A DNA stretch of 64,000 bases from Epiperipatus broadwayi (taxonomy: Eukaryota > Animalia > Onychophora), in the NCBI GenBank assembly GCA_028023455.1, contig JAQFVV010000004.1, positions 12,462,001 to 12,526,000 of the forward strand. Reading direction: 5' to 3'. A model generated the notes under the pieces. The model saw nothing but the letters and a program-made list of their open reading frames with translations. It was not told the DNA's origin and did no database searches. Below, piece after piece: positions 1 to 64,000 of this stretch. The position numbers were made by a program, and so were the translations under genes. Each line of letters starts with the position of its first letter. The stretch's first letter is position 1.

Positions 1-772
1 AATCAGATGGATTTTTTTATGGTAAGGTAGATAGAGTAAATGAGGATAACAGGAATAGGTGTAGGGATAGTAAATGGATGTCTATTCCATATTCAGAAAA
101 GGTGTATAAAAGATTAATGAAAGACAAATTGCCGAATAATGTAAAAATAGCTTGAAAAAATAATGTCTTTGGGTAAATGGTTAAATAATGCAAAAGAGTT
201 AAATGATGTTGATAGTATGGGGGGGGGTGATGTATAAAATTAGCTGTGGAAAATGCAATAATATAGGACAGACAGGAAGAATGGTGAGAGAGGTAAAGAA
301 CATGATCGAGCAATTAATAGAAAAGATATGAAGTCAGGGCCATATTTGCATTATTTGGATACATGGCATAAAATGAAATGTGAGGAAAATATAAGAGTTA
401 TAAAGTATGTGAAGAATTACCATAAGAGAATATATTATGAAACATTATATATTCAGGAAAATTTGAACAAATGTGTAAATATAGTAAAAGGTCCAGCTAA
501 ATTAGGTGGGAAGTGGGCTTTATTAAACAATTGGAAAGTGTAGAAAATGATTGTAAATATATAAATACAAAATTTTTTTACGAGATGTAAAATATATATT
601 TAATTATTATTTTGGGAGAAATATTGTAAAAAAAAATTTTTTTTTACATGTATAATATGTTAAATTTATTTATTTATTTATTTATAATGTATGGGTACAT
701 GTTTAAAAGGAAATGAAATGTAATGTAAATAGTGTCCAATAGATGGAGTGAATATAGTTAATTGATTATAAT

Positions 773-832
773 TGCTGAGATATTCTTGACTTCGTTTAAG
801 GAGAAGCCACAAAACAGCACATCACATCACAT
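773..832 (+). mobile_element. 5'-truncated 3' end of the CR1/L2-group LINE family found at 21487-26130
   Basis: gagatattcttgac..aaggagaagccacaaaacagcacatcacatcac matches the reverse complement of 21487-21540 (gagattcctgac..aaggagaagccacagtacagcacatcatca) and ends in a CACAT repeat tail. Confidence 0.7.
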
Positions 833-850
833 GTGAATTGTATAGTATAA

Positions 851-892
851 TATCTTGAGAAGGTCTCAATGGAGATGAAAGCCGGTTTGATA
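851..892 (+). ncRNA. Minimal type I hammerhead-like motif (U3-A8 variant) of PLE1
   Basis: tatc-TTGAGAA-g-gtctc(aatg)gagat-GAAA-g(ccgg)t-T-T-gata: stem I tatc/gata, 5-bp stem II, palindromic stem III loop. Confidence 0.55.
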
Positions 893-1202
893 AATATTTA
901 AATATAGTTATTAATAGTTGTTTATTTCAATCTTGTTTGATTGATTATTTATTTATAAAAATTGTTATATTACATATTTAAATTAATAAACAAAAGCCAT
1001 ATAAAAGTAATACTCCTGCTTTTTATTATTATATTTTCTTTATTTACTTATTTTTATAATTGATAATTTATTATAATAAATTACTTTCCTGGAATTCTAA
1101 ATATAAAAATGGCATTGCCAATATGTTGTTTACACTCATTGCTTAAAAAAGAAAAGGAAGGGCCAAAGTTTGATAAAGTAAAGATTTTTCACTCACCAGT
1201 TA

Positions 1203-1413
1203 TCATACTAGGTTAAAACTCAGCACGACCCACCACTCTCAGTGCCATCTCATATTGCTGACCTACCTGATCACACACCTGTTGAACATGTGTCAGCAAT
1301 ATGAGATGGCACTGAGAGTGGTGGGTCGTGTGAAAGTCTGAGTTCGAATCCCGCATATATTACATATATAAATGCAGGTTTAAGCCTGTAGAATGTATTC
1401 ATACTAGGTTAAA
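1203..1413 (+). mobile_element. Family A-related short element inserted as a fold-back with a 15-bp TSD
   Basis: Perfect 39-bp inverted arms at 1224-1262 and 1292-1330. B-box-like gagttcgaatccc follows the right arm. Direct repeat tcatactaggttaaa at 1203-1217 and 1399-1413. Confidence 0.85.
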
Positions 1414-2699
1414 TAAATAGACTATATTGGAGGAGGTGTATTGCGATGCTGAATGAAAATAATCAATGCAATAGTCATCAGATGATGAAATGTACCACCA
1501 CTAGAATAAAATTAATACTACAGTATATTGCTTTAGCCTTTACATAGAGATGGTAATGAATATTTATGATAAACATTTATTAAAAAAAGAATATGTTCCT
1601 AAACTGACAGTCATAATAACATATTAACACATCTTAATTCAAATCCACAGAGAAAAGAACTCACTTATCATCAAGAATATCTAAGATATGTCCGACAGTT
1701 ATAAAGTTTTACTGATTAAAAATGCAACTCTAGCACTCATTAACTGATATCTAAAAAAAATAGTTGCTAAAAATATGACATGAGAAAAAACAAAACATAA
1801 ATCTAATGACATAAGTTATCTCAAGGCTAATTGTTCTTTTCTTTAAGAAAAAAAATCCAAGAGAAAAACAAATATATTTTAAATAAACAAACAGTGGAAA
1901 ATAAAAAAAATTGTAATTGTAGGACAAAGTTTCTAATTGTAAAATAATAATTAAAAAATGTATATTTTTTAAAAATAAATAGTTACTAATTTTTTGTTAT
2001 AAGACGGTAATTAAAAAAAAAAAAACACGTTTTACTTGGAAATCTGTATAACATTGATTAAACTTCTTAAGATTACATAAAACTTAAAAAAAAAAAAGTA
2101 TTGAATAAGAAACATTGATTTTAAATACCTTCAAGCATTATTAACCTTTTAACATTGCGATAAGTAAATCTTATATTTAAATAATAAAATTCAAAAGTTA
2201 TCTTGAATTTAGACACACATAACAATAATAATAAAAATCTTTTTCAGGATTTGCTAACTGAAGGTATCCTCATTAGAGATTTTTAATTGAATATTTTCCT
2301 CCTCTATATCTCTATAACCTGTGGGGCACTCTCCCCCAGAGAGCGTGAAATAACAAAACGGTGAATGATAAGACATAAAAAATAAACAAAAAAAAAATGA
2401 AAAAAACAACAACGAATTATTGAAACCAAAATAAGAAATTATGAGAAATATTGCAAAATGTGGCATGATTTCATTAGCCTTGTCGCCGCGTATCAGTAGC
2501 AAACGAAAAGTAAATATAGAAAAAAAAATTAGGACTTCAAAAAATAGTTGGAAGGAGGATTCGATTAAAGCTATCTGGAAAGTTGGGTCCTAAAAGGTTG
2601 ATATCTGCCTATCTATAACCATAACATCTACATCTAACAAACAATTCCTTCTGATACTGTTTGTAGAGTTTTTCTTTTCATCATTATTCTGTTTTTGTT

Positions 2700-3400
2700 T
2701 TTTTTTTGTATAACAATACTACTTTAATTTCCTTTCTTCAATGATATTATTACCTATTTTTAATAAATCATTTCTCTGATCTCTTAATTTATTCTTTTCT
2801 CCAATTTTGATTTTCTCACTGAGCTTTTACAATAATCCATTTCTGTTGCCAATAATCCATATTCACTTTCCTATGTTATTCCTATGTCTCTGCTTTATAC
2901 AATAGTATACTCTGTATTAGAATATATATATCTTTTCATTTTTATTAATATTTTACTAGCTATAAAAGTGAGTTTATCATTTGTATTGCATGATTCATTG
3001 AACAAATTTTTCTGTGCATCTTTCTTTCTGATGACACATTTTTGTCCAACAATTAATTGATCCCAAATATTAGATACTGTTTGCTTTCTTTTTTTTCATC
3101 ATGGTAGATTGTCATTTCCCCCTATCACCAATTATTCTGCCTTTTCAAAATTATACGCCAAATTTTATCTGTTCTATATATCTCTCATGATGCACTTTTC
3201 CAATGATTGATCATAAATATTAGAATATATACCATTCCATGACTTTTTCTTTCCCTCTCATCCTTCCAAAAATGATCAATACATTAATATTTCTCTATGC
3301 TACCAAATATTTTATCTTTCCAAAATTGGTATTTAATATTTACTTGATGTAATAATCCAAAAAATGTTAATATATTCAATATCCCCTGATCGTACACTAA
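2700..3400 (-). pseudogene. Decayed non-LTR retrotransposon RT C-terminal half (RTE-like)
   Basis: Minus-strand remnants YDQGILN.L.F (QG motif), YLGSIN and LLATEMDYC..SVRKSKLEKRIN.EIREM, with many stops and frameshifts. Confidence 0.7.
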
Positions 3401-3410
3401 TAACAAATTC

Positions 3411-3640
3411 ACATCACATGACCACCTCCTCTTATGCTTGTGTATAACTGTTGTTAAAACAGGCAAAACTCACTATATATATTGTCACACACAGCAAGCT
3501 AGAATAATCAATGGATGCCAGAAGGCTTGTGCATAAAATCCCTATCTAGTGCCTACTCATCCAATATCCCCAGACTAGTTTCTGGCTTATGGCCTTCGTC
3601 AGTGAGGAGCCTTGGATCTGAGAGCACTGCACCTAGATCT
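3411..3640 (-). mobile_element. Family B hammerhead mini-element, single 5'-truncated copy
   Basis: High similarity to copies at 32228, 43410, 53807 and 55474. Contains the HHR at 3559-3617 and the tail motif ggtcatgtgatg (minus strand, about 3411-3422). Confidence 0.9.
3559..3617 (-). ncRNA. Type I hammerhead ribozyme, family B
   Basis: atccaa-ggc-tcctca CTGACGA a-ggc(cataa)gcc-a GAAA c(ta)g TC tgggga-ta-ttggat: bipartite stem I, stem II, palindromic stem III, GUC cleavage triplet. Confidence 0.85.
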
Positions 3641-5859
3641 TTTAAAAATTCATTTGTTAACAATATAAACAAACGTATACATATGTATCTGTCTCATACT
3701 TTATATTTCTCAATAGCAGCAACCCACAGTTCTGAGAAATAAAGTGCTCTGAACCTCGGACTCTATAAATTTTATGTGTAATATATTAAAGTCAATAAGT
3801 TTGGTTCTCTGAAAATATATGGAATTCTGATAAGTAATTCAATCTTGCTCCAATTTGTAAATGAAATATGTCTCTTATAGGTAGTCTAGCAATGGATTGT
3901 TCTAATATTCAGAATAAAGTAAATCTAGGAAAATTAAAAAAATACTAAAACTTACGATTTTGCAGCTTAGATTTGTTTTAGTCTAAGCTAGTTTGAAAGT
4001 TGTTAATGTTCTTAAATTATTCTTTAAAAAAAAAGAAAAGACTATCAGAAAAGAATTGAAACGCAAATTTAAAACAGTCCACTTTACAAAATGCAATAAA
4101 CTTTTTGAGATAAAAAAAGGGCACTCCTGAGTATTGCTCAATATGGTCTAATTAAACTCTAATAAAAAGTAATTTATATTTTAAATCCCAAGTACGAAAT
4201 ATATTCTCATAATTAAACAATATGTTAATGAGATGAAAAAAGGTTCAGTAATTTCAAATTTAAGATTAAAAATAATTGATCATGCTTTTACAACAATTAA
4301 AGTTATTTATTAGAAACTATATAAAATATAAGTAAGGGAATACTACTTATAAAAATTGTTCTCACTTTTATTATTCAACAAGACTTTTAAATGTAAATAG
4401 CACTTGTGGGAATTAAAATCTTTTCTACGATTTAAATTGTTCTGTAGCTAACCATAATTTATTTTTATGTATTTTCCACTTAGTTTGTCATTTCATAAAA
4501 CAGTCCGAATTACTTTTACTAAACCAAATATATATCAATAAGTTTTTTTTTTTTTAAAAAAAAAAGATAATTTTCTTAATAAAAAGTATGTTTGCTAACA
4601 TTATTTATTATACGAATATTTTATTTAATTATTAAATTTTTACTTACAATTTCAATTAGTAATTCATTACAATTGCTGTTTCCTAGACACTAAGAAATGC
4701 TTTACTGAAACTTATAAAATATAAGTATCTCTAATATCTGAACAATAGTGTTAATAGCATATTGAAGATCAGACGTTTGTTAAGTATATGGCAATTTGTT
4801 AGTGGATATGTACATTTCGAAGTATATTGTTCATCTATTCAAATGCACAAACAAATGATTTTTATAGTTAATACATACTGATGTATAAATTAGAAAACAT
4901 TTATCATTAAAGGATAATAATGTTTAAAAGATTTTTGAAAATATGATAATAATTTTGAACATGGCTCCTGGAATGAAACACCGTTGACCAAGTTAAATTC
5001 TAGAATCCCCAAGCCCAAGAAATAAAATTTGTAAATTAAAACAAAATGAAGTCCATAAAATTTTATACAGAATCAGTAGAATATTAAAAAAATATAATTA
5101 TTTACACTTTCAGCTTTTTATTTACATATAAACTCTCCCAGTTTTGGTGATCATAAAATAGCTTCTAGGATTTTCCACGATAAACTGTGACAAAACTTTC
5201 AACAAACTTTTATGTTCAAAAATTTTTTGGCCAGGTGCCTGGATTGTTAATTCACGAATGACAACATTCTCAATTTCTTTTCTTTTTGAGATCCAAATCA
5301 CTTATTTGACATTTTTTCTGTGCTGTAACCTCAACTAAAGAGATCAAAACAAAAGCTTTCACAAGTAGAATAAGAAATACACACACAGGACATAATGACT
5401 CAATAATAAGAGGAATATTTTATCCTTTAGTTTGATGCAAACAATTAATTACATATATATACCAAAATTAATATATATATATATTTGGAACTAAATATCC
5501 ACATACAGGGTAAACTACAAATTTAGAAAATCCGACATATATGTATAATCGTAAATAAACAATATGTTTACAATCTGCATGGGCCTATTGAGTTTACTAT
5601 AAGACATAAGATCAGGATGACCTATAATAACCCTATAGAGGCGGCTAGAAATCAATACTCTGACATAAGATGTCCAATGTTCTTCTGCAGCTTCATGTCT
5701 GAAATTTGGACAATCTTGCAGAGCTGTCCCATCACAAAGAGAAGATATACCTTTTTTTTTTTATTCTTTACATGTTGGCTTGTCTCCATTAACTTTTACA
5801 AGGATGATGTAACTCTTAGATTTCAATAGCAGACACTAGATCGACTTCTGATTATCAGG

Positions 5860-6030
5860 TCAATTAAATTAGTTGACAACAATAATTGTTTCCAATCCCA
5901 TTAATTACTAAAAAGTTTAGGATAGAATTTCTCACTCATAACTTGCTTGTGTTTTCTATTAACAACGTTCAATAATAAAATATTTACACTACTGTAACTT
6001 TTAAGGTGCTTGGTATTCCACTATTAATTA
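5860..6030 (-). pseudogene. Small LINE RT N-terminal remnant
   Basis: Weak match to the G.IP..LK...V / YRPISILS...K.LE region; heavily decayed. Confidence 0.3.
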
Positions 6031-6299
6031 TCTAATTATATTATACACCCTATACTTTTTTTGTGATAATATAAAAATATAACACTTTTAAATGCTTTAT
6101 CTTCAAAACTGTAAAATAAATAAAAGATACAAAAAGTGTATTGAGAGCAAAGATTCATTAGTGCAGACAATTATGAAGTACTGAGCATGCTTTCAACTGG
6201 ATTCAGTCATATATGTAGCAATGAATGTAACAGAGGTAGGCTGGTATATTAAATAGTCTAAAAACAAGTGAAATAATTTGCATATTGATTGCATTATTT

Positions 6300-6460
6300 A
6301 ATTACAATTATAATTTATATATCTGGCATTTAGATGTAATATAGGGGATTTGAACACAAACTTTCAGGCTCCCTTCAGATATCAACTCTATCTCATACAA
6401 TCGATACACATGATCACACACATGTAAAAAAAGATAAATAATCTCCAATAAACATATTTG
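6300..6460 (-). repeat. Family A short interspersed repeat copy
   Basis: Reverse complement aligns with 6930-7135 and 27933-28040 (gtgatcatgtgtatc...gaaagtttgtgttcaaatcccctatattacatc). Confidence 0.85.
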
Positions 6461-6778
6461 ATGCTGAACCAGCACTAATAAGTTCAGATCAACATTTCCC
6501 ACACATACATATATAATCAGTGCTTGACTTTATAGTAAGATAGCAAATCTTCAAACTTTGGTGGACAGATTTCAATCCACTCCACTCTCCAACTCTTCAA
6601 CTGTACATACCACTGAAAATCTGATGATAGAATTCCCAAACCCCTTGTTAATGCCAATATTATTATCATGACCATGTTGACTTTAAGTCACTCAGATGCA
6701 TTATGTATGGGACCTTGTCCATTTAAATACACCAAAGAGCAATTAGGCAGGATACAGGCTGAATTTGTAATATTTAAA

Positions 6779-7135
6779 TACAAGTATAATTTATATACCA
6801 GGAGTTTAGATGTAATATAGAAGATTTGAACACAGAATTTCAAGTTCCCTTAAGCTATCAAGTCTACCCCATACAACCAATACACATGACCACATACATG
6901 TGAAAAAGATAAGATTATTTATCTTTTTCACATGTGTAGTCATGTGTATTGGTTGTATAAGATAAAATTGATAGCTGAAGGGAGCATGAAAATCTGTGTT
7001 CAATTTTTTTAACATGTGTAGTCATGTGTATCAGTTGTATGAGATAGAGTCAATAGCTGAAAGGAACTTGACAATCTGTGTTTAAACTCCCTATATTACA
7101 CTTAAGCCCAGGTATATAAATTATACATGTATTTA
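6779..7135. repeat. Family A fold-back plus partial tandem: antisense copy, central hairpin, two sense copies
   Basis: Antisense 6779-6915; hairpin catgtgaaaaagataa/ttatctttttcacatg; sense copies at about 6922-7013 and 7014-7135; outer ends are inverted. Confidence 0.85.
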
Positions 7136-7740
7136 TGCTAGTGATATTGCTTTGACTGTTGAAAAGAGATCCACTGTTAAAAAATCTTTCACTAAGAATA
7201 TGAAAAAATTGGAAATATTTTTAAAAGACTGGTATCTTATCCTATGCCAATGAAGAGAGTATGTCCAATTTTTCATTAAAATTACAAAAAGTCATTTTAT
7301 AATCTGAATATAATCATTTTCAATAATAATCTGAAATAGAATTCTATGATATACTATTTAGGAGTAATATTGTTTGATAGTCTAACACATTTTTCTTATT
7401 TATCAAAGATTAGATCAAAATTAATTTCTAGAAATAACTTTCTTATAAAGATGACTGGATACTCAAGGTTGTGATACAAGGAATTTACAAACAGCTTTAT
7501 TAACATTAATTAGCATATTCTACACATTAATATTGTCTTCCTACATAGAGATAACTGTTCTCGTGATAAACTTCTGAAAACTCAATTAAATATTACTATG
7601 AGAAATATTACAAGTGCATTCAAATCTATTTCTTTGCAATGGTTTCCTATTCTTTCATATATCCTTTCACCAGATATCAGAAAAAAAATTGTCTCATAGA
7701 AAATGTCTAAAAAACTGTTAGCAGAAACTTGTTGCAAACG
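7128..7740 (+). pseudogene. Decayed LINE RT C-terminal fragment (Ingi/Vingi-like)
   Basis: YASDIALT (YADD), YYLGVILFDSLT, KIRSKLISRNNFLIKMTG..GCDT..LQTALL.L and LN.TMR.ITSAFKS.SLQWFP.LS.I..P motifs across frameshifts. Confidence 0.7.
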
Positions 7741-7764
7741 TTTAAAAAAGGTAAAATAATTTAA

Positions 7765-8270
7765 ATTTAAAGTTTATATTGTGCTACTCTACCAGAATCC
7801 TAGTGCTATCTTATTTTGAAGTTAAAAAGATGTGTCCAAAAATGAATGCAATTTGTTATGTAAACGAGACATTAAAATATTCCATTTTTTGACAATGGAA
7901 CACATGATTAGTTTTTAAGAATTGCAAGTGGATCTTTTGCAATTTCCCATGCCTCCTTTTACTTTTGTTTTTTAGTATCTCTCTCAGCACAAACTGTCCC
8001 ACATTAGTTGAATTAAAAACATGATCCATTGTGTTCTCATGTTTAAGAAAAATTGAATTATATTTATTATTTTGTTTTGCCTTATTGTATAAATATATAT
8101 GCTGGGCAATCCTAGCTAATCTATTTGCCTGTGATTTGCCATAATAGATAGCTTTGCACAAGGATCCACTGCATGCAAATTTCTAAAACACTTGGAGGGC
8201 ATGCTCTGGTGGTATTTTGTCTTTTGCATAATTCAACAATTTATTCAATGATGGAGGGGATCTAAAGTTA
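7765..8270 (-). mobile_element. Inverted 3' part (GIY-YIG plus UTR) of the PLE2 family
   Basis: ORF 7856-8161 CKAIYYGKSQANRLARIAQH...SIFLKHENTMDHVFNSTNV is a GIY-YIG domain. 7765-7910 aligns in inverted orientation with 9950-10105. Confidence 0.75.
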
Positions 8271-8394
8271 ACTCTCAAATTATAAATTTAAAAATAAAAA
8301 ATATAAACACATACAACATAAAATATAAGAGATAAATTTGCATCTACAATATTGATAAAATATTGCAACAAACCTTATACAAGATCTGAATACT

Positions 8395-10105
8395 TAACGA
8401 TGTGTACCCTACAGCAGCTATACCGCCATGTAAGTTCGTAAACATTAAATTGCATAAAGAAATCAATCACTTACACTTAAGATTGATTTCAATGTGGCAA
8501 ACTATTATAAGGCAACAAAGAAAATAGCAGAGTATCTAATTTCAGATATTGGTTTTGGAAAATATACAATAATCGCTTAGATCATGCTAATATAAATGCA
8601 TATTCCTAACTGCAAATTCTTATTTAGCACTACGATTCTGCCAACGATCTTCTAAAAGCTGGTTCAATACATTTAAGACTTTCTTATAATTATTTTATCT
8701 TTTCAGATTAACTTGAACATTACAAATTTTTTAGAATTAAATAATTGTAGGAAAAGAGTATATGTTATTGAGAATATAAAGATAAATGAAAATCAAAAGT
8801 TGGCCTCACTGGATATCGAACTCTATAAGTCCATTTCAAGCAATCTATCTATTAGTACAATTCTAGATGTATTGCAGGTAATCAACTACAATCTGAATAA
8901 AAAAATTTTTATAAATGATGTATTAAAATTGATCAATAAGGACATAATAACTATAGCCAAAGGGATATTTTATAAAATGGAAAGTGGATAGTCTATGAGA
9001 CTAATACTAAATGGTATAATATGCAGTATTACTCAATCAAAATTCAAGAATACTGTTATCCCAAAATATTTGGCTCCTTTATCTAACAAGATTTATATGA
9101 GATATGTTAATGATGTGCTTATATGTGCATCAGACACACATATTAATAATAAACATCAAGAACTTGAAAATATATCACTTTTAGAATGGACCATTGAAGC
9201 AGGAAATAATAACCACAAAATTAATTTTCTTGGACCTATATATACAAAAACACAATCAAAATCTTGACTTCAAAATGAATTAAAGCCCATTGAAATAACA
9301 GGAGCTATTCACCCAAATTAAAAATTATAAAACACAAACTTCCAGGTTTGAAAAGCTTCTTATACAAAAACAAGAACTTATGCAAGTGTAAAGTCAATCA
9401 AGAAATAATATAAAGACTTACATCTATGACCTTCCAAATCTGACATATATTGAAATAGATTAATAAGAATTATTGGCAAAGTTGTCAATAATGTACGCAT
9501 GATAATAAACCACAAAATGTATCTAAACTATGGACAAGCCTGCCATACATTCCTAGGATAACAATTAAATTAAAAAACATATGCACTGACATATATAGCA
9601 TTAGTTTTAGATCCCTTCCATCATTGAATAAATTGTTAAATAATGAAAAAGATAAAATACCACCAGAATCACATCTCCCAAGCAGTTTATAAAATTGTAT
9701 GCAGCATCTCCTTGTGCAAAGCTACCTATTAGAGTAAAAAAAGCAGATGAATAGACCAACAAGGATGGGCCAAGATACATATTTATACAACAGGGGAAAA
9801 CAAAATAATATAATTCCATTGTTTTCTTGAACACAGGTGCATGAGTCATACTTTTAATCCAACTAACATGAAGACAGTTTGCACTGAAAAAATGATAAAA
9901 AATAAATATTCAAGGAGGTATGGCAATTACAAAAAAAAAAACAAATGCAATTTATGTGTTCCATTGCCAAAAAAATGAAATATTTAAATGTCTCATACTG
10001 AAGTGCATTCATTTAAGAGTGCAGCTTTTCAAATGTCAAATAAGACAATGCTATGATTTTGGCAGTATTCTGCTGAAAGTAGGCTTAGTGCAGTATAAAT
10101 TATTT
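8395..10105 (+). mobile_element. Penelope-like element remnant PLE2 (RT, thumb, GIY-YIG)
   Basis: IPP...KLHKE, LASLDI.LY.SI, FYKMESG.SM, YMRYVND, WTIE...KINFLG, SLPYIP, AVYKIVCS..CKATY, SHTFNPTNMK; stops and frameshifts throughout. Confidence 0.9.
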
Positions 10106-10672
10106 TACCTTTTCTTAACACTTGTTTGTAATGAGTTTATAATGATTTTTATGAAAATGAAAATCCTTTAATCATCCAACAGGCTCTGACATAACTTTTT
10201 TATATAAGTTTGAGGTATTTTTAATAACAATATAAATATTAATTATTAATAATTTAATTTCAAGGATTTATTTTAATAATGGCATTTATGAAAAAGAAAT
10301 AAAATATAATATTAAACTGAATTCAGATTACCTATTCATATTCACATATATACAATAAAAGCTGAAAATTAAAAAAAAACAAAAAACATTTTTTTTACTA
10401 ACTAATATTAAAGAATATTAATAAAAGATAAAATAAACACAATGTTTTTATAATTACATGTACTTTTGCATCAAAATAATATTTAAATATATTATAAAAA
10501 TATAACATTTAATAAAAATGTTCATCTTTTTTTTTTCTATTAAAACAAGTTTTTTTTTTTTTAAAAAGTCTATCTTTTAAAAATTTGAACATATAATAAA
10601 ACTATAAATTAGCTGCTATGTTTAGCAGGACATTTTCTATAAAAAGGAATATAGCTTTATAGCTTGGGAATT

Positions 10673-11025
10673 CATAAGAAATTGGAACACCAGATCTGCC
10701 AGTGCCAGAAATGATCTTGGGACTTCCTGATCCCAGGTTGAATGCTCTAGCTACTGTGCCAAATGGGATTGGGAAATCCCATGTTTATTTCTGGTGCTTG
10801 TACATCATGCATTTGGTGCAGTAGGTAGAGCATCCAACTTGAGATCAAAAAGTCCCAGGAATGTTTCTGGTAGTCCCAGGCCTGGTGGTGCTCAAACTTC
10901 TTATGTGCCCTGAGCAATAAAGCCAAATGCTTTTTGCCAGCACAGTCTGGCATTATTCTGGCACTCCAGGTCTGATGCTCAAACTTCTTATGATCTTCTA
11001 AGCAATAAAGACATATGTCTTTATT
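10673..11025. repeat. Family D fold-back of a tRNA-like-headed short element with partial tandem 3' end
   Basis: Imperfect arms at 10673-10765 and 10810-10905 (roughly 80% identical by eye). Head tggtgcagtaggtagagcatccaacttgagatc is tRNA-like. The 3' part gctcaaacttcttatg..agcaataaag occurs twice. Perfect 22-bp palindrome at 11004-11025. Confidence 0.75.
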
Positions 11026-11699
11026 ATCTATAGAATGAGATAATATATGAATGCATAGGGTACACTATTTTTATCTAGACTTCCTCAAATATGACTAATC
11101 ATAAAATTGACTATTGCATACTGATAAAATACTGCTAATAGCTAAATAAAAGAAATTTTTTTAAAAAATTAATTACAGTCACAGAGATGTCTATTTGATG
11201 TTGAATTGTCTGCATAGTCAGTAATAAATGATATAAGTAAATAAATAAATATCAAGCCAAGCTTTGCAGAAATGCTAAATCTTTAAACTTATAACTATGA
11301 TAAGGGTAAGAATTTTTAAAATAATTCTGTAATATTAACTATCAGAATCATGACAAAAATAATTATCTGGTAAGTAGTCACTCTAGCATGTCATAAATAT
11401 AATACATGTTTAGCACCAATATGTGTATAATTATATATTAGACTATTTCCATAATTTAATAAAATGTTTTTAGAAAAATTGATAACTTTATTTCATCTTG
11501 TCAAATACATTTTTCTTTTAAAATAACGTAAATTATTATACAGCACAATAATTTGAACAATATAATTCTTTTCAGATGTTGCTGGTTAATTCATAAGAAT
11601 CCTAACTAGCAAGGGAATTGATGACCTTCAGATTCATTAATAATGAATCTAAAGTGAAAATCTACCTAATGGAACTAGTCTGTTAAAGGTGATAATGAG

Positions 11700-13620
11700 T
11701 AGAAATCTTATAAACTTCAATATGAATGCTCTTCTGCTTTCTTTATTGTCTATTAATGGCAATGATAAGCACTGGTTTATAAATATTATAGACTATTAAG
11801 TTAAGTTGATATATAGGATTACTTGTCATTGTTAGATGAGCAGCATCTTTAAATTTTAATCTTTCTTATTTTCACTTATCTGTCCAATATTTTTATTTTT
11901 TCCCAATCAAACATAATTTCACTAATATAAACAGGGTATTTTATTATATATATATTCTATTTTTTCCTCTCTAATCATTGCATGATGTCCTTTTAATAAT
12001 TTTTCAATAGGGCAGGTGGTGTTTCCAATGCTGTATTTCCACATTCACATTGTATTTCTTAGTAGTCATCTTCACATTTCAAATTTAGGTTTTATAGTAG
12101 TTAGCATGCCTTGTTCTAGGGCTTTACACAAAGCTGTTTTGATATTTCATTGACTTCAAATTTTCATTATATCCTCTGCTATCATTGTAGATAAACTATT
12201 GAATCTATAATAAATTTTTCATTTGCATATTTCTTTTGTTGTCTATTTAATATTTTTTTGTCCATAGCTTATAGATAATCATTCTTCAAAATAGTTTTTA
12301 TTATGTAGGCTTCTTCTTCTTCCATGATAAAGGCTTCTATATGAAACCCTTTCTCTCCATTCCATAATGATATTATAATTCTCCTTTTTCTCTTTCTCTA
12401 TGATTGAATGCATATGCCAAATATATACTTCTGTGTGAAGGATTGCTGTAAACCATAGTTTTGATTTTGCTATAGAGTAGTGTTATCACAAGAAGATATA
12501 AGAATGGCAATTTTTGTACTTATTCTAATTCTCGTAAATGGTCCACGTAACATCTGCATATAAATTTGCATAAAATTTGCATAGTTTTACAGTTATTAAC
12601 AGAATAACTTGCCATGAATATGGGACTGTAGACTGTCCCGAAAGCGCTTGGCAGTAAAAAATTTTGACAATTTATTAATAGCTTCATTAACTGTGTGCAG
12701 AGCACATATATATATATTAATTTATGTAAGCTTAAATGGAGATGTGATGCCATGTTCAGAATTTACATAATAGTGGATGTGGAGAGTTTTGCCACTGTGA
12801 GTCACCATGTTAGCGAAGCTAGACTTTAAGTGGAGATAGAATAGTATTTATAGTTGTGGCTTTAAGTTCTTCAAAATGTTGCTGATCAGAAATGACTATA
12901 ATGAACCCAACTGTAAATTGGTTTTGTTATAATAATTCAATGCTTTATTAAAAGTATGTTGTTGCTAAGCAGAATGTTAACAGTTACATTACATCCTTAA
13001 CACAAAAAGTTGTTCTGATATGAAACTATAGTTAGCATTTAATCTTTTTTTTCTTAAAAAATAGACAATATTTTATCACGGAATACTTTTGTGAATAAAC
13101 ATTCCACATTAAATTTTACCAATTAATCTTTTTTTTTCTATTTTCTTTCTCTTAATTAATTCCACAAAGAACAAAAAAGAATCTTAAAAAAAAGTCTTGA
13201 CATGTTCTGACACTGTTAATTTCTAGAACTAAGAATACATCTTAAGGGAACATGTTTTTTTGTGTGTGTGTGAATTCTAGGTAGACTATAATGATGTGGA
13301 ATTTTGTTGAAGTATTAAATTTTTTTTTCTGAATCAATGTTATACCTATGATGCTTTCTGAGTATTGCTTGTAAATTTGTTTATATAGGGGATATGGGAT
13401 TTTCTTTTGCAAATTTGGTGTTATGAAGATGTTTTCTATTTTGCTGTCATAATCAGCAGTGTCCATTATACAACAGTAGCATTTTCTTTGTCATCAGGGA
13501 GAATGATTATAGATTTTCTAGTTTGAAAAATTTGATAGTTTTTTCTCAATGTAGGTAATGTTTGATATTAGCTTTTTTCTCAATGTATCTCTCAAAAATT
13601 CTTTTCATTCATATTATTCA
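11700..13620 (-). mobile_element. Penelope-like element remnant PLE3 (N-term, RT, thumb, GIY-YIG), interrupted at about 12900-13240
   Basis: PDDKENATVV.MDTADYDSKI, AFGTVYSPIF, RCYVDH, KLPFLYLLV...KTMVYSNPSH, EIQCECGN..IGNTTCPIEKLLKGHH, FDWEK.KILD. Confidence 0.85.
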
Positions 13621-15334
13621 TTTCCAAAACTATGTAATCACTAACTCCAATTCTTTCCTCACAACACACATATGTTCCAACACACACACACACACACTAG
13701 TGACTGATTTACAAACATGGAGATATATTTTATTTCTATGAATTAATAAATACATTTTAATTTAATGTCTTCACTTCTTAATTTATTATTTATGACACAA
13801 ATATTATTTTAACCAAAAAACTTATTTTAAATAATTTAAATAGTTATTTCTATCAGTTCAAATATATATATAAATCAATTAAATAATTTAAATTTTTATA
13901 AAATGATTATTGCCTTCTGATTTTTTTCAGATAATATCTCAAAAATAATATGGCATTACTTCTAGTACATTTAATAAATTCATTAGATCAATTAAATCAT
14001 TCACTAAATTTCCCATACAATAATAAAAACTTTAATTTCAGACTTAGAGCAAAAGACATCTTTCCAATTCTTGATAATGTTTTTTCATAAAATTTGATAA
14101 AATTTACTTTTTTATTACCACTCTATATTTACAACATTGATATATATCCTCATTCTTTATTAATATATAACATGTTTATTATAAATTAATAGTACTTTGG
14201 ATTTTATTTACTTATATATATAACTCAATAGTTTAAAACTAAATGAAAGGGAAATAATGAGATCGATGATCACGAGATAACATTTAATTTTTTCAACGTT
14301 TTAAAAAAATTTATGAATTTAAAACTAAATGCAGCTCTTACAATTTCTTCATTGAGTTTGAGACTCTAAGACTTTGAATATATAAAATCGATTTCCTCAT
14401 AGTTTCTACATTTCGTGAAGCTTCGGGCAATTTTTCAAATAGTAATTTAACCAACTATTTCTCAACATGGGCAAATAACTGAATAGTTTGTCAACAATGT
14501 TTTAATTCTTGTTCTTAGTTATTTTTGAAATATTTATAAGACGTGTAAATTAATTCTTGATAGTTATTAACTCATGGTTTAAGCAAAAATAATACAAATC
14601 ATTCATTTTTAAAGAATAAACATTTTTATATTGAAAATACATTTAAAACTTAAACTAAACCTTCAAAAAAATATTTTACCTGAAGTTGAAAATATGCTGC
14701 ACCATTTATCAAAGTAGATTTTCATCTTGTCAGAAGAATTTAAGTAGTTTGTTTTACTCAGATATGATATGTTTTAATCAAATAAAATTAATTTATGATG
14801 CAAATATACAAGTGGCCCCCTCTTTTCTTTATCAATTCTTGAAAGAGCAAGGGCATTTATTATCTCACTAATGCTTCTGAAGATTTTTTTCTTTCACATA
14901 GTTTTCCCCAAGTTTTTAGATCAATAAATCCAATAAAACATCTGAAAGCCTTTCTAACTAATTATGATATATAGCAAAAGAACTGAAAAACAACGTCTAT
15001 ATTTTTTAAGTATTTTATAATTTTATCGAAAAAAATAGACATATTTGTTATGGCTAATAACATAATTTTTGTTTTTTCTCTTTAAACAAAAAATTTCTTT
15101 AAAATGTAAACTTTAATTTTTTAACTTATACTTTTAAAACTTTCCCAGATATCATTTAGTCAAAATAAAATTTGTCATTTAGAATGTATCAAGAAATTCA
15201 TTTGGATCTATTTTTAAACAAAAGAATGAAAATATAAAAATATTTCTTATTTACTTTATAATAATATTTAAGTAGAAGTATATAACACATAGTTTTAATC
15301 TAGACGTAGAGGTGATATTGGAAATCATTTATCT

Positions 15335-15425
15335 TTTTGCATGTATGTAATCATGGGTCTCGGTTCTATAAGAGAGAGTTGATGACTAAAGGGAGCTTGA
15401 AAGTCTGGATTCAAACCCATTCTCT
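15335..15425 (+). repeat. Degenerate family A copy
   Basis: catgtatgtaatcatgg...aagggagcttgaaagtctggattcaaaccc aligns with the family A core. Confidence 0.55.
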
Positions 15426-16690
15426 AATTACTTTATAATAAAAAGCTTACTTATAAAAAAACATTCTAAAATAATTGAAATATAAGTTTTATTTACTATA
15501 TAAGTTTTTATATAATTTCATTTTTTTCTCATATTTAGTCACATACATAAATATTTCACAATGTTTGTGCACACATAACGATGTTTAAATTTATTGACTC
15601 ACAAAATATTGATATGGCTAAATAAATCAACTTCTGAGATCCTTTCTTCTTACTCAATTCTGATACTTTTCTAAATTACACCTAAATACAAATATAGTTA
15701 TTTCTCACTCTTTAAAATATTTAATTTTATCCAAATAAAAAGGATAATCTTAGGTAAATGACATAATATCAAGTGAAAAGAAAATCTATTAAGAATCAAA
15801 TAAATAGAATGTTTAAATTTAACTGAAATTTTCTTTTAATTACAGATGTATATAATTAAATAGAATCTCATATATAGAATATAGAAGTCTCTTAATTACA
15901 GATATGTATAATTAAAAACAGGTTTCTGAATAACATTGAAAAAAATATAATTCTCTTTATTTTATGTCGATATCCAGTGCAAAAACTTATCATAAAAAGT
16001 AATACATTATATATATACACACACTTCCCTATCTTCTTTAACTGCATCTAATTCAACAAGTTTAGCAGAAAAGCATGATATGAAAAAAAGATTAGAAGAT
16101 TTGAATTATACATAGCATAAATTTAACTACAATATAAAATGCAAATGAGACTGTTTAATAATAAGTCAATTCAATTTATTGTAAGTACAGGTCTATAGCA
16201 AATACCTATTACAGATTGACGTTATATATATATATAATTGAAAAGTGGAAGTAACTACCTCCAACTGAGTTATGTAACATCGAAAACCACGAAAATATAG
16301 AATGATACCATTCTATCTTTAGCTAAGCTCTATTGTTATATAAGCTTAGTTTTTTTGACTTGGGTTTATAAATTATAGGGTGAATTTTGTCTTTTGTTTT
16401 AATTTATGTACAGAATAAATGTTCTGAAATTCCCATTAACATATTCAGAGGATGAAGAAAGAGTCTTACTTTTAACAATCTCTGAACATTAAATAAATTA
16501 CATATTAGTTTTAATAAATATAATACTCAGTAGTCATAACTTTTTTAATATCTGCAATTGAAAAGTGTAAGTAATTACTAATCATTGAGTTGTAGAATGT
16601 CAAAAACCATGAAAAGAAAGAATGATATCATTCTACCTTTAGGCTCTGTTGTTACAAAAAAATTAATTTGTTTTTTTTTCATATGTCAAA

Positions 16691-16762
16691 TGCGTTGACC
16701 GGGAAGCGAACCCGGTCTAGCTGCCTGAAAGGCAGCTATGCTAACTGCTAGGCCACCAATGC
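16691..16762 (-). pseudogene. Retroposed tRNA-Gly(TCC)-derived pseudogene whose anticodon reads TTC
   Basis: GCATTGGTGGCCTAGCAGTTAGCATAGCTGCCTTTCAGGCAGCTAGACCGGGTTCGCTTCCCGGTCAACGCA has a eukaryotic Gly-TCC backbone and an acceptor-stem mismatch. It is followed by TTTGACATATG and an A-tract and is absent from the neighbouring family G unit. Confidence 0.85.
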
Positions 16763-16937
16763 TTGACAGTTTGACTTGGTTTTTAGATTATAGGGTCAAT
16801 TTTGTCAATTGTTTTAATTTACATAGACTAAATGCTCTGAAATTCTTATTAATATATAGATGATAAACAAAATTCAGGCTATAATTTAAAAATCAAATCA
16901 AAAACTAAGATTATATAATAAAAGAGCCTAAAGATAC

Positions 16938-17140
16938 TGAACCCACCCTGGCACCTCTCTGAGGAGTGCCAAAGCATGAAACCATGGTCAGGGATTGGGG
17001 GGGGAGGGATTCCTGACAGAGATATTTTAAGTGCTGGCTCTGGCTAAGCATTTATCACAAAGCTTGTTGAGGAATTGGCAATCCTCACTGTTTATAACTT
17101 ACAAGCTTAAGAGATGTGGTCATGTGATCTATGACTCTTA
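16938..17140 (+). mobile_element. Family E hammerhead mini-element inserted into a reverse family G unit
   Basis: GC-richer island with an HHR at 16955-16993, ending acaagcttaagagatgtggtcatgtgatctatgac. The family G sequence breaks at gagcctaaagata and resumes at aaatggtatcg. Confidence 0.75.
16955..16993 (+). ncRNA. Type I hammerhead ribozyme, family E
   Basis: ctct CTGAGGA gtgc(caaa)gcat GAAA c(catg)g TC aggg: canonical core with palindromic ccatgg stem III. Confidence 0.85.
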
Positions 17141-17648
17141 TTTTGACTATTTATAAAATGGTATCGTTCTATCTTTTCATAGTTTTTGATGTTTCATAAT
17201 TCAGTGGGAGGAACTAGTTCTGTTTTTCAATTAGATATCTAAAAAGTTATGATTATTTATTATTATATTTATTAAAACTAATATGTCATTTAATGTTCAG
17301 AGATTGTTAAAAGACTCATTCTTCATCCTCTGAATATATTAATGGGAACTTCAGAGCATTTAATCTTTACATAAATTAAAACAATAGACAAGATTCACTC
17401 TATAATTTAAAAACTAAGTCAAAAACTACAATTATATAACAACAGAGCCTAAAGATAGAATGGCATAATACTTTCTTTTTGTGGTTTTTTGATATTATAT
17501 AACTCAGTGAGTGGTAGTTAATTCTGTTTTTCAATTATTGATATTTAAACAAAAGTTATGATTATTTATTTTTTATATATATAAAATAAAAATGAATACA
17601 AAATACATGTAAAAAATAATAACAGAATAAATCAGTAGAAAATTTCAC

Positions 17649-17915
17649 TTAAAGATGTTCTAATTATAAATTTATTTAAACGCACATTGATTAAGTAAAT
17701 AATATTCATTAAGGCTGTAGCCTCAAGCACATGCGTATAAAATGCGATAGTAGGGACCTCTACAGGTCTTAAAACCGCAAGCTTACTCATTGGAAGGGTT
17801 TTCTTCCAATGAGTAAGCTTGTGGTTTTAAGACCTATAGAGGTCCCTACTATCGCATTTTATACGCATGTGCTTGAGGCTACAGCCTTAATGAATATTAT
17901 TATTAAAGATGTTCT
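17649..17915. mobile_element. Near-perfect 204-bp palindrome inserted with a 13-bp TSD and a 36-bp one-sided tail
   Basis: 99-bp arms at 17698-17796 and 17803-17901 with 2 mismatches and a 6-nt loop. ttaaagatgttct at 17649-17661 and 17903-17915. Unpaired segment at 17662-17697. Confidence 0.9.
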
Positions 17916-20900
17916 GTAAAATTTTATAAATACAACTGCAAAATTATAAATTCAATCAATATATTAATCATCTTGCTAAATGTGATATTATAGAGCTCAT
18001 CCTTGTAAAAATCACAGATTTCTTAAATTACATATATTAAATAAATGATATGTAGAATACTTTCTAAAAGATGTAAATAATTAACCTTAATATGGTTGTC
18101 ATGGGAGAGCTAGACTCTATTTATGTTATAAAGATTACCATAGACACAATCATTGTCAAAAAAAGGCAATGTTTATTGTTTTCAATATGGCAGAGAATAA
18201 AATACATTGGGAACTACAATTAGATATGATGTTGAAGTATATATAAAAAAAAAATTTTCTGCAGAAGAAGTTAAAAGACACTATTGCAAAATATCAAATA
18301 AATTAAAAAAAATGTATCAGCATGTACTATACGTGAATGTATTTGTGTTCCACAGATTGGTTTGTGGAGTCATTGCAAAATTCAATTGTATTATTATTAA
18401 TAGGAGTAATATTGACTTGATGTTGGAATAGTCATACTCATGTGCAAACTATGCAATTGATGATAATAAATAATAGGATGCATTATCATTGTTGTAATAA
18501 TATTAAATTAAATAAAATTAAAAAATTGCCATCAGGACATAAATAATTTCCTTTTTAAATAGACATAACTTTTATTATTTTCATATTAAAACCAATGACT
18601 ATTGTTTTGATAAATAAACAATATAAAATTATATAAATATTTATTAGAAAAATTTTAAATAACTTCATTCACTTTCAATGCTAAGTAACAGGCAATCAAA
18701 TGTGTGCTCTATTTGGACAGTAATTAAACATATGCTAAAACATATATTCATATAAAGCATAAACATGATCCCATTCATTTTATGTACAGTGCCCAAATAT
18801 GTAGGTAGAATTTGAGACTGTTGTTTAAAATTACTGCCATAATATTATATTCAAATAATAAAATGCTTTATTTTAAATGCAAAGATGGAACATAACATAT
18901 CTTTTTACCACACATGACAACAAGCCACAATATGTTATATCTAAGCAAAATAAAAACATTCCAATGACCTTTTAGATAAGCTCAACTGTAAAATACAAGA
19001 GCAGTGATATATATTATACCTACCCAGATTAAAGCTGTATGTTACAGTATATGAAAAAAAGTTGAATTAATCAATCTTATAAAATTCATTGATCAAAAAT
19101 GATATCCATATATACATCATGGGGTTTGTATTCATCACAAATACATAAATGAAATCTCAAATTTTAACAATAGAATATTTTATAGCTTACTTGCAATACA
19201 ACAGATGTTTTTTATTATTATATTTTGCCATTTTCCCTGGAATTTCATCAATAAACTGCCCTAAATTGAATGAGCAGACATTTACATTTTTTTATTCTTC
19301 CATTATTTTAGAAATTAATTATTTTTAAAGTAAAATTAATAATTTTTAAAGACAAATGTAAAAGCACCTAGAGTTGAAATGGTTCAGTTCTATTTATAAT
19401 CTCTCTTTGCTGATGTTAATGTTATTAAGACAACTGTTCAATTGAACTCAATGATAACTCAATCCAGTCTAATAAAATTTGCCTGCATTTAATAAATAAA
19501 AATGAAGATTAAAAATAATGGATGCAGTAAAAATAAAAGAAAAATTTTTCATTTTATGATTTCAATGTTATTTTTTCATTTTTAACCAAAAACCAAGAAT
19601 TCACATGACACTGCTATACCTTCTAATGAATATATATATATGTTTAACCTATTTTTAATAATATATTCCAATAAACTAATTAATAAACAAATATATATGA
19701 AATATGAAATATTTAAGATTGTAACAAGCAAACTGTTATTGTAAATGTAATAACAAAATAGACACATAATAATTAATAATGATGATTTTATTCAAGTGGT
19801 TTATTTTATGATTCACTTAATTATTATCCAGGATCTATTTATTTATTCACTTATTTATATTTTTCCCTAAAATTGATCACAACCAATTTATAATTTTATG
19901 CTAGTATTAATAATAAATAATATTATTTTAAAATATTTGGTTGCCATGGTTACATAGTTAACATTTATAATTTAACACTTCCATTATCCATAAAACAAGT
20001 CAAAGGAAATTAAATAAAATCAACAAACTTTTTTTTCATCTACTGAAACAGACAGCTCTAATTTGGGGAGGTACAATATATAATTTCTGGATATATTTTC
20101 ATCATACAAATTTAAGCTATATTTATTTCTAATGAGAACACAAATCTATCATCCTTAGGGATTTATGTTATATCTTTAATAATATTGCAAAATGCTATTA
20201 ATATTTCCATATGAATACAAAATAATATCTTTATTTCTTAATAACCCCCTTTTTACATTGATATGTAACACAACTATATATTTATACTTAACTAATATTC
20301 TCAAAAGAAATACAAATATATAGGCAATTCTAAAATTTTTTTATCATAATTAAATTAATTTTAAACAGTACAGCTAAGGCATTTGTTCATTCTCATTTAA
20401 ACAATCTCACCATTAATATTTGGTAAATACATATGGGTGCAATTACTAATAGATATGTTGAGCTAAGTAACCATAAAAATATTTTTATTTTTCATTCCCT
20501 GTTGTATCTGATTCATGGATGAAATTCATGTTTTATCTACAAAATATCATTTTAACTCACATACTTATCAATCTCTATTTCATGGAATGGATAGGCATTT
20601 AATTGCAAATAAAATAAAATAAAATAGAATTGAGTTTTTTATATTAGAAATTTCTTTTGCATATATATATATTATGAACTTTAAAATAACTATGATTTTA
20701 AAAATTTTGTTGAATATAAATAATACATATTTTAAACAACAAAAATTATTATATAGATATTGGAATAATTCTAAAAGTAATAATTTCTTTATGAAAATAG
20801 TTTTGAGTAAGACTGAATCCTCAATATTTTCAAAGTAACAAATACATAATAATCAAAGACAATAATCCTAAAATTGAATATGTGAATAAAAGATTTCAGC

Positions 20901-20924
20901 AACAATAGGAAATATATATATATC

Positions 20925-21030
20925 ACCCAGTGGCTGACTTGTATGATCAAGTCGAAACGTTGGTTTACCAATATTTAAATTTTTTACATGGATGAACCCG
21001 CAAAATATGTCTGAACCCGCAAAATATGTC
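20925..21030 (+). other. Degenerate hammerhead-like motif (possible PLE terminus) followed by a 19-bp tandem duplication
   Basis: gacttg(tatgat)caagtc-GAAA-cg-T-T-gg has stems II and III but no CUGANGA core. tgaacccgcaaaatatgtc occurs twice (20993-21030). Confidence 0.35.
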
Positions 21031-21486
21031 TTTTATATATATCTTCTATTAGAATGTGAACATATTTCATAGCACATTACACTTAAAAAACCTTAGATAA
21101 GAAAAGCATTTTAGAGAATCTTCAAAATTGAAAAACAGTGATTGTTTACCCCCACATTTCATTGATTATCATCTAACATTAAATAATTTTCATTATATAT
21201 TATTTTTCTTCTATAAAATGATGTTTTAATTTTTTTTCTTTCAAAACTTTCATCTACGGTTCCTCGATTATTTTTATCCAATTCTCATTCTAGAACTCAT
21301 GATAACAATTGAATATTCTTTATTTATAAAATTATTTACTTTATAACAAAAAATAAAATAGAATTTCACATTTTTCCAACTTTTCAGCCAATACAAATCA
21401 ACAAATATAAGCAAGAAGCACTTAACTAAAACATTTACTATGCTACAACACAACTTTTATTGGTGATAATAATTGAAAGACTAATT

Positions 21487-24400
21487 GATGATGTGCTGTA
21501 CTGTGGCTTCTCCTTTTTCAGAGTCAGGAATCTCTCAGCATCTATGCCCAGAGAAAACTGTTAGCCATCTTACCTTTCCTTTTCATTCCCAACATTGTTT
21601 TCCCCGTATTCTCTTGTATCATGATACATCCCATTTCCACAACATAATCTTTGTCAACTACATGATCTTTATATCTAAATTCCCATTGTCTTTTCCCAAA
21701 CCCAGCATAAAAACCAATAACCCACTTTCTGTATAATCACTTTGTTCATATTTAATCTTCCATAACTTCATTATATGTATTCTTTCTGCTTGCAGGTATT
21801 TGCATTTAACTAACAGAAGCCTGATATTTTTTACGCCATCCTTACACAACTTACAGATTAAATCACCCATATTTTTCCATTTATGTGTATATTCTCCTGT
21901 TGCTAAAGATCCTGAATGAACCTTAAACAGTAAACTATTATCCTTACTATTATCATAAATTTAATTGCACCAAATACTCTGTTTACTTCTATATATATTT
22001 AAACTCATTTTACTCTCCATACTAATTCTTCATCTCTCCAACTCCTTATTTTTTTGTTAATGTATCTATTTTTCAATCTCATTCCTTGCCTCTATAATAC
22101 TCAAAAATTCTCATAACACAATTATACCATCTTTTGTATAAGTGTACTAACATAAATTCTTTATTCAAATCTTCTGCATATTATAGTACCTTTCTCACTC
22201 ACCTTGTTGCCTGTCCTTTACTTATAACCCAATTAAATACTATTTTGGTTATTCTCTTACTACTCATAAACTGCAGTCTACTGAACATTTTCATTTTGCT
22301 TTTTGCATCTCTCATTTAAAAACTTGATCATCCCATTTCTCCTTGAATTGCCTACTTTACCATCTACCTATCTGTATCTAATGCATGTCTTGCTACTTCT
22401 CTTTATACTTTTTCTAAGTAATCTAACACCTTTTTACAAATGCATAATTCATCGTCACTATATGTTAACCATGCTACTGCCAATCCCTTCCATACAATTC
22501 TAGTTACATCATTAATTGTATGAAAACATTGTTAATTTCTTTATCAGTCCCTTTTTTTCTTTGGTTCATTTATCAATTTTTTCTCACTATCATGATGATT
22601 CACAAATAGTTATACCTATTCACCACATTTAACTTTATATCCTCCAGTAAAAATTATTTCTCTTCTCTTTCCTCAGCATTTAGAATCATTACTTTGATTT
22701 TTCTTCATTAAATTTAATCCACATCTCTTTACCTACCCTTGTGCATGTCTTCAGCATAACTTCCATATCTTCCCTATTTTCTATGCACAAGAAGACATCA
22801 CCCACAAATAAAATATCTGGTAATGTATATACTTCCTTGCCACCTATTAATAGTATCTCCGCCCCTCTACCTAGTCTTGCTATTGTTCTCTCCATTTCTC
22901 TCAAATACAACAAAAATAGATGAAATAGGACATTGTTGTCTAAGTCCCACTCAATTTTAACTTTAACTGATTCTATATTTCCTAACTGATATGTATATTA
23001 ATTGTTTTCATACAATCTCTTAATAAGATCCATTAAAGCTCCATCCATTCCCTAATTTACTAAACTCACCCATAATATAGTTTTATTTATTCTATCATAT
23101 GCTTTCTATATATTTATAAAAACATACGTAGCTGTCTATCTGTGTTTCTACTCATATCTCTAAGTTGTGTAACTACAAATAAAGTATCTGCTATATGCCT
23201 ATCCAATCAAAAACCTTCTTGCATTTTTCTCACTATATTATTTTCTTCCATCCATTTTGCAATCCTTCCAGCACCATATATGTGAAAACTTTATGTAACA
23301 TTGACATTACCTCTATTGGTCTATAAATGTTTAACTTTTTATGATACTTACCCTTTCCTCTAAATAGCAGCCTTGCTCTTATATTACGCCAACTATCTGG
23401 AATTTCTTTCTTCTGTGCCATCTTATTAAAAGATGATAATAGGTTTAGATGATAATAGGTTTAATTTTGCCCTATTTACTACATTCATAACAATCTCTGC
23501 TGCCCATCTATCTAACCCTCTTGCCTTTCCACTTATCAATTTCATGTCTGCCTCATTCAATTCATTTTCTGTAAACCTAATATTTCCATTACAAGAGGCT
23601 TTCATGTTTGTTATTACTCTGTCCCTCACATATAACATTTTTCTATATCCATTACATAGTTATTTAAGATTGGCTCTAATTCCTCTCCAGAGCTATACTC
23701 TGTTCCCTCATTATCTGGTAATACTATTTCTCTCTCACCTATATTTTCTTTTAATGTATTTCCAAAATTTTTTGCTCCCATCTCTTCCACTTTTGCTAAT
23801 ATCCACCAACAATTTATTATTTAATTTCATTCTCTCTATATAATTATCTATTTTAGCCAACTTTTTAAAAATACCTGTCCCATTTAACATTAACAACTTT
23901 TTCACTTTCTTTGTTCTTAATAATACACTTATATTCTCTGCATGTTTTTTCTATCTTTTACGCATTTACTAACTCTTGCTTATCTATTACTTTTATTCTT
24001 CTGAATATTCTCATCTAAAACCCTATTTGTCACTTTTTCTACTTCACCACACTAATCCTTATATTCATCCCCAACAAACTTTTTCATGATTTCTTCTACT
24101 TTTATTTCATATTCTTCTAACTTACTCTTATCATTTATTCGCCATCTACATATTTCACTACCCTTTATGTTATTCACATCATCAATTTTATTCGATATGT
24201 GCATTCACATCCCCTACAATCATTATTTTCTTCCCCCTTTTTGTAACTCTGTATATTCTTGTGTAGGCATCCATATATGCTATTGTTCCATTCCATTATA
24301 GTTTGACTATCTCCAGTGGTTATATACATTATAGCCACCATCCATTCTTGTCTTCCTAACTTATCTCAAACCACAAATGTTCTTGACATTTAACAGTATT

Positions 24401-26130
24401 TAAATATTTTTGACATAACTCTACTACCATCCTTTTTTTTCTTTTCTATTTATACCCTGCCATATCAAGTCTTCCAGTATATGTTATTTTTCTCTTAGAT
24501 GTATTTCCATTACTTCTAGTACCTCAAGCATTTCATTTTTAACTGCTTTGTTTAATTCCAGCCACTTCTCTGGTATCTTACTACCATGCATATTCAAATA
24601 TCCAATTTTAACAATTTATTCTTTACTAACTACTCATTTATAAATTCTTTTGACTCTTTCTTCTCCATTACATTTGTAAGTAACTTGCTTATCATTAAAT
24701 TTACAGAACCATCCCCTCTCCACATCTACAGTTATATCCAAATCAGCTACCCTTTGTTTATTTCTTCCATCCCATTCATTCTTCTTCTTTTTGATAATAC
24801 TGACAATTCTTTTTTGATAATACTGCAATTTAAAACTTCTTTTCCATTTATAAGTTTCCTGAACTATAATACTCTTTATAAATCAACCTCCCTAACACTT
24901 CACTTTCTTGTTTTGCTAAATGCAATCCATCTTTACTATATAACTGCTTCTTACTAATAAAAAAAATTCCATACATCCATAAACATAACATCATTTCTCT
25001 CTCACAATTTTTTCAATCTCTCATTTACAGAACATGCCATATCTAACATATACTTGTCGAATCTTAGTAATAATCCAACTATTCCTACTCTTCATTTAAT
25101 TGTATTCAAATTACTAATCAATTCTATGTACTCATCAATTACTCTCTTTGATGGCTCTGACAAATTATTTATCCCTACCATACTATACCCATCTCTACTC
25201 CCTTGTTTCTTTACCATATCTGTAACACCCCTAATTCTAGCTCCAGGCAAACATTCTTATATACCTGTTTCTATTTTTCCTTGCAAATACATCTCCAATT
25301 CCTCTAACCAGCAAATCTTCTATCAATTATGTCTCATAGTTTACTTTCCCTATTTCATCTGTAACATTGTCTTCTACCTTCTGGACTTCCTTATCTACTT
25401 CTTCCTTATCATTTCTATTCAATAATTCCTTTATCTGCTCACACTTCATCTCTAATAATTTTAATTTTGCTTCTACATTCCTTTACCTCTTCCTCTATCT
25501 CACATATTCTTTGGTTAACCATATTAACCATCTCCATTGCACTATATATTTTGTCATCGATATCTCTTGTCACTCCACTAAAAGCATACTCTATTCTATG
25601 TTTCTTCAACACATTTTGCTCTATTTCTCCTGACTTTCTCTTTAAACTATCTATACTTAGAAATCATTTTTTCATCTCTTTCATCAAATTTAAAAATGTC
25701 AACATAACCATAAACCTGTTACATTCTTCCTAATCTTATTTAAGCATTTCAAATAATAAAACTTATTACATACAGTACACTCTATCACAGTATGCCTAAT
25801 TTCTTTCTGTCCATTATATATACATTGTGGAGTATGAATGCAATCCATATTTCTTATTTTTCAAATCCCCTACTCTATATTTAATTTTATGCTTTCTCTA
25901 CTACTCTTCAAATCCCCTTCATACAAAAGGAGAAAAACTTTTCTTTTTTTTCAATGGCAATCAAAAGCAAATGTCTTCTAATCTTATGCCTCAAAAATGT
26001 TATCTTCTTTCTCAAATAAATTACTCTCTTTCTTAAATTAACAAATTCTTTAATAGCAAACCTACTAACAAATCAACCAATTTTACATACAACTTAATTT
26101 TAAAGTCTCCTTGTAGTAACACACACAAAA
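21487..26130 (-). mobile_element. Near full-length decayed CR1/L2-group LINE: ORF1 (PHD + SGNH esterase), ORF2 (APE endonuclease, RT, C-terminal Cys motif)
   Basis: IECTVCNKFYYLKCLN (PHD-like); CLPGARIRGVTD...VGINNL...VNERLKKL...FMDVWNFF (esterase); YRPIEVMSMLHKVF, QEGF.LDR, KAYDRI, GLRQQC, LFVGDV, KFNEEKSK (RT); CKLCKDG...LLVKC. Many stops and frameshifts. Confidence 0.9.
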
Positions 26131-27811
26131 ATTATTTTTTTCATTTTATATTTAAAATGGCATAATGAAACACTTTCCAAATGTTATCAGTATTATTTCC
26201 AATCTTTACAAATCCAATTAAATCTCTCTCTCTCTTCATACCAATTTTTTTTTAGCTCCACATAGTAAGCAAAAAATTTAGAAACATTTTTTTTCAGATA
26301 ATATTTAAAAAAATATATAAACTTTAACTTATCTTGTGGTATAGGAGGATTCCTATAAGAGGCATCCAGTGGGAGAAACATGTACTGTATACAATGTACT
26401 TTCCCTCTAGAGAACAATTCTGATTATTTTTGGGATACCCCCTTGTACATGGATATGATTTAATAAACTCTTATTAAATTAACCATCTTATTAAAATAAA
26501 AAGTAGATCAGCTTTTCCAGGACAATTGTGCCATGGCTGACAATGTGATTCCTCAGCTGACTAGATAAAATATTGGTCATATTTCAATGTAATAAATTTA
26601 AATGTTTCTTTATGAACACCAAAGATAAAACATAAGATTTTAAAGCATAAAATAATCATGATGTGTTTTTTTTTTTTTTAAGATTAACCATTTAAACAAT
26701 TGAGTGATTTAGGAGAATAGTAAAGAACTACAAATTGTGATTTTAAAAATAATAATTAACTATATAAAAAACAAAAAGTGCATAATAATACAAATTAACA
26801 CCTTAAACATTAATTAATATTACATTAATAATCCACTACATAATAAACAAAAAATGCATAATAGTATGAGTTAATTACTTCTTAACAATGTTTAAATTAA
26901 TATAGCCAAAAAATTAGCAGTAAATAATTGGTTAGTTTACGTTAAATCTTAACAGGTAATTAAGTTTTATTACTATTAGTTTAGCAATATGCATATTCAA
27001 TTAATACTGGATTAAAAAGGAAGAATCACAAGGATTCTAAAATCAGATCGTTAGCAGGACTAAATATCACTCAGTTAAATAAAAGAATCCTAAACCTCAT
27101 CAGAATTTTAAAAATATACAAGTGTCACAATTGAGAAGTTATAAGTGTCTACAATATAAATAATCATATGAAAATAAAGAGTGAATTAATATCTCTAATT
27201 AGATCCAATAAGCTCCTATCTCAGTTACTTACTGAAAAATTAATATGTGCATATATAACAGCATACAAATTATCAAAATTGATATTTGTTATGTAGTAAA
27301 TTATATACAATATCTTCACTTTACGATACTGAAAACTGCAGACAGGCTCTTACCAAGATGTATTAATTATACTAATATATTTAATTTTATTTAATTATTA
27401 TAAGTTAACCTACCAGTGTCAAATTTCCTGCACTCACATATGATGTCAATTACTTTTAGCTAAATAAATACATTAATGATTATTACTCATTTATTAAGAT
27501 TATCCTCAACCAAGTGAAAATAAAACTTCGGAATAAAATGCATCTTGGAGGTCATTTGTCTTTTTCAGATAGTTTTGTTCAGGTTTAAGAAAGTGTGGTT
27601 GAATGGAAGTTTTAAAATATAACTAAAAAAATATTTATAAAACACTAAACTTATATATATATATATTACACCAGTTTTGAGAATATATATTATAATTTTT
27701 TACATTAATAGAAAGAAATGCATTAATTTCTGTTAATTCCATAGTATTGGCATAAATAAAAAAAATAAAAGTGCAATAATAGAATGGAAAAAATAATTAG
27801 TTATAAATTTT

Positions 27812-28040
27812 TAAGTATAGAGGATTTGAACTCAGATTTTCAAGCACCCTTCAACTATCCACACTATCTCATACAACTGATACACATGACCACACACATG
27901 TAGAAAAAATAAATAATCATCAATAATCATATGTGTGTGTGGTCATGTGTATCAGTTGTAGGAGATAGTGTGGATAGTTGAAGGGTGCTGGAAAATCTGA
28001 GTTCAAATCCCCTATACTTACAATTAAGCTCCAGGTTTAT
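27812..28040. repeat. Family A fold-back
   Basis: Arms of about 88 bp at 27812-27899 and 27933-28020 with few mismatches. The tail caattaagctccaggtttat is present only on the sense side. Confidence 0.9.
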
Positions 28041-29073
28041 GAAGAATGCCTAGTTTTCAAATATTTATAAACTTTCAATAAATATTATTATGTAATAAAA
28101 AATGAGCATTTAGAAAACAGTATTTTATAGATACAAATTTCTTTAAATAATTCCTTATTTTTTCTAGTGTTATAATGAAGTTGTTTTCAAAATTCTTTGA
28201 TTTTATTCTATTTCGCATTACTAAAACTTTTTTCCCCACTTTTGTTGACGAAGAGAAGTTGCTAAAATTACATTATCAAAATAAAAGGATAATAAAAATA
28301 TTTTTTAAAAAAAAAAATTCAATTCATATTTCATTTTAGAAAAACAACCAATAATGAAAATGATCTACATAAATAAGAATTGATTTTTGTTCCATTAGGG
28401 AAGGCAATAAATATAGAACTATATATACTTATTATTTTAATAATAAAAAAATCGTTAATAGAAGAGATTTTTTGTCATTAAAAAAATGAAAACAATTAAT
28501 TGGTTATAAAAAGACGAATTCTGAAAAGCTTGTATACCTAAAAATTGTTTGTAATATTAATCAATAAAATGTTTGAAATTTTTATCTAGTTAATAAATCA
28601 AACATATACAAAATTAAAAATACTAATCAAAATTTAAAATCTAAAAACAAATTTAAAAAATAACATTTTTATTAATGCCATTAACAAATTTAAAATTATT
28701 AATGAAATTAATGTATATACACTAGGCATATTTGCCCCCACAAGAGTTTATTATTTTATCCATTCTTTTAAAGCATACAATACATTAATCAAAAAAGTTT
28801 TGCAGCCATATTGGAAAATAGATGATTGTCAAAGAAAATTAACTCTTATTTTACAATCTGTACAGAGAGTATGATAGAATCATCTGGCTGCTCATTAGAA
28901 AAATATCAACTGATACATGATATGTCCCAAAAATTTATTTAATTTCAAATATACTGTATATTAAAACAACTATTTTTTGACTTTCAAAATAGGCACATAA
29001 TCATTAATAGCAGATAAAGTAGATTTTACTTTAAACAAATTTTAAATAATGCAATAAGATTAAACAACTAAAT

Positions 29074-29223
29074 ATCACATGATCACCAGTCTTTATGCTA
29101 ACACAAGCTGTTTACACAGAGGCTTAACTCTCCATACAGTAGCACTACTCTTCTTGCATACATTAATAACTCTAGATTGCACTGAAAGGTACTACTATAT
29201 GGAGGGTTAAGTCTCTGTGTAAA
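29074..29223 (-). mobile_element. Divergent family B-like fold-back
   Basis: Arms at 29111-29152 and 29186-29223 resemble aactctccatacagtag of family B. The tail atcacatgatcacc...gctg occurs on one side only (29074-29110). Confidence 0.7.
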
Positions 29224-30399
29224 GTCTTAATATAGTAATGCTAAAAACATATATATCAAGTAATTATGCAAACATATACATAATGTGGGTGTCAATCTAT
29301 GATTTTTTGATAAATAAAATAAAACCTTGAAAGTATTCTACATTTTATAGTTTTAGTATAATTAAAAATCATAATTTTGCTTTGAAAAGAACAAAAAGTG
29401 CTCTAACAATTAAAAAAAAAAAGTTTCCTTAAAAAATAACAGAATAAATCATGTTTTAAAAATCTATAATTATGAGTTGTCTTCAATTAGCAAAAAGCTA
29501 AAAAAAAGATATAATTTTTTTTTTAATTTTATAAATAATAAGTCAATAAAAAACTCTAATAGAAAAATAATTCTAATCATGTAATAAAATTATTTCAATA
29601 CGTGGAAGATTCCAGACGTTTCGTAATTTATAAAATTAGAATCAGATATGTGATCTTTTAAAATGATTGCTATTTAATGGCTTCCTGTCTCTCCAGTGGC
29701 TATATAAATTAACCGTTGTGAAAAAATATTAGTTGACTTTGACTACTAAATGAACTACTAATTTCAATATTCAAGTCCTGAGATGTGACTTCTATATTTA
29801 TGCATTAATTAACAAATATGTCTGAGTAATAGTCTTAGTCAAAAATCTCTCAACTAGATTACCCATTGCTCTACTATGTTCCAAAAAGTATAGTTTCTTC
29901 GAAATGATTCCAGAATGAATGTTAAATATCTCAATAAGAATACATGAAATAATTCAATGAAACTTTCGACAATTGAAGAATTCTGAGAAAAATAAATCCC
30001 CACACATTGAAAACATGATATAGCCATTCCAAACCAGATTTTATATTTTCCTCTAGCAAAACATATTTAAATCCATAATATAAATTGTGCAATCTTATTC
30101 ATCAAAAATTTAGAAAATTTAGCATGCATTTTGAGGCATTAAATGTTTTTAAAATTAACACAGCTTAAGACGGGCTCAACGAAACGCACAAACAATAAAA
30201 TATTTTTATTATTATTTTTCAAGAATTAAAAGCTAATTAATCACAATAGAAAAATCATATTCCCTTTTATAGACATATACTGCAAGGGTAAGACTATACA
30301 TGTTTAAAGAACATAAATTTATATTAATTGATTAAGGCACAATCTGACATTAAACACCAGACTAGCAAATATATATATATATATACAGAATGCGGAAGA

Positions 30400-33080
30400 A
30401 TAATTTTTAATAAGATGATGATGACCATTATACAGCCACTCTTTGCACTAACTGGCTAGATCACAGAGAATATAAGCTATTCTTGATAAAATGAACTTGG
30501 AAAAAATATGCAGATCAGGTAATATTACATGTAAAGATGATAACACACTATTTAAACCAATAACGTAGCCTTAGTCCAATAAAACAACTACTCCAATTTT
30601 TTTTTCTCTCTTTCTTTTGTTAAAATAAAACCATTTCTTCAATATCTTTTTTCCCTTCTTTACTTTTTGCTTTAGGTCACACCTACAGTAAAAAACAATA
30701 GGTATTTATAAAGTGTTTCAGATTTATTTTGCTTAATTTTAACACTATTAATCTTATAATTAAATATTATGATACAACTTATTATTAGTATACTTTTTCT
30801 ACGATCCAGCATATGGTCACAGAATAAATCAATGACCTTTAATATACTCCAAATACAATTTTACACATGGCCGACCACAAATATAACAGATTTATTTACA
30901 TAAGCGATAGCACAGTCACACATATATATCTATTACGAAATAATTTTTCATCAATAAACCTTTCTTACAACAATAACTCTATGAAATAGCTGTATTAAGT
31001 CTAAATCCTGATTTAACAATAATATATTAACTATTAGATGGGGTTTTTTAATCCATCCCCTATTTATTATTAATCCTTATTAATTAATTGAGGTAGTTCT
31101 TTAGATCTGACCATGAATTTATTTAACAAAACCATAATATGTTCTAACATATATAAAATTTAACACACAACAATCCAAAGAAGAGCTAATTTATATATAA
31201 ATAGACTCCATCTAATTTCAAAATGAACCTTTAACTTAAAATCAACGAATTATATTACATACAATTTTTTTTCTTTTTAACACTTGTAGCTTTAACTATT
31301 TTGCAAGCATACACATTTGTTTTAAACCAAATGTTATACCTTAAATTATTTAACTGCCAATTTCACATTAAAGAAAAAAATTTTTTTAAAAAATGTTAAT
31401 AAGTCATAACCTATATATAAAGTAAATATAATAAGAAAGAATTTCTTTTTTTATCAAATCTTTATTTTAACCCCAGTTGCATTAAAATGCAACTATTTTT
31501 TTTCTAAACCTTTGCTTACTGTTTTAAACAGCCCATAATATAAAATATAGCTTTTTAGTACTAAATATAAACTAAAATAAAATTTAAAAGGGTCAATACA
31601 TTAGAATAACAATCTAAACAGTTCTTCTAATTTACAAAACAAAGTTCTGCAACTGTAGTTCTATTTCTCTTGGGATGGCAAATATTAATTGATTCCATTT
31701 TAAGTTGCCATAATATCCTTTCACAATTCCCTCTCTTTAAAATTTGGAAGGACTGATTCCTCATTTTAATTAGAAATTCATTCAAAAAAATAGTAAGTTC
31801 ATATTCCAGTTGTCCAGGGTAGATTTTGGCAGTGAGCAGAATTTACTTTTTTCTAATCAGCCATCATAATGATAGTTTGATCCAGAATGGCCACTTTCAA
31901 GAAAAACTGACTTTATATAAGTTTTACATCTTGTTTTGAACAACTTAATTTTGTTTTTAACACCTTTGATCTAGTTTTTCACAGGATTGAATAATCTTGC
32001 TTTTAACACTTTTAATATTATCTTATTTTTGACATTATTAAAGCCAGATTTTATTTTAAGTACAAAACTTCAAATATGCTTTCATTATTTAATTGATTGA
32101 ATTTGCAAAACACTGTAATTATTAAATTGCTTGATTTTGTTATTTTTTTGTTTTTGAATTTCATATGTCCAAAATTAGCTTAACCTTTTTAAATTTAATT
32201 ATTTAAAATCTATTTTTTAGTTGAGTTAAACCATTAAACATCGCATGATCATCATTTCTTATGCTTGCTCATAACTGTTATTAAAATAGGCAAAACTATC
32301 CATACAGTTGTGCCACTCAGTGCAAGCCAGAAGGCTTGTGCATAAAATTCCTATCCAGTGCCTATTCATCCAATATCTTCAGACTAATTTCTGGCTGTGG
32401 CCTTCATCAGTGAGGAGCCTTGGATCTGAGAGCACTACACCTAGATCTTAGGATCTAATGCAACCCTCCAGCAGCCACTTTTTATCTCTACTTAACTACA
32501 AAACTATGAGAATAAAATTGAAAACACAATAATATTTTCAATCTAAGCTCAATAGCTTATATAGTCATATGGGCCTGAACTCAGTTCAGTATCCATAGAC
32601 TTTGGTATATATATATATATATGACTATATAAGCTATTGAGCTTAGATTGAAAATATTATTGTATTTTCAATTTTATTCTCATAGTTTTGTAGCTAAGTA
32701 GAGACAAAAGGCAGCTGTTGGACAGTTGCATTAGATCCTAAGATCCAGGTGCAGTGCTACAAGATCCAAGATTCCTCACTGACAAAGACTGTAATCCAGA
32801 AACTAGTCTGGGAATATTGGATGAGTAGGCATTAGATAAAGATTTTATGCACAAGCCTTCTGGCATCCATTGATTACTTTGGCTTGCATTGAGTGGCACT
32901 ACTGTATGGAGAGTTTTGCCTGTTTTAATCTTAGTTGAGTTGTTTTGCAATACTTACTTTGATAAGATAAAGTTTTAATATAATTTACCAGTTTCTCTTA
33001 AATTTAAAATTTTAAACAAAACCTACTATATTATTTAATATTATTTTATAATATGACATTTAATAATTTTAACATTATTA
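30400..33080 (-). repeat. Copy 1 of a ~2-kb duplicated, decayed coding-like unit, interrupted by a family B fold-back
   Basis: Colinear similarity (roughly 70-80% by eye) to 34770-36750. Only weak integrase/transposase-like peptides (LPKSTLDNW; YIL..MDC; TATEVFKK). Confidence 0.75.
32217..32941 (-). mobile_element. Large family B fold-back with an 11-bp TSD
   Basis: TSD ttagttgagtt at 32217-32227 and 32931-32941. Long arm with tail at 32228-32604, (TA)n joint, short arm at about 32620-32930. HHR copies at 32368-32425 (-) and 32764-32822 (+, core mutated). The empty site ttaattgagtc is at 36481. Confidence 0.92.
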
Positions 33081-33329
33081 TCATCATCATTATTACATTT
33101 AATACCTTTTTTGAATGGTAACTTATAATTTTGAACCAACTCATAACCATGTGGAAGACTGATAGTGAAATAAATAAAAGATTATTCATTTCAAATTCTC
33201 AAATTTTTAAATAAAAAAATCCCCACAAAAATGGCTGTACTTATCTTAACTTCTCTCCCTGTCAATCTGACATTTTGTAAGCTTTTTATTCAGCTTGCTG
33301 TTAATTTGTATGTTTGTCCATAAAGATTT

Positions 33330-34600
33330 GAGGTTGATCTTTATCTGAAGATTTATTCTTCTGTGATAACTCTGAGGAAGTCTTAACTATTGTGTGACAG
33401 AGTTATCTCTCCTCACTTGTTTCACTCTGTCTGAATAAAACACATCAATAAACATATTGGATACATAAATTAAAAGTTTCTTATGCAGAAATTTGATGTT
33501 TAATTCAAGATGTTGGAGTTCTTTATCTAATTCACTGATTAGCTTGGACGACAAGTCCTCATTTGATTCTTGTATTAACTCAAACTTTGTTCCCTCATTA
33601 TTTTTCATCCTCTTCTTTTGATCCATATGGTTTTTGATTTAATTCATATAGCTGATATTCTCATATTTTGGTGTTTAGTTTTACTTGTTCTTGCTTATTT
33701 TTTATGGTTTAATAGTTTTAGTTTGCTATCATCCTCTTGTTTTCATTCAACAGGTTCATCTTTTGCTATTTGAACTGTTCTTGTGGTATTTCAGTTACTG
33801 TTTCCCCACATATTTTTTTAACTCAACAGGTTTATCTTTTGCCACTTGGTTTTTTATTTGAACCCGTTGTTATTTCTCTGATTCTTCTAATAGCTTTTGT
33901 TAATCATCTTCCTCTTGCTTTAATTTATCAGATTTATCTTCTACCATTTGATTTTTTATTTTATCAGTTCTGGATTAATTACAACTTCAGCACATATTTG
34001 TGGTTCATCTGACTTTATTGAGCTTGTTCATCTCCCATCATTTAATCCACTGTTTCTTCTTTAAGCTGTACTTACTTATTTTCTGGATCTTCCTCTACTT
34101 GCTCTGGATCATCTAAGTTTTGATTTAATTCATATGGTTTATATATATCCTCTATCATTTGAGAAATCTGTTTATAATAATCTTCTAACTTCTGATTTAT
34201 CCATACAAACTGCAAATTCATCTGCTTTTGCATCTTAAAATCTTTGTTTTTTCCCATCTTCTATCCTCAATTCCATCTGTTTCAATAATGTTCTAATCAT
34301 TTAAATCATTTCTATTTGTGGTGATGTTGCAGTATTCTTCTCATTATTTTTTTTATCTCATCATTAATCTCTTTTTTTGCTCCACTTCTTTATATATGTC
34401 ATTATATCATAACTCTCTATATCATCTTCTTTCTTTATGCTGTCTTCTTCACAGCTTGTTTCTAATCTTTTTTCTGCAATTTCTTCCTAATCTTCATTAT
34501 TCAATTCATTTTCATTTTCAATTTCTTGACTGCAAATTTTCTTTAATACACAATATATTTATAAATTCACCAATGATGGAACTATATTGATACTTTGAAC
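33330..34600 (-). pseudogene. Decayed Glu/Lys/Gln-rich low-complexity ORF with internal repeats
   Basis: Purine-rich minus strand. The peptide VQI..(A)KD(E/K)PVELKQE(E)DD recurs about three times. ORF pieces at 33387-33626 and 34072-34257. No family recognised. Confidence 0.45.
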
Positions 34601-34769
34601 ATCTCAAAAACAAATAAATAATTGAATGCCATTTTTGGTCAACTTCAGCTTTGTTTAATTTTTTTTGTTTTTATAATTATAGAGAAAAAAGAAAAAAAAT
34701 TCTGGTCAATCATGCAATTCATCTAACTCAGACAAATTTACACGAAGCCTGCCATGATTGTTCACAAAT

Positions 34770-36750
34770 TTACAAATAATATTCATAATGAGATGGATAT
34801 AAAATTATATGGAAGTATAATTTTATGCAAGAAATAAATATGCAGACCAGACAATATTATATACAAAGATATTAGCACATTATTTAAACCGATAACAACA
34901 CAATAGTCCATTACAAAATATTAAAATTGTCAGATGTATATAATATTTCTTTTGAATAAAACCATTTCTTCAATCTGTTTTTTATTTTTATTTTTTTAGT
35001 TCACATGCATGGTAGAAAACAAGTTATTTATAAAGTACTCAGATTTATTTAGGTTTATATTAAAACATTAATTTTTCAGTTAAATCTCATAATACAACTT
35101 ATTAGTAGGAGTATTTGAGCAGAGTAAATCCCTAGCCTTTAACATACTCCATATACAACTCTATGTAAGACTGAAGCTCACAAATATAATATTTATTTAT
35201 ATCACAAGCTTAATAGCATAGATATATTTGAGATAATTTTATCCAATACATCTTTATTATGATGATAAATCTACGAAGTGGTCACTTTAGGTCTAAATCC
35301 CAATTTAACAATAACACGCCAATTACAAAAGGTAGTTCTTTGAATCTGATGCCTATTTACTATTAATTCCCCTTAACTGACAGTGGTATTCCTTTAAACT
35401 TGATACCATATTTCCATAACAAAAGCATAAATAAAACCCTCATACAGAAATAGGGTGAAATAAACCATTTCACAAAAATCTAATAAGTGCATGTATATAA
35501 TAAGTTCTAACATACATAAAATTTAACTAAACAGCTATCAAAAGAAAGACTAATTTATGTACAAATGAACTCAATTTAAATTTTAAAATAAACATTTACC
35601 TTAAAATACACTTATCTTACAGACATTTATTTTTTCTTCTTTTTAACAACTGCAGATTTAACTATTTTACAAGTATGTGCATTAATTTTAAATTGAATAT
35701 TAAACTTTTGATTACTTACTTGATAATTACACATTAAAGAAAACTTTTTTAAAATTTTAATAAATTATAAACTATATATGAAGTAAATACAATATAGACA
35801 AAATTTATATTTTCCCCCAATTTTTTAAAAACTTCAGTTGCTGTAAAATGCAACTAACTTTTTAAAAACAACTTTCACTTGTTTTAAACAATCCATAATA
35901 TAAAATACAGCTCAAAATGGTTAATATATTAAGATAACAGTATATTTTAACTTACAATGGAAATGTCTGGAGATGGAGTTTGATCTTTCCCATGCTGCCA
36001 AATATTAATAGATTCCATTTGTAAGTTCCCAAAAAGTCCTTTCATAATTTTCTGTCTATAAAATTTGGAAGTTTAAGCATTGGTTCTTCATTTTAATTAG
36101 AGATTCATTTGAAAAATGGCATAATCAGTTTCCAATTGTCCAAAGTAGATTTCAGCAATCAGCAATTATTATAATGAATGTTTGCCCAAGAGTGACAGTT
36201 TTCAAGAAAAAATGACTCCATATAAATTTTAGTTCTTGTTTTCAACACCATAATTTTGTTTTTAGCACCTTTCACCTAGTTTTTCAGACTTTGATAATCT
36301 TGTTTATAACACTTTTAAAGTATCTTATTTTTAACACTTATTTGATCAGATTTTATTTTAATTACAAGAATTTCAAAAATACTTTCATTATTTAATAGAT
36401 TGAACTTGCAGAACCCTGTAATTATTAAATTGCCTTTTTTGTTTTGTTTTTAAATTTCATATCCCCCAAAAATCTATTTCTTAATTGAGTCGTTTTGCAA
36501 TACAAACTTTGATAATAAAAAAAGTTTTAATATAATTTACAAGTTTTTTTTTTTTCATATGTCATAGCATCGGCCGGGACGCGAACCCACAACCGTCTGC
36601 AACCAACTACTTGCTTGCATGGCGGCTGCGATACCTCTCGGCTGACAACGCACTTACAAGTTTCTCTTAAATTTAAACAATTTAAACAAAACCTATTACA
36701 TTATTTAATATTATTTTGAAATATGACATTTAATAATTTTAATATTTGAA
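34770..36750 (-). repeat. Copy 2 of the ~2-kb duplicated unit, interrupted by a tRNA-like SINE
   Basis: Colinear with 30400-32227 plus 32931-33080. Confidence 0.75.
36537..36663 (-). mobile_element. tRNA-like SINE (87-nt body) with TATGACATATG-poly(A) tail and TSD
   Basis: Body 36565-36651; T-tract 36544-36555; TSD ttacaagttt at 36537-36546 and 36654-36663. The empty site tttaccagtttctc is at about 32986. Confidence 0.9.
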
Positions 36751-36777
36751 TATACATAATACTATTATATTTCATAC

Positions 36778-37180
36778 TGTAACGGTCCGGTCAATGATGT
36801 GACAAGAGAAGGTCACATCTGACTATGGTCAGACCTAGGGTATTCATGTAGGATGCTGGAGATGACACAATGAAGTACATGACTCGTGATTACACCTATC
36901 TTCAATAGATTAGCCTAAGACTTATCTATCAAATTTACATGCAATTTAAATCAGTTCATCTAACATCTCACCATTCTCTTTTGGATCTGTTGCCTCAGTA
37001 TTCGAACTCAGGAAGAATTTACATTCAACTCTCTTGACAGGGATGTACCTACACAGACTGTTAATCAATAACTAAATTAGCTCATCCTATTTATCAGTAA
37101 GGAATAACCTTGATTTAACCATTATCTCTCATGCTCATCAAACAATAATGTGTGGGTGCATATGTAAAATATTGGTTATA
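36778..37180. mobile_element. 403-bp GC-richer element with TGTAAC...GTTATA ends (solo LTR or MITE)
   Basis: Imperfect terminal inverted repeat atactgtaac / gttatagtat; internal hairpin tctgac-tatg-gtcaga. No direct-repeat TSD and no second copy in the window. Confidence 0.35.
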
Positions 37181-39283
37181 GTATTGAATGAAAATGTTGG
37201 ATCAACAAATTAGAGAGACTTTGTCAATTAAACAAAACTTCATAATATTTATTTACAAAAACAAAATATATAAAAACATAGAACAAATTGTCAATCAATG
37301 TGAATAAAAAAATTCAAAAAATTATGTACATGTGAAAGAGAATTATTTGGATATATTCCTCCTATACTTTAAGGTCTATGATGAGTATCTATCATATTGT
37401 TACTTAAGCAATTCAAAATTACTTATCCCCTATTTCCCATGATAGATACACATAATATAGACATTTATATATCCAAAAGTAATGAAAATTTTATTAGATA
37501 AAAATGAGATTGCTAACTAACTTATTTAGAACTTTAATTGCAACTCCAGATACAGTATGCAATTCTAGGTATGGAAGTTGGTTGAACTAAAATAATCACC
37601 TTCCATATATATATATATCATGAAAGAAATACAATAAAGAAACAATATATAATATGATAGCAAAGTAAATAGTAAAGAATATTAAGTCAAAGGATTAGTC
37701 ATTTATTCATTGAAAATAACTAAGGAAAACTATTAATAAAACAGATAACAAATAATATAAATGATCATGTGATAGTGTGGCATTGGTTATTTTAGTTAAT
37801 TTAAAAGAGAAAGACTCTTACCATTTAAGTACTCAGTTTAAGCACTCAATTTCATAGCCCAGAACGAAAAAGCCAAGCATCATTTAAGTACCTAAAATTT
37901 TATTAAAAAAAAGTCTTTTCAACCTTCCCTCCCTGATATCTTCACATTTTCTTATGTTGGACTGTTCCAAACTGTTAAATTAGACCATCATTAGTACTTC
38001 CGAAATATAAGATAGAGATAATAAAAAATAAAAAAATAAGACATATCTATACAAAAGAAAAAATCATAATATTTATGACATTTCATGAATCGATAAGATG
38101 ATCAGGCACAATTCTTCATCAGAGTCCTTCTTACATAATAATTCTTACAATTTATGCATTTTTCTCATTATAAATATCGATGACTCCTTATTGATTCTAA
38201 TAGCACATTCTGAACATATCTATATTGGCAGTGGGTGGTTTTGTTTTATTCCTCATGTAGATTTCCATCATGCATGAATCCAGCTTATCAGGCACTTCAA
38301 TGTAGACAGATATATATTAATTTCACATGGCCATAGTGGGCAAATGCTCCACCTGATGACAATCATTCTAGCCAAAATATATCATATTCTGTAATATATA
38401 TCCAGGTTTATATATATTTGCGGTTCACATTTAATATATATATAGAATACAGTTATTTATTATTTGCAATATTGGCTGTATAACATATTCCTGTCATTAA
38501 AATTTTAACTGAATAAACTGTTCTAATTTCTTTTTTAGTTTTTTTAAAAAAATTACAATACTTTTTTTTAAAATTTTTAAGTTATTTGAAACTTATCTGA
38601 TCATTCAGCTTGTATGAAAATCTTTTGGTTGCTTCCTTAACTTTTTTTAAATGGTAAATAAATAAAAAATTAGCATTTGTAGAGAAGCTAATCCAAAAAA
38701 TGTCCATTTTGTAGAAAAATGTTATTAAAATAACTGCTTCAACAAAGTTGACTTTCCATGTCAGATGCACAGTTTTAAAGACCAAGGAGTCATAATTGTT
38801 TTTTGTTTTTATACCCATGTCATTTCCATTGTTTATTCGCAGAGCATGCCTATTGTTGCATTATATAAATATTGTGATTACCAATTCATTTAAAAAATAA
38901 ATAAATAAATAATAATATTACTAATATTATCATCCCCTTCTTATATTCGGTTACTTAGTACAATACTTGACCTCTTGTCCACTGCTATGACTGTTTTTTT
39001 ATCTTTCAAGAAATTGTTTACATTTATAAAAGACGTACAAGATCTTCAACACAATATAACTGTTAATATATATATACAAGTTTGTATGAATTTTCCCAAT
39101 GTTTATATTTTTTATTAAATACTAGAATTAATTTTATTACTAATATATATGTGTGATTTTATTGTAAACAACCTATCATTCCTACTATTTAATATACAAT
39201 TAGTACACTGTCATAACTATTTATACATTTATATTTTTTAAAAGTGTTCTAGCAAAACTTATTATTTACTTTATATTTACATT

Positions 39284-41429
39284 GATATTTGTAAAGTATT
39301 CACTGTACAGCCTGTGGTGGCACTGTTTCTGTGTAAAAACATTGTGATATAACATTACCGGGCCTTTTTTTATATTTATAAATACGTGTTTTTTTGTGGG
39401 TGGTTTTGATTTTTTTTTAATAACAAATAAAACATCAGTATTGTTTTTTTAAAAAATATGTCAATCGGTATTGTTTTTAAAAAAAAATGTCAACCGGTTT
39501 TGTTACATTATGTGGATTTATCTTTTTTAATAATAGTACAAGTTTGTTAAAGATTTTTTTTTTTCATAACAAATAACATGTCGGTATTGTTTTTTAAAAA
39601 AATTATGTCAGAAGTCGGGTTCATTTTTAAAATCTACTTAACGTGCTGTTTATTGATTTAGAAAAAAAAACCTGTTTTTGCTTCTAAACGAAACAAATAT
39701 ATATGTAAAAATAATAAGTATGTAAAAAAAAAAATCAATCAAGAGAGTCAATTATCTTCCAAACAAAGAAGCGTTCTGTTTATTGATTTAGAATATTTAT
39801 AAGATGTCAAATAAACTCCACCTCAGTCGGCCCAAAGTGCTACCCTTTTGAACACTGTTATTCTGGGTGTTAATTACATGATTTACAGATCAAAATAATC
39901 GCAAACAAAACACAAATTCTTTAAATAAAATAAATTTATTAACCACATATGACTGAACTAAATAAACTATAATCAGTTCTCCTGAATACTGGCCATTTAA
40001 CCAACACTTGATCCAAACATTTTAAAAAGTAATATAACTTGTTAGTGAGTTTGGAGACTAGCCACTTGGGTGGATGGTCATTTCCTTCAAAATGGCTTGA
40101 AAAATGTCGTCTTTGTGAAGACATCTCCAAATGAACTCAGCTAAATAATTTTGGAGGTATTGGCATGCTGTGTCATGGTGTTTCCTATTCTGCCACTTAA
40201 GTAGACCCCAAAATCTCTTGGTGGTCTGAGTGTGAGCTCCTGTTGTGGGGTCCACAAAATTGTAACGATAGTTATCTGTGACATGTGAAAGCCTGCCGCC
40301 TTAAGATCAGTAGTCTTATAACCTTCCAACAGTCCGAGTAGATGGTAGATCCGGACTTGATGTTCTCATGGATGGTGTTGAGAAGGGTGGCTGCTGAGTG
40401 ACAGGGAACAGCAGTTGCAAAACAGTCACCTGTCTCCCGACATATGCCTCCGAAGATCCACTGCTGCGAAAGGATCCTTCCCTGGTTGTTCTTTCGTCAT
40501 GAGAAAAGTGTCTCATCTACCTCCACGATGAATCCAGGTCCGCCTATTTGGCGCCAAGAGCAGGACAACAGGCTCAGAGCACACAGCTCTCTCAAACCAT
40601 TGGTCCAGTGAATTACTACAGGTTTTGACAGCTGCAAGTCATCTCTGGCATACCCAATGCTAGGTTGTTCTCGACTCCATAAATACATGAGCTGCAACAC
40701 TTTCATTAAAACACATTTTGGAGCCCTCAAACCATATATCCTTGCGAATAGACATGGTTCACCTGCAGGCATGCGAGTAGCATACAAACTGCCAAGTCCG
40801 CTGTGTGAGATTCATCGATTTGCCCCATTGGCAGGATGTTTTGGGCTTGCAGAAATGCAACTGCATCACTTTGTCACTTTGGGATGTCACACAAATGTAA
40901 TAACATGGTAGACATTTTGTTATTCTTTTGTTACTCTCATCCGAGTCACGACAGAAATGGTATTTTTTCGCAAACAACTACAATCGTTTGCCAGAGAGCT
41001 TTACATATTTTTTTTTTAAAAAAATAACAAAAATTACCAAAAAAAACAAGTTTTGACAAATATCAATAATATGCTGATAATTACTAGTCCGCAAAAATAT
41101 TTAAGTAGGGAAATACAGAAAATCATAAACATCAACAAATAAACACTTGAAAAACATGACAATGCTCACACTCTCATCTTAAATTCTAGTGACAATACAA
41201 ATTTTGTCAATATGCATAGGAATTAAACCCACAATGAAATAAACAGCAAACTATATGATCATAGTATTGTTAGTAGATGTAGTGTTAGAATGCAGAAGTA
41301 ATTGACCACGTATTATAACCACTATATATGATCACTTGTATATTAGCTGTATGTTCGGCCGCGAAAGCGGTATTATTCTGTGTTTTTACACAGAAACAGC
41401 ACCACCACAGTGAATACTTTACAAATACC
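39284..41429 (-). mobile_element. Merlin DNA transposon (IS1595/ISXO2-like superfamily)
   Basis: TIRs at 39284-39340 and 41380-41429 (left has a 9-bp insertion; right ends ...aaatacc). 8-bp TSD tttacatt/tttacatc at 39276-39283 and 41430-41437. Subterminal ~30-bp repeats at 39430-39610. Confidence 0.92.
39990..40977 (-). pseudogene. Merlin DDE transposase pseudogene
   Basis: IGGPGFIVEVDETLFS*RK..GR..QQWIFGGICRETG, TIYSDCWK.Y, DPTTGAHTQ..KRFWG, YLQNYLAEFIWR; one TGA in the core and several frameshifts. Confidence 0.92.
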
Positions 41430-42324
41430 TTTACATCTTAATTAAAAGACAATCCAATATTTCAAGTGGTTAAGGTTTATGTGGGTGCAATTTTAAGCTA
41501 CCCCCACAATACCTTATTCACTAGTGATCAGCTATATTTGGCAATCTGTACAGCTCTGAACTAATTCATAACTATGTTCGAAGACCCCATGGCTAATAGC
41601 AAAATGAATGACATTATTTATTCCTATATATATATATAGTGACCTTTAGCTTTTTTGGAAGTTAAATGTCAGGGCATAAAATGTCAAAAAAATATTATAG
41701 CTAAATATTATAATAAATAGATTTTTGTTAGTACCTTACAATGCTATGATTTGGCATATAAAAAGTTAATATATCAGTACATTTGTAAATTTATGCTTGA
41801 CTTATAATATTTTTAGTCTTAAATAATAACTACTTCAGGAAACAATAATATAAATATTGAACCTAGGAGAAGGAACTGTTAAATAAAATAATATTTATGC
41901 TCAATAAACAACAAAAAAGGGAAATATATATATAATTTGTAAAATGTAGTTGATCAATCATAACTTAATTAACCAAAGCATACAAAAGCTCCTAACTTAA
42001 GACTCAATTAGGTTCATTTAATTATATGTTAGTACATAGACTAGCACAAGTGCAGACTATTTATAACTATAGAGTTTACATGGGAATTAAGCAGATTTAA
42101 AAGAATTTGCTAACTGATTCCATAAAGTTACTACTTGGTGCTGCAATTCATCAAACTTATTGAACTTGAACAAGATGAACCTTGCTCTCTTTCATATGGT
42201 TACAATACATGTATAATATTTTTATAATAAAGGATTTTATTTACTGTGAATTAAAAAGACAAAAAATAATTGTTTCTTCAACTACATTATGAGATTTTTA
42301 CATTTAACTTACAAAAAAAGTGTG

Positions 42325-42400
42325 GAGTATCCAGAAATTAATTAATTCAATCTCTGGTTATAAAAATTAGTGAGTGAATTAATTAATTTTTTGGACACTT
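42325..42400. repeat. Short imperfect inverted repeat
   Basis: gtatccagaaattaattaattcaatc versus gagtgaattaattaattttttggacac, spacer about 25 bp. Confidence 0.55.
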
Positions 42401-43408
42401 CATGCTTTTATTTCATGGTTGAAGAAACAATTATTTTTTATCTTTTTAATCAACAGTAAAGAAATTTTTGTATTATAAAATATTATATATATGTGTGTGT
42501 GTGTGTGTTTAAGTTCTTATTAGTGGTACAATAAATAAAAGCGTTTATTATAAAATATTTTTTACATATATTATTTTTAATTTTTTAGTATTTAGATATT
42601 TTTTGCAATTATTCCAATTCAAAATGGAAATTAAAACTAACTGCAAGATGTTAAATATTTGAAAAGAGAATCATCCACATTAAAGTTCATTTGCAATATT
42701 GTTATGCTTTTGGAAAAAAATATTTTTTTTCAAAAATCAACTTTTTCAATTAAGCTAAATAAAAGTTCATATATTTTTTTAAAAAGTGAACTTTTACAAT
42801 CAAAACAAATCAAGATTTGTTTTCACTACAATTTTAATGGATTGTTAACACTTTCCAGTTTATGCTTTTTAAAATATATATATATGCCAATGTCTCACAT
42901 GTTACTGAGGTGAGAGCAATATATTTGAAATTCAATCTGTCAGTTCCTTTACAGTAAAGGAATTAGGAGACCAACCTGAAATATTTAATTGTATTAGCAT
43001 AAATTTATTACATATATATATATAATTTGAAGGAAATCCATTTGATACAAGTGCATTAATTTTTTATTTCAATATTTTTCCTAAATAAGTAAGTAAACAA
43101 CTAATTTAAATAAAAGTATTTTTAAAAAAACCAATCACCCTTACAAAAAAAATATTTTCATCAATTGCTTTGGTGCAATGTTAATATTCCAAGACAATGC
43201 AGTGACTTTATTCTTATATTCTTAGATTAAGATATTTATAAAGCATGGACAATTGGCAATATTCCAAGGAAATAAATAAAATAGATTATCCCTGATACAT
43301 ACATCTGATACAGTGATTGACTGAATTTTTATATTATGCAGTGATTGAATGAATAATTTAATGGAAACTTTTTGGTAATTGTGCCTATTCAATATTATAT
43401 ATAAAGCA

Positions 43409-43603
43409 AGGTAAAACTCTCCATACAGTAGTGCCACCCTGTGCCAACCAGAGTAATCAATGGATGCCAGAAGGCTTGTGCATAAAATCCCTATCTAGTG
43501 CCTACTCATCTATTGATTACTCTGGGTGGCACTATTGTATGGAGAGTTTTGCCTTGTTTAATAACAATTATATGCTAGTATAAGAGATGGTGATCATGTG
43601 ATT
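43409..43603 (+). mobile_element. Family B fold-back, truncated before the HHR
   Basis: Antisense arm 43409-43510 joined at catc/catcc microhomology to the sense arm 43511-43603, which ends ggtgatcatgtgat. Confidence 0.88.
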
Positions 43604-44499
43604 ATAGATAAAGTATAGAATTTATATTTCGACTAGAAATAACTTCTAGTTTAATAAACAATTGGCAATAAACATTGATATTTGCTGAAGATTTGTGATG
43701 ATGATATTGTAGATATAATAAGTTGGACTATTTCTATCACCTATCTTTAAACGTTATGTTTAGACAATTTTAAACTTTATTTAAACTTTTCCAAATACAA
43801 AGAACTGTTAAGTAAGTAATAACACACAAGTTCGTAGATAACATATGTTAGTAGATTGTACAACGTTTCAAATGATATTATTATCCACTCGTCTTCAGAT
43901 GTAGCATACATACTTTTATCAACTGTTAAAAGTATATATGCACACATAAAAGTATATATGCACATATATTGTTAATATTCCTTGACATGTGTTATTATTC
44001 TATATCTTAAATATACCCTCACAATAAATAATATTTATGCTTGAAAATATTATGTGTGTGCATGTGTTAGATTGTGGTTTAGTAAATAAATTATTATATA
44101 TATATATTAACACCACTTCCTCTTATTTTTTTAACAGCAACATAAATTTTAAATAACTACTGTAATATCATTTGAGACATTAAGATCCTGTTATTTCTGA
44201 AAGGATTTAGTAAAGCAATCTGCTGTGGACATATATATATAAGTAACCCTTCGTGAATTCAAAAGCTGATAGTACAAATAAAGAAAGTTCTCAACTGTCA
44301 AACTCACTAAAAAAAAAAGCCGTTTTTAAAATTGAAAAAGCTTTGAGTAAACATACAACTAACTATACATATATCATTGAAATATTCAAAAGAAAATCAA
44401 GATTATTATAAATATATATAACACAAAAAACATTTGCAATTAGATAAGAGTTCTATAGTTTAACTACAGACAAAAATAAATCACTATAATAAGTTAGTT

Positions 44500-45300
44500 A
44501 CTACAAAATGAATGATTTAACTGATAATGAAAAAAACATATAAACTTCAGAAAATTAATGTGAATAAAATATTATATCGAAGTGATAGAAAGTATACAAA
44601 TGAGACAAGATGTGAACATACTATGATTGGTATTAATAAATGCATAAAACATATAGATATATTAATTAATGAGTATAATATCATGTTGGATTGAAATAAC
44701 ATTAAAAGATAAAAAGAAAATATTAGCAGGTACAATATATTTATGACTTAAGATGAAAAGTTTCTAATAAATTATAAATACATTTTAGCTGATAATTTTA
44801 TTGTAGCTTATTATTATTTACATAATATCAAGGATGTTGGTAATGATGTTGTACTTTATAGAATTAAAATCATTGCTGATTTGATTAAATTTATATAGTA
44901 GAATAGTGTTGTCAATTTCAAAGAAGCATTAGATCTTGCTTTCAATACTATTGATAATTTAAAATGAAGTTACTAAAACTTCTGATCTATATCACCCATT
45001 AGGGACTATGATAGACGGAACTTATGGTATCACATATTTTTATTAGAACTAATATTGGATATTATAATTATTACATGAAGCCTTAATTTATATAGAAGTT
45101 GATCCAAATATGATGGTTAATAAATTTATAAAGATTTTCCAAACTTTTTGAATAATATATTCCATTATGGTCTCAGAGTAATGATAATAAATATCCTAAA
45201 TGGTACTCTAAAGAATTAGGTAGAGGTTTGAACAAAAATCATAAATTATCATACATTATATTGAAATTATATAATCATGTCAGATGATTATATTCAATAA
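44500..45300 (+). pseudogene. Heavily decayed LINE remnant (APE endonuclease and linker)
   Basis: LYRSDRK.......IGINKCIKH...EITLKDKKKILAGTIY and PKWYSKEL motifs. Confidence 0.45.
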
Positions 45301-45461
45301 TCAGTTCATAAGAGCCAAAGAAAAGAGTGTAGGGCATTCACTCTACAAAAACAAACTAGACAAAGCAAAGGAAAATTAATGTTATTTAAATACAATAGTA
45401 AAACCATATACTTTCATAATACTAACAAATAGGCATGTATTTTGTTATATAAGTATATATA

Positions 45462-45690
45462 TATTATATAATGAGCATGCTAATAGCTCTTAACATGCTT
45501 TTCTGAATATTCCTATCCTCAGATCAGTTTCTAGCTCTGGCTGTCATCAGTGAGGCACTAGAAACCAGTCTGAGGATAGAAATATTCAGAAAAGCTTGTT
45601 AAGAGCTATTAACATGCTCATTATATAATATTTGTAGTACAAGCTTATTAAATTAAATCACATGATATATGACTTGATTTTCTTTTAATA
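45462..45690 (+). mobile_element. Family C hammerhead fold-back
   Basis: Antisense arm 45462-45557 includes an HHR on the minus strand at 45517-45555 (cctca CTGATGA c-agc(caga)gct-a GAAA ctga TC tgagg). It joins the sense arm at a ctag microhomology; the tail is only on the sense side. Confidence 0.88.
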
Positions 45691-46399
45691 CATGTATGCA
45701 TATGTATAATATTTGCTATTTATTCACAAAAGTAATGATATATATATATATATTGAAGGATTCTTAAAATATTGTATAAGATCATTTTAGTTATTTAAAA
45801 AATAAGTAGTTGTAATACTGCCACTGCTTCTGTTTGTCAAATGTTCCCAGCATATTTTAGATTAAACTTTGAATAATTACAGAGATAAATCATGGTCATT
45901 CATAGTAAAAGTGGCAGCCATCTTTATATTTCATATATTCCCAATAGTACCCAAATAAAATCTTAAATTACAATCACCTTCACACCTGATCTTATGTAAA
46001 ATGCTTGGAATGAATTTTAGAGATATCTTTGCTGATAAGACTAAAATATAATTATATTTTTCAATAATTTTCTCTTCACGATTCATAATGCCCTTAGAAA
46101 AAACAATTATTATTAAAGCCAACTTTTATTTTATTAAAAACCTTCCAACTTTTTAAAGAACTCATTGAATTCATGATGTACATATAAATATTGGAATAAC
46201 AGAACAAGATGAGTTAAAAGACTAAAATAAATTCTATTTTTTTGTTTTTTCAATTCAACAAAACGTATGTGTATATATATATGCAATTCAAACTGAATAA
46301 ACTATTTCACAATTTTTTCTCTGTGAGTCACAAGGGTAAAAATATCTACAAATCTAATTTATATACATACGTATAGCTATGTGCCATATACAGAAAAAA

Positions 46400-48640
46400 A
46401 AATTGATAATAACAGTATTGTTCAACTGAGTGCTCTTTATGAATTGTGTACCATACTCATGATGAAGTAGCTAAACTGACCAGTTAATATTCCAGTGCAT
46501 GCTCAGTGGGATATTAAAATTTTTTTGATTGACAATGTTATTAGATTTGGCAATGTACAAGGCCTCTTTTATTTTCCCATCTTATCATTAGGCTTGTTGC
46601 AGATGGCATTAATTATTTTAGGATAATATTCATGTTCAACACTTTTCTTATAATTGAAATAACTGGAATTAATTTGATAAACAGAGCAAAACTCTCCATG
46701 TGATGCTTAATGGAATTAATTTGATTTGTCCACATTAGACTTTTTATACTGTAAATGTGTCGATATATTTGCCTTCATCTCACTGTATTAAGAGGTATTA
46801 CAACCAGGATCTTGATAAGTGATCGAATTATTTATCATCTTGTTATAACCCATCTTTTGAATTGTTTATCAGTCTGTTTAGGCATAGGGTAGATTTAAAT
46901 CTGTTGTACCGCACACTTATTGAGTCATTAACATATTTCTCAATATTCCTCTTCCTATCTGCCTCAAATTTATCCGAATATAAATTATGATAAAAAAACA
47001 TTTAAATCCTATTAATTTTTATTTTAGAGAAATATTTGATGAAGAGTGTATAATGTCTTAACTTAAATAGTTTAATAACCATTTTATATGTAAATTCATT
47101 GTGATCTCTATATATTTTCATCTAAATATTTAAAATTTTGATTAATCTCAAATTCCATAGTCCATATCAAACCTAAACAATTATTTAAATTCTTAAAAAT
47201 ATTCTCAATCATCCATTTTGGACTATATACAAACAAACCATCCACATATCTTCTGTATAAAATATCACAATTTATATCAATTAATGGTAATATAATATGA
47301 TCTTCAATCTCTAAAACATAAAAACTGCATATAATGCTGCTCACTGCCAATCTTTTGGCTATAGCTCTTTTCCATTTGGTAAAAGCTCTTTACATACCTT
47401 GAAGAAATATTTCCAATGATCCATTCTAATACTTCCAATAATAAATTTGGCTATGTATAAATCTATGTCACATTGCAACAAGAGCTTCTTAATTAGACAG
47501 TCCACTGATCCAGATAATTTGCACACATCCAGTGAAGCCATACAATAATTATTGACAGACTTAACAGATTTCAATGATTGCTCAAATTCAAATGTAGATT
47601 TAATCGTAAATCGACCAAAGTCTATCAATTCATGTAACAATTTTGCAAACAATTGACGCATGTTATAATAATAGCAACTTCCAAAATTGACCATCAGCCT
47701 CAGAGAAACATTCTCTTTATGCATTTTAAGATTTGTAAACAATTGTGGAATAATTGCTGCAGACAGATAAATCTTCAGATATTCCTTTCTATTAAATATT
47801 TTTTCAATATCCGGATGTAAAACACTGATTGTAAACTTATCCTTCATTAATTTTCAATTATAATTGTCAATTGTTTTGAATTTCAATTTATTGATTTATT
47901 GATTCATTTTCACATTAAATATGTCTTTGTCAATTAAAAAAAACCTATTGTTTTTGTTTTCTTTCATACATATAATGTTTTTCTCTTGCAACATTGATTT
48001 GAAATTGTTAAATGTTTGATTCCAAAGATTCCACACACTTAAATATTATTTACCCTTTAACACTGGAGCTATTTGCTTGATTATATCTTCTTTTTTCTCA
48101 GAAAATTCATATGCTGTCTCAATATCTGCAATAAACTTCATGTTTGGATTTCTCCAGTCTCCTCTAAAAAATTTTGGTTCATATTATAACAAGCCTTTGA
48201 ATTCTGTTAACATTTTTGCATTTGAAAAATTAATGTAATTATATTGTGTTTCTCTATAGGCCAACATACTTTGCTTCTCTGTTAAAAACTTAAATTTGTT
48301 ACCAAACTTGCATTGCAAACATTTTTTTAATCCTTACACTGGTTTATAATATTTTTTGATACTGCATAAAATGTCATCAATCTTCTTTTCTTAACTATAC
48401 TTAAATATAATTTCTTCTGACATCTTCTGACAACAAACTTTAATAATATCATTTGCAACAGAATCATGGTTCTCATCCTCATATAAATAGATGGATTAAT
48501 GAAGACACCGCAGTAGTTTGGAAAGATGTTATAGTAAATGCACGTTTTTAGATTTTCAAATGTTCTCCTAATTTAACAATTTCTTTATGTAACTTTAATT
48601 CTTTCACATACTTCCAGCCATAATCATAATTCTTATTTAT
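46400..48640 (-). mobile_element. Penelope-like element remnant PLE4, nearly complete ORF decayed
   Basis: FLIDKDIFNVKM, IIPQLFTNLKMHKENVSLRLMVNF, MASLDV, LYRRYVDG, WTMEFE..QNFKYLD, GCNTS.YSE (GIY-YIG), EALYIAKSNNIVNQ. Confidence 0.9.
46664..46725 (+). mobile_element. Minimal 32-bp family B two-ended insertion with a 15-bp TSD inside PLE4
   Basis: tggaattaatttgat at 46664-46678 and 46711-46725 flanks aaacagagcaaaactctc + catgtgatgcttaa. Paralog PLE5 has a single atggaattgatttga at about 48977. Confidence 0.8.
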
Positions 48641-48719
48641 ACAATAAAGTAGTAAATAAATAAATAAATAACTCTATCTACAGTGCAAATTATATACATG
48701 CATACATCTATGAGTCATT

Positions 48720-50190
48720 TGGAGAAGAAAAATTTGATAATAATATTTAGTTGAACAAGCTTTCAACACTGTGTACCAGACACATGGCAAACTAACTAAA
48801 CCAATCAGTTAGTATTCCAGTACATTATCAGTAAAACACTAGTAGTTCTTTGAATGATAATGTTATTAGATTTGGCAATAAAACAGGTCTCTTTGAATCT
48901 TCCTAAGCTCATTGCAGAAAGCATTAATTATTTGAGAATAAAATTTATATTTAGCATTTTTCTCATGATTAAATAAAATGGAATTGATTTGAGAATGTAC
49001 TTTAGACTTTTTATATTGGTACATGTGTTTTCATACCAACCTTTGTGTCACTATAACAACTGGCATTACAATTATATCCTTGGAAAATGATTGATTTATA
49101 CAATTTCATACTTATCATCTTGTTCAACCTATCTTTTGAATTGTTAATCAGTCAGTTTAGATATAAGAGTGATACAAATCTGACATTAACATTTTTATGA
49201 ATTACTTCTTTTAAACTCACACCTAAATTTGGAACACAAACCAAGGAAACCCATTCTTTATCCACCTTAATTGCCTACATATTTCTACTGTACTCCATAC
49301 ATACTAAGTAATTAATTTATTTCTTAATATTCTTCTCCCCATCTGCCTCTAAGTTACACAAATATAAATTATTGTGGTGTGGAAAACATTTAAAACCTAT
49401 TAATTTATGCTTTAGAGAGATATATGACAAAGAGTGTATAAAGCTTCTTACATTTAACAGCTGGATAACTATTTTGTATACGAACTCATTATGATTTCTA
49501 TATATTTACATCTACACCAATTACTTAACTGTTAAACATATCCCCAATCACCTTTCATGGATATATATGAAAATGTCTGTATAAAATATTACAATTTATA
49601 TCTATTAATGGCTGTATAATATGATCTTCAATCTGTTAAACGTATAAACTCCAGATGACTCCACACACTGAAAACCCCACTGGCCAACTCTTTTCCATTT
49701 GGTAATAGCCCTTTACATATATTGAAGTAATATCCCCATTGATCCATTGTTACACTTCAATACAAATTTGGCTATATATACTTTTACACCATATTATAAC
49801 AAGAGCTTCTTAATTATACTTATGGATTGCAGCTATATAATTTGCACACCTATAGTGAAGCCATACAATAATTATTGGCAGTCTTAGCAGACTTCAATGC
49901 CTGTATGAATTTGAATGTAGATTTAATTGTAAATCAATCAAAACCTATCAACTTACGTAACTATTTTGCAAATACCTGATACACTTTATAATAATAGCAG
50001 CCTCCAAAATTGGTCATCAGTCTCAGAGAATTTATGCATTTTAACATTGATGAGTAGATGCAAAATAATTGCTGAAGATGGATAAATATTCAGATATTCT
50101 TTTCTAGTAAATATTTTTCCAATATATGAGCATAAAACACTGATAGTAAACTTTTTCTTCATTAATTTTAAATTATAACTGTTGATTCTT
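48720..50190 (-). mobile_element. Penelope-like element remnant PLE5, same lineage as PLE4, directly upstream of it and 5'-truncated
   Basis: Colinear with 46430-47850: KEYLNIYPSSAII, MASL.V, GVSGVIWS, GIY-YIG remnant. Confidence 0.88.
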
Positions 50191-52018
50191 TGGCTGAATA
50201 TTACTGTTATTAGCAAATTTTTCTTCCCTCCATGACACATAGATATACTTGTGTGTATAATTAACATAGTAGACACAGTTATTGATTTATTTATCTAGAA
50301 ATCTAAGATAATGTAGATAACTATAACTTATAATAAGGTCTTTCTAACTTCAGTAAACAGTTTCAAAGATCTTCTAAACTATCTGCAAGTTAGTTTAGCA
50401 AAAATCAAATTATCTTGGTGCACAGCTCTTTGGATATTAAAGTTTTTGATAAATTCAAGTAACTTTATCAATAGTACCTTATATGTACATGTCATAAATA
50501 TTGTAGGTCAATATATGCATATATATATATGTCAATGTTTTCTATTGATAAATAAGTTCAGTAAGATTTTATATCAGAATTCTAAGATCAAAGAGATAAT
50601 GAATGCCTATCAATAGTACTAAATATCATTATTGGCTACTTAATTGTGGATCATATTTTTAGCACTTTATCTTAAAACAAAACGTTACACTACTTGTGTA
50701 TTATCAAAGTAAAATCACAAATTAATAAACTATATAATATAATGTTGGAATAGTTAATGAGACATTATGTACATATAATAATATATATAAGTAGAATTAG
50801 GAAATACAGTTTTGAATATCTTCCTTCATTAATCTCCATAGTATAAATTCTCCAAACCGTATCATATCCAATATTGTCAAGATCATCATCATAAAGTAGT
50901 AAACTCAAATATTCTCAACAATATAAATAGCGTTTTTCTGGGTTAAAATCTTAGATTCGTAGTTGCCTAGAACCAGCAGCAAAGCTATAAAAGTAATCTA
51001 GAAATGTAAGATTCAAACTGGGAATGCAAAAAAAAAACACTGATGAATTGTGAAGATTTGATTTTTTAAATCTATAGTGGCGTTCTTACTAGAAAAGCTA
51101 TTTTTGTTTTATTTACATAATGAAAAAAAAACATTTACTTCAACATATATATTGTATATATTCTAATAAAATTTTATTTCTAAAACGTTTTCACTCTTTC
51201 GTTAAATTCCGTATTTTGAACAATTTCTTTTTTTATCATAGTCAGTGAATTATTCAAATTTTATTATTTTATTCCTTTCCTAAATTCTAAACTTTCATCT
51301 CAATAATTTTTAAGAGTTTTATTTTATTGCTATTTATATAAAACTTCCTCTTTTTATTTTTTTCGCAGACAAATTCAAAATCGGTTGAGTTACTAAACAG
51401 TAGTTTACTTTTATTTTTAACAGCTACTATTTTTGTTTCATTCAGTAAAGAAAATTGATTTCCTTTTCAACATTTTTATTGAATATAAAACGATAAATAA
51501 ATGATAGAAACTTCATTCAATACTTTAAATTAAAAAATAATTGAAAGAAAATCTTTATTACGAAAAAGATATTGAATACTTAACTTTATATATATTTATA
51601 AGATATTCACAATGTAATTATGTCCATGTACATATATTCTTCTCGCGCGCACACATATATAAGATTTATGAAGTAATAAATCAGTAGGACATAAAAATAA
51701 TAATAATATATATTTACATAATTAAAAAAAGGATAATTAATCGAAAATACTTAGCAGTTCATTTATGTTTTAAATTAAAAGTAATTAAAACAATGCATAT
51801 TTAATAATCAATAACGTAAAATCTAAAATTAACTTTTAATTATGAAGTTGAATATAAATTGAAAAAACATAAAAATATCATTTTATAACTCAATTATTAA
51901 TAACTTTTATTTTTTTATTACAAAAACAGCTGTGTTTTATACAGCCTCAATAATTTTTCAAAAGATATTAAAAGTAGTTAATATACATCTTCAGAAAATA
52001 ACAATTTATATATATACA

Positions 52019-52144
52019 CACTCATACGTAGTTCCCCTCCCCCCATATGTCAAAACGTTGATGGGGAAGCGAACCCGGGCCAGCTGCTTGGAAGGCAGCT
52101 ACGCTAACCACAAGACCACCAACGCTTGACCACTCATACGTAGT
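52019..52144 (-). pseudogene. Retroposed tRNA-Gly(TCC) pseudogene with 14-bp TSD and G-rich tail
   Basis: Body 52054-52125 with anticodon loop CTTCCAA and a broken T-stem. Trailer TTTGACATAT then GGGGGGGAGGGGA. TSD cactcatacgtagt at 52019-52032 and 52131-52144. Confidence 0.9.
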
Positions 52145-52879
52145 GAAAAATTAATTTCACCATATTCTCATATTCTATCCTTATATATATATATGCATTA
52201 GCAAATCTCATTCTAGAATTTTATATACAGTATATTATTTGTAATCATATACTAAAATTCTATATTATAAATTATATTTTAATAGAGTTCATTTGGATTT
52301 GGGGTAACTTTAATTACTTAAAAAAACATATATATCTTTTAATATAGATGATAATATAAAAGGACTGATAACAATCGTTTTGGTCTTCCCTGTGAATGGA
52401 AATTTAACAAATATGAAGTATCTCGCGATTAAGTATTTTTTCATCTATTAATTATAATTAATATCTTTTCCTGAAATATAAACTGAGTTCTGTTTTATTT
52501 TCTCTAATTAGTTTTAGAAAAAAGAATGTCTCCATATATATTCCCTTGTATTCTCTTTGTATTGTTCATGCTTCTTCAAGTTTCGTTATTAATCTTTGTT
52601 ACAAAATCATGATACTTGATAATAATCATGCCAATAGTTAAACATCATTTTAAATTTTAGGGTGGAACAATTAAGGATTCCTTTATACCGTATTGAAAGG
52701 TATGAATATTGCAACAAAACAGGCTGATCTATGATGATAACAATATCCCTGAGATGCAAAAACACTTAATATGTGTCCAAAAAAAATCCAAAGATATTTT
52801 CCACTTCTATAATTTTGTTAGATTAAAGCCACTAGGGTATTCACTTTAAGATGTTTTATATCAGAAATGAATATGTTTG

Positions 52880-53095
52880 GGGGTAAGTGAGTGAGATAAT
52901 CTGGAATTTGTGAATAACAAACCATTGAAAAAACTTGATATCATCAAAATGGATAACTTGAACATTGACATCTTAGAAATTAGTGAAATATATAGACTGG
53001 ACTGGAAGATTTTAAATCATTATGCATGCAAAAGACAACAAAAGTAAAAGTGATTTTCATTATCAAGAAAGGTATTGTAAAATACATATAGGCAT
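52880..53095 (+). pseudogene. RTE-type LINE endonuclease N-terminal remnant
   Basis: IWNL...KKLDIIKMDNLNIDILEISE...WTG.F pattern. Confidence 0.55.
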
Positions 53096-53100
53096 AATAA

Positions 53101-53490
53101 TATTATATAATGAGCTTGCAAATAACTCTTAACAAACTTTTCAGAATATCCCCAACCTCAGACTGGTATCTGCTACTGGCTTCCTCTGTGGGGTACTAGG
53201 ATATTCAAACATTATATTTAAAATACCAGACTGGATTGAAAGACATATAAATGTCTGAAAATTTCAGATTTTCTACTTAATAGTTATCCATTAGATAAAG
53301 TGCTGAGCTTGGCCTGGTATTTTAAATCTAATGCTTGAATATACTAGCACCTCACTGAGGAAGCCAGTAGCAGAAATCAGTCTGAGGTTAGGGATATTCT
53401 CAAAAGCTTGTTAAGAGCTATTTGTAAGTTCATTATAAAACATTTGTAATATAAGCTTATTAAATTAGGTCATGTGACACATGACTTGAT
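53101..53490 (+). mobile_element. Family C hammerhead fold-back, second copy
   Basis: Arms at 53101-53232 and 53312-53440. Sense HHR at 53350-53387 (cctca CTGAGGA a-gc(cagta)gc-a GAAA tcag TC tgagg). Tail aagcttattaaattaggtcatgtgacacatgac. Confidence 0.88.
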
Positions 53491-53796
53491 TCTTTGTAAT
53501 TGTAGATAATAATATATATGATGGATTAATATCAGTTCAATTTTATAGATATTCATTCAACTTTACTATAATACAACTCTATGCCCCCCCCTCCCAATAA
53601 CTAAAAAAAAAAAAATAAGTAAAAAAAATTATGATCAAGTACAAGCAAAGTTTGACAAAATTTGCTTGCAAGATAAATATTTAGTGATTATTAACTGGAA
53701 CATCACAGTTAACAATATATATATAATATTTTTTTGTTAAATATGATTTTATTTAATTTAAGAGCTAAAGCACACAAAAAATTTTTTTTTGGTACC

Positions 53797-54115
53797 ACAA
53801 TCTTGAAAAAATGGCAAAACTCTCTATACGTATTGCCACTCAGTGCAAGCCAGAGTAATCAATGGATGCCCGAAGGCTTGTGCATAAAATCTCCATCTAG
53901 TGCCTATTCATCCAATATCCCCAGACTAGTTTCTGGCTTATGGCCTTCATGAGTGAGGAGCCTTGGATCTGAGAGTACAAGCCTTCTAGCATCCATTGAT
54001 TACTCTGTCTTGCACTGAGTGGCAATACATATAGAGAGTTTTGTCTGTTTTAATAACAGTTAAGAGCAAGCATAAGAAATAGTGATCACGTAATGTTTAT
54101 TGACTATAATTTTGA
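53797..54115 (+). mobile_element. Family B fold-back with a degenerate 10-bp TSD
   Basis: Antisense arm 53807-53975 (HHR core mutated to CTCATGA), sense arm 53976-54105. acaatcttga / ataattttga (8/10) flank it. Confidence 0.88.
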
Positions 54116-54757
54116 TCATATATATAAATAAAAGTGTGGCATATCCATAAATTAATTAATTCAATAAATATAGTTTGTGAACAAACCAAATACTCTCTTA
54201 CTGCTTAAATTAAATAATTTATGGATGTCCAGTGCACTTATTTAAAATTACCTACAATAATCAAAATTGTGGTCCAAGAAAGGATTACTTTTTGATTTTT
54301 AGCACATTAGAATTCAAATTAAATAAAAGCATTAATATATATATATTACTGTTTGGATATTCTATTCCAAAGTACACATGTAGAAAATTTTGTGAAAATC
54401 TATTTGGTAGAAACAGATGTAAAATCTGTTACAAGATTTAGCTCAAACAAACAATTGAAAAGTTAAATAATACGTGTACTTATAAACATCTAAAATAAGT
54501 TATAAGATTTTTTTGTTTTTATAAAAGCAATTTAATAGAATAACTTTTATATAAGCAATCAAAAGAAATTAAGTTATCATCTTTTATTTCTTTTTTTTTT
54601 TTTTCTATTTTTTTAATCAACTATAAATTATAGCACTTCAATTTTTCAAAATCATTTTTTCTTATAAAGAAGAACACAATTCATATTTAAATTTTTTTAA
54701 AAAATAAAAATCTAAAAATTGCTGCTATATTTCTAGTAGCTTAAAGTACCCCCCCCC

Positions 54758-54899
54758 CTGCAATATTTAATTTTTTTTTTCTCATATATCATAGCATCGG
54801 CCGGGACGCGAACCCACAACCGTCTGCAACCAACTACTTGCTTGCATGGCAGCTGCGATACCTCTCGGCTAACAACGCAAGACTGCAATATTTAATTTT
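54758..54899 (-). mobile_element. tRNA-like SINE, near-identical to 36565-36651, with poly(A) and a 13-17-bp TSD
   Basis: Body 54792-54878; TSD ctgcaatatttaatttt at 54758-54774 and 54883-54899. Confidence 0.92.
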
Positions 54900-55463
54900 A
54901 CATCTGAAATATTGCATTGTCATCCATATTGAACAAGTGAGTAAAATTTGAAAAAAAAAAAACAACTGTTCAGTAGAATTAGATTAAAAATTGATTACAA
55001 GAATTTGTTTTTATAAGGCAATAGTGAATTTTGCATAAACAAACCAATAGAAAATAATTTCTACTTTCTTTTTATTTCTATTTTAATTAATTGTAAATGT
55101 CTTTAAAACTTCTTCCTCAAATTAAATGAAAACTTTTGCTTAAAAATATATAGCATCATCTTTCATATCTCAAAACTTATGGTACTGATTTGATTGCAGT
55201 TTGAAATGTGGCCTGCCAATATTATTACACTGGAAAATCATAAAATATTTGTGTTATGATATAATGTTATCATTGAAACTGAATGCTTGTACAAAATTTG
55301 AAAAAAATCCATTCAATAGAAGTATCTTAAAAATTAGTTACAAGCAATGGCCCAAACAACAGAAGTCTTAAATAAAAGTATATAAAAATGAACAGAAAAA
55401 AATTATATTAGTAAATAAAGGCTTAAAATCAAAAATAAAGTAAAAGAGTGACTAAGATCTATG

Positions 55464-56208
55464 AATTTAACAAGTAAAACAGGCAAAACTCACTGTATGT
55501 ATTGCCACACACAGCAAGCTAGAGTAATCAATGGTTTCCAGAAGACTTGTGCATAAAATCCCCATCTAATACCTACTCATCCAATATCCCCAGACTAGTT
55601 TCTGGCTTGTGGCCTTCATCAGTGAGGAGCCTTCTATTGATTACTCTAGCTTGCTGTGTGTGGCAATACGTATAGTGAGTTTTGCCTGTTTTGACAACAG
55701 TTATACACAAGCATATGAAGTGGTGGTCATGTGATGTTTATTGGCTTAAAACCCATCCTGCCTAATAGAATAATGGTAGCTATGGTTATTAAAGAAGCAA
55801 AGACACCAAAATGTATGGGTGCTGAACTGAGTTCAGACCCATATGAGTCATATAATCTAATGGGCTTGGATTGAAAACATTAAGGTGTTTTCAGTTTAAG
55901 ACTCATAGTTTTGTAGTTAAGTGGAGATAAAAGGAGGCTGCTGGAGGGTTGCATTAGATCCTAAGATCTAGGTGCAGTGCTCTCAGATCCAAGGTTCCTC
56001 ACTGATGAAGGCCACAAGCCAGAAACTAGTCTGGGGATATTGGATGAGTAGGCACTAGATGTAAATTTTATGCACAAGCCTTCTGGCATCCATTGATTAC
56101 TCTAGCTTGCTATGTGTGGCAAAATGTATAGTGAGTTTTGCATGACAACTGTTATACATAAGCATATGAAGTGGTTGTCATGGGATGTTTATTGGTTTAA
56201 TTTAACAA
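55464..56208 (+). mobile_element. Composite family B insertion: antisense arm plus ~1.25 tandem sense units, 10-bp TSD
   Basis: TSD aatttaacaa at 55464-55473 and 56199-56208. Antisense arm 55474-55633 has an intact HHR. Sense 3' ends fall at 55747 and 56198, a 451-bp period. Confidence 0.9.
55987..56045 (+). ncRNA. Type I hammerhead ribozyme, family B (best-preserved sense copy)
   Basis: atccaa-ggt-tcctca CTGATGA a-ggc(cacaa)gcc-a GAAA c(ta)g TC tgggga-ta-ttggat. Confidence 0.88.
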
Positions 56209-58140
56209 ATACTGATTATAAATATAGATATCACTGGATAAACCATATAGAACTCAAACTTAATATGTCAATGATATTCAGCAATGACCAAGAATAAATT
56301 GAAAAACAAATTATTAATTATCTAATACTCTAGATATCACACACAAAACATATCTATTGTTTTAAGTATAACATCAGAAATCAATCTGAATTTTTAAGAT
56401 GTAATGGATTAAAAAAAGATAGACAATGAAAGAATGAAATGAAATCTAATAAAAATTTAAATAAATTGAAAAAATCATGAAAAATTAAAATGGATGTCAG
56501 AAGGTATAATAGTAATTCCAAAAAAAAAGGCAATATTAAAAAATACATAAAGATCTTTAAAGAGAACAAAATAAAAAATTCAGACCTCCTATGAAAGATA
56601 AAAATACTTATTACAACAATATTTGCAAAAAAAAAAAAAAATAGTGAAAAAGAAAACAAGTCTGGAAAATCAAATTATCTTTCAAGTATTTGGAAATTTA
56701 AAAAAAGCTTTAGCCATGAATAAATTAATTGATAAAGTTAATGGATAGATAATATGCCAAAATATAAATCCAAATGAAGATAAAAAGCATATACAGAAAA
56801 AAAATACAAACACAGACAAGTTTGAGGCTATATATATAAAAACATACTCTACATAGACAAATATTCAATAATGGAAGATAAGAATCACACTGGCCTTCAG
56901 ATCATTTCCAAAAAGTAAAAGATTAGTATATAATCTGGGAGTTATTACTGACAATGGGATGTATTTGAAAAGATTAAATAAAGTGTGATTTTTTTCTAAA
57001 CACATTTAACAATTAATATTAGCTGATGAAAATAATCCAACCTATAATTAAAATACAATCATTATAAACTGTCAGACAATGAATAATAAAATGAATAAAT
57101 ACTTGATTAGATTATACCCGAGTTCTCACTGGATTATTTCACAGATAATATATAGCAATCTAGTTCATTAAATAAACTGTAAAACATAACAAACTTATTA
57201 AAGGGGGGAAAGGGATCACTTGTAGTAACAAATGTTTCATTAGGGAGACTTGATATAGCAACAAATAATTTTTTGTCATGGGATCACCAGTAGTCGATGT
57301 CAATTTGAAGGCATCGAATAATAATTGTTTATTTAACTTGGAAGATTTTCATGTACTATTTTGTTCAATTTACCCATATTTTTAAGTGAATGGGAATAAA
57401 AATATAATATATAACATGACTGTTCACTACATGCTTAAAGGGAAATGCTTTCAATAAAAATTTTATTTCATATTATATATTTCCAATATTATTTTCCAAT
57501 TTTAAGTTATATAATCATGTAAAAAACAACAGTGAGATATTGAATATGAATCCAGCTAATTATTAGCCAATCAATAAAATATTATCTATAATTTATCAAC
57601 GAAATTCTGGGATTCATAATTATTTATTTTTCAATAAAATCAATAAAACTACAATATTATGACAAAATTAAATGTAATTTAATATATGTAAACATCAGAT
57701 TCCACAAAATTAAAACAAATCCCACCATTAAATTATTATAATTTTGTATTATTTATTTAATAAATAAAATAAAACCAAGAACGAAATTTAATAATTAGAA
57801 AGAGTTTTTCCCTACTGCAATGTACAAAAAAAAACGAGTACAATATATGCAGCAAAATACACAAAATAAAAATAATTTAATATGAAACTTTGATCATATC
57901 TCTAAAACTAAAGACTAATATGTTAATTGTAGAAAATATTGTATTATCAACACATAGCTTACATATTTAGAATATTTTTATCTGCCATCATATTGATATT
58001 ATATCATAATCTATTGAAGAGCTTTATGGAAAAGAAATCGGTTACAAATTGCCTACATTTTTAAATTTAACTTTTAAGTTGAAAGTCTTTACAAAAGTTA
58101 TTTTAGTGCTCATGATTTAAGTTGAAATAAAATATATTTG

Positions 58141-58243
58141 TCAAGCCTTGTTAGCCGAGAGGTCAGTGCAGCTACCTTGCAAGCAAGCAGTTGGTGCAGA
58201 CGGTTGTTGCAGGTTCGCCTCCTGGCCAATGCTATGATATATG
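58141..58243 (+). mobile_element. Older copy of the tRNA-like SINE
   Basis: Body 58145-58234 aligns with 36565-36651. Leader gtcaa, trailer tatgatatatg, possible TSD aaatatat. Confidence 0.8.
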
Positions 58244-59194
58244 GAAATATATGTATATTTTTAATTGAAATTTTCTTAAATAGTTGAAAATTTAATGTTT
58301 ATGAGAAAATAAGTCTTTCATACAAACTATGATAAATTACATTTTTAATTTATAAAACAATAATATATGTCAACACCATATATTTTATGACCTAAAATTT
58401 TCATTATAAACACTTATTTTGTCAAAAAATTTCAGTTGACATTATTAGCTTTTAATTTGGAATATAATTGCAATCACTTCAGTCATAATTGCATCAAACA
58501 GTTTAATTCATTTGTTACAATCTATTCACTAGCTATTGCTCCATATCTCATTTAATTTTGGATATTCTGTTGTATATAATTATTTTTACTGTTATTGTTT
58601 TGTATGTTAGTAAGTTTTCTATGCTGAGTGTATAGACTCCTTATACAAGATTCTACAAATTTATTAATGTATGTAAATTTTGTAGTTATTATGTATGTCT
58701 CTTTGCACAAGTTTCATTTTGTATTATTGTGGTTGTCATCATTATTCTTACATAAATTAATGAGATGCAGTATGCATTTTTTGAAAATAATCTACACTAA
58801 GGACAATAGTTGAAAACATGTCTAATTTTAAAATAAATACCAATTGAAATGAATGAAAAAATATTTAATGTTGAGATAAATTTAAAAATATCCATTCATA
58901 AAATAAATATAAAATAAAATACATGAAGCAATATTAATAAATGTAAGATAAATAGCAATAAAAGGAAGATTAATAAACTCTAAAATTAATTACAGCATCC
59001 TGACATACTTATTTGTGATTATTAATGTTTAAATTTCAATGGAAAAGTAAAAATCTTTGTTGATGTTTGTAAGTCCAACACAGATATATATATATATATA
59101 AATAAAGTTTGATATCTGTATTCGTTTCACAATATATGTAATATACAAATCAATATATATATCAAAATACAGTACAATTTATATAAATTATATT

Positions 59195-60150
59195 CTTTTA
59201 GAAGTACTTTCGACTATATACACTTTGTAGTCTTTATCAACTATATAACGTTGAATAATCAAAACGAGACAACCCTTAACAATACCCATAGTTCAATTCA
59301 GATTTCCCACAATTCTGTTATCTTAACATTTGATGACTGGTGATTCATTAACATTTGACGATTTCTTGAAATCAACATAGCCTCTTTTATTTTACGTTTA
59401 TTATGACAACGTTCAATTTGAATAATTTTCATATTTTTATAATCAAATTTAAATCCATATTGACAAGATTTATTATGATCAAATATAACAGATGATGAAG
59501 GTTTATTTACATCTGTTCCATATTGATTCTCTTTTTGAATTCTATTATATAAAAGCATATGTTCTTTTATTCTCTTCTCAAATGTACACTTAGATTCACC
59601 AATGTATTGTACTACCGCATCCACATATCAATCTATATATAATAGAATTTTGATTAAACTTTGAATTTTGAATTTTAGAATTATTAAGCAATCTATTTAT
59701 GTTATTTGTAGAGAAAAAAGCAATATGACACAAACCATTATAAATTTTCCTAATAAACTTGATCTGCTCATCTGATATAAATGGCATTGAAATCCATTTC
59801 ATTTTGATATTTTTATTTTTAATTTTATTATAGTGTTGATTTCTTTTAAATCCTTTAATAATATTAGCAATAGCATTTTTATAATAGCCAATTTTTAACA
59901 AGTCATTAACAAATAAATGTACATTTTTAATTTTATCACTAGAATATTTGCATAATTTTTCATTTCGAAATAAGAATGATTTCAATCCAGACAGCTTATG
60001 ACACATAGGTACATGTGATTCATATAGAATAAAACCTCTAGTTTCAACTAGTTTAATTAACATAAGATAATCCAAACTGTAATCATTAAGAGTAACTTGA
60101 ATATCCAAGAATTTTATGGAATTGTATTTCTCTTTAGTTATAACCCATTT
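59195..60150 (-). mobile_element. Penelope-like element remnant PLE6 (thumb + GIY-YIG + HHR), 5'-truncated
   Basis: ORFs 59596-60108 (WISMPFIS...IIYRLICGCG) and 59298-59624 (YIGESKCTFEKRIKEH...KRKIKEAMLI) joined by one frameshift. Confidence 0.92.
59199..59243 (-). ncRNA. Minimal type I hammerhead (U3-A8 variant) of PLE6
   Basis: tag TTGATAA a-gacta(caaagtgtata)tagtc GAAA g(ta)c T T cta: 5-bp stem II, palindromic aagtactt stem III, 3-bp stem I. Confidence 0.65.
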
Positions 60151-60199
60151 TATGGAATTAGTATGATAAGGGATTTAATATCATTCTTAACTACATCTA

Positions 60200-62250
60200 A
60201 CTAATACCAATACTAATAAAATAATGTACCCTGACCGTTATAATAATAATATTAATCTTTAATCTATAATTTAATCTCATATCTTTTCTACTTGTAATAG
60301 TATTCATGTATATCACATAATAATAATAACGTAATATAATATTCTATTATCCATATGGCATCTTAAACAAACATATACGGTATGATATTATAATCGGAGA
60401 ATATGTGGCAATCATTACTAATATAATTCAGTGTAAATATTCTGTGGTTATTCTATGACCAACATAATGGTATAATACATGAAACTTCTTAAATAAAATC
60501 ATATCCATAAAACATTATAACTCTTAAATAATAACTTTATTTATGCTGTGCAAATACTACGTTTTAATTATAATTATCTGTAATTGTGTAATTGTGATGT
60601 GGAGAAATTGAGTCAACACCAAGACTTATAAAACAAGTTTACAATTTTATTAACATACTTAACAATAAAATTATTTACATTATTTACAATCTTAAGGAAT
60701 TCTGTTTATTCACATTTATGTACTTTTCCAACACAAATTAAATGAACTAAAATATAGGCTACAGAACATTCTTCTTAAAAAAATATATCTCTTATTTTGA
60801 AAAAAATATTATTATAGGATCTTTATTGCATCTATTATATTTTATCAAGTCAATATGTTATAAAAATATAAGATAATTATCTCAATATGGACTTATTCTT
60901 GTTATTTAATCTTTTAGAAAAAATAATTTTATTATTTCATATAGTCATTTCTCACTAAATAATGATATGAATGACCTTGATTCATAGCATACAATTAAAC
61001 TAAACTGCTTACTAATCATTACTTTAGATTTCAAATATAATGTATGTATTAGTGTATTATCATAAAATCACTTTCACAAAAACTTATGATTACTTATATT
61101 CATTAAACACAATTTAGTTTGGTCCCTTTACTTGTAAAGAAAAATATGCATTATAAGTATGTCTTTGAAAAATATTTAATAATTAAATAATATCTTTATA
61201 AACCCCCTTTTTAATTATCAATTATTCATTTTTATAAAAAAAAAAATAAAATCATTTTTAAATATGAAAAGTTTTATGATTCTTTCACTGATAAAATCAT
61301 GTTCTTATAATCTTTACATTTATTTTACTCTAAATAACATAACTTATCTTATCCACTTCAATAACAATTTTGTATTTCCAAACTTTTTCATTATTTCGTA
61401 TTTTAAATACCACCCGTTACGATGTAATCCAAGAAAATTTTAATAATAAATAAACAAGTAGGTATATGGAATAAACTATAACTTAACTTAATAACACCTT
61501 TATCAACTAATCATCATGGTCACAGTGTATAAGAAATGCGGTATGACTTATTTGTCTAATAACCTATACTACTAAGTATAATGTCCAGGCTATTTATTCA
61601 GCATTATGGCACATTAAACTTTAACACACAGAAAACAAACACTGCCATGAATATATACAAGCTATAGGGCTATGTTATCTATACTTGCATATTCATCACT
61701 ATAGTCTACTTTTATTCCCATATAAATAAACCCTACATAAAATATTATCTTGGTCTCATTTAACCTAATACTAAGATATTATCATTAAAGATCTATCACT
61801 TTACATCGCTAAATTCATTCCCACATTTCTATAACAATAAATAAATTCATGTTTAAATAACAATCTAACTGACTAATAAGACAAGATTATTTCATCCTTT
61901 GGTAACTCTTAAACTCAAGTATAAATAATCAGCATCAATGTCATATTTTAATACTTTAATCACTTAAAATAAACATTAAGCTCAGTTATAATAGAATCAT
62001 ATACTTATATTTCCCTTATGTTTAAATATCCTTATAATATCAATAAAAGTATGCATATTCTTTTAAATGACTAAACAAATGATAAACTATGTGTAGGTAT
62101 CATGTTTTATATACGTCCCCATACATCCACACAAAATAATAAAATACATTATAACATCATCAATATTTTCACATTATTACCATAAGTAATCTCTGCTGGC
62201 AATTACTTAGTAGATGGCTTCTGGATCACAAACTAAATAAAACATTTTAA
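60200..62250 (+). pseudogene. Very old LINE-like remnant
   Basis: Only scattered motifs (IIIGEY, KYYLGLILT...KFI..F) and strand asymmetry. Confidence 0.3.
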
Positions 62251-62449
62251 TTATCATTTATTCCACATTATCACACTTTTTAAATATATTAAGTTTTTTT
62301 AAAAATTATTAAAGAGGTTTTTTTTTTACAATAACAATTTAATCAATAGGTTAGTAAATAATTTAATGTTCTATGTTCCTACTCTATCTCTATACTGTGA
62401 ATAAGCATTAATTTTAACTTTTTTAGTAAAAGAAATAATTTAAAATTAT

Positions 62450-63420
62450 ATTTACAACAATTCCATTAAAACTTCTTAAGATGAAATGTTCTTTTTTTTC
62501 TCGATAAAAAGTTCACTAAAGGAAGTGTCTTTTTCTCCTGGTACAACATTATTAATCACACTTTTGATGCCAAAAACTATGCATGCTTTGATATTTCCAT
62601 GTTGCAACACAAAAAATTCAAGATGATGGTTCCCAAGCTAAATACAGTAAGTTTACTTTTTACTTCACAATATACGGATTGATGTAATTAATTATTACTC
62701 TATCTCCACAATTTTAAATAAATTCATGAATTCCATTGCAATGTAAATATAGTATTAAAAATACTTTTGATATTTTTCGCTAAAACAATTTCCAAATTCT
62801 TGTAACTTTTATCCATATTTCCTGATGTTCTATGTCCTCTGATACAACAAATAAAATTCCCAGCATTAGCTTTTATTACGTGGTTTAAAATATTTTCCAT
62901 AAATAATTTTCAGAAAACCTTTTGTATGTCCAGCATAAACTAATTATCTTTTTAAAAAAATTTTCAAAGATGATATAAATCATATTGCTAATAATCTTAA
63001 CTTTATATCTTTTTTAAAAAAAAATACCAGTTTTAAAACTGATTTTCAGAATTTCTTCAGAAAGAAATATCTTAGCATCTTAAAATAATTGTTTTTGTTA
63101 CATTAAAAGTTTTTTTTTAAAAGAAAACTTTACTATTTTATTTTAACTAAGCTTTTTGAATAAAAGCTTTTCATATTCTTCTATTCTCAATTTCTATTGA
63201 ACTTTCTGAAAACTCTGTCAAGTTCCTTTTATGAAATTCAATTGTAAACTAACATGACTGATTAACATAGGCAAAATTATGTGCCTAGTATGAAAATAAT
63301 ACTTGAAAACTCCCATCAATAAATTTGCATTCAGTGATGACTTCTCCATGTTTAAGATAATGTTAAATTAGATGAAATAGATTAGCAAATAAGGAATTAC
63401 TTATTTTTAGCCTCACATCT
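62450..63420 (-). pseudogene. Possible hAT-type transposase remnant
   Basis: Weak motifs only (IRGHRTSGN; YIAMEF....LITSIRI; GNIKAC). Confidence 0.25.
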
Positions 63421-63519
63421 CCGTATCATGATCTTATAACAATAAGTTACTGTACTTTTAGAATCTTAAAATAAATAAAATTGACTATTATTATTCTACC
63501 AATTAATTTACTGAAATTG

Positions 63520-63710
63520 TAGTAACAATAATGATGGTATAACAGTATAACGGTATAATAGTATAATAGGATAATAGTATAATAGTGTAATAGTGACCTG
63601 GAAATTCCTGCACATGTTTTATACCTGCCCAAACTACACATTTTCATTGGTCAATTTCAACAATGCTTACTTTCAACCCTGGGCAATGAATGCCAGATTA
63701 AAGTTAAAAC
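63520..63710 (-). repeat. Imperfect octamer tandem (gtataata)n next to a GC-richer 110-bp segment; possible CR1/L2-type 3' end
   Basis: About eight degenerate 8-bp units at 63530-63595. CR1-group elements typically end in short microsatellite tails. Confidence 0.4.
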
Positions 63711-64000
63711 TAATAATAATTTATTAAATATTTATTTTTATTATATTATTCAATTCGTAATTAATTTTCATATTTTATTTACACTTAATAAATACTTTAA
63801 AATAAATTTAAAAAACAACATTACACTATTTATTATTATTTCTACCCTTATTTTAAACAAAACATATTTATTTTCAACATAAAACACAAATTTTATTTTA
63901 TTTATTATATTCACTTTAAAAACCTAACCTAATATTTATAACAGATAATATTATTTTATTCTCAAGCACAGGTGTGAATATTACATGTCACATGATTTAC

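Follow-up and report, generated by a model that had tools for sequence, protein, structure and literature searches.

Two-armed insertions of a non-coding, hammerhead-motif family in Epiperipatus broadwayi carry the PLE insertion footprint with a near-strict single tail

At positions 32217–32941 of the DNA analysed here, two copies of a short non-coding element stand head to head between direct repeats, and one of them runs further towards the element's 3′-end than the other. The question raised by this locus is how such a composite arises, and whether its unequal outer ends mark two defined points at which reverse transcription begins. The analysis covered the whole stretch around the locus (64,000 nucleotides of Epiperipatus broadwayi contig JAQFVV010000004.1, positions 12,462,001 to 12,526,000; hereafter the window), which is AT-rich, with a GC content of ~23–36%. 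All coordinates below are positions within the window. The initial annotation had described a target site duplication (TSD), two arms and a (TA)n filler at this locus, and direct reading of the sequence bore out both the coordinates and the layout. Insertion c32 consists of two inverted arms enclosed by an 11-bp direct repeat, with the following features.

32217–32227, unstranded: left TSD copy (TTAGTTGAGTT, 11 bp), read directly and identical to 32931–32941
32228–32612, minus strand: the whole tailed arm, which is the left arm of c32
32228–32282, minus strand: 55-nt tail, from the inner (TTTT^AA) to the outer (…GGTTT) start site, missing from the other arm
32283–32298, minus strand: junction motif
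32283–32612, minus strand: body of the tailed arm, family B, 5′-truncated, from BLAST and arm alignment
32382–32410, minus strand: predicted minimal hammerhead core (CTGATGA … GAAA … TC^) of the tailed arm, from the pattern
~32606–32624, unstranded: central joint with (TA)n filler, read directly
32619–32929, plus strand: tail-less inverted arm, ending …GCCTGTTTTAAT, with one extra C at 32930
32931–32941, unstranded: right TSD copy, 11 bp, read directly

An inverted-repeat search found the two arms to be 89% complementary over 169 nt. In sense orientation, the left arm continues for 55 nt (~54 nt in the initial annotation) beyond the TTTT that both arms share, and ends …TTTAATGGTTT. The copy of the hammerhead core in the tail-less arm is mutated.

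Related arms were located by BLAST of a c32 arm against the window, which identified further family B arms at 3402–3641, 29052–29223, 43406–43603, 46679–46711, 53807–54108 and 55475–56198. Every position given here refers to natural copies. The family B unit, as defined by the composite at 55464–56208, is 451 bp long and contains no ORF. The individual copies are arranged as follows.

55464–56208, plus strand: c55 composite, comprising a TSD copy (AATTTAACAA, 55464–55473), an extra G, the arms and units, and the second TSD copy (56199–56208)
55475–55633, minus strand: tail-less inverted arm of c55
55634–55747, plus strand: partial unit of c55 with tail, 114 nt, ending …TTATTGGCTT
55748–56198, plus strand: full 451-bp unit of c55, opening AAAACCC… and ending …TTATTGGTTT
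46664–46725, plus strand: c46, a mini-insertion of 32–33 bp (46679–46711) between TSD copies of 14–15 bp
53806–54108, plus strand: c53, with its tail-less arm at 53807–53978 (minus) and its tailed arm at 53979–54108 (plus)
43406–43603, plus strand: c43, with its tail-less arm at 43406–43510 (minus) and its tailed arm at 43511–43603 (plus)
29052–29223, minus strand: c29, a divergent relative, with its tailed arm at 29052–29160 (minus) and its tail-less arm at 29161–29223 (plus)
3402–3641, minus strand: c3, a single-arm, 5′-truncated family B copy with tail and predicted hammerhead core

Composite c55 displays a partial tandem (pseudo-LTR) organisation of 1.25 units. Its internal junction, GGCTT|AAAACC at 55747/55748, is where the continuation ^AAAAC, which the annotation had placed directly after the element's 3′-end, can be read.

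The arms were all brought into sense orientation and aligned, and every tail-less arm was set against a tailed one, which was its own partner in all insertions but c46. Base-by-base reading covered the six two-armed family B insertions, and in 6/6 the tail-less end falls −4 to +3 nt from the site …GCCTGTTTT^AA (c32, TTTTAAT|; c55, TTTT|; c53, TTTTT|; c46, GTTT|; c43, CCTTG|; c29, GTGTAAA|). The end in c43 possibly lies a few nt further on, given a TSD that begins CTTTA and overlaps by microhomology. For six ends to fall within an 8-nt window by chance has a probability of ~1e-8 over the 451-nt unit and ~3e-6 over its last 150 nt. It had been proposed that the inverted arm always starts at one and the same site; this holds to within those 8 nt, while the ends are not identical. 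The partner arm continues for 55 nt beyond this site and reaches …TTA(A/T)TGG(T/C)TT, also given as …TT(A/T)TTGG(C/T)TT; the tailed arm of c43 stops ~10 nt before the usual 3′-end. The outer ends of c3 and c53 are decayed. The tail module of family B includes …GGTCATGTGAT….

When the window was searched for the junction motif, allowing 4 mismatches at most, every copy returned was either tailed itself or the inverted partner of a tailed arm; neither tail-less arms standing alone nor family B pairs with two tails were present. Two single-arm copies, c3 and a family A copy at 16938–17140, are both tailed.

Perfect TSDs flank c32 (11 bp), c55 (10 bp) and c46 (14–15 bp), and each encloses the whole composite. 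Those of c43 (9/10) and c53 (8/10) are imperfect and c29 has no clear TSD, so that the length of 10–15 bp given in the initial annotation describes the first three insertions. A start with AA on the sense side was confirmed for c32 and c55, and for c46 after a TGG overlap. Both start sites read TT^AA, the inner one being GCCTGTTTT^AA(C/T)AAC (GTTTT^AA) and the outer one TTGGCTT^AAAACC. The inner side has 0–4 extra bases and lacks a consistent overlap. At the outer site, a short overlap between primer and template is possible, because the TSDs begin with AA and the flank that follows …TTATTGGCTT is A-rich. RNAalifold, applied to seven tails, detected no structural conservation in the vicinity of the start sites.

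Whether one arm is a copy of the other can be judged from their content. In c43, c46, c53 and c55, the tail-less arm holds element sequence that is missing from its partner; in c43, c53 and c55 its 5′ reach exceeds that of the neighbouring tailed arm by 45–100 nt, and the relation is reversed in c32. The inner ends differ in every insertion, and so do the central joints, as had been noted earlier, with (TA)n filler in c32 and a CAT overlap in c46. The latter insertion consists solely of two initiation products, namely an antisense piece of 21 nt that stops at the inner site and a sense piece of ~12 nt that runs to the outer site; the two meet in the CAT overlap and have no sequence in common. 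A diverged paralogous stretch near 48990 contains the corresponding empty site, with one copy of the TSD sequence. Taken together, the independence of the arms, c46 and the differing joints favour the proposal, already made in the initial annotation, that the arms represent two separate cDNAs which would have started at fixed sites ~55 nt apart and been joined centrally.

This evidence bears directly on an alternative in which priming occurs once and the cDNA then snaps back on itself to form a symmetric hairpin, one arm of which is cut by the endonuclease at the tail boundary. Endonuclease-mediated resolution of this kind has been suggested as the cause of the one-sided tail (PMC8557442), and self-priming with palindromes at joints has also been put forward (PMC3846280). 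Some of the joints described here are near-palindromic, one pair having 6 nt between its arms, and the inner TTTT^AA is AT-rich, as are the endonuclease sites known for Penelope-like elements (PLEs; PMC11167929). We nevertheless regard this route as unlikely, because the tail-less arms of c43, c46, c53 and c55 exceed the content of their partners and so were not copied from them. In c46, whose two pieces have no common sequence, snap-back of 12 nt cannot yield 21 different nt, and the inverted piece was thus templated independently, from the inner site onwards. Reverse transcription in vitro also starts at the borders of the tail (PMC11167929), which is a further point against this route.

The inverted arms and flanking direct repeats superficially resemble those of a MITE or foldback transposon with terminal inverted repeats, and descent from one master fold-back had been named in the initial annotation as the finding that would speak against its reading. 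Since the joints all differ, a master fold-back spread as DNA, or a MITE, is practically ruled out. Arm lengths also vary from copy to copy, the TSDs measure 10–15 bp and the two outer ends are offset by 55 nt, whereas symmetric ends and a fixed TSD length characterise DNA fold-back elements and MITEs. The single-arm 5′-truncated copy, the 1.25-unit tandem, the hammerhead motif and the presence of the family in contigs from RNA runs point in the same direction.

Diagnostic variants are common to both arms of one insertion in c53, c32 and c55; the numbers are small, and they fit one source RNA per insertion. For c55, the comparison asked whether the inverted arm stems from another unit of a multimeric RNA. 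The arm shares 96% identity with the partial unit (2 differences in 57 nt) and 90% with the full unit (5 in 50), both being small numbers.

In our view, family B is probably a non-coding, hammerhead-bearing element that is mobilised in trans by a PLE enzyme through two-site, two-strand priming. We infer that both nicked target strands serve as primers, that the enzyme is that of a PLE, and that each insertion uses one site of each kind. A PLE reverse transcriptase/GIY-YIG endonuclease would nick AT-rich DNA at staggered positions 10–15 bp apart. One strand would prime a cDNA from its 3′-end at the outer site (…GG(C/T)TT^AAAAC), which would set the 3′-end of the unit on a tandem or circular template, while the other strand would prime a second cDNA from its own 3′-end at the inner site (…GCCTGTTTT^AA), 55 nt upstream. 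Both cDNAs would stop at variable points, their 3′-ends would be joined via microhomology or filler, and each would then be completed on the other. The expected product, enclosed by a TSD, is a head-to-head pair of arms in which only one outer end bears the 55-nt tail. A PLE ORF (reverse transcriptase/GIY-YIG) was not found in the window, and the three ORFs of at least 130 aa that it contains had no Pfam match.

It could also be envisaged that one strand primes at the outer site, and that the reverse transcriptase then switches to a free antisense molecule with its 5′-end at the inner site, the product being sealed by end-joining. This molecule would be either an antisense transcript or another cDNA, synthesised separately, and an antisense template has been considered for PLEs (PMC3846280). 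Such a switch explains the fixed inner end and the variable joints, and the 1–4 extra bases that separate the TSD from the inner end in c32 and c55 are in keeping with it. However, it requires an additional, unobserved molecule, whereas PLE protein extends both strands in vitro (PMC11167929). The TSDs around the composites are intact and of normal length, and the short target/RNA overlaps at the ends of c43 and c46 are those that priming predicts. Template switching therefore appears quite improbable to us.

The inner and outer sites assigned here to two-strand priming find a close counterpart in the PLE 'PAc' of Anolis carolinensis. In a 2024 study with purified PAc protein, both target strands were cleaved and extended in vitro (PMC11167929). 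Reverse transcription began at two adjacent internal start sites, which were mostly not homologous to the primer and which bounded the tail seen in the genome, and the start site was equal for both strands (PMC11167929). Like family B, PAc thus combines two start sites spaced as the tail with AT-rich targets. The inferred two-site mechanism is therefore essentially published, since both the use of both strands and the two start sites are documented (PMC11167929). The one-sided tail is likewise on record (PMC3846280; PMC8557442), so the fixed second start site is not the open point that the initial annotation took it to be. The two systems differ in that the natural two-ended insertions described here take one arm from each site. 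In addition, the start sites of PAc are part of an AC-rich stem-loop within its ORF, while those of family B are non-coding TT^AA sites at which no conserved hairpin was found.

As the PAc start sites are equal for both strands, one tail per insertion is not predicted by that property alone. A tentative explanation, which we hold to be possible though rather doubtful, is that both start sites are used together by a dimeric PLE ribonucleoprotein that holds one RNA with an active site at each. The 55-nt tail would then represent the footprint of the dimer, and each protomer would nick and extend one target strand. A coordinated dimer, if true, would account for one tail in vivo despite the lack of strand preference in vitro. 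In either case, the near-strict pairing of one tail with each insertion constrains models of two-strand priming.

The integration of PLEs is the least understood mechanism of eukaryotic retrotransposition, and the first in vitro system dates from 2024. In family B, single integration events provide a natural, base-level readout of the two initiation sites. PLE insertions are known to comprise an inverted, 5′-truncated copy, and their inverted pLTRs bear a tail on one side (PMC3846280; PMC8557442). Family B shares with endonuclease-bearing PLEs the head-to-head arms, the partial tandem, the strong 5′ truncation, a TSD of ~8–15 bp and the one-sided extension, and it has a predicted hammerhead motif in the repeated part. 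Its geometry is the established PLE insertion footprint, and it constitutes a clean new example rather than a new mechanism. It differs from PLEs in its size of 451 bp, in being non-coding, and in its tail of 55 nt (36–68 nt in the other families of the window), compared with the 30–40 bp usually quoted. The tail is also near-obligatory here, with one per two-armed insertion in the window, whereas it is described as 'optional' in PLEs (PMC3846280; PMC8557442). What is new is that a non-coding, retrozyme-like family shows this footprint, that its tail is longer and that the pairing of one tail with each insertion is near-strict.

A further comparison concerns twin priming of human LINE-1, which Ostertag and Kazazian reportedly described in 2001. 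Both nicked strands are said to prime cDNA in that process, leaving a microhomology joint, an inverted 5′ part and one TSD. The second priming site reportedly varies, being chosen by microhomology, and the inverted piece is said to lie upstream of the direct one with little overlap. In family B, by contrast, the second site is fixed within 8 nt, at a distance of 55 nt from the other, and both arms span the same 3′ region, an arrangement that departs from the pattern by which twin priming is recognised.

The assignment to PLE machinery also draws on the hammerhead motif. The core of the unit reads CTGATGA-(GGC…GCC)-GAAA-CTAG-TC^TGGGG. Helix I has 5–6 bp, and helix III consists of one pair with a palindromic loop. 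Helix II covaries between families (GGC/GCC, TGC/GCA and AGC/GCT), as do the pairs of helix I. The RNA of the unit is strongly self-paired (fold z = −5.5), and the hammerhead pattern (CTGANGA…GAAA…TC^) has 7 matches in the window against 0.65 expected. Judged by pattern and pairing, the predicted core is of the minimal hammerhead type known from PLEs. Minimal hammerheads of this type are said to act as dimers, a finding that reportedly goes back to Lünse et al. in 2017. Minimal variants are mentioned for PLEs in PMC7229834. Rfam detected no hammerhead in the whole window at gathering scores, or in 55400–56300 at E values up to 10, and ribozyme activity is therefore a claim at the level of the motif only. 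The one strong Rfam match in 55400–56300, to a miRNA model, is spurious and fits the inverted arms.

Animal retrozymes have been proposed to be non-autonomous derivatives of PLEs, and their origin from PLEs has been argued from pLTR phylogeny (PMC7229834 and bioRxiv 10.64898/2026.07.22.740005 for the former; bioRxiv 10.64898/2026.07.22.740005 for the latter). Animal non-LTR retrozymes resemble family B in their AT-rich non-coding units of 150–450 bp, type I/minimal hammerheads (predicted in family B) and tandem arrangement. Their RNA is likewise highly self-paired and present in RNA runs, they too reach a very high copy number, and both are proposed to depend on PLEs. Most family B copies in the window are dispersed two-armed insertions, in contrast to long tandem arrays. 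A term search of PMC7229834 and bioRxiv 10.64898/2026.07.22.740005 turned up neither a one-sided tail nor inverted arms, and TSDs are mentioned only in passing. The tail signature provides a link, beyond the ribozyme, between retrozyme-like hammerhead elements and the PLE machinery.

Outside family B, the window contains five further insertions with the same one-sided tail, which were identified by an inverted-repeat search, TSD finding and reading of the sequence.

53094–53515: hammerhead family C, tail ~60–66 nt, TSD ATAATAATAT of 10 bp
~45456–45700: hammerhead family C, tail ~60–66 nt
17649–17915: young palindrome, tail 36 nt, TSD 13 bp
1203–1413: tRNA-related insertion, tail 55–68 nt, TSD 15 bp
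27809–28023: family D, tail ~40 nt, TSD imperfect (~8/10)

The tail of family C contains a GGTCATGTGA box, which is common to families A and B. An old palindrome of family D at 6775–7135, without a clear TSD, reaches the same point on both sides, and the one-tail rule is therefore not absolute. Overall, 11/12 insertions are one-sided (binomial probability of 0.003 against random site choice).

Contigs from public sequencing runs were placed on c3 (3330–3700) at 80% likeness. Matching contigs numbered 131,417 and 170,681 in two DNA runs of one sample, and ~2,000 in each of two small runs. Family B, or its conserved core, is extremely abundant. The locus is contained in DNA runs of the same organism. 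RNA-labelled runs from nine organisms contain 18–37% of the sampled words of the unit, those of several species reaching 29–37%, and contigs of one such run match it. Separately, 120 metagenome loci with the 16-nt junction motif were considered as family B copies and rejected, as they show no wider similarity to the unit and are attributable to chance.

Sequencing depth is ~1.9- to 4.3-fold higher at 3460–3472 than in the tail at 3434–3446 in DNA and unclassified runs. The RNA-labelled run lacks this step; depth is a poor guide in this case, and part of the difference stems from subfamily divergence. Most of the loose contig ends listed (3494, 3501, 3505 and 3641) were discounted as insertion ends, since they mark subfamily divergence or the truncation of c3. 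The initial annotation had suggested a genome-wide histogram of arm ends. Among the best-supported positions listed, which lend partial support to two-site ends, loose ends occur at 3454 and 3411. The former lies just outside TTTTAA; the two small runs contribute 13 and 14 contigs to it, with AT-rich flanks that have no common consensus. At 3411, the consensus of 394 contig overhangs shows that the family runs on to the canonical …TTATTGGCTT, followed by an A-rich flank.

The extra outer stretch that forms the one-sided tail carries, near its 3′-end, a box that is common to hammerhead families A, B, and C, despite element bodies that are unlike one another. Copies of the box in the window are located as follows:

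3413, 17118, 29074, 37763, 43592, 45657, 53468, 55725: tail box G(G/A)TCATGTGA(T/C)

In family C, the box sits in a perfect hairpin (GTCATGTG-A-CACATGAC). No element body is recognisable at the copy at 37763. The box is likely the recognition module for the mobilising enzyme, common to all three families.

One-sided tails are also found outside the hammerhead families. An insertion of a tRNA-related family at 1203–1413 comprises two arms flanked by a 15-bp target-site duplication (TSD; TCATACTAGGTTAAA), and its tail of about 55–68 nt is present at one end only. This tail contains GAGTTCGAATCCC, which resembles a tRNA T arm. With this insertion, the Penelope-type footprint extends beyond the hammerhead families. 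The sole departure from the one-sided tail rule within the window is an old palindrome of three arms at 6775–7135, which belongs to the same family as the family D insertion at 27809–28023. Its left and right outer ends stop at the identical point, and a search for a TSD around it found none.

In three independent family B insertions, the 5′-ends of the tailed arms (at 53979, 55634, and 43511) lie about 20 nt apart at most, corresponding to unit positions of about 323–341, and the insertion at 32217–32941 has a 19-nt deletion at the same place. Stopping or template switching may preferentially occur here. In public runs aligned to the single-arm family B copy at 3402–3641, depth across the tail junction (3434–3472), a weak measure, falls about 2- to 4-fold in DNA runs but does not fall in an RNA-labelled run. 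Tail-bearing transcripts beside many tail-less genomic arms would fit this contrast, weak as the depth measure is.

Family B also provides an empty paralogous site for one insertion:

within 46664–46725: family B mini-insertion of 32–33 bp, in host stretch 46445–46990

The host stretch shares 69–79% identity with a diverged paralogue at 48770–49372, in which the target site (within about 48930–49070) is empty.

Elsewhere, GC skew is strongly negative (−0.52 and −0.60) across the 4 kb at 22001–26000, where AT skew is negative too; no tandem repeats were found in this region, and a 136-aa ORF at 23433–23843 is without a Pfam match. A further feature was predicted by Rfam:

16691–16762 (−): tRNA-like sequence, 30.4 bits against a threshold of 29

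A hammerhead copy of family A with a single arm (16938–17140) lies about 200 bp away from it.
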